64,000 nt of DNA from Bdellovibrionales bacterium (lineage in GTDB: Bacteria > Bdellovibrionota > Bdellovibrionia > Bdellovibrionales > UBA1609): positions 32,001 through 96,000 of the forward strand of contig CBDHDF010000010.1 in assembly GCA_965261545.1 (NCBI GenBank), in the 5' to 3' direction. Both the position numbers and the translations under genes were made by a program. Positions 1 through 64,000 of the stretch are shown here, one piece after another; position 1 is the stretch's first letter, and the number at the start of each line of letters is the position of its first letter. The notes under the pieces are model-generated. The model was not told where the DNA came from, ran no database searches, and worked only from the letters and a program-made list of their open reading frames with translations.

Positions 1-1152
1 GTTCCTGTCCAGGGAAGAAAGTTAAGTAGTTTTAAGTATTTACATGCCTTCCCTTTAGATTTTATGCTTTAAAATGGAGTCCATCAAACATAATCCGTGT
101 AAATTCAGTTACTTACATAAAACGGAAAAATAAAATAAGTTCCCCCCCCTCTCTTGACGAACCTTTCACAGCCCCTCCCTTTCAGTGACTTATGTGGCTA
201 TCAACTGGTTACTTGATATGAGAGGAAGAGTTGGATCAACCTGTGTTTCCACCGTGGTGATTTCAAACCTCCTTCAGGGAAATAACATTACGTTGCGCAT
301 CAACTTCAAAAAATACTTGACGTGTTTTTTCAGAGAAATAATTTTTGATATTTTATTCTTCATTTATTTTTTATGTAGGTTTTAGGAGGCGTGGGAACCT
401 CTCTATGAGGTAGAATTCTTATCCATGTTCTCCGAGAACCTCTCTGATTTTTTTCTTCTTAAAAGACATCCTTGCTCACTTTTTTCCCTCAAAAAAACGT
501 ATGTTAATATAAAAATTAAAGAGAAACTTTCACCAAAGGGGGGACTATGCGCCATTTGAAGAAGACACAGTTGGGACTCTTTTCCCAATATCCTAACCAC
601 CAACTCAGTACAGAATTGCAGCAAATTAATAACATCATTGATCGCCATCCAGAGTTTGCCCATATGGTTCATGAAGACCTTGTTAAAGAAAAGAAAGATT
701 CTGGTGATATTGGTATGACATCGGAGCAAGTTCTCAAGGTGGCTATTCTTAAATCCATAAGAGGTCTTTCCTATCGTGCGTTAGCCTTTAATCTTGTCGA
801 TTCAGTATCCACCAGAGCTTTTCTGGGCCTTGAATTGGAAGAAAATTACGCTCACTCCACCTTACAGGACTTGATTGTTCAAATAAGTGAAGAAACTTGG
901 GGAATTATTAGCGCCTCTTTAGTTTCAGATGCAAGAGATCAAAAGATTGAGCCGTGTAAGAAAATGAGATTGGACACATAGGTGTTCGTGGTTTTTTTCT
1001 AATTTTAATTCCAAATTAATGGAAATACTTTTCAAGCCTCCTTTTTTACATAGAGGGAAGTGGGCGATTTATAAATATTTATAGATGGTATTTTGAGAAA
1101 TGGACGCAGATTGACATTTGATATCCACGACAAGCCATGTGTTTTAAGAGAC

Positions 1153-1617
1153 TTAATTGTGTAACGAAAGAACTGTGGACTTTTGGGAACAACAGAATTT
1201 AAATTTCTTTCCACTTCCGCATGGACAGGATTGATTTCTTCCAATTTTTTCGCTTTGGTCATTTTTCTGCTGTGATGCAGACATATCTTCAGTTACAATT
1301 TTTTTTTGCTTTTCATCTTCCAAATCCTCATCCAAATTATCAAAAAGAATATCTCCTAGATTCTTGTGAAAGTAACGATTTTTAAATTGAGATATGAGCA
1401 TCATAAAAATACATGTAAGAACCAAAAGTGTGAGTGAAGCAAAAAACAAAGAAGATGCTTGCATCTGAGTTAATGGGAGGATGAGTGCCAGTAAATAACC
1501 AAATCCAAATACCAATAAGGAAATAAGAAGAGATATAAAGGATCCCAAAGAAAGTAATATTAAAAGTCCAAAAATCATTGCTATTTTTTGCTCCTGTCGA
1601 ATACAATGAATCCGCAT
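1153..1617 (-). CDS. Membrane protein with C-terminal SEC-C zinc-binding motif
   Basis: Hydrophobic N-terminal segments, acidic linker, KIGRNQSCPCGSGKKFKFCC. Confidence 0.8.
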   Translation of the reverse strand: MRIHCIRQEQKIAMIFGLLILLSLGSFISLLISLLVFGFGYLLALILPLTQMQASSLFFASLTLLVLTCIFMMLISQFKNRYFHKNLGDILFDNLDEDLEDEKQKKIVTEDMSASQQKNDQSEKIGRNQSCPCGSGKKFKFCCSQKSTVLSLHN

Positions 1618-1722
1618 AGATACAAGTGAGTTATCTACAGACTTAATGATTCTCGCGTTAGTATCTTAATAGGTCAAGATTAATTGGAGGAAATTTTTAT
1701 TTTTTAAACGCAGGGGGCAAAT

Positions 1723-2967
1723 ATGAGCACGGAAGCTCAAACACTTAAAACGATCAAAAAATGTTTCAAGAAAGTTATTCCTGAAAAGGACTCTCGGGCA
1801 ACCATTCCACCTCTTGAGTTTATTGTGGCTCTTGTCTTGTCATTCCAGGGAGACTCTAAGACATATTCAATAGAGGGAATTAGGAGGTTTATGATAAGTC
1901 ATTTAGGATTAAGAATTGAAAGACACAGCTTCTGGGAAAGACTCTCTAGAAAAAGATTAAAAGAGCTTCTGAGTAAACTGGTTGAAATGCTCATGATAAA
2001 GCTATCTCATGGAGCTTTTCATGGGAGCAAAGCCATATTATTACAACTGGGAGTCTCAGACGTTCTTCTTGTTGACTCAAGCACAATAAGCCTTTGGGAT
2101 GGAGCATCTGAGAATTTTCCAGGGACAAGAACAAACGCAGGAATTAAATGGCACGCTTGTTTCAGTTTATTCAGTGGTATAATGACTTGGTTCGAATTAA
2201 CTCCGTCTTCCACTAACGATAGGAAGTGCTTTCCTGATATAAAGGAACTCGTTGGAAAATTAGTCATCTTTGATTTGGGATATTGGGACTATGGCTTATT
2301 GTCATCTATTCATGAAGCTAAAGGATTTTTCTTGTCTAGAGTGAAGTCAAATGCCTCTATTCTTATTGATGCTGTTGTTGAAGGTTTGCCAGATTACTAT
2401 GTTGGAAAAGAGTTCTCTGATATTAAACTCAAGAAAAAAAACGATGTTGTTGAATTTATAGGCAGTGTCTTGTCCAATGGTAAATGGGTAAGTTTGAGAA
2501 TTGTAGGCTTCTGGAATTCCTCCGAAAAACGCTATCATTGGTATTGCACGAATTTAGATGTGGCAGCGGAGTCCATATATCCAATTTATCGTTTACGTTG
2601 GCAATGTGAACTTATTTTCAAATCTTGTAAGAATTCTTTGAATGCAAATCAGATCACCTCAAACGATCAAAATATCATAGAGAGTCTTCTTCTTGCTTCA
2701 TTAGCGGCTCACCTCACATCAAGTGTTGTTTTGAGGATAGGAAGAACTAAACTCAATAAGGAACAAAATAACTCCACATCGTTTCAAAGAGTTGCTAAGG
2801 TTACCGTCTTATTAGCCTCTGATTTTATCAAATATCTCCTAAGCTCATCTCAAAAGTATTTAAATATTTTGATAGAGAAGATCAAGATATTCTCCCATGA
2901 AATTTATGACACAAACTACCGACGGCGAAAAACATCAATGAATATGGCTAAAAAGGTCTTGCTATGA
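1723..2967 (+). CDS. IS4-family transposase
   Basis: 414 aa with VDSSTI, FDLGY and YRLRWQCELIFK (YREK) motifs. Confidence 0.92.
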   Translation: MSTEAQTLKTIKKCFKKVIPEKDSRATIPPLEFIVALVLSFQGDSKTYSIEGIRRFMISHLGLRIERHSFWERLSRKRLKELLSKLVEMLMIKLSHGAFHGSKAILLQLGVSDVLLVDSSTISLWDGASENFPGTRTNAGIKWHACFSLFSGIMTWFELTPSSTNDRKCFPDIKELVGKLVIFDLGYWDYGLLSSIHEAKGFFLSRVKSNASILIDAVVEGLPDYYVGKEFSDIKLKKKNDVVEFIGSVLSNGKWVSLRIVGFWNSSEKRYHWYCTNLDVAAESIYPIYRLRWQCELIFKSCKNSLNANQITSNDQNIIESLLLASLAAHLTSSVVLRIGRTKLNKEQNNSTSFQRVAKVTVLLASDFIKYLLSSSQKYLNILIEKIKIFSHEIYDTNYRRRKTSMNMAKKVLL

Positions 2968-4174
2968 AAGAATAAAAAACCACGAACACCTATGAGATTG
3001 GACAGTACAGTGACGAAATCAAATATTCATCATCCAACGGATGCATCGCTTTTATATGACTGCATAAGAGTTACAGAAAGAGAATTTAAAAAAGTTCGTA
3101 AAAATGTCATGAAAGATTTTTGGCGACTTATTTCAAGAGAAGATCTTAAGAGAGCAAAAACCTTGCTTTACAAAATTAATAATTCCAAAAATGATGCGGA
3201 AAGACTACCTTGCTATAAGGAGCTTTTAAAAATCGCTACCAAATTGAACAAAGGATTACCTGATACCATCAGAAAGATAAAAAAAGAACAAAAATGTGTG
3301 AAGATGAATGCTTTGAAAAAGAGTCTAAAACAGTTAGAAAATGTTGCCTTCTACCTGGAAAAAATCATCTTTCAAACTCAAAAAAGAGTTATTGAGGGGA
3401 AAAAAGTATCCTCTGAAAAAAAGGTCCTATCCATCTTTGAACCGCATACAGACATTATTGTAAAGGGGCAAAGAGAAGTCGAGTTTGGGCATAAAATCTT
3501 TCTGACCTCAGGGCAAAGCAACATGATTTTAGATTGTCAGATCCCTGATGGCAACCCCGCAGACTCTGATATGTTTTTAAAAGTTATGAATTCAGTGACA
3601 CAAACCTATGGGGCTTGCCCTGTAAAAGTAAGTGCAGATGGTGGGTTTGCTTCAAAAGAAAATCTTGAAGAGGCCAAAGAGATGGGGGCTAAAGATGTTT
3701 GCTTCCCAGAAAAAAAAGGAATGAAAATATTAAAGATGGTTAAAAGTGCTTGGGTCTTTAAAAATCTTCTCAATTGGAGAGCCGGAATAGAGGCTGTTAT
3801 TTCATTCCTTAAGAGATGTTTTGGTATGAGAGTTGCTTACTGGAAAGGGCATGATGGTTTTAAGAGGTATGTAAAGAATGCCGTTTGTGCCTATAATTTT
3901 GTTGTCTTGGCAAGACATGAATTATCAACTGTCACCTAAATTTATCCATTAGGAATAACAGCAATGGACCAGGTCGAAGGTGCTAAAATCTTCCAAAGGT
4001 AGGGGTGCGTCTTCAAATCGAAAAAACTAGGGCGCAAGTCGCTTAAAGACCTTTTTCCCCTTAATCTGTAGAGTTTGTGTGGCAAATCTCCAACTCTCAC
4101 TCCCCCATTGAGGCATTGGGAGGCTCAATGGGGAGTGTCAGAGAACAAAAAATGGGCCTTTCTGGACAGAAACT

Positions 4175-4902
4175 AGGTAGTTTTGAGAGTAATAGCATAA
4201 CTCTCTACGATAGGCTTTATTTATCTACAGAGATTATTAAGGCCCATGCTCAAGCCAGTAACTTCTTTATTGCGCGTTGTAAGCGAGGCTCTACTTTTAT
4301 CCCCATCGTAAATTTATTTAATGGCCCAGGTTGGTATTCACAAATGGTTATTGAGGGGGTGGTCATTCATCTCTATAAGTATAAAAACCCAAAGACTGGG
4401 GAGTTCTCTGTTTTGGCCACTAATCTTCCGCATGGCTCCTTGGACAAGAAGGATATGGTTGCTCTTTACTCTCGTCGTTGGGAAATAGAAACGACATTTC
4501 GTGATTTTACATCGACAATGAAAATGGAGCAGTGGCACTCAACAAGCCTTAATGGAATATTGCAAGAGCTGTATTCTTATTTTTGGCTCTTCAATTATAC
4601 AAAGATTCAAATGAGCATAAATGAGGATGAAGACAGTGTGAATCAGTTGGTGAAAAATGACTACAAAAAACCTAACTTTAAACTGATTCTTGATTTCATA
4701 ATGGATAGCATCCCTCTTTTTGTTGCGGGGCTCTATCAGAAATTTAGGAAGCAGATAAAGTTGCTGATGAAGATTTCAATGGAGAAGAGGAGGCACTTCA
4801 AAAGAAGCTATGAAAGGTCTATCAAAAGGGCTGGGAGTTCTTTTAAAAGAAATAGCTTAACGCAGAGGCAGAGGGGTGTGGTGGCTTAAGGAAACGGCAT
4901 TG
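4175..4902 (+). mobile_element. 3' half of IS4-family element (copy 1 of 3), cut by the ISNCY insertion
   Basis: Near-identical to the 3' part of 8635-10051; ends with IR CTTAAGGAAACGGCATTG at 4902, then IS21 istA sequence follows. Confidence 0.9.
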
Positions 4903-6202
4903 CCTTAATGGATATATGGATCGGGTGAAGTACTTTTTGAAGTTGAACCCAAGTAACACCGCCCGTGAAATATATGAGCTATTAGTTGAGGAGGGTTATC
5001 GTGGGAGTGAGAGAACGGTTCAGAGAAGAGTTTGTGAGATTCTTGGTTCTCGCCCCAAGGAGCGTTTTTTCAGCCAAAGATATGATCCTGGAGAACAGGC
5101 TCAGTTTGATTTTAAGGAGAAGGTTGCTTTACCATTTGCCGATGGTGTTCAGATCGTTCATCTCCATTTTGGAACATTGCCTTGTAGTGGCACCTGTTGG
5201 GTTCGTGCCTACCCCTTTCTTGTCTATGAGTGTTTCATCGATGGGGTGCATGCTTTTTTTGAAAAGATAGGTGGGATGAGTGCGAACATCCGTATTGATA
5301 ATTTATCTCCCTGTGTGAAGAAAGTTCTTAAAGGAAATCAGCGAATTTACACCCAATCTTTTGATCGAGCCATCCAATACTATGGATTTAAGGTTCTTCC
5401 CTGCCGCGCAGGGAAGGGCTCTGACAAGGGAGATGTGGAGCGTGATATTCGAACCTTCAGTTCTCGGATAAAAAATATTGTTAGAAACAAAGGAATTGTT
5501 TTTAAAGACTGGGATCATTTGAATCAGTTTTTAGAGTCTTATATGGATCAGCATCAGAGTGACTCCACCAAATCTCGCTTTGAGGAGGAGGCCAAAGTTC
5601 TTAAGCCTTTGCCTCCACGAGATGAAGATATTCTCTGTAAGGTGAATATTTGTCAAAGTAATGGTTATGGGACTTTGAGAATAGGTAAAACCACATATTC
5701 CATACCTGATGAGGTGATCCAAGCTCCCTGTAAAACCGTACAGGGTCCCTATCATGTCACGATCTATCGTGACGAAGGAGGGAAACAAGAAATTGTCGCT
5801 CGCCATCAAAGAAAACCTGATGGGGAGCATAGTCTTCTTCTTGAACATATCCTTCCCTCTTTAGTTCGTAAGCCGCAAGCCATGGTAAGATGGGCTCACC
5901 GATCCATTCTTTTTCCAACAAATGTGTTTGAAAATTTTTATCAATACCTCAAGCAACAAGATTCAAGCCGTGCCGAGCATGAATATTTAAGAGTTATCAA
6001 CTTGATTCAGCATGTGAGTTGGCAGGACTTATCTACAGCCATGGAGCTTCAATTAGAAAGTCGTGAGATTTTCGACTTTAAATCCATAAAAGATTTGCTC
6101 TTAGGCAATCCCACCAAAATTAATTTGAATGACCAACAAAAACCACTTCAACCTAGATTGTCTCAATATGACAGTCTTGTTCCAAACATAGGAGGTTCTT
6201 AA
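4903..6202 (+). pseudogene. istA: IS21 IstA, 5' part separated by IS4 insertion
   Basis: Matches 58407..60011 but lacks the N-terminal HTH; GEQAQFDF, IDNL, DKGDVER motifs. Confidence 0.88.
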
Positions 6203-6984
6203 TGAATCACGAAGAACTTATAGGTTCTCTTAAAAAACTCCGACTTCCAGCGATGGCGGATGAATATGTTGCAACGGCTAGAGTTGCCGAAAAAACAAAA
6301 AAGACGTATGAACAGTATTTAGGTATACTCGTTCAAAATGAGCTTGCTGACAAGCATTCCCAGAGAGTGAAAAGATTGCTTAAGGGGGCCAAGCTTCCTC
6401 AACTTAAATCACTCCAAACTTATAACTTCCAGAAAAGAACGGGAGTGACAGCTCAGAAAATTAATTGGATGGCAGAGGGAGAGTGGGTCAGAAAAGCCTG
6501 TAATGTTGTGTTTTACGGAAGCTTTGGAATGGGGAAAAGTCATTTGGCCATGTCCCTAGTTCGTTCACTCTGTGAACAAGGCTATCGATGTTTATGGGTC
6601 ACCACTCATGAACTTATTGAAACAATGCGTGAAAGCAAGAAAGAACTCTCATTGAATGCTCTTTTTAAGAAATTAGACCGTTTTGATCTTATTGCTTGTG
6701 ATGAACTTGGCTATACAGCTTCCTGCACAGAGGGGGCAGATCTTTTCTTTCAATTCATATCTCAGCGATATGAAAGGAAAAGTCTCATGATCACTACAAA
6801 CTTAACATACTCTGAATGGGATAAGGTGTTTCTTAACCCTATTACCACCGCTGCTGCTGTTGATCGAATCATTCACAACTGTGAAACCCTCAACATTGAA
6901 GGAAAAGAAAGTTGGAGAACCGAATCGGCAAAAGCCAAGTCTAAACAGAGCAAAGAGGAAAGTTCAACCAAAGAAGTTCATTAG
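6202..6984 (+). CDS. istB: IS21 helper ATPase IstB
   Basis: Walker A GSFGMGKS, DELGY, ITTNL, AAVDRIIH. Confidence 0.95.
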   Translation: MNHEELIGSLKKLRLPAMADEYVATARVAEKTKKTYEQYLGILVQNELADKHSQRVKRLLKGAKLPQLKSLQTYNFQKRTGVTAQKINWMAEGEWVRKACNVVFYGSFGMGKSHLAMSLVRSLCEQGYRCLWVTTHELIETMRESKKELSLNALFKKLDRFDLIACDELGYTASCTEGADLFFQFISQRYERKSLMITTNLTYSEWDKVFLNPITTAAAVDRIIHNCETLNIEGKESWRTESAKAKSKQSKEESSTKEVH

Positions 6985-7011
6985 AGATCCCCACTTTTGG
7001 GGAAGGAACTC

Positions 7012-7109
7012 GCCAGTTATCCACAAAATTTATCCACAGCAGCACTGCGTTGCTAGACATCGGGGTCACAGCCGCAGTGTCGCCATGGATAAATTTATGG
7101 ATAACTGGC
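7012..7109. repeat. 98-bp imperfect palindrome with DnaA-box motifs downstream of istB (copy 1)
   Basis: GCCAGTTATCCACAAAATTTATCCACA...TGGATAAATTTATGGATAACTGGC; TTATCCACA at 7017 and 7030. Confidence 0.85.
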
Positions 7110-8634
7110 TTTTACCGTACTATTTGCTCGTCACTCTCGCGGAGCTTTAGACATTAGCTGCGCCAAGGAATCCTGAAAAATACTCCATTTACCTCTGCCA
7201 TAGGGCTGAAGGATGCATTTGGGGTCATGCCAAAAGTGGTGGGCAGAAAATCATTCCTCAGAATCTTGTGGCATAGTCCGAGTTAAATGATGAGCAAAAT
7301 AAAGACACTTGACTAAACTCTGAACGAAGAATAACTAAATCAGTACATCATCAACTGGCCGTTTTTCATTGGCGACGGCTTCTAAAAATGGCCAATTTTA
7401 ATTGGTGCAAAATTTCACCTAGTTTGACCCACCCAATTTCACCTGGTTTGACCCACCCAATTTCACGAAGTTTGACCCACTGAATTTCACCAAACATTGA
7501 CCCACTTAGATCTTCATAGATATTCTTTCTGCGCTACGCATTAACGAGGAGGTGTCTATGGGCAAACAAGGTAAGAAAAAAGGAGCAAGAATGATCAACA
7601 ATATTAAGAAATACATAGAGCTTGGACTCAGTTCGAGACAAATAGCTCGAGCTATGGGTGTTAGTCGGAACACTGTGAAGAAGTATGTGAAGGATAGTCC
7701 CGGAGGCCCTAACAGCCGCTCAAAGGGGTCGCATGGGCCCTACCAAGCCCCATGGTCATCCAAGGTGAATTGGACAGATGTTCGCCTCAAGCAAAGCCTA
7801 GGGACTCAATTGGCTCATTACTGGGAGCGACATATTCAGTCCGAGATTGACGGTGTGAGTTATCTTTCTTTTTGGAGAGAGTTTCGTCGGAGGCACCCAA
7901 GTATAAAGCTTGATATGCACCAGACATTCACCCCTGGTGAACGGAGTGAGTTTGACTATAAGGGAAAAGACTCTTGTTTTGGCTATACAGATGCCAAGAC
8001 TGGGGAGTTCATCCCATGTCGATTATTTGGAATGATACTTCCATCGAGTCAGTTTTTCTTTCCATGCGCCACATTAACAGAGCAGCGGGAAGATGTTTTT
8101 TCCTCCATAGCTTCTGGTTTTGAGTTTTTTGGTGGTGTGACCGGAACCATTGCTTTTGATAACGCAAAGGTTCAAGTGACAAGAGCTGATACTTATGACC
8201 CCGATATTAACTCTGAGTTTCACCTCTTGTGTGATCACTACAATGTGGCTCCTTTGGCGATGAGGCCATCTCGCCCCAAAGACAAGAGTCTTATCGAAAA
8301 TACCCTTGGAGTCTTTTGGCGCTGGTCTTGGCCCCAGATAAGAGAGCGGCAAATGTATTCTCTAGCAGACATCAACGCTGAGTTGAAGCATTTGGCAGCT
8401 ATTTTCAATGATCGTATTCAAAAAAAGTATGGGTTGAGTCGTCGACAGAAGTTTGAATCTTTTGAGAAGTCAAAATTGAATCCTCTTCCTGAAAGACGCT
8501 ATGAGAGTGGATTCTGGAAGCATTCCAAGGTTCATCCGGATTGTCACATTCAATATAACTACAATTTTTACTCTGTTCCTTATAAGCATCGCGGCAAGAA
8601 GTTAGATATTCGTATTAGCCAACAATGCTTGGAG

Positions 8635-10051
8635 CAATGCCGTTTCCTTAAGAAAAATCTCTTGAAATTATTAGATAAATCGACAAGAATAAGACTTGTT
8701 TTATTTTACACCCAACCCTCAACCAAGGAGTAAGTCACATGCAATCCAATATTGATCTCGAAAGCCCCCAAATGACGAGTTCGCGTCACAGATGACCATT
8801 TTATTCTACCAAAACTTGATTCTTCCTTCAAGCCAGAGCACCTTGTCGATCCAGAAAAACAAAAAAGGAATCGAAAATTTAATCCTCAAATTTTCTTTTT
8901 TACCATTATCTATCTTATTTCCGGAACAAATTACGAAGGCTACCAAATCGCTCTTAAGACGGTATGGACTCATTTTGGTGACCTGCTTCTCATGCCAGTC
9001 AAAAGCAGTCTCAGCAAGATACGTCAAAGTATTTCTTACCTATTTTTCAAAGATATCTTTGAATCTCTGATTACAGACTACGAACCATTGAGAAAAACGT
9101 TTCATGGTTTTTATATCTATGCCATAGATGGCGACCAATTAGCACTTCCTCGCTCTAAAGATCTTTTAAAGGAGGGTTATTGTGGGTACCCTTGCCCAAA
9201 TGAGATGGAAACTCATTTCTTACGTATGTATCTATCTCATGCTTATGACGTTTTATCGGGTGTGACAAAGAATCTTTGCTTTTCTCCCGCTCTCAACGAA
9301 ATCGCCAATGCTATTCAAATGATAGGTAGTTTTGAGAGTAATAGCATAACTCTCTACGATAGGCTTTATTTATCTACAGAGATTATTAAGGCCCATGCTC
9401 AAGCCAGTAACTTCTTTATTGCGCGTTGTAAGCGAGGCTCTACTTTTATCCCCATTGTAAATTTATTTAATGGCCCAGGTTGGTATTCACGAATGGTTAT
9501 TGAGGGGGTGGTCATTCATCTCTATAAGTATAAAAACCCAAAGACTGGGGAGTTCTCTGTTTTGGCCACTAATCTTCCGCATGGCTCCTTGGACAAGAAG
9601 GATATGGTTGCTCTTTACTCTCGTCGTTGGGAAATAGAAACGACATTTCGTGATTTTACATCGACAATGAAAATGGAGCAGTGGCACTCAACAAGCCTTA
9701 ATGGAATATTGCAAGAGCTGTATTCTTATTTTTGGCTCTTCAATTATACAAAGATTCAAATGAGCATAAATGAGGATGAAGACAGTGTGAATCAGTTGGT
9801 AAAAAATGACTACAAAAAACCTAACTTTAAACTGATTCTTGATTTCATAATGGATAGCATCCCTCTTTTTGTTGCGGGGCTCTATCAGAAATTTAGGAAG
9901 CAGATAAAGTTGCTGATGAAGATTTCAATGGAGAAGAGGAGGCACTTCAAAAGAAGCTATGAAAGGTCTATCAAAAGGGCTGGGAGTTCTTTTAAAAGAA
10001 ATAGCTTAACGCAGAGGCAGAGGGGTGTGGTGGCTTAAGGAAACGGCATTG
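8635..10051 (+). mobile_element. IS4-family element (copy 2, complete, 1417 bp)
   Basis: 18-bp IRs CAATGCCGTTTCCTTAAG / CTTAAGGAAACGGCATTG; 10-bp duplication ATGCTTGGAG at 8625-8634 and 10052-10061. Confidence 0.95.
8776..10038 (+). CDS. IS4-family transposase (open frame starts 8776; first in-frame ATG 8992)
   Basis: AIDG, YDRLY, YSRRWEIETTFR motifs; the frame is open upstream of the ATG and encodes RNRKFNP, typical of IS4 N-termini. Confidence 0.85.
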   Translation, partial: RVRVTDDHFILPKLDSSFKPEHLVDPEKQKRNRKFNPQIFFFTIIYLISGTNYEGYQIALKTVWTHFGDLLLMPVKSSLSKIRQSISYLFFKDIFESLITDYEPLRKTFHGFYIYAIDGDQLALPRSKDLLKEGYCGYPCPNEMETHFLRMYLSHAYDVLSGVTKNLCFSPALNEIANAIQMIGSFESNSITLYDRLYLSTEIIKAHAQASNFFIARCKRGSTFIPIVNLFNGPGWYSRMVIEGVVIHLYKYKNPKTGEFSVLATNLPHGSLDKKDMVALYSRRWEIETTFRDFTSTMKMEQWHSTSLNGILQELYSYFWLFNYTKIQMSINEDEDSVNQLVKNDYKKPNFKLILDFIMDSIPLFVAGLYQKFRKQIKLLMKISMEKRRHFKRSYERSIKRAGSSFKRNSLTQRQRGVVA

Positions 10052-10470
10052 ATGCTTGGAGGTTTATTCAGAATTAGAGCGGGTGGCGATACATCACATC
10101 CCCCAGGGCAGTCGAGGGCGCTACTTTACGACAAAATCTCATCTCCCTGAGTCCCACCGGGCCATTTTAGAGCAAACGCCACAAAATGTACTTAAAGAGG
10201 CATCAAGCCTTGGAGAAAGCATTCACAAAGTTGCCGAGCGGCTTATCAAAGAGCCTCGCCATCCGCTTATGTATCTTCGTCGTGTTCAGGGGATACTCAA
10301 TCTAAGAAAACGGTATTCAACAGCTTCTTTGGAGCAGGCTTGTACAATTGCGCGTATTGCCCGCACTGGTTGCACCCATTACCCTCACTTTCCCTATTTC
10401 AATGCGTCATTGATGATTTTCCTTCCCATTTCTGGGGAAAATTTTAGTTAATTTGTAATCCTATTTCTTC

Positions 10471-11223
10471 CTATTTTAGGGAAAAGTCCTGGTCAAGTTT
10501 TGTTCCCTGGATTTTTCGATAACTCTCTCCTTTAAGTAAAATTTTTATGGCGGTATGCTTCAAACGGTCGATGATAGTATCTGCCAGCACCTCATCATCA
10601 ATAATTTCTGACCAATGCGTTATTGGCAGTTGAGTGGTAATAACGGTGGACCTATCGGAACGAAACTTTAAAATATCGCAGAAGTCTGTGGATTCACTTT
10701 GGGAGAACTTCCTTAATCCAAAGTCATCAAAAATTAACACTTGGGGGCGGCCCAGACGACGCAAGTAGTTCAAATACCTTCCTGAGTGCCTTTCCAGGGC
10801 CAAGGTTTCTAGAAATATGTTGATGTCTATAAACAGTGTGGAGATTCTGGATTGACAACACTGGTGTCCCAGGCTCTGGGCCAAGAAGGTTTTACCCACC
10901 CCCGTTGGCCCTTCGACAATGATAGACCTTTGCTCCTTAACCCATGATAAAGTTTGAAGCCTATCCACCTCTCTTTTACTAATAGACCTTTTGGCATGGT
11001 GGTCAAATGCCTCACCTCTGACCTTGTGAGGCAGCTTTGAGGTCTTGAGAAGTCTTTGGCTGAATTGGATTTTCCGAGCCTCCACTTCTGCAAATAACAG
11101 CTCGTTCAATAGATCCAATGCTTGAGTCTTGTGGCTTGTGTTATCCAGCGCCACTTCAAGGCTGTCTAACATTCCATAGAGCTTCAACTCATGCATGTGG
11201 TTTTTGATTTGTACTTCATCCAT
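10471..11223 (-). CDS. istB: IstB ATPase
   Basis: GPTGVGKT, DDFG, ITTQLP, IIDRL. Confidence 0.95.
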   Translation of the reverse strand: MDEVQIKNHMHELKLYGMLDSLEVALDNTSHKTQALDLLNELLFAEVEARKIQFSQRLLKTSKLPHKVRGEAFDHHAKRSISKREVDRLQTLSWVKEQRSIIVEGPTGVGKTFLAQSLGHQCCQSRISTLFIDINIFLETLALERHSGRYLNYLRRLGRPQVLIFDDFGLRKFSQSESTDFCDILKFRSDRSTVITTQLPITHWSEIIDDEVLADTIIDRLKHTAIKILLKGESYRKIQGTKLDQDFSLK

Positions 11224-12739
11224 CTGGCACCTCCTTGGGGCTTTGGTTATTTGGATTTTCGTTATGTCGCAAATAAGGGTTGCCTTGTTTACGATCTATT
11301 TTCTCGTTCACCTTTTTTATTTTTTGCCCTTTATAGAAATGGAGTTGTTGCTGAAAATATCTAACCCTCCTTTTCTCCCACTGCTTGCAGTCCTCAAGGG
11401 CTTTGATAATGAGAGGAAGGGACTTTTCCTTGCCCTCTTTCTGGATTTCTTTGTGACAGGAGCTTACAAAGCCCATAGCTCTTCTGAGATTTTCAATGGT
11501 CCCACCCTGAAAAAGCTCCTCAATGAAGTTTTCAAGCTCTTTACAAATCATACTTGCTTGAATAAGAATGTTCTGGGGAGTGGCCTCCTTGTAGGCGCGA
11601 CTGGGCTCCGGGAGGTGTTCGTTTTTGGTGATGTACTCTCCGAGTTTACCTTTGGTCCTCTTGTGGCGAGCGAGGAGCTGTTTTTGAAAGTAAATCTCCA
11701 CACTCTCCACTCCAATTTTTACATCTACATACTCCCCTCGGTGCTGAAACGGAGCCGAGTAGAAGTTGGATTCAACGCTCACATGACAGTCTTGGTGGAG
11801 TTTTTTCTTCTCCCAACGTCCCCACCGGTAGGGAAAAGAAGGCAAGGGTTTTAAAGTTTTTACCTCTCGTTGAAATTTTTCATTGCGAGAGACCTTAAAT
11901 CTTGTGTGAGGGCGAGCATTTATCTTCTCGCACACCTCCCTTAAAGCCTTATTAATTTGATCCAGACTGGTGAAGGTCTCTCGTCTGTACATAAACCTGA
12001 GGGCCCTTGTAACGAGCTTCACGGCATTCTCAGTAAGGCTTTTATCCTGGGGACGACGAACTCGAGCGGGAACAGCCACCGTGTCATAGTGTTCCAAAAG
12101 CTCTTGGTAGGATTTATTCAACTCTGGATCATACAAATGGGGTGTGTTCACTCCAGTCTTTAAATTATCAGGAACAACCACTCTCGGAACCCCACCGTAA
12201 TATTCAAACATCAGAACGTGAGCGTGAAGAAAATCTTCACTAGATTCGCTCAAAGAGCCATAAGCAAAAATACGCTGAGAGAAACATAGATTTGAGCAAA
12301 ATATATGGGCCTTATGAATATTAAGGTCTTCATCGATCCACTCTGGCTGAAATCCTGCGTAATCAACCTCAACTTGGTGGCCTGGCTGAAAATCACGCAA
12401 GGTAATAATCCTTTTGCCAGCTTTTGGAAATTGCTTATGAAACTCCCTCGTAAACTGGGGGTAGCTAATGACCTTCAGAAATTTTTCCTCCCAAACGTCA
12501 CTTAAACAATGCCTATCCTCAATCTCCTTCTCAATAATCTTCCAATCTATACCGTAAGACCAAGGGGGAATTTCTCTTTGGGTCTTCCAATCCTTGGGGT
12601 CTGTTAAAAGACCACGTCTTATCTTTCTAAGAGTCTTGGTGCAGCATTTCATGCGGCGACTGATTTCTCGGTCGGGAATATTTGCCTTTATTAATGATTT
12701 TATTTTTGTGTAACGCTCATGATCCATCTTTGTTCTCAT
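11216..12739 (-). CDS. istA: IstA transposase
   Basis: VEVDY, PDNLKTGV, PQDKSLTE; start placed at ATG 12739 after an AGGAGG RBS. Confidence 0.92.
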   Translation of the reverse strand: MRTKMDHERYTKIKSLIKANIPDREISRRMKCCTKTLRKIRRGLLTDPKDWKTQREIPPWSYGIDWKIIEKEIEDRHCLSDVWEEKFLKVISYPQFTREFHKQFPKAGKRIITLRDFQPGHQVEVDYAGFQPEWIDEDLNIHKAHIFCSNLCFSQRIFAYGSLSESSEDFLHAHVLMFEYYGGVPRVVVPDNLKTGVNTPHLYDPELNKSYQELLEHYDTVAVPARVRRPQDKSLTENAVKLVTRALRFMYRRETFTSLDQINKALREVCEKINARPHTRFKVSRNEKFQREVKTLKPLPSFPYRWGRWEKKKLHQDCHVSVESNFYSAPFQHRGEYVDVKIGVESVEIYFQKQLLARHKRTKGKLGEYITKNEHLPEPSRAYKEATPQNILIQASMICKELENFIEELFQGGTIENLRRAMGFVSSCHKEIQKEGKEKSLPLIIKALEDCKQWEKRRVRYFQQQLHFYKGQKIKKVNEKIDRKQGNPYLRHNENPNNQSPKEVPDG

Positions 12740-12820
12740 TTCGACCTCCTTGGTTAAAGATTGGAGGTCTTTATAGAACATCAATGACGCTATGCTAAGG
12801 GGAATCAGTCATGCCAATCA

Positions 12821-13050
12821 GTGCGGGCAATGCCATGCAACTGGTGCGGGCAATGCCATGCAACTGGTGCGGGCAATGCCATGCAACTGGTGCGGGCAAT
12901 GCCATGCAACTGGTGCGGGCAATGCCATGCAACTGGTGCGGGCAATGCCATGCAACTGGTGAGGGTAATGCCATGCAACTGGTGAGGGTAATGCCATGCA
13001 ACTGGTGAGGGTAATGTCATGCAATCGGTGAGGGCAATGCCATGCAATTT
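12821..13050. repeat. Tandem array of 10 x 23-bp units at the left end of IS21-C
   Basis: Unit GTGCGGGCAATGCCATGCAACTG: six identical copies, then GTGAGGG(T/C)AATG variants; two related inverted copies at the other end (about 10345-10389). Confidence 0.95.
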
Positions 13051-13299
13051 TACACAGGCTTGCTCATTTTTTGTAGATGCAGCTTTAAGTGACATTAGGG
13101 TTCGTGGAGTTGAGAAAGTCATTTCAGCAAAAAGTCATCGAAAAGAGGAGCCAAGAGTCTGCCGTCAACCTAATGAAAATTTAAGAGGTTCAGAGCACTG
13201 GGAGAATACTTGGCACTGATCCATAGCCCCGGTGGGTGGTTCTCAACCACCTAACGGGTCATTTTGACCTCCATAAGAGAGGTCGTATAGGAGAAGAAA

Positions 13300-14028
13300 A
13301 TGATTAAACAAACAGAAAATTTATTAGAGATATTAAAAATGAGGGGAGTTTTAGCAACCTTGAGCCAGAGGCTCAAAGAAGCTGAGGAGCAGGATCTTGG
13401 TTACGAGGACTTTCTAAATGTCATCTTTGAGGACGAAAAAATCCATCGTGAAAATCAGAAGGTCTCAAGACTTATCAAAAGAGCAGCTTTGCAGCAAAAA
13501 GCAAGCCTTGAGGCCTTTGAAACCAAATCCAACCGAGGAGTCGATCGAAGAGTTTTGAGTGATCTAGCCCTTATGAGATTTGCTCAAAGAGGTCAAAATA
13601 TAATTATCTCTGGCCCAACGGGTGTTGGAAAGTCATATTTGGCTTGTGCCATAGGTAATCACGCCTGTCGCCAAGGTTTTTCCACTCAGTTCTTCAGAAT
13701 GAATACTCTTGTTGAAAAATTCAACTTAGAAAGAGCCCAGGGGACATATCTAAACTTCCTTAAAAGGCTAAAATCAGTCTCGATACTTGTGTTGGATGAT
13801 TTTGGTATCAAGCCCCTTACCTCTAACCAATATCAAGACCTTTACGATGTGATTGATGAACGAGGCCCTGACCTGAGCCTCATTCTTACAACCCAACTTC
13901 CAATAAAAAATTGGAGTGAAGTCATTGAGGATCCCATCGTTTGTGAAGCTATTATGGATCGCATAACCTCTCAAGCTATCAAAATAGCCATGTCTGGAAG
14001 CTCATTTAGGCAGAAAAAGACGATTTAA
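13300..14028 (+). CDS. istB: IstB ATPase of element B
   Basis: GPTGVGKS, LDDFG, TTQLP, IMDRI. Confidence 0.95.
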   Translation: MIKQTENLLEILKMRGVLATLSQRLKEAEEQDLGYEDFLNVIFEDEKIHRENQKVSRLIKRAALQQKASLEAFETKSNRGVDRRVLSDLALMRFAQRGQNIIISGPTGVGKSYLACAIGNHACRQGFSTQFFRMNTLVEKFNLERAQGTYLNFLKRLKSVSILVLDDFGIKPLTSNQYQDLYDVIDERGPDLSLILTTQLPIKNWSEVIEDPIVCEAIMDRITSQAIKIAMSGSSFRQKKTI

Positions 14029-14104
14029 GGAGAATCCATGCAAAGGCAGACCTTGGAAGACACCATCGGGAGACACTCCATCGGAACTATTGAATCATGT
14101 ACCC

Positions 14105-14202
14105 GCCAGTTATCCACAAAATTTACCCACGGCAGCGCTGCGTTGATAGACATCGGGGTCACAGACGCAGCGTCACCATGGATAAATTTGTGGATAACTG
14201 GC
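14105..14202. repeat. 98-bp DnaA-box palindrome (variant copy in IS21-B)
   Basis: 90/98 identical to 7012-7109 by manual alignment; TTATCCACA at 14110 and TGTGGATAA at 14189. Confidence 0.85.
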
Positions 14203-14714
14203 TCGCTATTCTCTGCCATTTTGAGCAATGGATTCAACATCCCCATTGAAAAACCCTCCATTGAAACCTCAGAAATGGGGAGGGTCGAGATTCTCAATGA
14301 CAAAGTGGCCAATTTTAGTTGGCATCTAACATTCTGGCAAATAAGCCTTAACCCACCGTTGGGACATCGTGACATTGAGGGTGTAAAAGTTACTGAGTCA
14401 GCAGAAAAAAGAAGGTTTAAATTGACAAAGTTTGAGCCACCGTGAAATTCAAAATTGGACCTCAAATTGACTGACTGAGGGGTGGGTCAAACTTCGTGAA
14501 ATTCAGTGGGTCAAACTCGTGAAATTCAGCAATTGGCGCCTAACAACCAGAACTTTTCCAACTCCTCTTGGAGCCACTACCTCTTGACCACGTGGAGCCC
14601 TGAGAGCCTGTAAGCCCCTTCTTAGACCCCGTAAAACCTAGAGCCTCCACAGTTCTTATAATTTGGGAAACTCAGGGCGAACATTCCGATAGCCCACAGG
14701 GGCTCCCGGAGGGG

Positions 14715-17266
14715 CAATGGCATTCGTTTAGTGAGAGATCCCATTCGGTTAAGGATTTGAACCTCTAACTCCTCGGGGGTGGGCTAACCCCAAGTTTTTT
14801 TTTGATCCATGTGATTATCCGTTGGCCATAGCCCCCCTAACCTCTTTACTGGGTCTCCATACTCCGATGGGTTTTCTAGAAACTCGGTCGTAATGCCTAT
14901 TCGGACGTAGCCTTTGTCGGCAGGTCTTCATATTTGTAATGATGCAATTGAGGGTTTTACTAAGCACTACCTTTTGTTGAAGAAAAAGACCTTCAATATT
15001 TCTTGCAATTGTCAGTAAATTGTTTTTAAAGTTTGTCTGCATGGTTTATTTTTTACTATGGGATTGAGATGTATTAAGACGGTCTTCCGTGTAGTTGGAA
15101 AATAATCTTGTCAGAGTGATAAGTGTGAAGTGTGCAAACAATTCTTGTTTGACTCCCCTTTCACTTTGAGAATGAAACTCTTCAATGGTCATCAGTTCTT
15201 TGGATATTTTGTACAGTTCCTCTATACTCCAGCGTCCATGATAGAGATTGGCCAGATCATCAATGGAATATTTTTTTTGATCCATTAAGGTTGTTCCTAG
15301 AACAAAAGTAGTTTGTCCAATTTTATATTTGACCAAACGCAAAGCGTAGGCTTTGAAGTCGTCTTGTGGCTTTTTTTTATGTAGTTCTTTCAGAATTTGC
15401 TTGCTAGGAATGACTTGGATCACTGAGTCTTTTTGATCATTATTAATAAATTCATCAAAAACAGTGTTGGCATTTCTCCTTATCCTAAACACCGCATGCA
15501 GACTTCGCACCTTATGCTCATGAAGCATTTCGTAGGAATAATAGCCACGATCATAAACCACAACATCGTTTTCAAACAATTTTTTGAAATGAGTTTGTGC
15601 AGCCTTTCTCTCATTGTTATGGGCAAAGAGATCAAAATCCACAGGAATCTTCGACTGTAGTTGGTACAGGCAACTGACAAGACCTTGAGGGTACCATGCT
15701 TTTTCCCATGGTTGCTGATACCCATTATCTACGAGTTGACGTGGTAAATTTATTTTCGATCCATCCACTGCGAAAACCTTATGGCCCTTCCATAAGGTAC
15801 TAGAATTGGATATACCGTCTTGTTTAAGAATTTCATCATGCAAAACTTTAAATATATTTTCATCTACTTTAGCCCGTGCACTACACATAGTGGATGCCCG
15901 AACTGGTTTAGGTTGAGGGAGTTCAATGTCTAATATGCGACACTGCTCCCAAAGTTCAATCAAAGTTGTATCATAACCTTGTTTTCCTTTAGAGAAAACA
16001 AGTCGGAAGATGAAAAGTATAATCAACAATGTATTCAAGACACGTTGACGCTTTTGCCAGGTTCGGTCGTACTCATCTGCAATGATAACCACTGTCTTGA
16101 TGATGTTTTGCCAAAGATGCACAAAAGAGTCCTCTAGCATAGGCTCAGCCAAGTTCTTATGTGGCTTGATGGTGGGTTTCCCGACGGGTTTCTTGATAGC
16201 GCATTGGGGGCCATTCAATAAGATAGACTGATAATTCTTTGTCAGAGGTTGAACATAAACACCTTTTTGAGTTTTTCCCTTTACATTTTTGTAGGCACGA
16301 CTCCCATTTGTTTTGCCCAAATAAAGCCAGTTGGCAGCACGATAGCTCGTGGCATTAAATTTGGTAAGGTCGACAAAAGTCTCCATGAGTACAGGTTTGA
16401 AAGCATGTTTTAACTCCCAGTCTGTGGGAAGTTGGCGAGTTGCCATAGATAAAGCCATCGAAGCAAGATGGCGAACCTTTACCCAGGGAAAGATCAAAAA
16501 TCGACTATTGTTCACCACTAAATTCAAGTGCTTTTTGTAAGCTCGATTTTGCCAACCGATCCATTCATCACGGCAAGGCAAAGTGGATGTGCCAGCTTCA
16601 AATAAAAGACAACCCAATCGTCGCCCACAATTATCTAGGATGAAATAGCGCAAATGGGGACCAAAGGGACGTCTGTAATTGAGATAATGATGCCGATCGA
16701 CAACTTCATTCCATTCCTTAATGGCCTCTTGATCAGTTACGATTTGCAAAGAAAGTGGGGTCAATGAGTCTAGTTTATCGTTGATGAGAGGCTTTTCATC
16801 TGTTCGGTGTGTCCAAGTGATTTTTTTGGAGGGGACACTCCGCTTTGACATGTCTTTTTCTGGCAGGGATAGAATGTCAAGTTCCTCTAGCGTCTCAAGC
16901 ATACGAAGGCACGATTGGATGCGATGATCACCTTTGGGAGTTAGCCAACCAAGATGCTCACAAACTGTATAACCCAGTTCACGGCGACTTAAAGAAGGAA
17001 ATAGCGCCACCGTCTTTTGAATGTCGGCAATTTGCTTGCGCGTCAAGCGTCTTCCAAAAAAAGTTGTTGAAGGCAATGTCTCTATGCGTGGGTCCATTTG
17101 AGTCTCTCCCCTTTGGGAATGGTTCAAATATAATGTGACACAACGATGGGGTGGACTCAAGTATTTTTTTTCGGAAAAAGAAAAAAGATAAAAGCCCCCT
17201 TAACTCAGTATGTTAGAGGGAGTCAGAAAAATGTGGAAAAACCTTCTGCAAAAACGAATGCCATTG
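14715..17266 (-). mobile_element. IS4-family element encoding a DUF4338-transposase fusion
   Basis: 15-bp IRs CAATGGCATTCGTTT (14715) and AAACGAATGCCATTG (17266); flanks differ, so no target duplication. Confidence 0.85.
14815..17097 (-). pseudogene. DUF4338 (DruA-like) domain fused to IS4 DDE transposase, with in-frame stop at 15046-15048
   Basis: N-half: HHYL, RDEWIGW, NNSRFLIFPW, ETFVD, SYRAANW. C-half: AVDGSK, YDRGY, YHGRWSIEELYK. ORF 14815..15042 continues in frame after KK*T. ATG 17097 follows an AGGGGAG RBS. Confidence 0.85.
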
Positions 17267-17774
17267 CCTCAGTAGGGCTTGAGTGAACACCAACGACCAG
17301 CTTTTCCTCAATAGCCCACTTGAAGACTACATTTACAGAGGATTTGATTTTTTTTAGTGAACCTTCCTTGCCTCCACTTTCTTTCGCCTGACTCAAGACA
17401 AGTCTTCCATCCCCCTTAGTGAGTTCGGAAGCCACGCAGTCAAGCCAAAGCTTTGTATAATGGAGCAGTCGGTTTACATGGTCCTTGATGTAATGGGGGT
17501 CTCTTTGTTTATCTCCGAGAAGTCCTTGCAAAGCATAGGTTTCCCAGCGATAAATGACATCCCTCCATTTCAGCCCTCGTCCTTCGATCTTATTGATCTC
17601 ATCTGAAACAGCTCTAATAAGCCTTTTCTCTTCTTTGCACGCATCCTTAAGAGTCTCTATATTAAATTTATTCTTTTGGACCCTTATAGAAGTATCTACC
17701 TTTCCTCGCCCTTGAACATAGACTCGGAAAAGCTGTTTTCCATTTTTTTCATAAGTTAAAATTGCCATTTTCAA
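17267..17774 (-). pseudogene. Truncated tyrosine integrase (N-terminal part)
   Basis: Nearly identical to the N-terminus of 20572..21762; cut at HSSPTE exactly at the IS4 IR. Confidence 0.9.
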
Positions 17775-17959
17775 CCTCCCATAAGTTGTGAGGTTTCAAT
17801 GAGCATCTCTAACTCTTCTCTTTTGAAATACAGCCTTCGCCTAAACTTTCTTGCTCTCAGAATTCTGCGATATACCAAAATCCTGATGGCATTGACATTT
17901 TTGCGAAGATAGCGTGCAGTTTCTTCAGTTGTTAACCAAGCTAAATTGTCAAAGAGCAT
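17771..17959 (-). CDS. Excisionase-like HTH protein (second copy, 5' region degraded)
   Basis: WLTTEETARYLRK...LYFKREEL; paralog of 21759..22067. Confidence 0.8.
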   Translation of the reverse strand: MLFDNLAWLTTEETARYLRKNVNAIRILVYRRILRARKFRRRLYFKREELEMLIETSQLMGG

Positions 17960-18536
17960 ATCAGAGTCGCAAGTTCGTTACTTATCTCGTGACTTATTTT
18001 TTAACTTACACTCTGATCCCTGCCATCTTCTTTCTGGCAGTTGCGTATAACCATATCAATCACTCCTTTGTTAGACAAGTTATAAGTTAAGAAAGATCGA
18101 AGTAATTGACTCCATGGAGCCAATTATACCCAAACTTGGTAGATGGCCATTCGATTACGTTCTAAATCCAAAACCTGCTTGCACATAACTGGGCTTTGTG
18201 ATTTTGGAATCCAACGTTAAGAACCCTTTTTTTCATATATTGAATTGGACAGGTTGTGGACTGCCCTCCGGGACAAGGTGTTGCTGATAAGTGGACTTCT
18301 CTTAAATATCGCTCTAAAGTGTTGGGTACTTATTTGCTCTAGTTGAAACTTTAAGTGGGGGGAAGGCAACACAATTCTAAACTACTGCTAAGGAATCCTC
18401 CGGACGCGTGTCTATTTTCTTTTTTCCATAGTGGTTCGATGATTTAGTCAGTTCTAGTCTACATATGCATATGCAGAATTTCCAGTAACTCATCTAGAGA
18501 CTCGGAGATACCCAGAGTCAATGCCATTCTATTTTT

Positions 18537-19427
18537 TTAGAAAAACTCTTTAAACGTGTTCTGATCTATTCTTTTTTTGCTAATGTCAGAATCAATCACT
18601 TCTACAAAAGAAGCCGAGTCTTCAAAGTTTTCTAAGAATAAAGCTAAGCACTTACAATCATGCTTATTTTGAGAATGAATTGATGAATATAATAGCCCCT
18701 CAATTCCACAAGACTTTACAATTTGTCCAAAAATTTGCGAAGGAGAAGGGTCATCATAAATACTTATGGAGTTTTTCCAATTAGTAGAATACAGAGCCCC
18801 TTTAAGCTCCTTCACTGCTTGTATTGTCTGAGGGTTAGGTTCTGATAGCCTACGAGCCTCCTTTGTAGTGTCAGCGTCAATCGTTATTTTTTTAATGACC
18901 TTTACAAAAGAAGTTAGATTGTTGGGTCCATCAATATCCAAGATATGGACCTTTCCTCTCACCTTAAAGAAAGTATCTGCCTTATTACTAGATAACATCA
19001 ACTCTATTGATGAAAGAGAGCATTTATTTTTTATTGGAGGATATACTTCCTTCATAGCTGTTGGCTTTGTTTCTGCCAAGTAAAGGGCTGGAAATGTAGC
19101 GAATTTACCAGTATTTGTCGTATCAATCTGCCCAACATTGAAGCGTCCTCCAATTGGATTTTTGTAACTCCCACTAGCATTTATAGGGTCCATGGAGTAC
19201 TTCGCTGTAGTTAACCTCCACCAGTTATTAAAAGAAAATACTTGTATCTTTGGCACAAGAGATGCTTTGATTTCTTTCTGAAGTACAGACCTCTTTTGAA
19301 TAAGTTCGGAACAAAACTTATACTTAAATGCAATCTTCTCTTGAATCTGTTTTGTTGACTCGGAAGATTGAATTAGGTTCATAACTTCTAGATCGAAACT
19401 ACTTATTGGTAGCGTTTTTCTTTTCAC
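18537..19427 (-). CDS. RES-domain toxin (putative NAD+-consuming enzyme)
   Basis: GGRFN, PALYLAE...TAMKE, SQIFGQ, GIEGLLYSS, LALF. Confidence 0.85.
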   Translation of the reverse strand: MKRKTLPISSFDLEVMNLIQSSESTKQIQEKIAFKYKFCSELIQKRSVLQKEIKASLVPKIQVFSFNNWWRLTTAKYSMDPINASGSYKNPIGGRFNVGQIDTTNTGKFATFPALYLAETKPTAMKEVYPPIKNKCSLSSIELMLSSNKADTFFKVRGKVHILDIDGPNNLTSFVKVIKKITIDADTTKEARRLSEPNPQTIQAVKELKGALYSTNWKNSISIYDDPSPSQIFGQIVKSCGIEGLLYSSIHSQNKHDCKCLALFLENFEDSASFVEVIDSDISKKRIDQNTFKEFF

Positions 19428-19828
19428 TAGGGTCGGTCACCTTGAGTCGCTGCAAAAACAATCTGAAGGAGCTTTTGCTGTCGCCCAATATAAATCATTT
19501 GTTGTGGGGTGATATTTTCTCCGATCATAGGGTTAGGTAGTTCAAACCAAAGTTTTGTTTTCTCAAAATTATAGTCAAAATGAATATAGACCAAGTGAAA
19601 AATGGTTACAGTATCGTGCAAAAACTCCTTTACCTCCCTTGGCATCTTACGGTCATACCGTACAGAGTTTTTACTTATACCAATGATTTGGCTTATCTTC
19701 TCTTTCCTATCTGCCACATCAAAAAAGCTTTTAGCAATTCGTTGGTAGTCCAGACTCCGGTATTGCTCATTCCAAAAGGGAGAAGACTCTGGGGGCAGGT
19801 TGCTAAAAATAGTTTGTGGATTAACCAT
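19427..19828 (-). CDS. Xre/MbcA/ParS-type antitoxin
   Basis: C-terminal KTKLWFELPNPMIGENITPQQMI; translationally coupled upstream of the RES gene. Confidence 0.82.
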   Translation of the reverse strand: MVNPQTIFSNLPPESSPFWNEQYRSLDYQRIAKSFFDVADRKEKISQIIGISKNSVRYDRKMPREVKEFLHDTVTIFHLVYIHFDYNFEKTKLWFELPNPMIGENITPQQMIYIGRQQKLLQIVFAATQGDRP

Positions 19829-20124
19829 GAATATCCTCTATCCTCCATAACCTATTATAAACCATATTTCGGACATTTTGAGGACATACTTTAGCCTATT
19901 TTAAGCATATTTCAAGTAAAATGTTTCAAAATGGGTCATAATTTAAGTCTATCGGAGTTTTGTCAACCCCCTTGCGCAATGAGCTAATCGCCAGTCCCTA
20001 GAATGTCCAGAAGCTCTTGGGGGTTTAGTTGTAGGTGAGGGCACAAACATCATTGACGCGGCATGACCGTCATTTCCCCTTGTACTTAACCATCAACAAA
20101 ATCGCTTGGTGATCATAGATCTCA

Positions 20125-20237
20125 ATAGAGTGGAACAGGGGAATTTCACCCCTGAGCCCTCAGATCCCCACAAGATACTCTCGCATCATGGGGCTCCTAT
20201 CTAAACCTACGGAGGAGCCACTCGCCAATGCATAAAT
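20125..20237 (-). ncRNA. Group II intron 3' remnant (maturase tail, domain V, domain VI)
   Basis: Minus strand reads LFMHW...stop, then GAGCCCCATGATGCGAGAGTATCTTGTGGGGATC (DV-like, AGC triad, GAGA loop) and AGGGGTGAAATTCCCCTG...ACTCTAT. Confidence 0.75.
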
Positions 20238-20519
20238 AGTTCCTGTCCAGGAATGGCTCTTTTTCGCCAATTTGCTTCTTCTACTCAAGCCTCAAGGGAT
20301 TTGAGAGATAAAATATTCAAAAAAAGGCCATGAGAGTGGAGTTCCTCAAGTGGAGTGTTTTTTAAGTTTATAGCCCCTCCCCTCTATTTTATCAAGGGCC
20401 AGATGCCAGTAATTTATACACCCTTTGGTGCACTTTCTTCTCCATTATCCTTCACCTTTTCATGGCTTTTATAGTGGTGATGACTCCTAAAAGTGGCCAA
20501 TTCTAATTGGCACCTAACA
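20238..20519. mobile_element. Orphan IS ends: ISNCY-type end (20238) and IS21-type end (about 20488-20519)
   Basis: AGTTCCTGTCCAGG matches the start of the window; GGCCAATTCTAATTGGCACCTAACA resembles the IS21-A right end. Confidence 0.65.
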
Positions 20520-20571
20520 TCAGGCCATGGGGTCCTCCAGCAGAGCTGGAGGGTTATCTTTTATAATTATT

Positions 20572-21762
20572 TTACTGCTTCATATGCAAGCCCTTAGCTT
20601 TGTGCCAAGGAAAGCCGATCACATTGTCTTTAGGAGCGAAAGAATCAATAGCAGGAATCACTTGCAAAACCTCTGTTGCACCTTTGACCTCAATCCCACC
20701 GAGCCGAACGTAGATTTGGAAAGTCTTAATATCTCTCCATCCACCAATTTTCATAACGGTGGCCTGATTGACCCCTTGAGCCAACATATGGGTCGCAAAA
20801 CAGGCTCTGAGTGTATGAAATACAACATGCTGATTTATGTTATATTTCTTTAGGAATGTCCTCAAAACCTTTCCGGCTTCACCATTGGTCCATGTCCCAT
20901 GTCTTGGAAGGACAAAGCCTTCAGGGTCACAATGACTATCTCTCTGAAGTTCAGTGATGATCTTCAGAAGGTCATTGGAAATGGGTACATTTCGCCAGTG
21001 ACCAGCTTTGGTGCACTTTATCACTCGCTTGCGATGGCTGTAGGACTTGGAGACCAATATTGTTTGTCGGTCAAAATCAATATCCTTCCACTGCAATGCC
21101 TTCAATTCGCCACTTCTCATCCCAGTCAGAAATGCAAAAGACCAAATGTGATACCAAGGATGCTGCTCTTCTTTAGCTCCTTTGAGAAGGGTTTTAATTT
21201 CTTCTAAGGTGAGAATTTTAGGAACCTTCTCCCCCTTGTCTGAAACATTGACCCCCTCAGTAGGGCTTGAGTGAACACCAATAACCAGCTTTTCCTCAAT
21301 CGCCCACTTGAAGACTACGTTTACAGAGGATTTGATTTTTTTTAGTGAACCTTCCTTGCCTCCACTTTCTTTCGCCTGACTCAAGACAAGTCTTCCATCC
21401 CCCTTAGTGAGTTCAGAAGCCACGCAGTCAAGCCAAAGCTTTGTATAATGGAGCAGTCGGCTTACATGGTCCTTGATGTAATGGGGGTCTTTTTGTTTAT
21501 CTCCGAGAAGCCCTTGCAAAGCATAGATTTCCCAGCGATAAATGATATCCCTCCATTTCAACCCTCGTCCTTCGATCTTATTGATCTCATCTGAAACAGC
21601 TTTAATAAGCCTTTTCTCTTCTTTGCACGCATCCTTAAGGGTCTCTATATTAAATTTATTCTTTTGGACCCTTATAGAAGTGTCTACCTTTCCTCGCCCC
21701 TGAACATAGACTCGGAAAAGCTGATTTCCATTTTTTTCATAAGTTAAAATTGCCATTTTCAA
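20572..21762 (-). CDS. Tyrosine integrase
   Basis: TGMRSGELKALQWKDIDF, FHTLRACFAT, IGGW, catalytic Y in FQIYV. Confidence 0.93.
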   Translation of the reverse strand: MKMAILTYEKNGNQLFRVYVQGRGKVDTSIRVQKNKFNIETLKDACKEEKRLIKAVSDEINKIEGRGLKWRDIIYRWEIYALQGLLGDKQKDPHYIKDHVSRLLHYTKLWLDCVASELTKGDGRLVLSQAKESGGKEGSLKKIKSSVNVVFKWAIEEKLVIGVHSSPTEGVNVSDKGEKVPKILTLEEIKTLLKGAKEEQHPWYHIWSFAFLTGMRSGELKALQWKDIDFDRQTILVSKSYSHRKRVIKCTKAGHWRNVPISNDLLKIITELQRDSHCDPEGFVLPRHGTWTNGEAGKVLRTFLKKYNINQHVVFHTLRACFATHMLAQGVNQATVMKIGGWRDIKTFQIYVRLGGIEVKGATEVLQVIPAIDSFAPKDNVIGFPWHKAKGLHMKQ

Positions 21763-22067
21763 CCTCCCATATGTTGTGAGGTTTCAATGAGCATCTCCAA
21801 CTCTTCTCTTTTAAAATACAGCCTTCGCCTAAACTTTCTTGCTCTCAAAATTCTGCGATATACCAAAATTCTGATGGCATTGACGCTTTTGCGAAGATAG
21901 CGTGCAGTTTCTTCAGTTGTTAACCAAGCTAAATTGTCAAAGAACGCACCAGAACTGCATGTTCCGTCACTTGTTTCATGACTTATTTTTTGATTTACAC
22001 TTTGATCCCTGTCATTTTCTTTTGAACAGTTATTTGTAGCCATATCAATCACTCCTTTGTTAGACAA
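21759..22067 (-). CDS. Excisionase-like HTH protein
   Basis: WLTTEETARYL motif, directly upstream of and overlapping the integrase start. Confidence 0.82.
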   Translation of the reverse strand: MSNKGVIDMATNNCSKENDRDQSVNQKISHETSDGTCSSGAFFDNLAWLTTEETARYLRKSVNAIRILVYRRILRARKFRRRLYFKREELEMLIETSQHMGG

Positions 22068-22139
22068 GTTATAAGCTAAGAAAAATCGAAAAAAATTGAC
22101 TCCATGAGAAGTACATGGGGGAGCCGCTTTGCCACAAAA

Positions 22140-22514
22140 TTAAGATTGATTTTGTGACAAATACTGATCGAAAACCTCCATCATTTTAAGTTCTAGTTGC
22201 TCCTTGGAGCCATTGAACTTGGAGAGCTTTTCCATTAGAAAAACCTCTCTTTTGTCACTGTGTGAGAGTGAATCTTCTTGGGTCTTCTTGACAGTCTTTG
22301 CTAAGAGACTGTCGTCAGCGAGATGGAAAAGGTTCTCAAGAATGTCTCCGGGCTTCACCTTTCTTCCAAAGGGTTTCTTATTAGCTCTATCCACAAGTTT
22401 TGAGATTTTTCTCATAAAGCTCCTGTGAAAGCGAATCATAGAGGATTCACTCTTTTTGGTAACCTTTCTAACTGGATTTAAAATATTGTCTTGCTCGATA
22501 TTATCTTGCTCCAT
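22140..22514 (-). CDS. Hypothetical protein, possible DNA-binding regulator
   Basis: 124-aa ORF with GGAGG RBS, co-oriented with the ICE backbone. Confidence 0.6.
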   Translation of the reverse strand: MEQDNIEQDNILNPVRKVTKKSESSMIRFHRSFMRKISKLVDRANKKPFGRKVKPGDILENLFHLADDSLLAKTVKKTQEDSLSHSDKREVFLMEKLSKFNGSKEQLELKMMEVFDQYLSQNQS

Positions 22515-22748
22515 GCTACCTCCGTCATATTATTTCATTTAATGTTACTTTCTTCCATGTGACTTCTTTTTATATATTTTTCTTTCGTGAGACTTCCTCC
22601 TGTTCTACCTCCTTTCATACGATCTCCCGAGCGTAGGGTTCTATTATGTTTAAACTTGTGTACTTAAATTTGTATTCTTGAATTTGTATGCTTCCACCTG
22701 TACCTATCCTATGTATTTAGTCTTGTATCTATCCGTCTGTATCTAAAC

Positions 22749-24725
22749 CTATATGCTTAAACCACGATCCCTTGTCATAGCCTTTTCTATGGAAATAGTT
22801 GAGACAGAGATATCAAAGGTTTCAAGTTGATTTTTCTGTCGGTCTATAAAACTTTTCTTGTCAAAAAATCCTCTATCTTTCTTGCTGGTTTGTTGCTCTT
22901 GGTCTTCAGAATTAACAAAATCAAGGTTTTTGATGTGTGGACTTGTCGCTAGAAAAATGTGAAAGGCTTGCTCATCCAAGCCCTTCAAGACAAGGGAGGA
23001 CTTTGACATTCCGCTCGATACTTTTCTTCCATGAGCCCTAAGAAAGTGAAGAAAATCCATGTAAACAGTGACACGTCTTCCATGAGAGGAAGGCTCCATA
23101 AATGGAGTCTTTTGTCGTCCGTGGTATTGAGCTTTGTAGCTGTTATCCGAGGTCTGTGTGTACTGAATGGCCTCTTTTTGGTCTTCGTCAGAGTAAAACC
23201 AAATGGCACCTTTTTGATCGACTTGCACTCTTTTTTGCTTAAAAAGATCATCGGCCAGATTCTCGTTGATCTTATGATGTCTAAAGAATTTCTTAATCTT
23301 GGTTTCTGCAATGTGTGGCGACTCTGCTTTTATTTTTGGGATATAAAAGGGCTTGTAGGTCTTTTGGACCTCCCCAAAGTGCTGCTCAAGGAGGAAAAGG
23401 TTTTTGTTGCCTGTAATTTTCGCAATAGCTCCCAAAAAACTTGTGCTTTCATGGAGGCTTACAAGCTCAATCAGTGAGCCCGTGGTTTTGTTCTTTGTGT
23501 TCGTCCATCTATTCCCATGGATGATAACGTGTTCTCGTCCCTTTAAAATCGTTTGTCCTGCTTTGTCTTCTATGCAAGTTATATTATGCCTTTTGCAATA
23601 ATCGAGAATGTCACTGTTTGAAGCCCTTTTTATCTCGCTTATAGGTATAATAGTGTCCCTGAGAGCATCCTCTGAAGGAAGAGGAGTCCTATGGCCACGG
23701 CGATCACTTTTCGTATAAGCTCCATAATTTTTGTTTCCAAGCTTTTGTGCATTTCCTCCAAACATTGATAGTGAATTTGAAGTCTCCGGAGAATCTGAAT
23801 AAATTTGAGAATCTCTTTTTCCATCTTTGAAATTACTAGTTTCACCTTCTTTGAAATTACGATTTTCATCTTTGAAGTTGTTGATCCCATCTCTAATTTT
23901 GTTTCTTACCTGGGGTTGACGTAGAAACAGTTCATCATTGGTCTTGAACTTCTCCATCAAGCCCGGTTTATCATAGTTGGCACCTAGTTTCTTACCTCTG
24001 ATCCCCTTTTCATGTCCTTCATAATGATAGGTGATGATCTTTTCAGTGATAGCCACTTTGACAGACAGTTCGTTTAAAATGCTGACGTACTCATCAAAGC
24101 TTGTCGCATAGCTCCTGGCAAAGTCAGCTTTTTGGAAAAGGTCTAGGCGGTAAGAACTGCCACCTCGACGTTGAATCTCTTTAACTTCTTGAGGAATATT
24201 TCTCTTCCTCTCTTTTTCAGTATTTCTGATAATGGAAAGTCCATTTTCCCTTGAAATATCGTTAGAAATAGCCCTGAGATTGTAGAGGTGTTTCTTTTTG
24301 TTTATTATATCTCTTTTACCTGTTTTTTCGTTCACTGGATTGACTAAAATGTGATTATGAGTCTTGTCTGTATCTGTATGCGTGACCACCATAAATTCAT
24401 GGTCTGGGAAATAGCGTTTGGCTAACTCTGTTCCCATCACATTGATCTTTTCTGCTGACAAATATTTACTCTCTTCAGGACCAAAACTGTGAATAACTTC
24501 AAAGGCTACGTTAAGGATTTGACCTCGACGGGCCTTATCTTTCCCAAAAAATGATTGAGTATATTGAAACTGTGTCACTGCATATCCTTCATTGCAATTG
24601 TAGCAATTTACCACGAGTTCAGTTCCTCTTTCTTTAAGTAAATATGTCTCATAATTTTTGGCCGATAATCCCTTATTCTTAGGGATATCTTTTCGCCACT
24701 TAATTTTTAGGTATGCCATAGTCAT
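22749..24725 (-). CDS. MOBP-type relaxase with C-terminal primase-like extension
   Basis: N-terminal YETYL, HSFGPEE, HUH motif HTDTDKTHNHILVN; C-terminal ILDYCKR...GSLIELV. Confidence 0.88.
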   Translation of the reverse strand: MTMAYLKIKWRKDIPKNKGLSAKNYETYLLKERGTELVVNCYNCNEGYAVTQFQYTQSFFGKDKARRGQILNVAFEVIHSFGPEESKYLSAEKINVMGTELAKRYFPDHEFMVVTHTDTDKTHNHILVNPVNEKTGKRDIINKKKHLYNLRAISNDISRENGLSIIRNTEKERKRNIPQEVKEIQRRGGSSYRLDLFQKADFARSYATSFDEYVSILNELSVKVAITEKIITYHYEGHEKGIRGKKLGANYDKPGLMEKFKTNDELFLRQPQVRNKIRDGINNFKDENRNFKEGETSNFKDGKRDSQIYSDSPETSNSLSMFGGNAQKLGNKNYGAYTKSDRRGHRTPLPSEDALRDTIIPISEIKRASNSDILDYCKRHNITCIEDKAGQTILKGREHVIIHGNRWTNTKNKTTGSLIELVSLHESTSFLGAIAKITGNKNLFLLEQHFGEVQKTYKPFYIPKIKAESPHIAETKIKKFFRHHKINENLADDLFKQKRVQVDQKGAIWFYSDEDQKEAIQYTQTSDNSYKAQYHGRQKTPFMEPSSHGRRVTVYMDFLHFLRAHGRKVSSGMSKSSLVLKGLDEQAFHIFLATSPHIKNLDFVNSEDQEQQTSKKDRGFFDKKSFIDRQKNQLETFDISVSTISIEKAMTRDRGLSI

Positions 24726-25104
24726 AATGAATTTGAAGGGTTAAAGTTTTAAATTGTTCCAAAATTAAATCCAAAGTGTCACTCCATCCATACGTTAAAC
24801 CGGAATTTATCCGTTTCGCTATTTGATTAAGATTATTTCCGATTTTACTTAAGTCTTTTCTCAAAATAGATAGATCATCCTTGTTCACCAGCACTTTCGT
24901 TGAAGGTTTGTCGAAGTAAGACTTCCTTAAGAGTTCAGGGATGGATTTTCCTAATGTTTCACTATCTTTTTTGATTTTGTTATACTCAGAGAGAGACATT
25001 CGCACATGGCTTGAACCACCTTTGGTTGATTTTGTTATGTTGTTTTGACTCATTTGGTCTCCTTTGTTTGTTAGTTTGAGAATTGTATCTTCGCTTTTTT
25101 TCAT
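24700..25104 (-). CDS. mobC: MobC relaxosome accessory protein
   Basis: RHH-like HVRMSLSEY...IPELLR and LSKIGNNLNQIAKRIN. Confidence 0.88.
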   Translation of the reverse strand: MKKSEDTILKLTNKGDQMSQNNITKSTKGGSSHVRMSLSEYNKIKKDSETLGKSIPELLRKSYFDKPSTKVLVNKDDLSILRKDLSKIGNNLNQIAKRINSGLTYGWSDTLDLILEQFKTLTLQIHYDYGIPKN

Positions 25105-25189
25105 ATTTTTTTGTCACATCTTTTTTTTTGGTTTTGTTACAGTTTTGTTATATATTTTTTCCTATTTTAGTTTGGTGTATTTTGGGGTT

Positions 25190-25360
25190 ATTTGGGGTCA
25201 GTTTCGTGATGCAAGTATGGAGATGGGTACCCCTCTCCCAAAAAAGCTCCTGCGGAGCAGGGGGACTGCGCCCCTTTTTTGCTTGTTGAGGGCAAGCCCC
25301 CAAACCCCCTTGATGACTGCTTCGCAGTCCCAAGGTGCTCGCTTCGCTCGCCTTTTCTCG
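25190..25360 (-). promoter_or_regulatory. Candidate oriT region
   Basis: Intergenic gap upstream of mobC with short GC-rich inverted repeats; minus-strand CATACTTGC (about 25211-25219) resembles IncP-family nic sites. Confidence 0.4.
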
Positions 25361-26712
25361 ATGTATTTTCGTCCATCTTTGGTTCATAACGCAGCTCCCG
25401 CAGCCTTCACAGCAAGGCTCGTTTTGTTCGCAGTATTACTAGCTCCGCCAATAAATTCTGGAGCAGATTCTTGTTTGTTTTCCATCAGCATCGGCCTTAA
25501 AAAGAAGAAGACACTTCCCGTTGTGAGACTGGCCACCAATAGTTGAATCCAGGAATAGATGGAGTAAAAATAGTACATCCTTGAACTCACAAGCTTGGCT
25601 CCATAGAGTGAGATTCCATCAGAAAAGCGGCCTAATTCCTCCATTACTTCCACGGACTGGGCCATGCTGGTCATGATGTGGTAGAACAAAACCCACAGGG
25701 GAGTCCAAAGCAGAACGGAAAAATAAAGGACAAACCAATAAACAAGAACCTTCCACTTTCCAGCCACAACAAAGAAAATCAGGAAGGGGAAGATTGCCAC
25801 CAGGGCCAGCTTTATCAGCCCTGCAACATGGGGGGCACGGGCTAAGTGTTCACTGAATCTTTGGCTTCTTGTTGCGGCCTCAGAAGCTCCATGGGTGTCA
25901 GAAAATCCAAGAAAAGACATCACGGCATCGAAGGAAAACAGGCGGTTGAGGTACTGAAAAACCCGTGCCGTTGTGCCTGGAAGTTGGGAGCCTTTCATAA
26001 TGCCCATCACGGATTCTTTATCTTCCAAATAGTGGTTTACGAGCATGTTGGCCATGTGCATATTTTGGGCGGCCTCATCCCTGATGGGGTAGACATGTTT
26101 CCCACTGTTGCGGATAAAAGTGATGTGGTGGGCTATGGCATACTGCTTTAAACCGTTTCGGACTTCTTTTTTCACATCAAGGCAAGAATAAAGGCTATCT
26201 TCTGTTTTGATTTCAATTTCAGAGAGCTTCTGGTCTATGCCATTATCTTGGTTAAAGAAGGCGTTGAGCTTATCTTGGGCACGGGCTTTTCCAATAAGAG
26301 GCAAGGTCTTTTCAAAGCAATTTTCTGTGTAGAAGTGGACAAGCTCTTTGAGGTCTTGGTTCTGAATGGTGGCCGTTCCCGAATACATAATGGCTTTGTA
26401 AAAGAAGTTGGGGGCACCAAGCTGAGAGTGGGTTCTTGCCATCACATGGTCAATGATCCGACCAAGAAAGGCACTGGATTCCTCTGCCGTCCGGCTCAGA
26501 AGGTCAAAGATAAAGCTCACCTTGGCTTGGTCTTTCACATCGCCATAGCGGGTTTTGATGTAGGGGTTATCTTTCCAAGACTCTCCGTAATAATTCTTCA
26601 CCCCCGTGGTGGAACCCACTCGAAGTAGGGAAAGGCCCAGAAATAGACAAAAAATGACTTTGACAAAGGCTGCTAAGGGAATTTGCTTTCGTGTGACAAT
26701 GGTTCCTGGCAT

Positions 26713-28123
26713 CAATGCCGTTTCCTTAAGCCACCACACCCCTCTGCGTTAAGCTATTTCTTTTAAAAGAACTCCCAGCCCTTTTGATAGACCTTTCATA
26801 GCTTCTTTTGAAGTGCCTCCTCTTCTCCATTGAAATCTTCATCAGCAACTTTATCTGCTTCCTAAATTTCTGATAGAGCCCCGCAACAAAAAGAGGGATG
26901 CTATCCATTATGAAATCAAGAATCAGTTTAAAGTTAGGTTTTTTGTAGTCATTTTTCACCAACTGATTCACACTGTCTTCATCCTCATTTATGCTCATTT
27001 GAATCTTTGTATAATTGAAGAGCCAAAAATAAGAATACAGCTCTTGCAATATTCCATTAAGGCTTGTTGAGTGCCACTGCTCCATTTTCATTGTCGATGT
27101 AAAATCACGAAATGTCGTTTCTATTTCCCAACGACGAGAGTAAAGAGCAACCATATCCTTCTTGTCCAAGGAGCCATGCGGAAGATTAGTGGCCAAAACA
27201 GAGAACTCCCCAGTCTTTGGGTTTTTATACTTATAGAGATGAATGACCACCCCCTCAATAACCATTTGTGAATACCAACCTGGGCCATTAAATAAATTTA
27301 CGATGGGGATAAAAGTAGAGCCTCGCTTACAACGCGCAATAAAGAAGTTACTGGCTTGAGCATGGGCCTTAATAATCTCTGTAGATAAATAAAGCCTATC
27401 GTAGAGAGTTATGCTATTACTCTCAAAACTACCTATCATTTGAATAGCATTGGCGATTTCGTTGAGAGCGGGAGAAAAGCAAAGATTCTTTGTCACACCC
27501 GATAAAACGTCATAAGCATGAGATAGATACATACGTAAGAAATGAGTTTCCATCTCATTTGGGCAAGGGTACCCACAATAACCCTCCTTTAAAAGATCTT
27601 TAGAGCGAGGAAGTGCTAATTGGTCGCCATCTATGGCATAGATATAAAAACCATGAAACGTTTTTCTCAATGGTTCGTAGTCTGTAATCAGAGATTCAAA
27701 GATATCTTTGAAAAATAGGTAAGAAATACTTTGACGTATCTTGCTGAGACTGCTTTTGACTGGCATGAGAAGCAGGTCACCAAAATGAGTCCATACCGTC
27801 TTAAGAGCGATTTGGTAGCCTTCGTAATTTGTTCCGGAAATAAGATAGATAATGGTAAAAAAGAAAATTTGAGGATTAAATTTTCGATTCCTTTTTTGTT
27901 TTTCTGGATCGACAAGGTGCTCTGGCTTGAAGGAAGAATCAAGTTTTGGTAGAATAAAATGGTCATCTGTGACGCGAACTCGTCATTTGGGGGCTTTCGA
28001 GATCAATATTGGATTGCATGTGACTTACTCCTTGGTTGAGGGTTGGGTGTAAAATAAAACAAGTCTTATTCTTGTCGATTTATCTAATGATTTCAAGAGA
28101 TTTTTCTTAAGGAAACGGCATTG
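26713..28123 (-). mobile_element. IS4-family element (copy 3, complete, 1411 bp)
   Basis: Same 18-bp IRs as 8635-10051; 11-bp duplication GTTCCTGGCAT at 26702-26712 and 28124-28134. Confidence 0.95.
26726..27766 (-). CDS. IS4-family transposase
   Basis: Almost identical to 8992..10038, 2 aa shorter at the C-terminus. Confidence 0.9.
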   Translation of the reverse strand: MPVKSSLSKIRQSISYLFFKDIFESLITDYEPLRKTFHGFYIYAIDGDQLALPRSKDLLKEGYCGYPCPNEMETHFLRMYLSHAYDVLSGVTKNLCFSPALNEIANAIQMIGSFESNSITLYDRLYLSTEIIKAHAQASNFFIARCKRGSTFIPIVNLFNGPGWYSQMVIEGVVIHLYKYKNPKTGEFSVLATNLPHGSLDKKDMVALYSRRWEIETTFRDFTSTMKMEQWHSTSLNGILQELYSYFWLFNYTKIQMSINEDEDSVNQLVKNDYKKPNFKLILDFIMDSIPLFVAGLYQKFRKQIKLLMKISMEKRRHFKRSYERSIKRAGSSFKRNSLTQRGVVA

Positions 28124-28300
28124 GTTCCTGGCATATAGCGTGAGAAGAATCTGATCGTGGTGATAAAGAAGGCTGTGCCGAAAATAACAAGAACCATAGC
28201 CTTGAAAAAGATTTCTGATGTGATAGCCGCAATAAACTGTGAGTGGAGTTCCAGGCCAAGATATTGGTATAAGGCTTCGTAGGCTGTGTTGCTGAACATA

Positions 28301-29770
28301 TTAGAATCCTCCCTGGTCAGAGTTCGGATCAGAAGAACAAAGAATGCCGTCAGAGCAGTCAAATAGCTGCCTCTGAGAACGCTTAGAATTGATCCTATTG
28401 GCTTCATTGCCCAAAGTCCTCTCTGTGCTCTGGCCTTGATAAAGACGCCCCTCCTTGGTGATCTGAGAGATGACAGCGTTGAGTGGGGTGTTTTGGACCT
28501 CTTGAAGTTGCAAGGTGGCCTCAATGGAGTCTTTGAGCTTCAGCCTCTTCTCTCCAATCTCCTTTTTTCTTGGAGCGGGAAGGTTGGGGTTTTGCTCCAA
28601 AATATTGAGCATATCCAGTGAGCGGTTCATTTCATGGGAGAACTTGGTCAAGGCAATGGAGGAGGCAAGTTTGCGACAATAAGAACCTCTTTTGATAAAT
28701 GGGAGGTAGGACAGGTACCTGATTGTTTGCTTATCAATGTAGGTTTGGCCTTTGTGGCCACCGATGTCTTTAAGGGCTTTTATATCAATCAGGCGATCAA
28801 GGCTTATGCGGTGGGCATTTTTATCAATCTTTTTCAAAAGTCCACGGCACAGTTTCTCATAGGTATCCTTTTCAAGTTCATAAAGCCTTGTTCTGGGAGT
28901 GATGGCTCTACGCCTTGGCCCATATTCCACAGAAATACGGCCTTGACCGACAACAGTGTCCCCCACAAGGGCTTTGATAAGCTCGACAGTGCGTCTTGCT
29001 TCTTTTGAATTGAAACCAGCCCACTTGGCTGAAGACTCAATGAGTTTGTTCTCGTTGGCTTTGAGTCCAAAGCGGCTTCCAGCCCAGTTCGCTAAGTCCA
29101 CAGAGTAGTCTGAACCTGAACGGCACTCCTTCATGGCCTGTTCCATATTTCCTCCATTTTTTTGAATGGCCCTGTGGACACATCCTTGCCGCTCCTGCTT
29201 AAAATCTTCGGTTCGTTGATCGACATATTTGTCAATCAAGGCACATTGATCGAGCCTCATTTGCGAAAGAAAGTTGGCGTTGACTCTTGTGTGCTTGAGG
29301 ATGGAACACCATGTGGGGCTGAAATAGCAAGTAAGTAACATGGGGCTTGCTGCCATGATGTTGTTTCCCAGAGACTCAAAGTATTTGGAGTCCAAAAGGT
29401 TTTTTAAGGCTCCCTGGAGAGTGTTTTTAAAATCAATTCTCCCACAGTCGGCGTCTATACCGAGCTTAAATCCAAGGTCCACCGTTTGGTAATTATCAAA
29501 GATATAATCACTTTCTGGGCTGCGTTCTTTAAACAGGTAGTCCGTTGAGGACATTTCAGAGTTATGCCTGTAGTTAAAGTTCTTAGCCCTTTGAGCCGCG
29601 ACAGCCATTGCTGGTAAAGCTGATAAGGACAATAAGGCTAGGGTTGATGAGAATAAGAATAATGAGACTGATAGGGTGGGTGGAGATAAAAACACCAATA
29701 GGATGAGCCTCATTGTTTTCCATATTCTCATTGTTCTCAATTTCATTGCTTTTAACTTTATTGTTCTCAA
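28301..29770 (-). CDS. TraH-like exported conjugation protein
   Basis: Signal peptide, DADCGRIDF motif (TraH GCGGID-like), several cysteines, upstream of traG. Confidence 0.6.
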   Translation of the reverse strand: MRTIKLKAMKLRTMRIWKTMRLILLVFLSPPTLSVSLFLFSSTLALLSLSALPAMAVAAQRAKNFNYRHNSEMSSTDYLFKERSPESDYIFDNYQTVDLGFKLGIDADCGRIDFKNTLQGALKNLLDSKYFESLGNNIMAASPMLLTCYFSPTWCSILKHTRVNANFLSQMRLDQCALIDKYVDQRTEDFKQERQGCVHRAIQKNGGNMEQAMKECRSGSDYSVDLANWAGSRFGLKANENKLIESSAKWAGFNSKEARRTVELIKALVGDTVVGQGRISVEYGPRRRAITPRTRLYELEKDTYEKLCRGLLKKIDKNAHRISLDRLIDIKALKDIGGHKGQTYIDKQTIRYLSYLPFIKRGSYCRKLASSIALTKFSHEMNRSLDMLNILEQNPNLPAPRKKEIGEKRLKLKDSIEATLQLQEVQNTPLNAVISQITKEGRLYQGQSTERTLGNEANRINSKRSQRQLFDCSDGILCSSDPNSDQGGF

Positions 29771-29782
29771 TTTTCTCTCCTT

Positions 29783-30226
29783 TTATGATTGTTTTCCTTT
29801 ATGATTTATGAACTCCCTAGAATAAAAACTTTCCTTTATGGGAATCGGTATAGGCACCAATGGAAGCCGTATTTTCTGACTCCATTCCTTCTTTCCGGCA
29901 ATCTCCAGAACTAAAACAAGTAAGACATAAATGGAGACCATTTGCCCTAGGAGCAGGATAAAATCTAAGAATTCTATGGGAGCCAAGGGAACCAAGAAGA
30001 TGCTCATATATGTCAAAACCTCGCTTAAAGAAAACAGAGGAAGAAATGTGGTGGCAATGTCATAATCACTCTTCTTAAGACCTGCAAAGTGGATATGAAA
30101 AAGAAGCAAGATGCAATAAACGGGAGAGCCAATGAGCAAATACCCAATGAGTAAGATATACCTTTCCGCATTTTCTCCCATGGAATGATGGATGGATTTT
30201 ATAAAATTTCTGTACTCTTGAGTCAT
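29783..30226 (-). CDS. Small multi-pass membrane protein
   Basis: 147 aa, about three hydrophobic segments, AGGAG RBS, inside the tra operon. Confidence 0.65.
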   Translation of the reverse strand: MTQEYRNFIKSIHHSMGENAERYILLIGYLLIGSPVYCILLLFHIHFAGLKKSDYDIATTFLPLFSLSEVLTYMSIFLVPLAPIEFLDFILLLGQMVSIYVLLVLVLEIAGKKEWSQKIRLPLVPIPIPIKESFYSREFINHKGKQS

Positions 30227-30272
30227 ATTGATCTCCTATCTATTTAGGTTGTGTTATCGTTTGTTGGTTTTC

Positions 30273-32882
30273 CTATTTCTCTTGGGTTTTATTGTTTTTT
30301 GGGGAATGATGAGTGGTTAAGTACAAAAGGGCTTCCCAAGGCTTGCCGTCAAATTTTTTGATGGCATCCTCAAAGGTTTTCAAATCGGCTCGATTGGTGG
30401 GGGCAAGCCACCGGTCGTAGGGGGTTTGGTAATATCGAAAGGCCCCTTGTTTGGACTTGTCCTTGTTCATGTAGAAGATTTCGGTAAACTGCCCTTTTTT
30501 GACCTTGAGAGATTTGACAATTTCAGAATTGGCTTCATCAAAAAGATTTGACTTTTGAAGCAGGTAGTCCACGTTGTCGGGACTCATTTTGAGCATAATA
30601 AAATTATCAGCCACCGACCACATAGCTTGACCAGCTTCAAGCTCGAAATAGTTTTGGGGTCTAGGTGTCAGTCCAATAAGCCAGAATCCAAGCTTTCTGA
30701 AGGTTTCAGCCGCATCAATAATAAAGTTTTTGGCCACGGGATTGTTGCGACCGAGCATCCCCAATTCTTCGATAACAATAAAGCCACCACGCTCTCGATG
30801 CTCTGGCCTTTGTATCGTTTGACGTATTTCTTCAATCACACTCATTGTCATCAGAGTTTGAAGAGTTTCGTCCTTAAGGGCATCCAAGTCATAGACAAAA
30901 AGAAGTTCTGAAGACTTGTCTTTTTGAGCCACCCCCTGGAAATACTTGGAATAAGTCCCATCTCCATAAAAAGGGTTGAGTTTGACAAGAACTCTTTCAA
31001 TCTCCTCTTTCATCTTTTCAAACTCTAGTTCAGATGTGAGGCTTGCCATGGCTGTTACAAAGTCATCCATTGTGACTTCCACTTCTTCTTGGCTTTCTTC
31101 GCTAACAAGTTTTCCATCCATATAAGAAAGGCCAGACTCCTTGGATTTTTTAAGATAAGCCAGCTTCAATGCCCTAGAGATGCTGGTAATATGCTCACTT
31201 TCAATCTCAAACTTCGGGGAGGTCAGCTTAATGGCTGTGGTGAGGAGATGAGTGAGGAAATTCACTTTGGCATCATCAAAAGCTCCACGAAAGGGGGAGA
31301 AGGGCATTTCTTCCTGGGGGTCAAAGACTGTCAGTTCCCCATGAAAGGGGCCTATGACTCCCTTGTAACTGGATTTCTTATCAATGACGAAAACAAGGGG
31401 TTCTGGGTCAAGTCGCTTTGCAGACTGGATGCAATCAATGACAAAGGCTGACTTTCCGCTCCCACTATCAGCTAAAACCACGGTATGGTTTGAAGTTTCA
31501 TTTTCAAGGAGATTGAAGTTTATAAGGTTCTTCTCTCTTGAAAGATAGGTTTGCAGTGAGTGGGATAAGCCCTTGAAAGAATCAAAAAGTGGCAAAAACA
31601 TGACCGCATCATTTTGCAAAATGCGAATGTATCTCTGAGTTGAGTAATCCGCTTCAGGGGAGTAGTTTAAGGGAAGGGAGTTCAGGGCTAGGCCCAAGCC
31701 AATTTCTTCCTCCACAATCACCTCGCACTCAAGGTCATTGTGAAAGATGTTGATGAGTTCTCGTGTGCGTTGGTCTAGAATTTCTTCCGTTTCTCCCTCA
31801 AGAATGATGCAAAAAGTGAGATAAAGGCATTTTTCACCCACAGCCAAGCGGTCTTGGGCTTCTTTAATTTCTGCTCTTTGAACCTTGGCACTTCGTGAAA
31901 CATTGTTTTCAAGAAAAAATTCTTTAATATCAAAGAATTTTTTGACTTTTCCCTTGGAGGGGAAGCTAAAATTTAGGGACATTTTAAAAGGAAAATCCAA
32001 CTTGGTAAAATAAGCCATGCCTCCAGCGTAGGCAAACTGTGGACTTGTTTTTAATGTTATGGTTCTTGTTTTGACTCCCTCTCTTTCGATTCCTCTATAG
32101 TCAAGAGTGGGACTGTTGTAAATCAACTGGTCAGAAATGGAGAGATGCTTGTTGAACTTTGCAAATCCTCTCTTATAAAACTCTTTGGGATTAAAGAATT
32201 GGCGAGCATGGGTTAAGAACTCTTGAGCATCAAGGGTTTTGAGTTTTATTTTTGAGTTTTCAATATATTGCTTCATCATTTGGGAAAACAGTTTGATCTG
32301 TTTAACAAATTCACTCATTTCATCGAAAAGTATTCTCTCCCCTCGGTCCAGTGATCTTTTCCATTCTGCTGTGGCTGATTTTGGAGGGAAAAACCGAATG
32401 GACAAGAGGACTTTTCTCTTCAAAGGAGCCAGCTCATTGGTTGAATTGCATTGGTTTTGAATCATCTTGACCTTTTCTTTGTAAAGGATTTTTGAGACAG
32501 GGTGTGGGTACTTGTACTCACTGAGAAGCGTCTTCCAAACCTTGTCCTTTTGAGAAATATAAGACTGGTCAAAGAGAACTTGGAGGACACAGTTTTCAGG
32601 CAAAGCAAATAGTGATTTGAAGGACTCAACAGATGAAATGATATTTTTGATGGTCATGGGCTCATGTTCTAAAAGCTCGGCTTCGAGGATGGCGCCAAGG
32701 CTTCCATCCTTATTGACGAAGGTTCTAAACTCATCAATGTACTCGCTATATGGAAGCCATTGGCTTAGGGAATCCGAACGTTTGAATAGGGCTTCAGACA
32801 ATTGGAAACGGTTGCTCAATACTTGATGGATGGGGTTTAAAGTATCATGTAATTTCATGAAGACCTCCTCAGTCATTTTCAA
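30273..32882 (-). CDS. traC: TraC/VirB4 conjugation ATPase
   Basis: 869 aa; ADSGSGKS Walker A, VIDKKSSY, IVIEE, FRKLG. Confidence 0.88.
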   Translation of the reverse strand: MKMTEEVFMKLHDTLNPIHQVLSNRFQLSEALFKRSDSLSQWLPYSEYIDEFRTFVNKDGSLGAILEAELLEHEPMTIKNIISSVESFKSLFALPENCVLQVLFDQSYISQKDKVWKTLLSEYKYPHPVSKILYKEKVKMIQNQCNSTNELAPLKRKVLLSIRFFPPKSATAEWKRSLDRGERILFDEMSEFVKQIKLFSQMMKQYIENSKIKLKTLDAQEFLTHARQFFNPKEFYKRGFAKFNKHLSISDQLIYNSPTLDYRGIEREGVKTRTITLKTSPQFAYAGGMAYFTKLDFPFKMSLNFSFPSKGKVKKFFDIKEFFLENNVSRSAKVQRAEIKEAQDRLAVGEKCLYLTFCIILEGETEEILDQRTRELINIFHNDLECEVIVEEEIGLGLALNSLPLNYSPEADYSTQRYIRILQNDAVMFLPLFDSFKGLSHSLQTYLSREKNLINFNLLENETSNHTVVLADSGSGKSAFVIDCIQSAKRLDPEPLVFVIDKKSSYKGVIGPFHGELTVFDPQEEMPFSPFRGAFDDAKVNFLTHLLTTAIKLTSPKFEIESEHITSISRALKLAYLKKSKESGLSYMDGKLVSEESQEEVEVTMDDFVTAMASLTSELEFEKMKEEIERVLVKLNPFYGDGTYSKYFQGVAQKDKSSELLFVYDLDALKDETLQTLMTMSVIEEIRQTIQRPEHRERGGFIVIEELGMLGRNNPVAKNFIIDAAETFRKLGFWLIGLTPRPQNYFELEAGQAMWSVADNFIMLKMSPDNVDYLLQKSNLFDEANSEIVKSLKVKKGQFTEIFYMNKDKSKQGAFRYYQTPYDRWLAPTNRADLKTFEDAIKKFDGKPWEALLYLTTHHSPKNNKTQEK

Positions 32883-33148
32883 TGATGTTCAGGTAAAGAC
32901 CATTTGGTCTCCTCAATTAAAAGGTAAATCCATGCTCCACCAAAATAATCACCCGTGGGCATCTCATGGGCGTGAAGCCAAGCCTTTTTGATCTTTCCCC
33001 TGGTTCTTGAGACCCTTTTTTCCCTGTTGGGCTGGGCATTAAGGGAATAACCAGCCCTTTTTTCAAGAATCCCAGAAGTTTTTGTGTGGGCACAGCCTCC
33101 AAGGCTAATCAATAATGCGAGTAAGATATGAAAATACTTTTTCATGGC
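32879..33148 (-). CDS. TraV-like lipoprotein
   Basis: Lipobox LGGC; KAWLHAHEMPTGDYF; between traB and traC. Confidence 0.7.
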   Translation of the reverse strand, partial: AMKKYFHILLALLISLGGCAHTKTSGILEKRAGYSLNAQPNREKRVSRTRGKIKKAWLHAHEMPTGDYFGGAWIYLLIEETKWSLPEHH

Positions 33149-34462
33149 GATTTCTCCTTTCATTTTTCATAAAGAAATTGTTGGGCAATAAGACTTTTTC
33201 CTGCATAACAATCCACACATCCTGGCCTGAATGGACAGCTAAGGTGGGGATGAGAGAGGTGGCTTGTTTCAAGTACCAGTCACTCACCTTGGCGGCGGCT
33301 CCTTGGGCACCATTTTGCACAATGGTATTGGCGGAGTCTGGATTTGAACCCCCGATGTTTTGAGATCTGCGACTGATAATGTCCCCAACTCCATCCACTA
33401 CAGATTTGAGGAAGGCCATTTGGGCCACACGACTTTGTTTGGAGTTCAGTTTGGCTTTAACGGCAAAGGTATTGTCTGAATCATCCGCAATAAAGCCATT
33501 CACCTTTCTTTCAAAGAATTTTCCTTTTTTGGAAACACATGAAAGGCGAGTGGCCTGAAAGTTAATTCGTTCGGTGGCCATGGATGGGGAACTCTTGGCA
33601 ATCATAAAGCAGCCAGATAGATCCACTTTGTGCTTGTTGGGTCCAATATAGGAATAATCGAGAGCCAGAAGCACAGGGTAAGTTTTCCCCTCTGGGGCAT
33701 CGACACCTGTCATCAGCTTGGCTTTGACATAGCTTCCTGTGGGCAAAGTGACTCCTTCTTCCACTCGCTGATGTTTTACAGGAAAGGAGATAACTCTAGG
33801 GCCTTTAGAGCTTTTGAAGTTTCCATGGTGGCGACGAGGCTTTGGTCTTGTTTGGAATATATGACTCCTGGGTGTGGGAGGGCCGCCAAGGGAGAATTGG
33901 TTGTTGCCAAGGGGCAACTGATGGCTTTCTAACAAGCCACTTCCAACATGAATCCTCACAGGCTCGTCTTTGTGTGGCCCCATTTTCAGAACTCTTGTTT
34001 TTTCTGGCTCTGTCATTTTTTCTGAAGCTTGGGCATTTGAAGCCTGGGCATCAATTTTTTTCTTTTCAGATAGAAGCTTTGGGTCTTCGTTTGTAGCACT
34101 CGTTTGTGGTCGTGGTGCTATAACTTTGCTTCCATCTGTTTTTCAAGTTCCCGGATCCTCGCTTCAAGAGCCTGATTTTCAGCCATGATCTTCTTGGCGG
34201 TTTTACTCAATTGCACCTCCTTGTTCTTGAGGTAAGATGAGGTTTGGGAACCGAAAATCCGACCCTCTTTAAAAACTGGTCTCTGGTGATCTCGGTAAAT
34301 CACTTTCTTTGTCTCTGACATTTTACTCGTGATATAGATAAGGCTCAGGCCAAGAAAAAGAAATAATCCCATTTTTGTCTTTGGATAAGCCAACAAAGAC
34401 TTCTTTGCCGAACTGTATTGCCTTAAGGAGTGTTTAAAGAAATTCTTCACTAGTAGATTCAT
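33105..34462 (-). pseudogene. traB: TraB/VirB10-like protein with single-base frameshift near 34139-34143
   Basis: ORF 34118..34462 gives TM plus coiled coil; ORF 33105..34016 gives LPTGSYVKAKLMTGVDAP, LSGCFMI, RLSCV. One extra A in the A5 run joins them. Confidence 0.8.
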
Positions 34463-35343
34463 ATTTGCCTTCCTTTCTTTGCATGTTTATTTTCTTCATA
34501 TTGATTTTTTTCATGCTTAACAAAAGTTGGGATCATGAGGTCATTCACTGAAGCCGTTGGTTTGGCAACAATCTTTAAAAAAGTGCTACAAGTACTCCTT
34601 TTTGTTGGACATAACACCTCATGGTCAACAAGTGACATAATGGCCAAAGACGATCCTTTGAACTTCAGTTGATCTACCTCCACTTTAAACTTCGCTGTCT
34701 TACAAACATTGCTGAGCCTAACAACAAAGCCCTTGTATTCCTTCCCTGTATAAGTGCGGGTGAGTCTTGTTTTGATGCATCGAGGTCCCATGACCCGGAG
34801 GGGCGTGGTGAACAAGAGTCTGTTTTCTACCCTGCGCTTGTATCCCACAATATTGTCATCCCTATCCATGGACCTCATAAAGTCCATGACAGTGATCGCT
34901 GGTAGGTTTTTCTCTGACTTCTTAAGTAACATGCTCTTCGGGCGCAAATCATAAAAAGGTTCCGAAGAGTGTTTGGAATCGCTAGAGTTGTTTGTGCTTT
35001 TCACAATTTTGATTTTTAGAGTCACCACGCTCCCATCACTGAGAACAAAGGCCACCTTTGAGGTGCCCTTCGTAAAACGGGGACGAATGGAAAGCATGGA
35101 GTAGTCGGGGTCATTGGAATCGGCAGGCTTAATCTCAAATCTTTGGGCTTGAGAAATAGTTCGTACCTGTTTATGAAACCTGAAAATGGTCTCTTTGGAG
35201 ATACGGACAAGCTCTGGTCTTGAGCCATAGTAAATTTCTCTCGCCTGAGATGTGAGGGAAAAGAGAAGCAAGGCAAGAAAAACAAATACGACCAATAAAA
35301 TATATAAGGTGATAAATAAGACATTGCATAAATATTTATTCAT
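34459..35343 (-). CDS. TraK-like exported protein
   Basis: Signal peptide ending SQA; position between traE-like and traB-like genes. Confidence 0.6.
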   Translation of the reverse strand: MNKYLCNVLFITLYILLVVFVFLALLLFSLTSQAREIYYGSRPELVRISKETIFRFHKQVRTISQAQRFEIKPADSNDPDYSMLSIRPRFTKGTSKVAFVLSDGSVVTLKIKIVKSTNNSSDSKHSSEPFYDLRPKSMLLKKSEKNLPAITVMDFMRSMDRDDNIVGYKRRVENRLLFTTPLRVMGPRCIKTRLTRTYTGKEYKGFVVRLSNVCKTAKFKVEVDQLKFKGSSLAIMSLVDHEVLCPTKRSTCSTFLKIVAKPTASVNDLMIPTFVKHEKNQYEENKHAKKGRQI

Positions 35344-35345
35344 GG

Positions 35346-36077
35346 TTACCTCTTTCCTTGGGGGTTATTGGTGATTTCTTTTCCTCTAAAGGAGTTGGCT
35401 TCTGTACGAGTGAGGGAGGTGATTTGCAAGAACCACTTTTTACCCTGCTTGGGGGGAATCAGCTTTAAGACCATTTCAATAACCTCATCAGTTCTTCCCA
35501 TGTACTCATTGTTGGCGTAACGCTCCCTTGTCGTGATGGCAACCACCTTGTAATGACCTCGCTCATTGGATACTATCTCTTTGTCTGTCACCTTTAAGAC
35601 TTCAGAAATATTCTCCATTTTCACCATCTCAGCCCACTCTGATATTTCCATATCAAAGCGAACCTTAAGGTCGTGGGACATATAACTGGAGAGTTCCGTG
35701 TATTGCCCATCAATGTTGACTGGGTTGATATTCCCAAGGATTCTTAAAAAGGACATGACAGCGTTTTCCACATAACCATCGGTGACAGTTTGAGGAGAGG
35801 CTGGTGTGAAGTCCACAACTCCTGGGGCCAAGATATACTCCTTTTCTCTAAGCTTTGAATGAAGGTTTCCGATTTCATATCTGGTCACAACAAAGTAAAC
35901 ACCCAAGACCCCAATGAGCAGAAGAATGATATTTTGCAATAAAATCTTCTCCTTCAATAAAGCGGCCTTAAAGCATAAATACTTGGGCAAGACCTTAAGG
36001 TTCACCCCATCATAGGAGCCCGCAGGTGGTGAACTCACTTGAGAGGATTGGATGCCTTTTTCCATAGCTCCCACCAT
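35346..36077 (-). CDS. TraE/VirB8-like protein
   Basis: Single TM followed by YVENAVMSFLRILGNINPVNI; start placed after the stop of the upstream gene. Confidence 0.65.
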   Translation of the reverse strand: MVGAMEKGIQSSQVSSPPAGSYDGVNLKVLPKYLCFKAALLKEKILLQNIILLLIGVLGVYFVVTRYEIGNLHSKLREKEYILAPGVVDFTPASPQTVTDGYVENAVMSFLRILGNINPVNIDGQYTELSSYMSHDLKVRFDMEISEWAEMVKMENISEVLKVTDKEIVSNERGHYKVVAITTRERYANNEYMGRTDEVIEMVLKLIPPKQGKKWFLQITSLTRTEANSFRGKEITNNPQGKR

Positions 36078-36078
36078 A

Positions 36079-36411
36079 CTACTTACCACTTCCTGACACT
36101 TCTTTTTTGCTGCCTTGAGCTTTGTAAGGACTTTCGTTCTCAATGATGGTACGAATGTAATTGGTCGGGAAAATGCATGTCTTAATGACTTGAACAACAA
36201 ATGATTTTCCATCCTTAGATTTAAAAGCCTTGACTTCTTCAATGGGTCTTCTTGCATAAAATCCTCCATCTTTCTTTTTGGAAATTATTTGTTTGTTGGT
36301 ATTGGCTTGCTTGCTGGCAGTTGTGTGTTTGTTGGTATCCGCTTCTTTACTGGCAATTGCCTGTTTGGTAGCCATCACTTGATTCTTATTTTCTTTATTT
36401 TTGTGAGTCAT
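36079..36411 (-). CDS. Small basic hypothetical protein with repetitive N-terminus
   Basis: GAGG RBS; ASK(E/Q)A(D/N)TNK repeats, then a compact beta-rich core. Confidence 0.6.
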   Translation of the reverse strand: MTHKNKENKNQVMATKQAIASKEADTNKHTTASKQANTNKQIISKKKDGGFYARRPIEEVKAFKSKDGKSFVVQVIKTCIFPTNYIRTIIENESPYKAQGSKKEVSGSGK

Positions 36412-36422
36412 TGTGACCTCCT

Positions 36423-36457
36423 GGTTATGGTTATGGTTATGGTTATGGTTATGGTTA
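36423..36457. repeat. (GGTTAT)n hexamer microsatellite
   Basis: Five full units plus a partial one, in the gap between traL-like and the RBS of the next gene. Confidence 0.85.
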
Positions 36458-36475
36458 GATGTTTATATTAAATGC

Positions 36476-36787
36476 TTAATCAGAGTATTTTTTCTTTCCT
36501 TTCGGGTTCATAAGAGCTGGTAGGCTCATGTTCCATCGACTGTAAGGCCAATGAAGGAAAATGCCTTTGTGATTCCTTCTCTTTATTACCGGTCCTATTC
36601 CCAAAAACAGTAATAATAGGATGAACATAGTCCACCATGAATAAAAGATGACCCCAAATATCAAGATGATAAAGAGGGCTATAAAGACATCACTTAACTC
36701 CCAAAAGTCGAACACAGTGATGGGTGAGTCGATGGATTGAGCCACCTTTCTCCCATGTCTTGCTTTAATCAATGCATAATCGTACAT
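36476..36787 (-). CDS. TraL/VirB3-like membrane protein
   Basis: 103 aa; IDSPITVFDFWE, two TM segments, GIFLHWPY; follows the pilin gene. Confidence 0.7.
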   Translation of the reverse strand: MYDYALIKARHGRKVAQSIDSPITVFDFWELSDVFIALFIILIFGVIFYSWWTMFILLLLFLGIGPVIKRRNHKGIFLHWPYSRWNMSLPALMNPKGKKKYSD

Positions 36788-36807
36788 AATGAAACCTCCT
36801 TTCTAGT

Positions 36808-37209
36808 TTAGTTAAAAATCCCATTTCCTCCACCAATGGAGAAAATATTTTCTACCCAAACGGGGGCAGTTCCGAGAATAATGGCAGCAATGATGCAAAC
36901 AATGGCAACTCCAAACCTTTGCTCCTTGAGGTTATACCCTGCTGATAGGATACTAATTCCTGAAAACAGCCTTGCCCCCCACTTAAAAAGGGCTGTATCG
37001 ACAATTCTTAGGACTGTGCCAGCGGCTTCCAGTTGGTCTGAGGCGTCTGTTCCCGGAATTCGAGGGCCTGCATAGGCCATAGAAACCATTGTCAATAAAA
37101 GTAGAAGTAGTAGTAGTAGTAGTAGTAAAAGATTTCGATGTGTTGGGTCTTTGCCAAAGAAATTGGCTGGAGTTGTTTGACACATATATTTTGCAAACAT
37201 GACATCCAT
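36808..37209 (-). CDS. Conjugative pilin precursor (TraA/VirB2-like)
   Basis: Poly-Leu signal peptide ending AYA, then two hydrophobic helices; start placed at ATG after AGGAG. Confidence 0.65.
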   Translation of the reverse strand: MDVMFAKYMCQTTPANFFGKDPTHRNLLLLLLLLLLLLLTMVSMAYAGPRIPGTDASDQLEAAGTVLRIVDTALFKWGARLFSGISILSAGYNLKEQRFGVAIVCIIAAIILGTAPVWVENIFSIGGGNGIFN

Positions 37210-37418
37210 AGTTTTTTCTCCTTGTTCTTGGTTGGATTTCTCACCATCATTATTATGAATGGGATGAGGGATGGGGTTAGGGGTGAAATTAGAAATGAGT
37301 TCCAAATTATGAGTAGAATTGGAATTATAAGGAGAACCCACATTATAGGAATTTTTAAAGCATTTTGAGTTATAACCCTTGTGTTTTGTTTTACACATTG
37401 TCTGGCAAACAGGATAAA

Positions 37419-38278
37419 TCATAGTTTTTCTCCTTTTTCTAGTAGGGCAATCATTGAATTTACACCTTGGAAACCAATAATGGCTGGGTGAAGGACTTTC
37501 TTTTTTAAATCCGCAACAAGTGTGAATGGTACAGATTCAATCTTGTGCTTTTTTATCTCATCTCTTGTGGCTTTCTGTATGGGAAGTGGAAAAGAGTTTT
37601 TCTTAAAATCTCTGTCATCCACCTGTCGAGCCTCAACATAGATTCCACGATTTTGTAATTTTAGGAGAGTCTTAAACATTCGTTTGCATGAGGGACATTT
37701 AGAATCAAAATACATTCTGACCCTGTATCTTGAGGGATCAAATGAGATTTTTGGACTTTGGATTTTTTTCTGAAGAACTTGGCGAACTTCAGGGGTGTAT
37801 TTTGAGTTTTTACTCAAATACTCTTTGATCCTCTGTTGAAGTCGCTTATTGAGGGAGCTTTTCACCTTGTTGTAGGCCATCCAATTTCTGATATTCTCAT
37901 CCGTTGGGTTGCGGGCAAGTTCTATAAAAGGCTCTGGAGGTTTGTAGCTTCCTTCCTTGAAGAACTCATCATTTTGAGGGTTGAGGTACTTTTCCCAGTC
38001 AAATGGCTTTGATGTTTTCTTCGTTTCTTTGTCTTTCTGAGTTTTTTTGTATTCTTTGACTTCTGTCTCTTTTTTGTCTTTTTTAATTTGGAACTCGTTG
38101 GTGGTCGTAGTTCCTAGTTCTTTTTTCCGTTCTCCTTCCAATAATCAATACCATCAGGGAAATATTTTATTTCTTGGTTATTGGTTTGAGGTGAAATATT
38201 GCGACTTGCCTGGATTGAGGTGAGGCAAGAAAGAAACAATAGATTGAAAAGAAGCAATCGTTTGATAGGGTTATTCAC
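37419..38278 (-). pseudogene. Exported thioredoxin-like (TraF/TrbC-like) protein with frameshift near 38121-38126
   Basis: YFDSKCPSC and ESVP motifs. A signal peptide MNNPIKRLLLFNLLFLSCLTSIQA starts at GTG 38278 in another frame and joins if the A6 run gains one A. Confidence 0.65.
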
Positions 38279-39458
38279 AGTTTAATACCTCCTGATAATC
38301 AATAAGACTGTTTTGAGCCTTTGAGACGTACTCGTCAAGAAGGCTCTTTTTGGGTTTCAATGATTTGGCCAATTCAAATTTTGTAAGATATTCCATAACG
38401 GGGATTCTCCCCACAACTCCCTTTTTGCACCTTTGGCATCCCTTGGAGTTTATTTGTCGGAAGTCTCCTTGTAAGTTGAGGTGAGCAAGGGCATGGATTT
38501 TTCTCACATCTTGGGAGGTCACTCTATTTGAACAAAAGGGACAAATTTTTTTCACAAGTCGTTGAGCCGCACAGAACCTCAAGTTGGATTCAAGCATGTA
38601 GGATTCAACTCCCATATTTCGTAGGCGTTCAATGACTTTCACCGCACTGTTGGCATGAAGGGTGGAAATCACAAGGTGCCCCGTGGCTGAGGCTTTAAAG
38701 CAAAGGTCTGCGGTTTCCCAATCTCGTATTTCACCAACAAAAATAATATCAGGGTCTTGACGGAGCACGGCTCTCAATCCATCGGCAAAAGACAGGGAGT
38801 CTTTAATTTCAATCTGGTTGATTCCTTGAAAGCTATATTCCACAGGGTCTTCCAGTGAGACGATGTTCTTTCGTTCTTTGTCAAGGGAGTTGAGGAGGCT
38901 GAAAAGTGTTCTTGTTTTTCCGCTTCCTGTGGGTCCAGAAACAAGAATCACTCCATTGGGCTCATTGGCTGAGTTGCTAAGGTCAAAAACCGCATCATCA
39001 CTGAGGTTGGATGACTCCAGGTTAAAATCTGTTGTCATATCAAGAAGGCGGAGAACAATCTTTTCCCCATACAGTGTGGGGGTGGAGTTGACTCTCAAGG
39101 CTAATTTCCATGAAGGAAGTGACAAACGGCTGTCTTGTGGTCTATTGCTGATAGCAATAGACAGGTTGCAAAGCCTTTTGGTCTCCTGAATGAAGCTTTG
39201 CCGATAATCTCTGCTGAGGGTCTTGTGAGTAAAGAGGTCACCATTGACTCTTATTCTTATGGCAAGCCCATTGGCATGGGGTTCAATATGAATATCGCTT
39301 GCAGATTGCTTTTGGGCATGTTGCAAGGTCTCTCGGAAAAGTGAGGTGTAAGGACCACAGTTGGCCATTTTTTCTTCACTGGTTTGTTTGTGTTCCATTG
39401 TAATTTGACTCATCTTATCTTCCCTGTTTTTTTCATTCTTTTCATTCTTTTGATTCAT
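38271..39458 (-). CDS. GspE/PilB-family secretion ATPase
   Basis: ASDIHIEP, GEKIVLRLL, GPTGSGKT, LEDPVEY, LRQDPDIIFVGEIRD, TGHLVISTLH, CPFC...CQRC. Confidence 0.92.
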   Translation of the reverse strand: MNQKNEKNEKNREDKMSQITMEHKQTSEEKMANCGPYTSLFRETLQHAQKQSASDIHIEPHANGLAIRIRVNGDLFTHKTLSRDYRQSFIQETKRLCNLSIAISNRPQDSRLSLPSWKLALRVNSTPTLYGEKIVLRLLDMTTDFNLESSNLSDDAVFDLSNSANEPNGVILVSGPTGSGKTRTLFSLLNSLDKERKNIVSLEDPVEYSFQGINQIEIKDSLSFADGLRAVLRQDPDIIFVGEIRDWETADLCFKASATGHLVISTLHANSAVKVIERLRNMGVESYMLESNLRFCAAQRLVKKICPFCSNRVTSQDVRKIHALAHLNLQGDFRQINSKGCQRCKKGVVGRIPVMEYLTKFELAKSLKPKKSLLDEYVSKAQNSLIDYQEVLNCE

Positions 39459-39459
39459 C

Positions 39460-42400
39460 TTACTTTTTCAGTCCTTTTTCTAGTTCTTGGCAGGTGGGTT
39501 TCATGGCGGCAATAACTGCTTTTGAAATTGCAATATGGGCGATGTCACGAACGCAACTGACAGGTTTGTAGATCACAAATAAATATCCTGTTAAGCGACC
39601 TCCCATAAGACGTCCTATTTCTCTCACATTTTTAATGGTGTCGAGGAGGGCAATATTTTGTCCCTCACGAAAGCAAGAACTGGACCCTGGACTTATCATT
39701 TGCCAGGTTTCCCCAAAGCTTGAGGGTGTGGCCATAAAGACTTCTGATGAAATCGACTTCATCCGTGAAGCGATCATCAAGGCCCCGGTGAGAGTGGCAG
39801 GCCCGTTGTAGCTGCCCATTCTTGGGTAAAAAATTCCCCAACCATTGCAGGCAGAATGGCTGGAGGGCGGAAAGATGGGAAGCTGGGGAAGCTTCACGCT
39901 GCACATGGGAGAATCGGGGGCATAAGAAGCATCCGTCCCTCCTGTTGCCGAAGTCATGGCCCCTTTGATAAGGCAAGCTTTGGGAGAGAGCGACCAAGCA
40001 AGAAAATTCGGTTGGAAGCTGTCGCTGATCCCAGTGGACCAGTGCTTATGAATATGCTCGCTCATTCCATCAAAGCACAGCTTGGGAATCCGAATTCCAC
40101 CACAGGGAAGTATGCCAAATGGAATCTGAGCGAGGGGCACGGAGAGAGTTCTGGCATGATAGGATTGGGTGTCTTCATCGTTGGCCACTCCAAAGGGAGC
40201 AAGAGTTTTCACAGTGGACAACTGGAGGGCTGCGCCTGGGAGCTTGTGGAAATGTGAGTGACCTGCACGGGGTGAGACTTCAATAAAAGTTTGAGGGACA
40301 TTGTAGCTGAAGCGAGCACAAGGGCGTGGTGGGAAACCACACATTGTCATTGAGTATTTGAAGTTTAGGCAAGAGTTAAATTCCACAGTATTGACGATCG
40401 AGCAGATATTGGGGAAAGCTTGGGCCTTGTGAGTCAATGCCAGAGGAGTTATGAGAGTCACAAGGGTCAGGCATATGGTGAAAAGATGCATGGTATGTAG
40501 GGCTGGTGTGGCTGGGGCCAAATATGTGGCCAAAGTCAACCATGTGGTGGCGTTGGCCCGCCCGCCCAGCTTGGCATTGGACTTTTTAAAGCCCTCAACG
40601 AACTTTTTGAAAGAAGGCAGGAGAGGCTTTTTTTGAAGCCACTTAAGGACTTTTGTGTGCTTGGTGTTTTGCTTTTTGAGAAAATAGGGTTTTAAGAAAA
40701 GCTTATAGAAGTTAGTTTCTATGCCATCATACACTTGTACAAAGGCTTCAAAGGACTTGAGCCTTGAAAAGTCCTTTCCTGTGATGAGGAATTCCTTTTG
40801 TTGGCTGGTACTGATGGATTCGTTAATATTGGCATCCTTTGAGTCAAAGCCACCGAGAATGAAGTTTCGAGTGGTCCTTTGAGATTGCTCAGAAAGGCTC
40901 CGACTGGTTTTTTCCTGATCCTCTTGTCCCATCAACTCTTTAAAGTTACGAATGGTGTCAATGTCGGAAGAATGGCAAGCAATCCTTGTACGAAAGTTTT
41001 GGATCAGTTCCTTGGCTGCTGTCTCACTGCCAATGGCATTGTAAATGGAACTTAGGCTCTGGGAGGCTGCGAGAAAGAAGAAATTGGCCTCACGACCCTT
41101 GGCACATATTTTATCATCACCCATGGAGCCTCCATGGCCAACGGAGACGATATCTTGGTACTCATCAGCGATCAGGGCTGTCAGAATGTTTCTGGGGCGG
41201 CTGGTGTCTTTTAGGCGGTTTAATACAGACCTCTCATAGTGGAGCTTAATAAAAGTACCCATGGAGCGGCAAAGGGCCTCATGGTTTACATTGAAAAGAA
41301 GAACTTTTCCATTATCAACAATCTCATCCATGGATGGGATCGTGAGGTCTTCTTTTTTGGGACAGAAGATTTGAGCCGCCTTGTAGTTTTGGAATTGATT
41401 GAGAAATGTGGTGGAACTCACCAAAACGCCAGACCTGAACTTGTCTTCAAAGAGTGAGTATTCCTTGAAATATTGGAGGGCGCACTGGATGTTGTACCTT
41501 TCCTCCTCATCAAAGCGGCTCTTTTCCAAAGATGCTTTTAGGTTTTGCGTGACTTCTGTTGAGTCTGCGATGAGCATGGTTTTGTAGCAATCAAGCAAGG
41601 TGAAGTAATCAAATACGGCGGCACAGTAGACGATGACATTTTTTGTAAGGTTGAAAGCGGAGTCCTCCCAAATGGGTGACTCATTGGATTTGCCTGAAAA
41701 GTTCTTTGCCGCAGCCCGTATCATATTGGCAACTTCCAGATAGTTTGAATTTTTCAAGGTGTTGTCAATATAGACAGGGTTAAATGTTTGCATAGACTCC
41801 CCTACGGAACCATGGGGGTCTTTGATATCTCCAAGGTAAACGCACTGATCTACCAGGTCATGTTTTTGAAGTATTTTGGAAGCCTTTTCAATAAAACTGC
41901 CCTTGGGGTCGAGTATCAAGGCGGCTGGTTTGTGTGAAAATTGGGTAAAGAGTTGGTCGACATAGTTCAAGATGGTTCCTTGTGTTTTTCCAGTCCCTAT
42001 GGAACCTGTGACTAAAATATTTCCATTCAATGCTTTTTGGGGAATAGTGAGCCACTTCGGACGCTCCGTTTTGTCAAATGCGTCTGTCTCCTCTCCAATA
42101 GAGCCTAAAGTGAGGCCATCCCTAAAGCGTGATTTTCTGGGCAGTGTTTTATCGAGCTTAAGGAACCTTTGGGTTATTAATAAAATAGAAATTGATCCAT
42201 ACAAGACAATGCTTAAGGATAGTAAGAATGAGCCATTAAGAAATATGCTAAGATATTGAAGCATTCTCTGAGAAAAAATATCCCCATAGGATGAGAGGCT
42301 ATGTGTTGTATATAGCTCAAATGGCACCCAAAATAGGCCGGCCAACAGTAGGCAAAGCAGAGTCTTTGAAAAAACTTCTTTTCCATTCATTTTTTCCTTT

Positions 42401-42702
42401 TTGATGCTTCGCAAACGACTCCCTTGCTTCTTATAGCCCAAGACTCTTTCAAGGATGAGTGTCATCATCAGGGCATTGGCTGAGACAGAAGCCAAGCCTA
42501 TGAGGAGAAAGTCTTGTGTCTCACCAAAAGCCTTTTCAAGGTGAATCCAGTGCAACACAATGGACTCATAGTGACTCAGGCCAAAAAGTGTTAGGAGAAC
42601 AAGGGCGAGAAGACCAATGGCTGCCAGGGGAGAAATATCATCTTTTTTCATTTGTGACCTCTTGTGTGAGACTTGTGAGATTGCATGTTCTTTGTAAAGC
42701 AT
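39460..42702 (-). CDS. Type IV coupling protein (TraD/VirD4-like) fused to a Cys-rich TraU-like domain
   Basis: N-terminal TMs, TGSIGTGKT, LDPKG, IADEYQ, ASQSLS; then an internal signal-like segment and a Cys-rich domain with GWGIFYPRMG and WQMISP. Confidence 0.8.
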   Translation of the reverse strand: MLYKEHAISQVSHKRSQMKKDDISPLAAIGLLALVLLTLFGLSHYESIVLHWIHLEKAFGETQDFLLIGLASVSANALMMTLILERVLGYKKQGSRLRSIKKEKMNGKEVFSKTLLCLLLAGLFWVPFELYTTHSLSSYGDIFSQRMLQYLSIFLNGSFLLSLSIVLYGSISILLITQRFLKLDKTLPRKSRFRDGLTLGSIGEETDAFDKTERPKWLTIPQKALNGNILVTGSIGTGKTQGTILNYVDQLFTQFSHKPAALILDPKGSFIEKASKILQKHDLVDQCVYLGDIKDPHGSVGESMQTFNPVYIDNTLKNSNYLEVANMIRAAAKNFSGKSNESPIWEDSAFNLTKNVIVYCAAVFDYFTLLDCYKTMLIADSTEVTQNLKASLEKSRFDEEERYNIQCALQYFKEYSLFEDKFRSGVLVSSTTFLNQFQNYKAAQIFCPKKEDLTIPSMDEIVDNGKVLLFNVNHEALCRSMGTFIKLHYERSVLNRLKDTSRPRNILTALIADEYQDIVSVGHGGSMGDDKICAKGREANFFFLAASQSLSSIYNAIGSETAAKELIQNFRTRIACHSSDIDTIRNFKELMGQEDQEKTSRSLSEQSQRTTRNFILGGFDSKDANINESISTSQQKEFLITGKDFSRLKSFEAFVQVYDGIETNFYKLFLKPYFLKKQNTKHTKVLKWLQKKPLLPSFKKFVEGFKKSNAKLGGRANATTWLTLATYLAPATPALHTMHLFTICLTLVTLITPLALTHKAQAFPNICSIVNTVEFNSCLNFKYSMTMCGFPPRPCARFSYNVPQTFIEVSPRAGHSHFHKLPGAALQLSTVKTLAPFGVANDEDTQSYHARTLSVPLAQIPFGILPCGGIRIPKLCFDGMSEHIHKHWSTGISDSFQPNFLAWSLSPKACLIKGAMTSATGGTDASYAPDSPMCSVKLPQLPIFPPSSHSACNGWGIFYPRMGSYNGPATLTGALMIASRMKSISSEVFMATPSSFGETWQMISPGSSSCFREGQNIALLDTIKNVREIGRLMGGRLTGYLFVIYKPVSCVRDIAHIAISKAVIAAMKPTCQELEKGLKK

Positions 42703-42866
42703 CGTTCTTTCAGGTTGAACTCAATATTGGCACAGTTCCCATCATGGACCTGAATCACAAAGCTCCCGTACTTCATAGGGAAGTGTGCTTTCTTGGACAC
42801 ATGTGCAATGAGCCTCTCAACGGCTTCTTTGATGATTATTTCGTCTTTCACATTTTCTAAATTCAT
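42648..42866 (-). CDS. Small DUF2292/YezD-like protein
   Basis: YGSFVIQVHDG motif; AAGGA RBS. Confidence 0.55.
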   Translation of the reverse strand: MNLENVKDEIIIKEAVERLIAHVSKKAHFPMKYGSFVIQVHDGNCANIEFNLKERCFTKNMQSHKSHTRGHK

Positions 42867-43049
42867 TTGACTGATTCCTTCTTTATTCCTTGTGGAATGA
42901 TTAAAAATGGTATTCGTTTTTTTAATCGCTTCAGTTCACTCGAACTTCTTAGTATTTCTGAGCCTTTTAGAGGCTTCTTAGAAATCCTTAAAATTTCAAA
43001 TTTTTTGAGTCCTTAGGCTTCTATGAATCCCAAGAAATTCTTATAATTC

Positions 43050-43541
43050 CTAGAAACAAACTGCATGTTTCTCTCTTTCCCTCCTTGGCCTATCTTTCCT
43101 TGGCTTTGTGGAGGTCATGCGCTTTATCAGTATCATCCCTAAACTTTTTAGGGCTCGGTCCCTTATGCGAGACACAGCGTAGGCTGAAATTTCCAGTCTC
43201 TCACCTGTTTCTCGTAGATTCAGACCACCCAAGAAGAGAAAATTTAAAACCGCTCTTTGTTTAAAAGTGAGTTCTTTGGTGGCATCGAGCAAATATCTCT
43301 GGAGAACGAGTGACTCCTTTCCATCAAGTATAAAGCAGGTATCACCTGCCTCTTGGGGGTATTCCTCAATAAGAACTGGATCATCTAAGAGAACTTCCTC
43401 CTGGTTGACCTCAATGGTTTTTAGGTAATCCTCCCAAGTTGAGAGGCTCCAACTCTCACAGGATCTTTTGATTTCCTTTTCTGATTTCGGTGTTCTGTCG
43501 GGGCTCAACCATGGCGTTTTATTTTGCATTTTTCTTCTCAT
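43050..43541 (-). CDS. Sigma-70 region-4-type HTH regulator
   Basis: LTFKQRAVL...LNLRETGERLEISAYAVSRIRDRALKSL; AAGGAGG RBS. Confidence 0.75.
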   Translation of the reverse strand: MRRKMQNKTPWLSPDRTPKSEKEIKRSCESWSLSTWEDYLKTIEVNQEEVLLDDPVLIEEYPQEAGDTCFILDGKESLVLQRYLLDATKELTFKQRAVLNFLFLGGLNLRETGERLEISAYAVSRIRDRALKSLGMILIKRMTSTKPRKDRPRREREKHAVCF

Positions 43542-43791
43542 TTTTCTTGCCTCCTTACTAATAGTGTTTTTTTCAACCGTTTCAACCGGGTGAATTGGGC
43601 CAAATTTTCATCAAAATTTCTGAAGATTTTTATTCATATTTTTGGATAAATTCTCTTAACGTCCTGTTTTTACTAAATATTTCTTCCAAAAAAATCTTAA
43701 AAAATTCTCAGGTTTTATTTCTTCTTTTTATTAAAAAAATATTTTTATATTTTTTTTATGAGATTATTTCTCTAATATTTATAATTTTCTT

Positions 43792-44193
43792 CTATGAGTA
43801 TTTAATTTTAAATTCCTTGAAACAAAGAATTTTTCCATGGCTAAGAGCACCTCCTTTCTGTAGTTCCAAACTTCCTTTTGAAGGAGTGACAAATTTTGTC
43901 CATTTTTTGTTTAACAGTGATTTCTTTGATGGCATCGAGAAATATCTCTGATCGGGCAACTCCCTGGCATCCAGTATGGATTTATGGAAGGCATCACTTG
44001 CCTCTTGGGAGTATTCCTCAATAAGAACTGGGTCATCTAAGAGAACTTCCTCTTGATTAATTTCAGTGGATTTTAGATAGTCTTCCCAATCTGAGGGACT
44101 CCAACTTTTACAGGACCTTGTGATTTCCTCTTCTGATTTCGGTGTCCCGTCTGGGTTCAACCATGGCGTTTTATTTTGCATTTTTCTTCTCAT
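43792..44193 (-). pseudogene. Truncated tandem duplicate of the region-4 HTH regulator
   Basis: Same N-terminus (MRRKMQNKTPWL) but the HTH is lost; part of an approximately 650-bp tandem duplication. Confidence 0.7.
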
Positions 44194-44529
44194 TTTTCTT
44201 ACCTCCTTACTAATAGTGTTTTTTTCAACCGTTTCAACCGGGTGAATTGGGCCAAATTTTCATCAAAATTTCTGAAGATTTTTATTCATATTTTTGGATA
44301 AATGTTATTAACGTCCTGTTTTTACTAAATATTTCTTCCAAAAAAATCTTAAAAAATTCTCAGGTTTTATTTCTTCTTTTTATTAAAAAAATATTTTTAT
44401 ATTTTTTTTATGAGATTATTTCTCTAATATTTATAATTTTCTCCTATGCGTATTTAAATTTTAAATTCCTTGAAACAAGGGATATTTCTATGATTAAAAG
44501 CACCTCCTTTCTGTATGTTCCAAACTTCC

Positions 44530-44680
44530 TTTTGAAGGAGTGACAAATTTTGTCCATCCTGTTTATCTTTAAATCTAAGAAGTCAGAACTCATTGATCTT
44601 TCTTCTTTCAAGAAGTGACAAATTTTGTCCATCCTATTTACCTTTAAATCTAAGAAGTCAGAACTCATTAATCTTTCTTC
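44530..44680. repeat. Two 75-bp tandem units containing palindrome GACAAATTTTGTC
   Basis: GTGACAAATTTTGTCCATCCT...AAATCTAAGAAGTCAGAACTCATT occurs twice; a third palindrome copy lies near 43888. Confidence 0.8.
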
Positions 44681-44692
44681 TCTCTATGACTA

Positions 44693-44710
44693 TTGCTAAA
44701 AACATGCCAA
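44693..44710 (-). promoter_or_regulatory. Putative sigma-54 (-24/-12) promoter facing the tra operon
   Basis: Minus strand TTGGCATGTTTTTAGCAA: GG-N10-GC, close to consensus TGGCACG-N4-TTGC. Confidence 0.65.
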
Positions 44711-44945
44711 TAGGTTAAATTCTTTAAACATCTGTTATTACAAATGAAATTGGGATTTATAAAATTATTATCACTTCAAAAAACATTCTATATTCTGAAT
44801 TTTAAACGTAAATAAATTTCAAAACAGAATTTTATAAAAACAATTTTTGTATTTTTATAAATTTATTTATGTTTTTTCTTAGAAATGAGAAATAAATATT
44901 TGAATTATACTTTAAAATAAGATATATTTATTTTAACCACTCACC

Positions 44946-45084
44946 ACTGCCTCTCTGTAAGAAGAAAGATGTAGAGCTACAAACTCACATATTTGACTTC
45001 TGAATCCAAGGGGAGGCGAGCAGCTACAAAAAAAATAAATGTTTGAAACTTCCTAGTTGCATACTGCCTCTCTGTAAGAAGAAA
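44946..45084. repeat. 22-bp direct repeat pair ACTGCCTCTCTGTAAGAAGAAA
   Basis: Exact copies at 44946-44967 and 45063-45084. Confidence 0.8.
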
Positions 45085-45226
45085 ATGGAAGTTATTGGAT
45101 TGGTAACTTATTTTTCATCGTAAAGATGGAAAAAAATGAATTGTTATTGAAAAAGAAAATTTGATTGTTCAAAGAATAGGTAAATAAAAATAGTAAGAAA
45201 CGATAGGCAAGAAGGTAGATTGAAAA

Positions 45227-46774
45227 ATGGAAAATATTAGTATTTTAATAGTTGATGATAATGAATCCGCCCGATTGAGCCATCAACTCTCCGTGAATAC
45301 TCTATTTAAAAGCTATGAATCTTCAAAGTTAAAAGTATACTTGGCTTCCGATGCTGAAGAAATGCTCCTTTATCTAAAGTCTGAAAAATTTCATGTTGTT
45401 CTTCTCGATCATAATCTTGGTGAAGATAATGATGGCGAAATGGTAGATGGAGTCAGCCTCATACCCTCAATCCTTAAAATACAGCCCAACACAAGAATTC
45501 TTGTCATTACATCGTTCCAAAAGCAGAGTCAAATGACCCAGCTTGCAGTGCAAGCCATGGAAAATGGAGCGAGAGGATTTATCACCAAGGGAACCAGTGA
45601 TGAAGAGATCAAGTATAAGAATCAACAGATTCTAAACGCTCTTCAAGAAGCTCAATTTGAAATTGAATCTTTACAAAGTCAATTTATTCCTTCAGAGATG
45701 GGTGATGACTATATATGTAAGTCAAAGGCTATGAGACGAATTGACACACAGATTAGATCCTTATCAGAGGTTAATGCCCCTGTTTTATTTTTAGGATCCT
45801 CTGGTCTAGGTAAGACTCATGCCGCAAAAAGGCTCAATGAACTATCTCGTATTTTTTATAACCAGACAAAAAGGCCATTTGCTAATATCAACGTCAATGC
45901 TTTGTCAGAAAAACTGATTGAGTCTGAGCTTTTTGGTCACGAAAAGGGAGCCTTCACAGGGGCTATCAAACAAAAACAGGGCTTATTTGAATTGGCGTCA
46001 GGTGGAGATATTCTTTTGGATGAAATTGGTGATGCCTCTTTAGATCTACAGGCGAAACTCTTAAAGGTTGTTGAAGAAAAGACTTTTCGTCGAGTTGGTG
46101 GGGAACAAGATATAAAAAGCAGTGCAAGGATTATATTTGCAACCAACAAGAATTTAGAAGAAATGGTTGAAAAATGTAAGTTTAAGTATGATCTGTACGG
46201 GCGTATTTGTGCATTTAAAATTCAAATGCCAGAACTTAAGAATAGGAAACAGGATATACCATATATTTGTGAAAATATTGCTCAAAAATTAAAGAAAGAA
46301 CATCATTTATCTATCTCATACAACGACTTTCCTTCTTTATTAAAAGAATATTTTCAGAGGGATGACATTCCATTCAATATCAGAGGGATCAGAAATGACC
46401 TCGAAAGACTGATGTTCCTTTGCCCGAAGAAAAAAAATGGGTCCATTGACTATACTAAGTGGGGCAGTGTTTTAGGCTATGAAACGACTATGGAGATTGA
46501 AAGTAGAAATTCCAATGATATTCATAAATTAATGGATATTATAATTTCTCAAATTGGTGAAATTGGATGGCCTGGTATTTCTGCTTTGAAGGACAGGTTA
46601 GAGCAAAAAGCCTTCATTGCGGCCTACAAGAAGTATCCGAAGAATACACAACGAGCTAAGGCACTTGGTTTGTCAGCATCTGTAGCTTCAACAAAGATCA
46701 AAAGATATTTAAAGAAAGATAATTATTTAAAGGAAGAAAATAGAAAAGAAGAAAAACAAAAAATGAGTGTATAA
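45227..46774 (+). CDS. Sigma-54-dependent response regulator (NtrC-like enhancer-binding protein)
   Basis: Receiver ILIVDD...VLLD; AAA+ GSSGLGKT, ESELFGHEKGAFTGA, LLDEIG, RIIFATN; C-terminal HTH. Confidence 0.92.
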   Translation: MENISILIVDDNESARLSHQLSVNTLFKSYESSKLKVYLASDAEEMLLYLKSEKFHVVLLDHNLGEDNDGEMVDGVSLIPSILKIQPNTRILVITSFQKQSQMTQLAVQAMENGARGFITKGTSDEEIKYKNQQILNALQEAQFEIESLQSQFIPSEMGDDYICKSKAMRRIDTQIRSLSEVNAPVLFLGSSGLGKTHAAKRLNELSRIFYNQTKRPFANINVNALSEKLIESELFGHEKGAFTGAIKQKQGLFELASGGDILLDEIGDASLDLQAKLLKVVEEKTFRRVGGEQDIKSSARIIFATNKNLEEMVEKCKFKYDLYGRICAFKIQMPELKNRKQDIPYICENIAQKLKKEHHLSISYNDFPSLLKEYFQRDDIPFNIRGIRNDLERLMFLCPKKKNGSIDYTKWGSVLGYETTMEIESRNSNDIHKLMDIIISQIGEIGWPGISALKDRLEQKAFIAAYKKYPKNTQRAKALGLSASVASTKIKRYLKKDNYLKEENRKEEKQKMSV

Positions 46775-46794
46775 ACTCAAAGGAGAAACATGTT

Positions 46795-47706
46795 ATGAAA
46801 AAAGAATTGTTATTATTTAAAATATTAAAGAATTTATTCACAAGAACTCTTATCCAAAATGGTAATTCTAAAAGAAATTTTATCGTTTCATTGAGCGTTC
46901 TTATCATCCATGCATGGGCTATTAACGCCAATACCACAGAAGATACTACAAAAAGTGGGTCACAAGACACTCTGCAAATAAAAGGAGAGGATGGAAGTAC
47001 CTATTCACCAGATGATTACTACATTGGTGTTTTTGTGGGCCAAGCCAAAGGGCAGAATACACACGTTGATACAGAAGGATTTGCCAATTGGGGAAATCCA
47101 GGAGCTTCTACCGACTATTCCGACACAGGGTCTGTTGGTGGTTTACTCATTGGAAAGCAGTTGAGAATTAACGGTGTCCCTGTTCGGATTGAACTGGATG
47201 GTACCCTTGGTGACATCTCGGCAAGCACAAACAAGCTCGATCCAAAGGGCTTAGACGAAACAGCCACTTCAGAGATTCCGTGGCTGGTCACCTTAAAGGC
47301 CGGTATTGAGCATCAACTGGGGCCTGCCACTTTGTTTGCCAACGGAGGCTTAGCGGTGGCTCGAATTAACAATTCTGTGATTGATATTGATTTTGGTCCA
47401 AATACACCTGCACACAGGGATCTTGATGATTCTTTCACTGACAGCTCCACTCAACTAGGTTGGGTTGTGGGAGTCGGAGGAGAAGTGCCTTTAAATCAAG
47501 AAGCTAAAGGATCTTCCCACAAAGATGGAGCCTGGCTTTTACGGATGGAAGGCTCTTATATCAATTTAGGAGAGCAAGATTATAGCGTCAATCATTCAGG
47601 AAATAATAGTTGTGGAGCAGGTGGGCCTCGCAGACCTTGTTCTTACAGTATTAAAAACGAAGTAGGAATGATTCGCTTAGCTATTATTCGTCGATTCTCT
47701 TTGTAG
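46795..47706 (+). CDS. Outer-membrane beta-barrel protein
   Basis: Signal peptide, amphipathic strands, GWVVGVGGE, LRMEGSY, aromatic residue near the C-terminus. Confidence 0.75.
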   Translation: MKKELLLFKILKNLFTRTLIQNGNSKRNFIVSLSVLIIHAWAINANTTEDTTKSGSQDTLQIKGEDGSTYSPDDYYIGVFVGQAKGQNTHVDTEGFANWGNPGASTDYSDTGSVGGLLIGKQLRINGVPVRIELDGTLGDISASTNKLDPKGLDETATSEIPWLVTLKAGIEHQLGPATLFANGGLAVARINNSVIDIDFGPNTPAHRDLDDSFTDSSTQLGWVVGVGGEVPLNQEAKGSSHKDGAWLLRMEGSYINLGEQDYSVNHSGNNSCGAGGPRRPCSYSIKNEVGMIRLAIIRRFSL

Positions 47707-47843
47707 TGATTTTTGTAACTATCCCCTTGGCTTCAAAAAGAAGCCTTTGGGTTTGCTCCTTGTCTTTCTATTTTTACAGAGGGGTAGAGTCGAATAGTTA
47801 CTGATTTTTAAGATTATATATAAAATTAATGGAGAAATGAGTC

Positions 47844-50800
47844 ATGATGAAAGAGAAGAATATAAATTACAAAATAAACCATAAGATAAATCATAAAGTA
47901 AAGGACGTCATTCTCTTTGCACTTATGACATTGCTTTTTGGATGTTCAGCCATCAAAGATGACAAAATCAGCAAAGAAGAGATGATAAATAATCTTTTTG
48001 AATCTATTGCCACCAAGGATACAAAGGCGACTCATTCTCTTATAGAAAATAAGGTCGATATTAATGCTTATGATTCTGAAGGATACACTCCTTTGATGAG
48101 AGTTGTTAAATCTTACGATTCAAATTTAGCTGAAAAACTCATTCATTCTGGGGCTAAGATATACCAGCCTCATAAAAAATATGAGCATCTAACAGCTCTT
48201 TCTATGATTAGTGATGGTGAAAGAGAAATGAAAAGAATTTTTACTAATGAAATAAAGCGATATGGTACGCTTGTCGAAGAGCTTATCGTGGCTGCTAAAT
48301 ATGATAAAGCGGTAAAGTTAAGTGAATCTCACCACCTTCCTGTAGATCTTATGATGCCTGACCATCAAGGTACATCAATTCAACTTATGTCCAAAGTCTA
48401 TACGACCCAAGGAAAAGGCAAGGAGGATGTTGGGGCTATTGAATATGTGAGATATATTTTGAAGAATGTAAGATTTAAACCAAATTACCTTGTTGAGAAT
48501 GAAAATAGTTTCAGAATTATAAGACGAGCCATCGGTTACGATCCTTTGATGTTAGAAATTAAAGATACTTATATGAATACCAAGGGGTCTGTAAAGATGC
48601 AGATTGCTGAGGTCGATCAAACAGATATTCATTGGCTCACCCTCAAACTTAGGTTTATGGGGCATCAAGGGCAATCTATTCCTTTGGACGATTCACATAT
48701 AAATATATATACGAGTGTCATAGAGTCCCATGTCTCAAAATATTCTGACCAGTGCAAGACCTTAGTCCATGCTATCTTGGCAAATTCCAAGGTAAATGAG
48801 AATAAAGTAAAATTTATTGGAAAAACTCTCGATATGCTTCTTTCCAATGCAAAAGAAAGCAAGGCTTCTTTTTATTTAGCGCAAAATGTATTGGAAGCAT
48901 GGAAATCTGATGATTTGCCTAAGTCAAAAGATATTTTTAGTAAAAAAATATTAGCTCTCTTACAAGCTGTGGAATCCAGTGTAAATAATTATAAACTTAA
49001 GGATGTTACTCATCTAATAAGTCATATTTTTGACTTTACATCTTATGATCGACGCAGAGGGAATAAAGAGCATCTTCAATTTCTTGTTTCAAGTGATTTA
49101 AAAAGAGATCAAAAAATTGGTATTTTAGAAGCAATAGTTCTATTAGATGATGACGGGCTGCCTTGGAATTTTTTTAGTTATGCGATAAAAGAAGGTGGGA
49201 TGAGTGCTATTGAAATGGTGGCATCTTCCAATATTAATTATGCACCAGAAAGACAAGAGGATTCCTTAGAGAAGGCACTCTCTCATAGCCGTTCAGGACA
49301 GGAAGCGAAATCCATGCTTACACTTCTGGATAAAATGGAAGTTGGTTTCTTGAACGATCATGGAAAAAAGGCTTTAAGAATAGCCTTTGAAAAGCTATGG
49401 AGTGGAGATGAAAGCTATAGGGAACCAATAAATTTCTTTTTATCAGATAAATCATCTATTTTTCCAATAATGAGTGATGAGGAAATCATTTATCTTCTAA
49501 AAGGTCAGATTCAATTTATCAAAAAAGAAAAAGGAAAATTTGATATAATAGAAAAATTGCTAACCTCTATTGATAGGAAGTTTGACTCAAAATCATATAA
49601 TTACAATAATACGGTGCACTATAATATCGCTAACCTTGATTTTACTGTCGAGGAAGGTGCTTCAGCGAGAGTGAGTCTGCTTTGGGATTATATTCTCGTT
49701 GCCCATAGTTTGTATAAGGATTCTACTCAAAATATATTAAAAATAAAAAATATTCTCTCACTTTTACTTTCTAAATTTCCAGATGAAAATTTCTCTATTT
49801 CTTTATCTTTTAATAGAAAAAATATATATGAAACAATAGAAAAAAGAGAATCTAATTCTGTATTTAGCCGCATACTTCCTCTATCATTTATTTTATCTAT
49901 TGACTCAGAAATAATAGAATCAGCTCTTTCTGTAGAACATTCTAAAGAAAATAAGACTGATGGCATCCATATTGATCGAAATTTTCCAAATTTCTCCTGG
50001 AACGCCTTTTTATCAGGAGGATTTTACAAATATTACTCAGTTGAAAATAAATTTTGGGAGATTATCACTGAAATCATTCTCAATTCGGGGCATAGCTTTG
50101 ATCTTCCAGATGATCGTTCTTCTATAGACCTCATAAAAGTAGTGTTGCAATCAGGTAAAATGTCGATATACCCTGATTTATCTAATAGACTTATTAAAGA
50201 AAACATCTCCATTCCCGACAATCAAAACCTGTGTTCCATAGATAAAGAGAAAATAGATTCTTCAAGTATTCCAAAAGTAAAATATGAGAACGCCTCCTCC
50301 AATGACCCTCTTACTATAGCCCCTTATTGGTCTCATTTAGGTGTTTTTGAAGCCCTAAGACCTCTTAAGAAAAAAACTTGCCAAATGCGTAAGATTTCAG
50401 AAGAAGAAATCTATTTTCTTAAACAGTTTATTAAAGCCAATGCATCAACCCATATGCTTGAAAATAAACCCATCGTATGGAAAGATTTTGATAGAAAAAC
50501 CAAATATTACACACCCAAAGAAAGTCATTGCACTGACCCAGGTTTCACCTACAATAGGAGTTTAGTTAATTTAAGTACTTATTATTCTTCAATAGGAGAT
50601 TTAGTTTCTCCCAGGGAATATAAAGTAGGAGAAGGGGCTTTGTTATATGAGCTTAATTCTCAAGACAGACAATGTTATGTCTACTTTCCAAATGAACAGG
50701 TTAAGTCAACAGCCATAAGGCAGTTTTTGAGTTCTTGGTATAGCTGTTCTGTACAAAGACATGACGAAAATCTCATCAAAGTTTTCAAAGAACTTGAAGA

Positions 50801-50873
50801 GCAGCTTCAAATCCAACCTATGAACGAGTCTTCCATTAAAGAAGTTTATACTTGCCAGTGGAAGAGTTTATGA
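47844..50873 (+). CDS. Large lipoprotein with N-terminal ankyrin repeat(s)
   Basis: Lipobox LLFGC; DINAYDSEGYTPLMRVV...LIHSGA; the remainder is unrecognised. Confidence 0.7.
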   Translation: MMKEKNINYKINHKINHKVKDVILFALMTLLFGCSAIKDDKISKEEMINNLFESIATKDTKATHSLIENKVDINAYDSEGYTPLMRVVKSYDSNLAEKLIHSGAKIYQPHKKYEHLTALSMISDGEREMKRIFTNEIKRYGTLVEELIVAAKYDKAVKLSESHHLPVDLMMPDHQGTSIQLMSKVYTTQGKGKEDVGAIEYVRYILKNVRFKPNYLVENENSFRIIRRAIGYDPLMLEIKDTYMNTKGSVKMQIAEVDQTDIHWLTLKLRFMGHQGQSIPLDDSHINIYTSVIESHVSKYSDQCKTLVHAILANSKVNENKVKFIGKTLDMLLSNAKESKASFYLAQNVLEAWKSDDLPKSKDIFSKKILALLQAVESSVNNYKLKDVTHLISHIFDFTSYDRRRGNKEHLQFLVSSDLKRDQKIGILEAIVLLDDDGLPWNFFSYAIKEGGMSAIEMVASSNINYAPERQEDSLEKALSHSRSGQEAKSMLTLLDKMEVGFLNDHGKKALRIAFEKLWSGDESYREPINFFLSDKSSIFPIMSDEEIIYLLKGQIQFIKKEKGKFDIIEKLLTSIDRKFDSKSYNYNNTVHYNIANLDFTVEEGASARVSLLWDYILVAHSLYKDSTQNILKIKNILSLLLSKFPDENFSISLSFNRKNIYETIEKRESNSVFSRILPLSFILSIDSEIIESALSVEHSKENKTDGIHIDRNFPNFSWNAFLSGGFYKYYSVENKFWEIITEIILNSGHSFDLPDDRSSIDLIKVVLQSGKMSIYPDLSNRLIKENISIPDNQNLCSIDKEKIDSSSIPKVKYENASSNDPLTIAPYWSHLGVFEALRPLKKKTCQMRKISEEEIYFLKQFIKANASTHMLENKPIVWKDFDRKTKYYTPKESHCTDPGFTYNRSLVNLSTYYSSIGDLVSPREYKVGEGALLYELNSQDRQCYVYFPNEQVKSTAIRQFLSSWYSCSVQRHDENLIKVFKELEEQLQIQPMNESSIKEVYTCQWKSL

Positions 50874-52243
50874 AAAAGCCTGTGAAGAAGACGGAAAGAC
50901 CCATTTTTATCGTACTGCCTATTATTGTTTGTTTCATGGGCCTATCTTACATGTTCTTTTTATCCTTAGGCTACGACAAAGTAAAGGAGGATGTTGATAA
51001 TTATGTCGTTCAATGGGAGCAGGACATCGCTCATAATATTTTTTCTAAAGAGAATCCAGTTCTTTTAAAAAAGATATTTGAGGGCTTGAAGGCTTATCCA
51101 TTATCTAAATTTGAGCTTATCGCTGAGAAGAGACGAGTGCTTTCTTGGAGTGAAGACAAGTTGCCTGGTGGTGATTGTGACCCAGATCAAAAGATTGAGA
51201 GCCTTTTGACCTTCAATGGGCTACATTTAGGTAAGATAAAGTCTTGTATTTCAAAGGCGAAGGTTGCAAAATCGACTTTCTTTTCTCCATCATTTCTTTT
51301 CATCATATTAATCACGATATTTTTATTGTTTATTTCAGCCTTTATACCTCTTTACAGATATAAGAAGTCTCTTAATGCCATTATTGGTATATTAAAAAAT
51401 TGGCCACCCCATGAGGACTATTCAGACTTCCCAGAAAATAAGGATAAAATCACTCAGGAAGTTGTTGGGTTAGCTCGTAAAGCTATATCCACAAGACTGA
51501 ATCTAGAAGACGTACAGTCAGCGTTAAAGACTGAAAAAGAAGTGAATCGCATTATTTATCAAGTCGCCCATGATATTGTGAGTCCTTCGTCAGAACTCAA
51601 AGAAGCTATGAAGGGAGACTTGACACGAAGAGAGGTGAATGAGGTCATTCACTCGTCTATTCAGAGGATCTGTGAAGTCAGCCAAGATTTATTGAATCCC
51701 AGTAGTAAAAATAGTTATAGATTGGATCAAGTAAGGTCCACTGATATATCATGTATTACAAAAGAAATCCTGCGTGATAAGAGGGTTTGTTATAAAGATA
51801 TTCAGTTTAAATTAAATATTAAAAATGATGTGAGGGCTCTTTGCTCCCCTGCTGTTTTTAAAAGAATCTTATCAAATCTAATTAATAATAGCATAGAAGC
51901 CACCCCAGAACGCCAAATAGGGTCCATTGAGTGTTCCTTATTTCAAGAGGAGGAAAGTCACTCTTGTAAGATCATTATCTCTGACAAAGGTCGAGGCATT
52001 CCTACAGAGAATATGGATAAGGTGTTTGACGAATATTTTACCAGTGGGAAAAAGTCTGGCAATGGCTTGGGTCTTTATTATACAAATAAGAAGGTGAAAG
52101 AATGGGGTGGAGATATAAAGCTGCACTCACGGGTTGGAGAAGGCACGACAATGACGATAACTCTTCAATCTCGTTTTCTTAAGAATAAGAATCTAAGCAA
52201 AATGATTCCAGAAAATCAAGCAAGGACAAGGAGGGCATTGTGA
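50870..52243 (+). CDS. Membrane sensor histidine kinase
   Basis: Two TMs, QVAHDI, NLINNSIEA, DKGRGI, FTSGK, GNGLGL. Confidence 0.92.
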   Translation: MKKPVKKTERPIFIVLPIIVCFMGLSYMFFLSLGYDKVKEDVDNYVVQWEQDIAHNIFSKENPVLLKKIFEGLKAYPLSKFELIAEKRRVLSWSEDKLPGGDCDPDQKIESLLTFNGLHLGKIKSCISKAKVAKSTFFSPSFLFIILITIFLLFISAFIPLYRYKKSLNAIIGILKNWPPHEDYSDFPENKDKITQEVVGLARKAISTRLNLEDVQSALKTEKEVNRIIYQVAHDIVSPSSELKEAMKGDLTRREVNEVIHSSIQRICEVSQDLLNPSSKNSYRLDQVRSTDISCITKEILRDKRVCYKDIQFKLNIKNDVRALCSPAVFKRILSNLINNSIEATPERQIGSIECSLFQEEESHSCKIIISDKGRGIPTENMDKVFDEYFTSGKKSGNGLGLYYTNKKVKEWGGDIKLHSRVGEGTTMTITLQSRFLKNKNLSKMIPENQARTRRAL

Positions 52244-52779
52244 GCTACATTTCATTAAGAAATCAATTATTAGTGGTCATATTGTCGATGACTTTAGCCT
52301 CTTGTGCCACAAACTCGCAGTCAAGGTGGGTGACAATAGGGATTGCGGCCCCCATTGGGGCCGGAGTTGGAGCCTTATCGGCCCCCCGTAAAGAAAAACC
52401 AGAGTTTCATGCCTTAACCTGGGGTGCTCTCTTTGCAGCGGGAGCTGCTATTTTTGGAAACTATTATTATAATGATGATAAGGAAATTGAACGCTTGAGA
52501 TCGGAACTGGACCTTCTTAAGAACCCCCAACTGGAAATCCTTACTCAGGGAGAAGGATATTTCAAAGACCCAATCACGGGAAATAAATCAGAAAACCTTG
52601 TAAAATGGAAGATTTATAAAATCGACAAATGGGTGTCTGATGGTAAAAATACCAAATATCACCAAGATTTAATGGCTACAACAGAGAAAGTAGAGGCAAA
52701 AAAGGAGGGGTATAAAATACCTTTAAAAAATCCTCCCATAAAAAATAATAAAAATGAAAAGGGTGGGGAAAATGACTAA
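52240..52779 (+). CDS. Lipoprotein with glycine-zipper segment
   Basis: Lipobox LASC, GAGVGA segment, coiled coil; coupled to its neighbours. Confidence 0.65.
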   Translation: MSYISLRNQLLVVILSMTLASCATNSQSRWVTIGIAAPIGAGVGALSAPRKEKPEFHALTWGALFAAGAAIFGNYYYNDDKEIERLRSELDLLKNPQLEILTQGEGYFKDPITGNKSENLVKWKIYKIDKWVSDGKNTKYHQDLMATTEKVEAKKEGYKIPLKNPPIKNNKNEKGGEND

Positions 52780-53803
52780 GCGCATATTATATGGCACCGT
52801 TTTGTTGATCTTACTTCTATGGGCCTCCATAGCAACTTATTTTTTATCAGAGGAAGTTAATATTATTGAATTGGTAAAGGGAAAGTTAAGCTCTCACAAG
52901 ATAACCCCTTCTGATATAGAAGAAGATTATGTATTTATCAGGTATTTTCTGAGAAAATACTACAAGATAAATGGAAAAGAGTCAACGGACCATCTAGAAA
53001 GTAAATATTTTCTCATGAAAGAACTACTGGAGGTGTCTGGAAACAAGGTTCTAAATAAATATAAAAAGAACTTGGAATATTTTTCGACAAATAACGAAAC
53101 TCAAGATTTCGTTCTCCATAAGGTGCTTCGAGATAAACAAACGGGTGTATATACCTCTTTTTTATCTATAAATCAGAGCCAATCTAAGCGAAAGTTTCTT
53201 GTTCAAGTCAACTTGAAGGTTTCTAGAAACACGAAGAGTTCTATGCTAGGAGATCGTATGCCAGGAGACAGTCATCTGAAAAATCGTCGAATTTTACATT
53301 GGGATGAGGTGTTATTAAGCACGCCTCCTAGCGGACTGTTGAAAAATGAGGTCTACGTCGGGGCAGATACCCTCTCTCGCCTTCAAATGCCTTGTACTGT
53401 TAAGTTCATATCTTCTCCTTCATCTTCACCACCACCACCTTCTTCGCCTACCCCGGAGGGGCCTACAAAACACTCTAAAAAGAAGAAGAACCATTCCGTG
53501 GAGGATGGCAATATGGATGGTGGAAATATAGAAATGACTCGTAATGCATCTTCCCGGATTGTTAAATTTCACTCCAAAGGTAAGGTCCCCAAGCCCTCTC
53601 AATTTAACGTGAATTGCCAAGGCCGGTCTTTTCAGGTCAGTTTGATTCATAGTGAGGAGTGGTTGACCGTCTATCAGTCTATCGACCCCTCCAGTGGAAT
53701 CAAAAAGAAGAGAAGAAAGAAAAAGAAAAGGTTGAGTGCAAGAGCAAAAATCAAAAAAGATATTGAAAATCTATTTGGGATTGAGGTCACCAAAATGAAG
53801 TGA
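52772..53803 (+). CDS. Membrane-anchored hypothetical protein, possibly VirB8/TraE-like
   Basis: Single N-terminal TM, FIRYFLRKYY helix then beta-rich region, Pro/Ser linker, basic tail. Confidence 0.45.
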   Translation: MTKRILYGTVLLILLLWASIATYFLSEEVNIIELVKGKLSSHKITPSDIEEDYVFIRYFLRKYYKINGKESTDHLESKYFLMKELLEVSGNKVLNKYKKNLEYFSTNNETQDFVLHKVLRDKQTGVYTSFLSINQSQSKRKFLVQVNLKVSRNTKSSMLGDRMPGDSHLKNRRILHWDEVLLSTPPSGLLKNEVYVGADTLSRLQMPCTVKFISSPSSSPPPPSSPTPEGPTKHSKKKKNHSVEDGNMDGGNIEMTRNASSRIVKFHSKGKVPKPSQFNVNCQGRSFQVSLIHSEEWLTVYQSIDPSSGIKKKRRKKKKRLSARAKIKKDIENLFGIEVTKMK

Positions 53804-53810
53804 TAAATGT

Positions 53811-53832
53811 AGGGGCAGTCATGGGATTGCCC
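53811..53832 (+). terminator. Hairpin after the regulatory operon
   Basis: GGGGCAGTC-ATGG-GATTGCCCC stem-loop just after the 53803 stop; weak U tract. Confidence 0.4.
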
Positions 53833-54104
53833 CAATTTGGTGGGTACTTTTGGAAGGTAAGGCTTTGCCCTCTCATAAATGACTGGTTTTCGCCCTTCCA
53901 TCGGGGCCAAGAATCATATATATATATTATTTATAACGTAACATATTAGATTGAGTGTGTTAAAAATTGGTGAGTTCTAACTGAGTGAAAAGAAATTCAA
54001 TGAGAGGCACTTTTGAAAAATCTACTTTTACCGCAATCATATTTTCACCTAATCAAGCTGTTTTGACGCCGTGAGATAAATTGTGCAACTTAATAGGAGC
54101 TACC

Positions 54105-55058
54105 ATGAATCAAACCCAACAAGCTAAAAAAGTTTGGAAAGATATTCCTAACGATATGAGATTAAAAATTTTAAACAACGTTTGGTGTACTCACTGCTCT
54201 AAAGTAATTAGTGTGGGAAACACTACAATGCATATTGCCAGTAGCCATCTCATCATTCGTGGTCACTGCACACTGTGTGGAAATCATGTAGCTAGGCTTG
54301 TGGAAGAAGTCGGGGCAAATGCAAACTCTACTTCAAAAAGGACAAGTCAATCCACTAACAAAACTAAAAATGTCAATCCAGATATTTCAAAATTGGTTCA
54401 ATTTCGTTCTGGAACCAAAGCAGCAATGATGGTTGAAAGTGTAAAGAGTCTAAGAATAAAATCATCTGATGAGTGGGACTTTAAAGAGACTTTCCCTGAT
54501 ACAGATGTCACCCTTTCCCCACCCTACGATAGTATTTTTAAAACGGGACCAAGACCTTCATGGGAAATGCAAAATATTCTACCAGGCTACGACCCAGAGG
54601 ACTTTGATTGTCCAATAAGTATTGGAATTGACATTCTAGATTCCGGTGATTGGCATGGAGCTATAAGGCACATGAAAAAACTCTTAAAGCAAGATAATCG
54701 GTGTTTAGATGCCTATGCCCACCTTGGAAATTGGTATTTGAAATCTAAAGAGTTGACGGATCTAAATACGGCAAAAAATTATTATAAAACTGGAAGTGCC
54801 ATTGGCTTGAAGTCTATTGGTAAAAAAAGAGCAAACGATGTTTTTCCATGGGGCTTGATAGATAATCGTCCGTTTTTTCGCTGTCTTCACGGTTTAGGAC
54901 TTTGTTTCTACAGACAAGAAAAGCCAATAGAAGCCTTCACTATTTTCTCAAAAATGATCTGGATGAACCCCGGAGATAATCAAGGAGTTAGGTTCTTGGT
55001 TCATGACCTAGTAAATGGATTGACATATAAAGAGTCTGTAAAAAAGGAAGAAGTTTGA
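54105..55058 (+). CDS. Zinc-ribbon plus TPR-like protein
   Basis: WCTHC...HCTLCG; LDAYAHLG, NRPFFRCLHGLG, NPGDNQGVRF. Confidence 0.7.
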   Translation: MNQTQQAKKVWKDIPNDMRLKILNNVWCTHCSKVISVGNTTMHIASSHLIIRGHCTLCGNHVARLVEEVGANANSTSKRTSQSTNKTKNVNPDISKLVQFRSGTKAAMMVESVKSLRIKSSDEWDFKETFPDTDVTLSPPYDSIFKTGPRPSWEMQNILPGYDPEDFDCPISIGIDILDSGDWHGAIRHMKKLLKQDNRCLDAYAHLGNWYLKSKELTDLNTAKNYYKTGSAIGLKSIGKKRANDVFPWGLIDNRPFFRCLHGLGLCFYRQEKPIEAFTIFSKMIWMNPGDNQGVRFLVHDLVNGLTYKESVKKEEV

Positions 55059-55184
55059 AGAATCACTTTTTCAAAAGGAAATCTGATTTTTCTTTCAGAT
55101 TGGTCAGATTTTACTACAAACCTAAAAATATTTACTGATTTTAGTGCAATCTCTTTCCATCCAGTCAGAACTCACAATTTTCCT

Positions 55185-55887
55185 TCATTCATTTTTTGGG
55201 CTAAATTCAATAGGGAAAAACATTTGGACCTTGGTCCCGTAATTCTCATAACTTTCCAAAGATACCTGCCCTCCATGTAGTTCAATAAAATATTTGACAA
55301 AATAGAGTCCGAGTCCAGTGCCTTTGGTTGAGTTGATGTGTTGGGGGGACCTATAGTATTTTTGAAAGACCTTTTTGCAATCAGCTTCATTGATACCAGA
55401 ACCTTCATCAATGATATCGACTAAAATTTGATTGTCTTCTTCGTAAGTTCTGATAAAGATACACCCCCCTATATTGGAGTATTTGATGGCATTTTCAATA
55501 ACATTGAAAAAAATTTTCTTGTATAATGGCCGTATCTAGCTCAACCAAGAAGAGAGGTTCCAATGTTTTTTCAATAGTAATGCTTTTCTTTTTAACAAGG
55601 ATATCGAATTTTTGAATAACATCCTCAATGGTTTCATTTATATCTGTAGGTTCTTTGTTTATATGAAAAGTTCCTGAATCAACTTGAATAGCTTTTAGAA
55701 TGTTGTTGATGAAACGACTGAGATCACAGCTTGTTACATGTATATTTCTTATGTCTTGAATGTGATGACTTGAGATATTTTCTAATTCTAAGCGGCTACA
55801 GATAGACTGAATTTTCACAATAGATGATTTTAAATCGTGGGTCATAAGGTCTATAAAATTAATTTTTAGGTCTTCATTTTGTGTCAT
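55185..55887 (-). pseudogene. Sensor-less histidine kinase (HisKA plus HATPase) with frameshift near 55508-55518
   Basis: MTHDLKSS in one frame; NVIENAIKYS, DEGSGI, GLGLYFVKYFIELHGG in the shifted frame. Confidence 0.75.
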
Positions 55888-56053
55888 GATGAAATTCCAA
55901 TGGTTAGTGAACAAGAAAATAACTGGGAAAATGGTTTGAAATCTGAATTAATCTTCAGGTCTAAGCCTATCATAGGGTAACATTCACCTTGTATTTTTGG
56001 GGGATTCAAGTTATTTAGCCCCTATGTGAGTCAAAAATTTAAATCGTAAATCC

Positions 56054-56478
56054 TTAATTTTCTTTTCTGACATTTTCTGATTTCATTTTGCTTTTTGTTT
56101 TTTTGCTTAGGAGTTTAAACTTAATGGCAAATTCATCTGCTATAGCAACCTCTATTCTCCCTTTAATAGAAGAGTAAAGAGGTAATTTGTGTTCCTTGAT
56201 TGATCCTTTAGCTCGAAGAGCATTTTCTGAAGTGGGTAACTGAACAACAACGGTATTGAAGCGATGCTTGGGGAAATATAATCTTGGGGCTTTTATAAGC
56301 TTATTAAATTCAATCTCTATGTATTCAGGTATGAGGCTTCCAATGGTGTTATTTTTCTTAGACTTTCCCCGTATAACGCTCAGGGCTTGAGTAAACCATA
56401 CGAGGTATTCTTCTTGATCCTTGAAAATGTTTTCCACACCTAGAGGTACCCCTACCTTTTCTTCTTCAATTCCCATGC
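56054..56478 (-). CDS. Hypothetical protein divergent from HTH-like gene
   Basis: ATG with GGAG RBS at 56478; no family recognised. Confidence 0.55.
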
Positions 56479-56647
56479 CTGCTCCAATATTATTGAACCT
56501 TATATTATATAATGTTCGATAATATATTACCTCAATTGGAAAAAGCAACGGATAATCTTTTCTAAGGTCATCTTTTTGGTGCTGGAAGTACTTCTATGCG
56601 TTTTGACACGACGTGTGATTTTCTGCCTATTTTAAGGAATTGTCAGT

Positions 56648-57022
56648 ATGAGTACATTGGATCAGAATGTTGAAAAGGTTTTACATGAATGGGCTGATAG
56701 AGTTGTTCCAAAGGATATGCCTATTCCTGAAATCAGAAGCTTTGCACAGAATGCAAAGCTAAATTTGGAAACACTGAAAAATGTTAGAAAAAGAAAGTCT
56801 TATCAGGCAGACACCATTGTTAGAGCTCTATTAGCCTCAGGTGTGGAATTAAAACCATTGCTTAATTTGCCAATAAATCCAAAGCTGAGTCTTTTGCCAA
56901 AAGAAAAAGAATGGATTCAGTATGGAAGGACTCTTAGTGAGAAGGAGAGGGTAGAGTTCATTGAACTTCTTAAGCACGTTAAAAAGATTATGAAGGACCG
57001 ATATAAAAAAGACCTAGATTAA
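56648..57022 (+). CDS. Xre-like HTH regulator (copy 1)
   Basis: IRSFAQNAKLNLETLKNVRKRK helix-turn-helix-like segment; AAGGA RBS. Confidence 0.6.
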   Translation: MSTLDQNVEKVLHEWADRVVPKDMPIPEIRSFAQNAKLNLETLKNVRKRKSYQADTIVRALLASGVELKPLLNLPINPKLSLLPKEKEWIQYGRTLSEKERVEFIELLKHVKKIMKDRYKKDLD

Positions 57023-57313
57023 TTTCCTTTTTTAAGTATAACGACTCCTCTTCTTTCAACCGTAGAAAGAATTGTGTGAGATGATTTAATTTTTCTTCAA
57101 TTAAAAAACTATTCCTTACCTTACCCCGGAGGGGCTGCTTTTTCAGCTTCATATCTACGAACCTCATATAATATAAGGTCCGATAATATACTATGTCAAT
57201 TAGCAAAAGCAACGGATAATCTGACTGAAGATATATATTTTGGGATGAGGAACACCAGTTGCATTTCTTTGACACAAAGCATCCTTTCTTTCCTGTTTTA
57301 AGGAATCACCAAC

Positions 57314-57688
57314 ATGGACAAATTGAATCAGAGCGTTGAGAAGGTTTTGCATGAATGGGCTGATAAAGTCGTTCCAGAGAATATGCCTATTCCTGAAATC
57401 AAGAAACTTGCACAAAAATCAAAGTTAAACTGGGAAACACTGAGAAATGTTAGAAAAAGAAAGTCTTATAAGGCAGATACCATTGTTAGGGCTTTATTGG
57501 CCTCCGGAATAGACCTGAAGTCATTGCTCAATTTACCAATAAATCCAAAGCTGAGTCTTTTGCCAAAAGAAAAAGAATGGATCCAATATGGAAGAACTCT
57601 TAGTGAGAAGGAGAGGGCAGAGTTCATTGAGCTTCTTCAACATGTCAAAAGAATTATGAAGGACCGATATAAAAAAGACCCAGATTAA
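57314..57688 (+). CDS. Xre-like HTH regulator (copy 2)
   Basis: Same length as and highly similar to 56648..57022. Confidence 0.6.
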   Translation: MDKLNQSVEKVLHEWADKVVPENMPIPEIKKLAQKSKLNWETLRNVRKRKSYKADTIVRALLASGIDLKSLLNLPINPKLSLLPKEKEWIQYGRTLSEKERAEFIELLQHVKRIMKDRYKKDPD

Positions 57689-58544
57689 TCATTATCTTCT
57701 TTGAACTCCCTCCAGCCCTTTCGCTCTAATTTTTAGCCTTCTTTATCTTCTTGATCTTGAGGACCTTTCCATTTTTCATAGGGATAACTCTGTTTAAAGG
57801 AAAAGGTTGGAGAGGAAAGCATTGCTCATCAGTTTTCAATCTGAGAAAAGCTTTGGCTGACTTCAGAAATCAACCTTGATATAGCGATAGCCTTTGTTTG
57901 TCATAATTTTCCTTTCGTTGTTTGGGGTCGCTCAATCCGCACCTCTCTCTGTTTCCGCCCCTCAATTGTTCGTGCCTGTTAGCTGACAATTAAAATGCCC
58001 CACCGTCGCCAATGAAAAGTGGCCACTTTTCAGAGGAGGACCTATGGTGATTTTTGGCATTGTCAACCGAGACGCATATAATCAATTGATATTACTCATA
58101 AAAAGGCTCCGAGCTGATAAGAACTCCTTTTGGGTTCTTGTCGACCTGGAAAGGGGCTCCGTGTTGGAGAGTCCTTCCATGACAGCCTATTCAGGTTCCA
58201 TATTTCTCCCTTTGTAGACTGTTTCTGGATTTCAATGAGGTTAAATATATAGTCAAGAAAAGCCTGTTTAGGCTGTGCCCATTTTCTAAAGTATTTAAAT
58301 TCCACAAGATTCCAACATTTGCCTCAATTTTCATGGAATTTCTTTCTGAAGACAGGCTTCCCTTAAAGCCGTCGCCAATTAAAATGTCCCACTTTCAATA
58401 TGGAGGTTGTCGCCAATGAAAAGTGACCAATCTTCAGGGAGTGTTCAAATACTAGACAATGAAGTCTCTTCTTCTGATATAGATACTAAGCTCACAGAGT
58501 CCCTCCCTCTTGCAACTCAAAAGGTTAGCAATGAGGAGGATCTT

Positions 58545-60011
58545 ATGATTAGTCAATACACTTTCGGCCGCATTCGTGACCTGAGTCACAGTGGTAAAAA
58601 TAAGACAGAAATATCTCGTGAATTAGGGATCAATCGTAAGACGGTGCGCAAGTACTGTGAGTCCAACACCCCACCGAAGTACAAGGCGAGGTCCAAAAGA
58701 ACTCGCCCAGATCCCCTTAATGGATATATGGATCGGGTGAAGTACTTTTTGAAGTTGAACCCAAGTAACACCGCCCGTGAAATATATGAGCTATTAGTTG
58801 AGGAGGGTTATCGTGGGAGTGAGAGAACGGTTCAGAGAAGAGTTTGTGAGATTCTTGGTTCTCGCCCCAAGGAGCGTTTTTTCAGCCAAAGATATGATCC
58901 TGGAGAACAGGCTCAGTTTGATTTTAAGGAGAAGGTTGCTTTACCATTTGCCGATGGTGTTCAGATCGTTCATCTCCATTTTGGAACATTGCCTTGTAGT
59001 GGCACCTGTTGGGTTCGTGCCTACCCCTTTCTTGTCTATGAGTGTTTCATCGATGGGGTGCATGCTTTTTTTGAAAAGATAGGTGGGATGAGTGCGAACA
59101 TCCGTATTGATAATTTATCTCCCTGTGTGAAGAAAGTTCTTAAAGGAAATCAGCGAATTTACACCCAATCTTTTGATCGAGCCATCCAATACTATGGATT
59201 TAAGGTTCTTCCCTGCCGCGCAGGGAAGGGCTCTGACAAGGGAGATGTGGAGCGTGATATTCGAACCTTCAGTTCTCGGATAAAAAATATTGTTAGAAAC
59301 AAAGGAATTGTTTTTAAAGACTGGGATCATTTGAATCAGTTTTTAGAGTCTTATATGGATCAGCATCAGAGTGACTCCACCAAATCTCGCTTTGAGGAGG
59401 AGGCCAAAGTTCTTAAGCCTTTGCCTCCACGAGATGAAGATATTCTCTGTAAGGTGAATATTTGTCAAAGTAATGGTTATGGGACTTTGAGAATAGGTAA
59501 AACCACATATTCCATACCTGATGAGGTGATCCAAGCTCCCTGTAAAACCGTACAGGGTCCCTATCATGTCACGATCTATCGTGCAGGAGGGAAGCAAGAA
59601 ATTGTCGCTCGCCATCAAAGAAAACCTGATGGGGAGCATAGTCTTCTTCTTGAACATATCCTTCCCTCTTTAGTTCGTAAGCCGCAAGCCATGGTAAGAT
59701 GGGCTCACCGATCCATTCTTTTTCCAACAAATGTGTTTGAAAATTTTTATCAATACCTCAAGCAACAAGATTCAAGCCGTGCCGAGCATGAATATTTAAG
59801 AGTTATCAACTTGATTCAGCATGTGAGTTGGCAGGACTTATCTACAGCCATGGAGCTTCAATTAGAAAGTCGTGAGATTTTCGACTTTAAATCCATAAAA
59901 GATTTGCTCTTAGGCAATCCCACCAAAATTAATTTGAATGACCAACAAAAACCACTTCAACCTAGATTGTCTCAATATGACAGTCTTGTTCCAAACATAG
60001 GAGGTTCTTAA
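58545..60011 (+). CDS. istA: IstA transposase
   Basis: HTH NKTEISRELGINRKTVRKY and DDE motifs; ATG after GAGGAGG. Confidence 0.93.
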   Translation: MISQYTFGRIRDLSHSGKNKTEISRELGINRKTVRKYCESNTPPKYKARSKRTRPDPLNGYMDRVKYFLKLNPSNTAREIYELLVEEGYRGSERTVQRRVCEILGSRPKERFFSQRYDPGEQAQFDFKEKVALPFADGVQIVHLHFGTLPCSGTCWVRAYPFLVYECFIDGVHAFFEKIGGMSANIRIDNLSPCVKKVLKGNQRIYTQSFDRAIQYYGFKVLPCRAGKGSDKGDVERDIRTFSSRIKNIVRNKGIVFKDWDHLNQFLESYMDQHQSDSTKSRFEEEAKVLKPLPPRDEDILCKVNICQSNGYGTLRIGKTTYSIPDEVIQAPCKTVQGPYHVTIYRAGGKQEIVARHQRKPDGEHSLLLEHILPSLVRKPQAMVRWAHRSILFPTNVFENFYQYLKQQDSSRAEHEYLRVINLIQHVSWQDLSTAMELQLESREIFDFKSIKDLLLGNPTKINLNDQQKPLQPRLSQYDSLVPNIGGS

Positions 60012-60793
60012 TGAATCACGAAGAACTTATAGGTTCTCTTAAAAAACTCCGACTTCCAGCGATGGCGGATGAATATGTTGCAACGGCTAGAGTTGCCGAA
60101 AAAACAAAAAAGACGTATGAACAGTATTTAGGTATACTCGTTCAAAATGAGCTTGCTGACAAGCATTCCCAGAGAGTGAAAAGATTGCTTAAGGGGGCCA
60201 AGCTTCCTCAACTTAAATCACTCCAAACTTATAACTTCCAGAAAAGAACGGGAGTGACAGCTCAGCAAATTAATCGGATGGCAGAGGGAGAGTGGGTCAG
60301 AAAAGCCTGTAATGTTGTGTTTTACGGAAGCTTTGGAATGGGGAAAAGTCATTTGGCCATGTCCCTAGTTCGTTCACTCTGTGAACAAGGCTATCGATGT
60401 TTATGGGTCACCACTCATGAACTTATTGAAACAATGCGTGAAAGCAAGAAAGAACTCTCATTGAATGCTCTTTTTAAGAAATTAGACCGTTTTGATCTTA
60501 TTGCTTGTGATGAACTTGGCTATACAGCTTCCTGCACAGAGGGTGCTGATCTTTTCTTTCAATTCATATCTCAGCGATATGAAAGGAAAAGTCTCATGAT
60601 CACTACAAACTTAACTTACTCTGAATGGGATAAGGTGTTTCTTAACCCTATTACCACCGCTGCTGCTGTTGATCGAATTATTCACAACTGTGAAACCCTC
60701 AACATTGAAGGAAAAGAAAGTTGGAGAACCGAATCGGCAAAAGCCAAGTCTAAACAGAGCAAAGAGGAAAGTTCAACCAAAGAAGTTCATTAG
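60011..60793 (+). CDS. istB: IstB ATPase
   Basis: Two aa differences from 6202..6984. Confidence 0.95.
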   Translation: MNHEELIGSLKKLRLPAMADEYVATARVAEKTKKTYEQYLGILVQNELADKHSQRVKRLLKGAKLPQLKSLQTYNFQKRTGVTAQQINRMAEGEWVRKACNVVFYGSFGMGKSHLAMSLVRSLCEQGYRCLWVTTHELIETMRESKKELSLNALFKKLDRFDLIACDELGYTASCTEGADLFFQFISQRYERKSLMITTNLTYSEWDKVFLNPITTAAAVDRIIHNCETLNIEGKESWRTESAKAKSKQSKEESSTKEVH

Positions 60794-60820
60794 AGATCCC
60801 CACTTTTGGGGAAGGAACTC

Positions 60821-60918
60821 GCCAGTTATCCACAAAATTTATCCACAGCAGCACTGCGTTGCTAGACATCGGGGTCACAGCCGCAGTGTCGCCATGGATA
60901 AATTTATGGATAACTGGC
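60821..60918. repeat. 98-bp DnaA-box palindrome (copy 3)
   Basis: Identical to 7012-7109. Confidence 0.85.
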
Positions 60919-61717
60919 TTTTACCGTACTATTTGCTCGTCACTCTCGCGGAGCTTTAGACATTAGCTGCGCCAAAGGAATCCTGAAAAATACTCCATTT
61001 ACCTCTGCCATAGGGCTGAAGGATGCATTTGGGGTCATGCCAAAAGTGGTGGGCAGAAAATCATTCCTCAGAATCTTGTGGCATAGTCCGAGTTAAATGA
61101 TGAGCAAAATAAAGACACTTGACTAAACTCTGAACGAAGAATAACTAAATCAGTACATCATCAACTGGCCGTTTTTCATTGGCGACGGCTTCTAAAAATG
61201 GCCAATTTTAATTGGCGCCTAACATCCATAGATCAAATTAAGAAGATGAAGGCTAAGAATCATCGCAAATATATGGTGGCCATTGAAAAGAACAAACAAA
61301 GCTTGGCTCGGACTGTATAGTCTGGGCTTTGCCCTTAACTCCAAGAGAGGTCTTACTTTTTAACTCACAGGCTTCAAGGAAAGTTGCTTCTCAGCCACCA
61401 CTGATTTCGCCACAACTTCTCAAGGAACTCCAAGCCATCTGAATCTGGGCTATGGACGATGCTCATAAGTTCCAGAATATCACCTCTCACGTCCGCCAGA
61501 CGCTCTCCTGACCAAAGGGGTGGGAGAAAAGAGAAGGGCCGAGCTATTTATCCTTTCTATTCCCATCTTAAAATCAGTGGTGACTATAAATGAGTCGCCG
61601 TTATAATCCAGTGTTTAATCAAGCCTACGAATTGAAATGCTTTACCCCGTTCGCCGGGGAGCCGGGGATTGGCGATGTACTTGACTTTTGGCGTCCTCAA
61701 TGATTCTTCTCATACAT

Positions 61718-61972
61718 ATGTCCAGACTAGAAAATTTGTCATATATTGATTTTGAAGAACTTTGCCGTGATCTTGCTGAAAAAGAAACTGATTACCGATT
61801 CTCTGCATTTGGATCAGGCCCTGATGGTGGTATCGATGGTCGCTATTCAGAAGGAGGTGAAACAATAATACTCCAGTGTAAACATTATGCTAGATCAGAT
61901 TTTTCAAAACTGAAGACTGCACTTAAAGAAGAGCTTGAGAAAATAAAGAAACTTAATCCGATGGTTTCTTGA
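61718..61972 (+). pseudogene. Truncated Mrr-like restriction-endonuclease domain
   Basis: DFEELCRDL, GPDGGIDG, LQCKHY; cut after 84 aa by IS91-like sequence. Confidence 0.7.
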
Positions 61973-62303
61973 GAACCCAGCGTGAATCTGGCCACCATGA
62001 AAAGCTTGTGGCCTTTAGCTGCAAGCGTCGAGGCTTCTGCCCAAACTGCGGCGCAAGAAGAATGGCTGAAAGTGAGCCCGCTTAGTCGATGAAGTTTTCC
62101 CCCAAAAAACCTACGGCAATGGATCCTTAGCTTTCCTTTTCAAATAAGATTCCCCTTTGCCAAAAATCCAAAGGTTATGGGGAGAGGTCTTGGCCATCGT
62201 TCACCGAGCCATTTCCACCTACCTTATCAGAAAGGCTGGTCTTACCAAAAAATCAGGAGCCAAGATAGGCTCTGTCACCTTCATTCAACGCTTTGGAGGA
62301 AGC
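61962..62303 (+). pseudogene. IS91-family (Y2) transposase fragment, frameshifted
   Basis: AFSCKRRGFCPNCGARRMAE, LVDEVFP, RQWILSFP, GSVTFIQRFG across frames. Confidence 0.75.
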
Positions 62304-62543
62304 AGCAAACCACTAACTGAGCTTGAAAAAAATCTATTTCTGCATTTTAGGATCTTCTAGCATGACTGGTGGATTTCTAAAAAAGACCTTTTATTCTTCC
62401 TATTCCCTTTAGTAAATGGATAAAACTCCGATCTATTTCTTGTATGAACTGTTTACTAAAGACCGTAGAAATGTGCCCTTGCCAGAAGATTTGTAATTGT
62501 TAGGCGACAATCAAATTTGGCCATTTCTGTAAAAGGGGAATGT

Positions 62544-63158
62544 ATGTTTATTATAAAAAAAGCTGTATTAATATATTTGTTTGTTTGGCTATGCGCTTGT
62601 GCAAAGGACTCTACAGATTCAAACTCTAGCCATAATCCTCCTCCTACACTTTCGTCTCAGGTGAAAGTAAGTATCAATGGGAAGCCGCGAGTGTCGACAA
62701 ATAAGAAGAGGATGCCTCTTCCTGGAACAAACCCCATTGAGTACGAAGAGGTAACTCCTCCCCACTTTAGTTTTGTTCTCAGTATTGAAAATAAAGCCAG
62801 TCAAACACTGGTTGTGACGGGCTTTGTTTTAGAGATATCTAAAAATAATAGCCGGAAAGGTGAGGCTCCTACGGCCACCCAAGAATATCTTCCTTCGGAT
62901 TGTGTTTATGAGGAGAATAAAAACCCCTGCGATCTTGTGGATCCCAACACCTATGCTGTTTTGGCACCAGGAAGTGATGTGCATACTCTTCCCATTGTGT
63001 TCTATGTCCAGAGTCTTCCCGAAAATGATAATAGTTTTGTTTATCACGTCAAGTTGGAGCTCTTGGGTTTTTTTAGTGATGAAAGGGACCCAGCCCAGGC
63101 TATTCTCAACGAAAGTGAGCGGTTTGAAGGAAATTTTATTATATTTTCTACCGAATGA
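62544..63158 (+). CDS. Lipoprotein of unknown function
   Basis: MFIIKKAVLIYLFVWLCAC lipobox; AGGGG RBS. Confidence 0.7.
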   Translation: MFIIKKAVLIYLFVWLCACAKDSTDSNSSHNPPPTLSSQVKVSINGKPRVSTNKKRMPLPGTNPIEYEEVTPPHFSFVLSIENKASQTLVVTGFVLEISKNNSRKGEAPTATQEYLPSDCVYEENKNPCDLVDPNTYAVLAPGSDVHTLPIVFYVQSLPENDNSFVYHVKLELLGFFSDERDPAQAILNESERFEGNFIIFSTE

Positions 63159-63563
63159 GTGAATATGAGTGTTACAGGGTTCTGTTCGCCGAAAAGGTTT
63201 CGTCTCAATCAACCACTATTGGCTAAAGCCGATAGTTTGGGAACACGCTTGCAAAGAAAATTTTAGGCGTAAACGCCTTAGTCAGTACTCACTTATTTTA
63301 AAATCACCTTTTTTGTGATACTTTTCTTTGTTCTTCTATACCTTCCTGAAATCCCCTTCAGTTATGACTAGGTTTCAGGACCAAAGGCTTGCATAAACCA
63401 AGACCTAAGACCTGCCTTCAATGAGAAGAATAGTGGCCATTATTTTTTTTGTATACTCAAAATAAATAAATCTTTGCCTCCTTTGTTTCTTTTCGACTGG
63501 ATTAAGGTATGGAAACTGAAGTACAATTTCATTATGAGGACAGGCTCTAAAGCAACGAATACA

Positions 63564-64000
63564 CTATATTTTAAACCTGTGATCCACATGAGTTCCTATG
63601 TTAAAGGTTGAGTAAATAGTCTTCTGCTTCCCTGATATTTCTCCCAAAACGACCTTACCTGTTGCTAACTTATAAAATTTCAAGCGATCTAATATTTTAT
63701 AGACTTCATCTTTTGAAAAATCTTTATAAAGTTCCTTTTCTTTCATTACATGATCGATCCATGAAATTAGAATCAAGGCTATAAAGTTAATAAAAAGACT
63801 TCCTTTCATATTTTGAAGAGAATGCATTCTATTTCTTTTTTCATTAAGATTATGCTTTAAAGAGAAGAATATTTTTTCTATACTATCTTTGTTTCTATAC
63901 AAAGATAGTACCTCATCCCTAGAGATATTTATCTTAGAATCTGTTAGAAGGATGACGCACCCCATGCGATTGATTTCTACCTCAAGATCATCCACATTTC
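63564..64000 (-). CDS. IS1634-family transposase, C-terminal part (runs off window)
   Basis: ILLTD, LSLYRNKDSIEKIFFSLK, GSLFINFIALIL. Confidence 0.8.
   Translation of the reverse strand, partial: NVDDLEVEINRMGCVILLTDSKINISRDEVLSLYRNKDSIEKIFFSLKHNLNEKRNRMHSLQNMKGSLFINFIALILISWIDHVMKEKELYKDFSKDEVYKILDRLKFYKLATGKVVLGEISGKQKTIYSTFNIGTHVDHRFKI

Follow-up and report, generated by a model that had tools for sequence, protein, structure and literature searches.

Judged from its sequence, the 98-bp imperfect palindrome described here is a real and conserved hairpin with DnaA boxes, which is carried as a passenger by insertion sequences (ISs) of different families and is related to known sites for host factors. 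A preliminary description had placed the same palindrome at positions 7012, 60821 and 14105 of the window, by which we mean the entire 64-kb stretch of DNA analysed. Direct comparison bore this out: the regions 7012-7109 and 60821-60918 are identical at 98/98 positions, and the region 14105-14202 is identical to 7012-7109 at 90/98 bases.

The hairpin in the window and in the genome

The hairpins at 7012..7109 and 60821..60918 (minus strand, the bottom strand having the best fold) belong to an IS lineage that we name IS21-A, and the one at 14105..14202 (also minus strand) belongs to a second lineage, IS21-B. Both lineages were assigned to the IS21 family on the basis of an istA and an istB gene, TG...CA ends, repeated end motifs and a short target duplication (NF033546, PF01695). 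IS21-A has a length of ~3,246 bp and displays a 5-bp target duplication in 25/32 full copies; for IS21-B, which is ~2,980 bp long, a target duplication of 4-6 bp was found in 12/14 copies (both counts were made by eye). A complete IS21-A is located at 57977..61224 (plus strand; istA, 58407-60011; istB, 60011-60793). The other IS21-A copy of the window, with istB at 6202..6984 (plus strand, PF01695), is cut on its left side near position 4903, and its right end is split by the insertion of an IS21-B copy (7406..14531, plus strand) that has TG...CA ends and a 5-bp target duplication. Two further elements, one of the IS4 family and the other a third IS21, in turn interrupt this IS21-B copy. The istB gene of IS21-B is located at 13300..14028 (plus strand, PF01695). 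The istA-istB genes of the third IS21 lineage (10471..12784, minus strand) are not accompanied by the hairpin and provide an internal control; at the left end of this element there is a row of 23-bp repeats (12775-13093) with many more units than in IS21-A or IS21-B. A lone further A-type IS21 end is present at 20490-20520.

The hairpin starts 27 nt downstream of the istB stop codon in IS21-A and 76 nt downstream of it in IS21-B. In agreement with the preliminary description, the proteins of the two elements are dissimilar, with 23% identity over 299 aa for IstA and 25% over 206 aa for IstB. The ends and flanks had also been described as dissimilar. This holds immediately outside the hairpin, where similarity collapses to 3-6/10 bases on the left and 0-3/10 on the right (four 10-base blocks per side), but not further away: an A-type IS21 right end, recognized by its repeat family, is present inside IS21-B (14302..14331, plus strand), 100 nt past the hairpin and 200 nt before the IS21-B end proper, and is likely a relic of capture.

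The IS21-A hairpin consists of a long outer stem, in which two DnaA-box positions lie in tandem, a conserved A.C mismatch, a 6-bp inner stem and a variable top. Reading of the sequence confirmed that the arms carry DnaA boxes and near-boxes in inverted orientation. The left arm contains a perfect basal box (7017..7025, plus strand), which is invariant across alignments, and, in tandem with a 13-nt period, a second box (7030..7038, plus strand) that is perfect in IS21-A and degenerate in the other variants. On the right arm of IS21-A there are near-boxes with 2 and 1 mismatches; the latter is the inverted basal box (7096..7104, minus strand), which is perfect in the IS21-B, ISL3 and IS110 variants introduced below. 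The perfect boxes of the IS21-B hairpin are located at 14110-14118 and 14189-14197.

The istB gene of IS21-B is followed, 10 nt past its stop codon, by an ORF of 135 codons (14038-14445) that is preceded by a strong ribosome-binding motif and extends across both the hairpin and the A-type end inside the element; this ORF may represent a small third gene that the capture disrupted. A coding role for the hairpin itself was rejected because the ORFs crossing it (14038-14445 and 6860-7150) differ in frame between carriers, and it is also countered by loop indels among the ISL3 copies. Elsewhere in the window, the region 20572-42702, with genes for an integrase, a MobA/VirD2-like relaxase and F-type tra functions (TraG_N, TraC, TrbI, TraE and a coupling protein), corresponds to a conjugative element riddled with ISs. 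A 704-aa ORF (15046-17160), from a family with 27 ORF copies, has a Druantia DruA domain fused to a DDE transposase domain.

A blastn search of the genome resulted in 109 non-overlapping hairpin matches, all of which (109/109) have IS flanks on at least one side. They are A-type (56 full, 4 partial and 3 5'-halves), B-type (18 full, 1 partial), ISL3-type (20 full, 3 partial) or of a fourth type (4 matches). A search of the masked genome with nhmmer yielded no further full copy (the best match was a 30-nt piece, E 0.031), and two covariance models run on the genome returned the same places as blastn. Together these results indicate that the hairpin is neither specific to istB nor a free repeat, and the genome-wide scatter of a REP or MITE, which the preliminary description had considered, was not what we found.

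The matches define four carrier lineages from three families, namely IS21-A, IS21-B, an ISL3 element and an IS110 element that we take to be of the IS1111 type from its family features. In each of them the hairpin lies 3' of the last gene. In ISL3 it is found 64 nt 3' of the transposase gene, in an orientation opposite to that in the other carriers. Among the four copies of the fourth type, three follow an IS110 transposase gene at a distance of 74 nt, in an element of ~2 kb with sub-terminal inverted repeats, and the remaining copy lies in a diverged ISL3 end remnant. Near the left end of the IS1111-type carrier, ahead of the IS110 gene, there is an additional perfect DnaA box; the right part of the element is non-coding over 690 nt and might accommodate its guide RNA. 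The specific tie to IS21 and IstB proposed earlier is not supported, as the ISL3 and IS1111-type carriers are without IstB and the hairpin is missing from two further IS21 lineages present here in multiple copies, as well as from the nearest IstB relatives elsewhere. For the same reason, i.e. two carriers without IstB, this protein was rejected as a general binder of the hairpin.

Repeats cover 47% of the assembly, which contains at least 28 multi-copy IS lineages and has a patchy GC skew. For the comparison of families we took in 28 IS lineages with at least three ORF copies and a family call, leaving out one lineage without a family call, an Rpn family, recombinases and reverse transcriptases. 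The hairpin is carried by 4/10 lineages of families listed as circle-forming versus 0/18 of the others (Fisher p 0.010); this bias weakens to p 0.12 when two independent origins are counted, and to 0.067 if IS66, IS481 and ISKra4 are counted as circle-formers. The hairpin-free circle-family lineages (6/10) include IS256 (66 ORF copies), an IS110 (33) and two IS21s, and the hairpin is therefore optional at most. Four short IS21-B remnants without the hairpin were considered as cases of transposition in its absence and rejected, since their shared flanks identify them as duplicated segments. Orientation of the hairpin showed no bias relative to local GC skew (27 vs 29, p 0.89), which is a weak proxy in a rearranged genome; an orientation bias of IS21 was likewise not found in a published survey (PMC3971601).

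Probable capture and occurrence elsewhere

One A-type right end elsewhere in the genome holds a B-type hairpin, which indicates exchange between copies. Together with the A-type end located inside IS21-B, this fits a scenario in which the hairpin most likely reached IS21-B along with an A-type IS21 end. In the IS110 carrier, the ~60 nt upstream of the hairpin match the ISL3 end at 82-85%, and the IS1111-type element likely acquired the hairpin from an ISL3 end fragment. The simplest history would thus start from an A-clade IS21 and an ISL3 as the old carriers, with one additional capture from each of them via nested insertion and deletion. Non-coding modules, then, can move between unrelated IS families.

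Some hairpin copies have been invaded in turn. A group II intron of ~645 nt (Rfam D1D4-2, Intron_gpII; loci L008 and L009 and contigs C2, C4, C10 and C11) sits between hairpin positions 25 and 26 in 5/7 copies, splitting the second DnaA box, and in IS1634-type ends in the other two. As the sequence upstream of both intron sites is near-identical, targeting looks sequence-driven.

Among the relatives of the IS21-A IstB protein (51-71% identity), no box was found after istB up to the terminal repeats in 6/6 evaluable cases, a seventh being cut by a contig end, and the box pair was present in 0/27 loci encoding relatives of the IS21-B IstB. Since relatives of both proteins are without the hairpin, the module appears to be an addition in this lineage. 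Several of the hairpin-free IS21 relatives (L058, L063, L064, L066, L071, L072, L076 and L083) share a short motif, rich in GC and located directly ahead of the terminal repeats, which is perhaps the vestige of another end structure. Ten plasmid-borne relatives of IS21, ISL3 and IS110 contained no box in the 420 nt after the gene.

Broader searches gave similar results. Blastn over 60 relatives returned only two matches of 22-30 nt (E ~0.006); plasmids gave no match for the A variant and three chance matches of 20-25 nt for the ISL3 variant, and phages gave two chance matches of 24 nt. A pattern for the inner stem had 0 matches in metagenomes, and its looser version had 13 matches in viral contigs, none with arms. 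A pattern for the two arms was found in 0/400 genomes of the phylum, and the covariance models in 0/149 genomes of the class, in 0/39 of the family and in none of 66 relative loci. A homologue outside the lineage is thus to be regarded as not found rather than as absent: many of these genomes are fragmented assemblies, from which the ends of multi-copy ISs are often missing. The two closest ISL3 relatives (55%) are cut before their 3' ends. Nor was a description of such a module found in the literature, subscription papers and supplements being outside the scope of the search. IS21-A is present in sequencing runs of three studies; two of the runs contain both the A and the B hairpins and a third contains a 249-nt piece with the A hairpin. 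No RNA run is listed among those containing IS21-A.

Fold, conservation and DnaA boxes

Folding z-scores of the hairpin range from -10 to -12 as RNA and from -8 to -10 as DNA, and 0/200 shuffled sequences were as stable. To score pairing we used a hand-set structure of the bottom strand with 33 pairs and six variants. In this structure 99% of the cells are paired, compared with 28-50% in slid controls. Twenty-three of the pairs are invariant, 5 have a one-sided and 4 a two-sided change, and 1 departs by unpaired cells alone. Three of the two-sided pairs lie between the two boxes and one lies in the inner stem, for which the compensatory change pointed out in the preliminary description (CACTGCG/CGCAGTG versus CGCTGCG/CGCAGCG) is real in this count. 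In the shuffle test, the number of paired cells, the number of cells with two-sided change and the covariation score were each reached in 0/500 cases, the count of two-sided pairs in 53/500 and the count of further pair types in 500/500. The covariation consists of few events among related rows and falls short of formal proof. In addition, the left arm of one copy (C7:588643) has been made complementary to the right arm, which is a mark of template switching or an assembly error; since template switching can mimic covariation, the compensatory changes need not be selected.

All 7 wobble columns have the G-T on one strand (p 0.016, or 0.07 when the A.C mismatch is counted against it), and two of these columns as well as the A.C mismatch are invariant in 6/6 variants. 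The G-T strand folds better than its complement in 11/11 full-length variants, both as RNA (by 5-10 kcal/mol) and as DNA (by 0.3-3.6 kcal/mol). Relative to the mRNA of the transposase, it is the antisense strand in IS21-A, IS21-B and IS110 and the sense strand in ISL3, and the flipped orientation in ISL3 favours a role as DNA. Comparison of two ISL3-end lineages showed that the hairpin is identical at 92/97 positions (95%), versus 114/139 (82%) upstream (p 0.005) and 44/67 (66%) downstream (pooled p 4e-5). The hairpin is thus better conserved than flanks that include the terminal repeat, with the proviso that gene conversion among copies can inflate its conservation. Taken together, the pair counts, the flank comparison and the exchange between copies support the earlier view of an exchanged, covarying and conserved module.

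The hairpins hold 202 of the 298 perfect DnaA boxes of the genome, for which an order-4 model predicts 77 in all, and the chance of a perfect box within a given 33-bp stem is p ~4.5e-4. The basal box is fully paired in 5/6 variants and has one G-T in IS21-A. The host has a single dnaA gene; domain IV of its product contains KDHTTV, which we take to be the usual DnaA recognition signature, and the gap between dnaA and the next gene contains one perfect and three one-mismatch boxes. PriA and DciA are also encoded, which provides the host with ordinary replication restart. The preliminary reading of these motifs as DnaA boxes stands in so far as they fit the host DnaA; the link to replication that was attached to it is presumed.

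Outside this genome, the two-arm pattern matched 22 viral and 25 metagenome loci which, by eye, are phage or dnaA-region arrays; 10/22 and 4/25 of them, respectively, contain the tandem found in the left arm of the IS110 variant. As the pattern retrieves such arrays, the arms look, at the sequence level, like genuine DnaA-binding DNA, and the inner stem appears particular to this family. Dense DnaA-box arrays, many of them just upstream of terminase-like genes, are present on phage contigs L027-L029, L033, L035, L038, L045 and L041. Within the genome, a relaxed scan detected no other box-bearing hairpin and a second scan detected one match, in a coding region. In an IS1634-like element (38 matches, for example on the minus strand of C2 near 681198) there is a single perfect DnaA box, which overlaps the stop codon of the transposase gene ~60 nt from the right end.

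Possible role and rival explanations

IS21, ISL3 and IS110/IS1111 are listed as circle-forming families that presumably use copy-out-paste-in transposition (10.1101/2023.06.07.543989), the copy-out mode being termed "proposed" for IS21 (PMC11208146). The figure-eight is turned into a double-stranded circle by host replication (PMC7780238), and the accessible texts of 10.1101/2023.06.07.543989 and PMC7780238 leave second-strand priming of the circles to unnamed host replication factors. DnaA bound to a single-stranded hairpin with one box recruits DnaB and allows priming (PMC6127211). By analogy, we tentatively favour, at somewhat less than an even chance, the possibility that the hairpin is a site for loading DnaA on a single strand, similar to the A site of the ABC primosome, and that it aids the copy-out step. 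The IS strand predicted to be displaced as a circle during this step would fold into the hairpin and bind host DnaA, through which helicase and primase would be loaded and the second strand synthesised. The hairpin would then be an optional booster that spread through the capture of IS end fragments. Points that weigh against this reading are the circle-family lineages and IstB relatives that do without the hairpin, the small number of covariation events, the even orientation relative to GC skew, the modest strand difference as DNA (0.3-3.6 kcal/mol) and a host that has PriA and a helicase loader, DciA, other than the one of the A-site assay. Circle formation by these elements, folding in vivo, DnaA binding, helicase loading and a gain for transposition are all steps that we infer. 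Replication of IS911 reportedly requires primase. No end-to-end circle joints are listed in the assembled contigs of four sequencing runs, a form of data from which assembly drops rare forms. The wider proposition, of a portable priming cassette independent of IS family, i.e. a DnaA-loading single-stranded hairpin that completes copy-out and is exchanged between IS21, ISL3 and IS1111-type elements, we regard as doubtful. If it were true, two thirds of the perfect DnaA boxes of the chromosome would be in mobile DNA, enough for a DnaA sink. In any case, the 202 extra perfect boxes raise the question of an effect on host replication control, and a discrete 100-base cis element that is present or absent between sister lineages of one genome permits a with/without comparison.

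It seems unlikely that the hairpin is a neutral or selfish hitch-hiker, in which case a REP/MITE-type or origin-derived palindrome would have landed in two IS ends, multiplied along with these, spread further through nested insertion and deletion, and been tidied by template switching and gene conversion among ~105 copies. Its presence in this lineage only, the many ISs of this genome that manage without it, the capture relics in IS21-B and IS110, the B-type hairpin in an A-type end and the arm-corrected copy C7:588643 would all agree with such a history. However, the host DNA has no free copy, the hairpin edges are without target duplication, and the Y1 matches, just four and broken, are confined to two places more than 14 kb from any hairpin copy. 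Moreover, template switching should erase wobbles and the A.C mismatch, yet two wobble columns and the mismatch are invariant, as mentioned above, and the hairpin is better conserved than its flanks including the ISL3 terminal repeat.

Less probable still is the explanation that double-stranded DNA is bound by DnaA at the four box positions and that the palindrome is a by-product; DnaA would then time transposition to the cell cycle, block read-through transcription or bend the end, as proposed for the outside end of IS50. The two perfect boxes per copy, their share of the genomic boxes, an arm layout equal to that of dnaA-region and phage arrays and the single box near the right end of an IS1634 of this genome are in line with it, as is the binding of DnaA to Tn5 ends, where it is counted among co-opted host factors (PMC3347997). 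It leaves unexplained why changes between the boxes are compensatory, why the inner stem is conserved and why the wobbles are confined to one strand, and the boxes sit 130-690 nt inside the nearest IS end, with no overlap with the transposase-binding end, unlike in IS50. A structured RNA comparable to Ssr9, acting in antisense or as a 3' stem that stabilises an IS transcript, is quite improbable. The G-U wobbles, the strand preference of 5-10 kcal/mol as RNA, the constant position 3' of the last gene and the precedent of Ssr9 downstream of the ISPpu9 transposase gene (PMC12288879) speak for it. Among the three forms offered in the preliminary description (structured RNA, single-stranded hairpin or DnaA-binding site) it is nevertheless the weakest, since in 3/4 carriers the strand with the better fold is the antisense strand of the transposase mRNA, ISL3 being the carrier in which it is sense. 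In addition, the 3' region of IS21-A has no sigma-70-like promoter and that of IS21-B has one chance-level match, the stem has no U-tract in IS21-B, ISL3 and IS110, no Rfam family matches at gathering score, and DnaA boxes make no sense in an RNA.

Relation to known systems

Integron attC sites have RYYYAAC at the 5' end and GTTRRRY at the 3' end; in the hairpin this order is reversed on both strands, and an attC site was rejected. An intrinsic terminator was also rejected, as four T residues follow the stem in IS21-A and none in IS21-B, ISL3 and IS110, and a terminator scan missed the full stem. Rfam had 0 matches in the window at gathering score, and the IS110 variant produced only a sub-threshold match to a miRNA precursor (39 vs 79 bits).

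REP, REPIN and BIME sequences with their RAYTs, and TIRYT repeats, are likewise multi-copy imperfect palindromes of ~100 nt (PMC6006769), and the loop of the A and B hairpins holds a match to GGGG[AT][CG]A[CG], a motif missing in the ISL3 and IS110 variants. Unlike REP/RAYT systems, the hairpin has no copies in host intergenic DNA and no intact Y1 gene beside it; a REP, REPIN or TIR repeat was rejected because Y1/RAYT sequences amount to four partial PF01797 matches at C3:567-852 and C2:290837-293193, away from the copies. A MITE was rejected in view of edges without target duplication and flanks that are constant within each IS lineage.

The arrays of dnaA/oriC regions and phages resemble the hairpin in having two tandem boxes at a 12-13 nt period with an inverted partner 50-80 nt away, and viral contig L041 (49-142) even contains a near-perfect hairpin of the same two-boxes-per-arm design (55 bits). 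These arrays differ in that they have neither the wobbles nor the conserved inner stem of the hairpin, reach 22-55 bits versus 96-109 for intact hairpins and have no adjacent transposase gene (ORFs read by eye). Ssr9 of ISPpu9, an IS110 element, is also an optional non-coding module downstream of a transposase gene and is dispensable for transposition (PMC12288879). According to the same source it is a transcribed RNA restricted to one IS family that also occurs alone, whereas the hairpin has no free copies and crosses families.

The outside end of IS50/Tn5 provides the example of an IS with a site for host DnaA, in which one box overlaps the transposase-binding end and DnaA competes with transposase (PMC3347997). 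In contrast, the boxes of the hairpin are internal and inverted, lie in a covarying stem and are common to three IS families.

The A site of the ABC primosome originates from ssiA of plasmid R6K. The system was shown with DnaC of E. coli, whereas the present host encodes DciA, and the hairpin differs from the A site in having two tandem box positions per arm and in being carried by ISs instead of a plasmid. As described in PMC6127211 (from Masai 1990), the A site is an imperfect hairpin with a consensus DnaA box in its duplex stem, and it is by this description that the present hairpin, which would act on one strand, resembles it.

Follow-up and report, generated by a model that had tools for sequence, protein, structure and literature searches.

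How many proteins come from a single reading frame that begins as a type IV coupling protein and ends as TraU is the question raised by one gene in the window, a 64,000-nucleotide stretch of a Bdellovibrionales contig. On the minus strand, 39460-42702 is a single stop-free frame of 1080 codons (Table 1). Its product begins with four membrane helices and a TrwB/VirD4-fold ATPase; a basic linker follows, then a segment resembling a signal peptide, and finally a TraU-family domain. Because motor and TraU are joined by an intact export signal, the gene probably yields two proteins, one on each side of the membrane, as a polyprotein that would be cut by signal peptidase I. A sequence-only reading had described this frame, with its ATPase, basic linker, hydrophobic segment and Cys-rich end, and all of these are present in the sequence; its extent of 1080 aa stood for the frame, but not for the protein. 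The likely start is the second Met, at 42651, giving 1063 aa, because AAGAGG lies upstream, an ATGA overlap links this start to the stop of the preceding gene, and the residue matches the first Met, which hardly varies, in an alignment of 84 full-length proteins.

Table 1. Features of the fusion gene and its element, in coordinates of the window
Feature	Position	Strand	Basis or remark
Fusion ORF (coupling protein, internal signal peptide, TraU-like domain)	39460..42702	-	Frame, homologs, structure model
Small upstream gene, 72 aa, weak DUF2292 match	42648..42866	-	Stop overlaps likely fusion start
N-terminal membrane region, four predicted helices	42118..42651	-	Hydropathy; helices in structure model
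TrwB/VirD4-fold ATPase with all-alpha domain	40633..42117	-	PF10412/PF12696/PF02534; Foldseek
Basic, variable linker, n-region side	40492..40632	-	pLDDT <50 in structure model
Predicted internal Sec-type signal peptide: hydrophobic core, polar c-region, A-Q-A at -3..-1	40417..40491	-	
TraU-family domain, 318 aa, 12 Cys	39460..40416	-	Predicted mature start F-P-N-I-C
PilB/GspE-type ATPase	38271..39458	-	PF00437; TIGR02538
F-like mating-pair genes	28301..38141	-	TraF-like, two small ORFs, TraE, TraK-like, TraB, TraV, TraC/VirB4, TraH-like
TraG_N-like gene	25384..26739	-	IS at 26712-28119 sits at its 5' end in this copy
MobC/NikA and MOBP-type relaxase	22749..25104	-	Module co-occurring with fused coupling protein
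Excisionase-like HTH and tyrosine integrase	20572..22067	-	Marks element as integrative

A coupling protein and TraU in one frame

In the structure model of the fusion, two parts fold independently of each other, and the linker between them is of low confidence. Four hydrophobic segments within aa 21-180, detected by hydropathy, are helical in the model, and the basic loops predict, by the positive-inside rule, that the ATPase faces the cytoplasm. Full-length homologs align over aa 1-104, which rules out that these residues are a separately fused small gene. Coupling-protein families in Pfam cover aa 228-663 (PF10412, 46.1 bits against a cut-off of 20.5; PF12696, 29.9 against 22; PF02534, 22.8 against 20.1). 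Walker A (GSIGTGKT, aa 233, 42006-41983) and Walker B (LIADEYQ, aa 510, 41175-41155) recur in 81 and 82 of 83 full-length fusions, respectively, and the Foldseek list is headed by TrwB (1e9s; E 8e-13) and Cag-beta (8dol; E 1e-13). The N-terminal anchor, Walker motifs, TrwB fold and linkage to a relaxase and a VirB4-type system point to a type IV coupling protein of the TrwB/VirD4/TraD superfamily, with a predicted role in transfer as a hexameric DNA-dependent ATPase. The initial description of a full TraD/VirD4-like ATPase thus holds for the TrwB/VirD4 fold, but the TraD label was too narrow: the curated TraD model TIGR03743 scores 42.5 bits against a cut-off of 366, ruling out F/SXT TraD in the narrow sense. 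GGGGAG followed by an ATG at 41793 marks a possible internal start within the ATPase region.

The C-terminal domain, which had been described as about 320 aa of Cys-rich, TraU-like sequence, has 318 aa and 12 Cys and is assigned to the TraU family through its relatives: PF06834 is matched by 41 of 47 aligned members at E<=0.01 and lies above its cut-off in 12 of 14 fused representatives, and the window's own domain, a divergent branch, gave no PF06834 match at E<=0.01. A periplasmic location and a part in forming the pilus and transferring DNA are predicted for it. Fused and stand-alone forms both have a median of 12 Cys. The domain is modeled with a pLDDT of 90.7 and a pTM of 0.90. Fold searches of this model against solved structures gave no clear match (best Z 4.0, rmsd 4.4 over 60 aligned residues), which is no evidence of a new fold; a 2020 review describes TraU as lacking a solved structure (PMC7555446). 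Sequence searches of solved structures with two alignments, and a tblastn search of 72,556 plasmid records with the TraU domain, returned no match.

The integrated element and its copies

The element is integrated, and its F-like transfer operon begins with the fusion gene; in most related loci a PilB/GspE-type ATPase homolog directly follows the TraU domain. An MPF-F set of TraC/VirB4, TraB, TraE, TraV, TraG, TraF, TraH and TraU is present, the matches for TraF, TraG and TraH being weak and below cut-off (a homolog of the TraH-like gene matches PF06122 weakly); the two small ORFs (pilin-like and TraL-like) and the TraK-like gene are assigned by position only. The scanned cluster ORFs, several of which match no family, include no match to TraW, TrbC or TraN. 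MobC and the relaxase follow traG in all 13 other fused elements read that far (L153, L156-L163, L165, L167, L168 and L170). A promoter and terminator scan of 39000-43600 returned counts at the level of shuffled sequence.

The fusion might be an artifact of assembly, or the remnant of a dead element, in which two genes were joined by error. The genome is rich in IS elements, one of which lies at the 5' end of traG in the window copy, and another copy, the second on C10, carries an extra T in its TraU part. That base is absent from a contig of the same haplotype and is probably an assembly error. The other six indels among the three genome copies, in the linker and an ATPase loop, are all multiples of 3 (in the linker, +6, -6 and -135 nt), and the junction is in frame in every copy. 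Overlapping short-read contigs tile 39875-42233 with zero differences, and contain neither a stop nor a frameshift in the linker, either of which would have spoken against the original proposal; the runs come from one sample, possibly the source of the genome, and therefore check the assembly without lending independent support. Synonymous changes among copies exceed non-synonymous ones in both the ATPase (24/12 and 24/6) and the TraU domain (14/3 and 10/5). The fusion frame is confirmed as real, neither chance nor assembly error, and the probability of artifact or decay is negligible.

Fused, stand-alone and split relatives

Nor is the fusion confined to one genome. Among 80 genome loci, nearly all from Bdellovibrionota, 58 are fused, 16 have a stand-alone TraU, 5 are cut by contig ends and 1 (L048) is multiply frameshifted, the last being the only locus in which the junction is broken. 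Homologs are therefore not consistently two genes, and artifact is refuted for the family as a whole. A coupling-protein Pfam family was found in all 120 among the matches listed of 221 long matches to the TraU part. This survey shows that, in integrative elements of Bdellovibrionota, a coupling protein of the VirD4/TrwB type precedes the predicted traU signal peptide in the same frame, and that a whole clade keeps this arrangement. Named fused entries recovered with the TraU part are annotated as coupling proteins or hypothetical proteins, so that the TraU half has been missed; a profile-building study for conjugation systems discarded over-long fusions as likely errors (PMC4027160).

Five elements with a stand-alone TraU have an FtsK-like ATPase (an FtsK-type coupling module) and a Replic_Relax-type gene instead of the fused coupling protein, which suggests that TraU needs no tether in these sister elements; Pfam profile searches of five genomes with stand-alone TraU found weak coupling-protein matches on other contigs in 3 of them. 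The fusion probably originated when a coupling gene from the MobC/MOBP module landed at the head of the operon and traU lost its own start, and with such an origin the fusion need not be adaptive. The direction of fusion is inferred from a quick tree rooted at its midpoint (73 rows; L094 and L105 were left out as short or gapped). In some relatives with a split coupling gene, Walker A and Walker B lie on two separate chains.

A signal-peptide-like junction

At aa 738-767, the segment MHLFT...AQA followed by FPNIC has the hydrophobic core and A-x-A site first noted from the letters alone, in a pattern shared with stand-alone TraU signal peptides. Signal peptides for Sec and signal peptidase I have n-, h- and c-regions, small residues at -3 and -1, and no Pro at +1. 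The position profiles of the fusions show the same features: a basic n-region, an uncharged h-region, a polar c-region, small residues at -3 and -1, and no Pro at +1. Across 127 fusions, Lys and Arg are found upstream but almost never at -15..-6, and A, G or S occupies -3 in 79% and -1 in 82%. A small-x-small site falls exactly at the conserved mature start in 86 of the 127, compared to 25 of 34 stand-alone proteins (controls among which a few, e.g., P0124, are probably pieces of fusions truncated at contig edges), against a background of 10.6% per position in the ATPase. Among the 41 fusions without a site at that exact position, 38 have one within 3 residues, where five allowed offsets raise chance occurrence to about 43%. 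Hydrophobicity is similar in fused and stand-alone forms over both 9 residues (Kyte-Doolittle core, 2.50 versus 2.59; p 0.18) and 19 residues (1.49 versus 1.49). Since the homologs are kin, these counts overstate independence. After clustering at 75% identity, the site is kept in 25 of 32 representatives even though positions -18..-4 are only 13% identical, compared to 56% in the mature domain, which argues that the junction pattern is under selection and its sequence is not. The fused junction therefore looks like a stand-alone TraU signal peptide. Lipoprotein cleavage at the first Cys was ruled out, as P-N-[IV]-C has no lipobox by the general rule.

Internal starts and frameshifting

An alternative hypothesis is that TraU is a nested gene translated from its own internal start, leaving the continuous frame as a meaningless missing stop codon. 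In the window copy an ATG (40491) does sit just before the hydrophobic core, without a Shine-Dalgarno-like motif upstream, as the sequence-only reading had observed. ATG, GTG or TTG occurs 17-33 codons upstream of the mature start in all 16 stand-alone loci, but in only 30 of the 58 fused loci, which equals the background of 52%; ATG itself (17/58, 29%) is likewise at background (29%), and 28 of the 58 have no start codon in range. Starts with a Shine-Dalgarno-like motif are found in 8 of 58 fused loci against a 6% background. The junction lacks a stop across proteins down to about 40% identity. We read the internal ATG as incidental, because a Met 15-30 residues ahead of the mature start occurs in just 40 of 127 fused homologs and because the C11 copy has lost the ATG in an in-frame deletion reaching the start of the hydrophobic core. 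An internal start is rejected, and a nested gene is very improbable.

A -1 frameshift in the linker, which would make mostly free coupling protein with the fusion as a minor form, merits slightly less credence again. The window linker contains an in-frame A_AAA_AAG at 40632, with a stop 10 codons on in the -1 frame, and the same heptamer lies at the overlaps of three split loci. Only 4 of 58 fused linkers carry it, however, at a rate per Lys-Lys pair (0.27) matching that of the ATPase interior (0.29), and no significant structure lies 3' of the window heptamer (z -1.1). Frameshifting was rejected as a family mechanism on these grounds.

Cleavage or tether

We favor a polyprotein in which the four N-terminal helices would insert into the inner membrane and the ATPase would fold on the cytoplasmic side. 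Sec would then engage the internal n-h-c segment, the TraU domain would be exported, and signal peptidase I would cut before F-P-N-x-C, releasing the mature TraU that is also the product of stand-alone genes. The coupling protein would be left with the spent signal peptide at its end, where it may serve as a C-terminal anchor in the membrane, and the two proteins would be made 1:1 at synthesis. Release by signal peptidase at fixed stoichiometry and a permanent tether had been offered as alternatives from the outset; release is the better supported, whereas fixed stoichiometry as its purpose is conjecture.

Should the chain stay uncut or be partly cut, the segment would act as a fifth membrane helix through which the coupling subunit holds TraU in the periplasm, linking the motor to the mating-pair apparatus. 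The segment could serve as a stable anchor because its hydrophobicity nears that of the weakest N-terminal helix (19-aa medians of 1.49 and 1.54) and reaches 1.97 in the window copy, where it is modeled as an 18-residue helix. In 14 of the 58 fused loci the coupling gene is itself split, at three other places, while the junction is preserved, and the ATPase half of such split forms would have no other membrane anchor; a spent signal peptide would, however, anchor the split halves equally well. F TraG offers a precedent. This conjugation protein of the inner membrane has a site for signal peptidase I predicted within its chain, before the periplasmic domain; according to a review, cleavage after Ala451 was once thought to free the periplasmic part, but that part now seems to depend on staying anchored (PMC7555446). 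Unlike the fusion, which joins two otherwise independent genes, TraG derives both parts from one ancestral protein (PMC7555446). Against a tether, the small -3/-1 residues and polar c-region are kept at the rate of true signal peptides despite the 13% identity, the hydrophobic core is only about 9 residues long, and elements that use a different coupling ATPase rely on a stand-alone TraU. We consider the tether unlikely. Less likely still, we speculate that cleavage is partial or triggered, that TraU on the periplasmic face of the coupling ring relays mating-pair contact to the DNA motor, and that the extra C-terminal anchor permits Walker A and B to be split.

Comparison with known systems and implications

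TrwB of R388, VirD4/Cag-beta and F TraD share with the fusion an N-terminal anchor, Walker A and B, an all-alpha domain and a common fold (Foldseek E about 1e-13), and proximity of the gene to a relaxase and a VirB4-type ATPase. The fusion differs in that an export signal and a periplasmic domain follow in the same chain, in scoring far below the TraD and CD1115 family cut-offs, and in being split into two genes in several subclades. It also has four predicted N-terminal helices, where coupling proteins usually have two. A membrane protein, an internal signal peptide and an exported protein are made as one chain and cut in two in FbcH, the cytochrome b-c1 precursor of Bradyrhizobium japonicum, which belongs to a respiratory complex rather than a conjugation system.

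Like the TraU of the fusion, F TraU (PF06834) and IceU of ICEclc are Cys-rich, about 33-34 kDa, exported by a signal peptide and encoded in an F-like operon with TraF-, TraH- and TraG-like genes; the fusion's domain has 12 Cys compared to 10 in F TraU (PMC10939261). Known TraU proteins have a gene of their own and carry their signal at the N-terminus (PMC7555446, PMC10018362), whereas here the signal lies about 720 residues inside the chain. Our literature search found no paper on a coupling protein-TraU fusion, though surveys of conjugation systems might include such fusions in supplementary tables. Both parts are known; we found no published description of the two joined in a single chain that spans the inner membrane.

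If cut, the fusion would be a conserved bacterial polyprotein processed by a housekeeping signal peptidase, and its coupling protein would work while held to the membrane by its C-terminus. An uncut chain would tie TraU to the DNA motor. The function of TraU is still called unclear (PMC10018362); partial or triggered cleavage, if true, would give it a direct role and provide a handle on the mating signal. The fused, stand-alone and split-ATPase forms are natural variants that offer ready controls.

Architecture and authenticity of the fusion

The sequence-only reading described a single 1080-aa frame in which a full TraD/VirD4-like ATPase precedes a TraU-like domain, and most of that description stands. 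The 1080 codons contain no stop. The second Met is a likelier start than the first: AAGAGG precedes it, the stop codon of a 72-aa gene overlaps it, and in an alignment of 84 full-length proteins it matches residue 1, which is nearly invariant. Residues 228 to 663 exceeded the cut-offs of three coupling-protein Pfam models, and Cag-beta and TrwB topped the Foldseek ranking (E about 1e-13). The ATPase belongs with the TrwB/VirD4 coupling proteins, and not with TraD in the strict sense. An AlphaFold2 model of the whole fusion (mean pLDDT, 84; pTM, 0.59) comprises four N-terminal helices, the ATPase, a low-confidence linker with a single helix (aa 739 to 756), and a confident C-terminal domain (pLDDT 91 and pTM 0.90 when modeled alone). 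The last 318 aa had no Pfam match in the window protein, and sequence and fold searches of this domain against solved structures gave no clear match. PF06834 was matched by 41 of 47 aligned family members, and its cut-off was exceeded by 12 of the 14 fused representatives that a deep search supplied; on these profile matches the domain is TraU-related, as a divergent member.

The element is present in three copies in the genome (two on contig C10, one on C11), with the junction in frame in all three. The copies differ by indels of +6, -6, and -135 nt in the linker and +3, +114, and -3 nt in an ATPase loop, all six being multiples of three (chance, about 1 in 700). The internal ATG falls within the 135-nt deletion, which stops where the hydrophobic core begins. 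The junction is covered by overlapping short-read contigs with zero differences, these contigs show no stop or frameshift in the linker, and the 135-nt skip is visible in three of four sequencing runs; as the runs derive from one sample and no single contig spans the whole gene, this is a check of the assembly only. An extra T in the TraU part of one copy is probably an assembly error, since it is missing from a contig of that haplotype. In both domains, synonymous changes outnumber non-synonymous ones between the copies. The three in-frame copies, the difference-free contigs, and this synonymous excess speak strongly against an artefactual fusion.

Distribution and genetic context

Searching long proteins for the C-terminal domain yielded 221 matches, and a coupling-protein Pfam model was found in 120 of 120 among the matches listed, one being the source genome's own third copy. 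Near-length proteins gave 61 matches, 34 of them classed as stand-alone with a leader of 16 to 36 aa. The nearest named loci are in Bdellovibrionota genomes, and the host of the window is therefore probably a member of that phylum. Other genomes keep the fusion: the best 80 of 101 loci comprised 58 fused and 16 stand-alone loci, 5 truncated at the end of a contig, and 1 interrupted by several frameshifts, with no intact locus among the 80 carrying the coupling gene and TraU as neighboring separate genes. In a quick, midpoint-rooted tree built from 73 rows of the mature domain, the two sides comprise 56 fused with 5 stand-alone rows (SH-aLRT, 96) and 11 stand-alone rows with a single fused row on a long branch; four changes of state are enough for this pattern. 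The fusion is real and clade-wide, a variant of a known system, and no paper on a coupling protein-TraU fusion appeared among the literature search results. TraU also occurs at the C terminus behind unannotated regions (P0264, P0284), and in a distant TraU-family protein (P0269, 673 aa) a polysaccharide lyase 14 domain is fused in front.

The fusion gene heads an F-like operon, followed by genes for a PilB/GspE-type ATPase, TraF-like, TraE, TraB, TraV, TraC, TraH-like, and TraG-like proteins, and then MobC, a MOBP relaxase, an excisionase-like HTH protein, and an integrase. The excisionase-integrase pair has many copies in the genome as well. No match to TraW, TrbC, or TraN was found among the ORFs scanned in the cluster. 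By score, the ATPase behind the fusion is PilB/GspE-type and not VirB11-type, and such an enzyme at this place is unusual for an F-like system. With the IS at the 5' end of traG, autonomous transfer of the window copy may be impossible; in the C11 copy a different insertion directly follows traC. A homolog of the sigma-70 region 4-like gene sits ahead of stand-alone traU in many loci.

Features of the window and of split coupling genes in related loci
Feature	Position	Remarks
Coupling protein-TraU fusion	39460-42702 (-)	
Likelier start of fusion	42651	second Met
Short extra ATPase loop	41793-41822	ends GGGGAG + ATG (Met 41793)
PilB/GspE-type ATPase	38271-39458	follows TraU domain in fused and stand-alone elements alike
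Sigma-70 region 4-like gene	43050-44668	upstream of operon; has a duplicated partial copy
IS	26712-28119	5' end of traG; only in window copy
704-aa ORF	15046-17160	DruA domain (PF14236) fused to DDE transposase domain
Dense IS stack	1-14500 and 57977-61224	many near-identical copies elsewhere in genome
Walker-A splits (L027-L030, L032, L033, L035, L042, L094)	about 7860-10950 (locus)	two overlapping genes
In-frame A_AAA_AAG	L080:8964, L089:8964, L036:2974	-1-frame splits

Probable processing at the junction

An internal signal peptide had been proposed between the two domains, and its anatomy is confirmed by a profile common to 127 fused junctions and 34 stand-alone leaders: K/R upstream and nearly none at -15 to -6 (counted back from the mature start, F-P-N-x-C), a hydrophobic core (-15 to -7), and a polar segment (-6 to -4). 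Among the 127 fused proteins, A/G/S occupies -3 in 79% and -1 in 82%. The site coincides exactly with the conserved mature start in 86 of 127 fused proteins and 25 of 34 stand-alone ones, against a background of 10.6% per position within the ATPase, and core hydrophobicity is indistinguishable between the two groups. With one representative per 75% cluster, the exact site is kept in 25 of 32 and lies within two residues in 31 of 32, while residues -18 to -4 have 13% identity.

We consider it probable from this anatomy that signal peptidase cuts the fusion into a coupling protein and TraU. The chain would lie across the membrane, Sec would export the TraU domain, the cut would fall before F-P-N-x-C, and the coupling protein would be left behind with a C-terminal hydrophobic tail; the two would be synthesized 1:1. 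FbcH, the cytochrome b-c1 precursor of Bradyrhizobium japonicum, is a precedent in which one chain with an internal signal peptide is cut in two. A tether left uncut or partly cut is unlikely beside the shared cleavage-site profile, and would draw on the 19-residue hydrophobicity of the junction segment, which is close to that of the weakest N-terminal helix (1.49 versus 1.54), counting against cleavage, and is 1.97 in the window copy. It would also draw on F TraG, whose periplasmic domain, according to a review (PMC7555446), is probably not released through its predicted internal signal peptidase site.

Cleavage aside, TraU could be made from its own internal start. Start codons 17 to 33 codons upstream occur in 30 of 58 fused loci (52%), which is the background rate, versus 16 of 16 stand-alone loci, and SD-backed starts in 8 of 58 versus 10 of 16 (background, 6%). 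Internal initiation was rejected on this background rate and on the deletion copy that lacks the ATG; together with recoding and artefact it is highly improbable.

Split coupling ATPases

The coupling gene is in two frames in 14 of 58 fused loci, split after Walker A (nine), after the membrane part (three), or inside the all-alpha domain (two). In the Walker-A splits the membrane-anchored chain carries Walker A and the TraU-bearing chain Walker B, which makes a naturally split P-loop ATPase. A GGAG-backed ATG overlaps the upstream stop in most of them, so that they look like real two-gene forms. On the quick tree the window protein falls inside this clade of 10 rows (support 99), of which 8 are split and 1 is truncated. 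Its short extra loop ends at the Met that is the second-gene start of its nearest relatives, a point where the other C10 copy has the 114-nt in-frame insertion and the C11 copy has ATA. Nesting in the split clade and the downstream start Met kept behind the loop suggest that the continuous ATPase is probably a re-fusion; its internal start is possibly still active. Of the three -1-frame splits with A_AAA_AAG, L080 and L089 share the position of the heptamer, and 5 nt downstream both have a GAGGC...GCCTC stem (z, -4.2 and -1.6); a programmed -1 frameshift is possible in a subclade.

Exchange of mobilization modules

In 13 of 13 fused elements whose reading extends beyond traG, MobC and a MOBP relaxase are present and an FtsK-like gene is absent; L169 is excluded, as its reading stops short of that region. 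Stand-alone loci read past traG carry an FtsK-like ATPase and a Replic_Relax-type gene beside the same F-like mating genes in five of eight (L145, L147, L149, L154, L166), with neither module within the stretch read in the other three. When five genomes that contain a stand-alone element were searched with the ATPase half of the fusion profile, none gave a match. At L151, L164, and L171/L172, stand-alone TraU occurs, and neither a coupling gene nor a relaxase was found behind traG; their genomes (G070, G076) also hold a fused-type gene. By gene content, the FtsK-like and Replic_Relax-type pair is an alternative mobilization module in Bdellovibrionota elements. The likely origin of the fusion is an in-frame insertion of the MobC/MOBP module's coupling gene in front of traU. 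The division of modules by TraU type indicates that TraU functions untethered in sister elements and that the fusion travels with one mobilization module.
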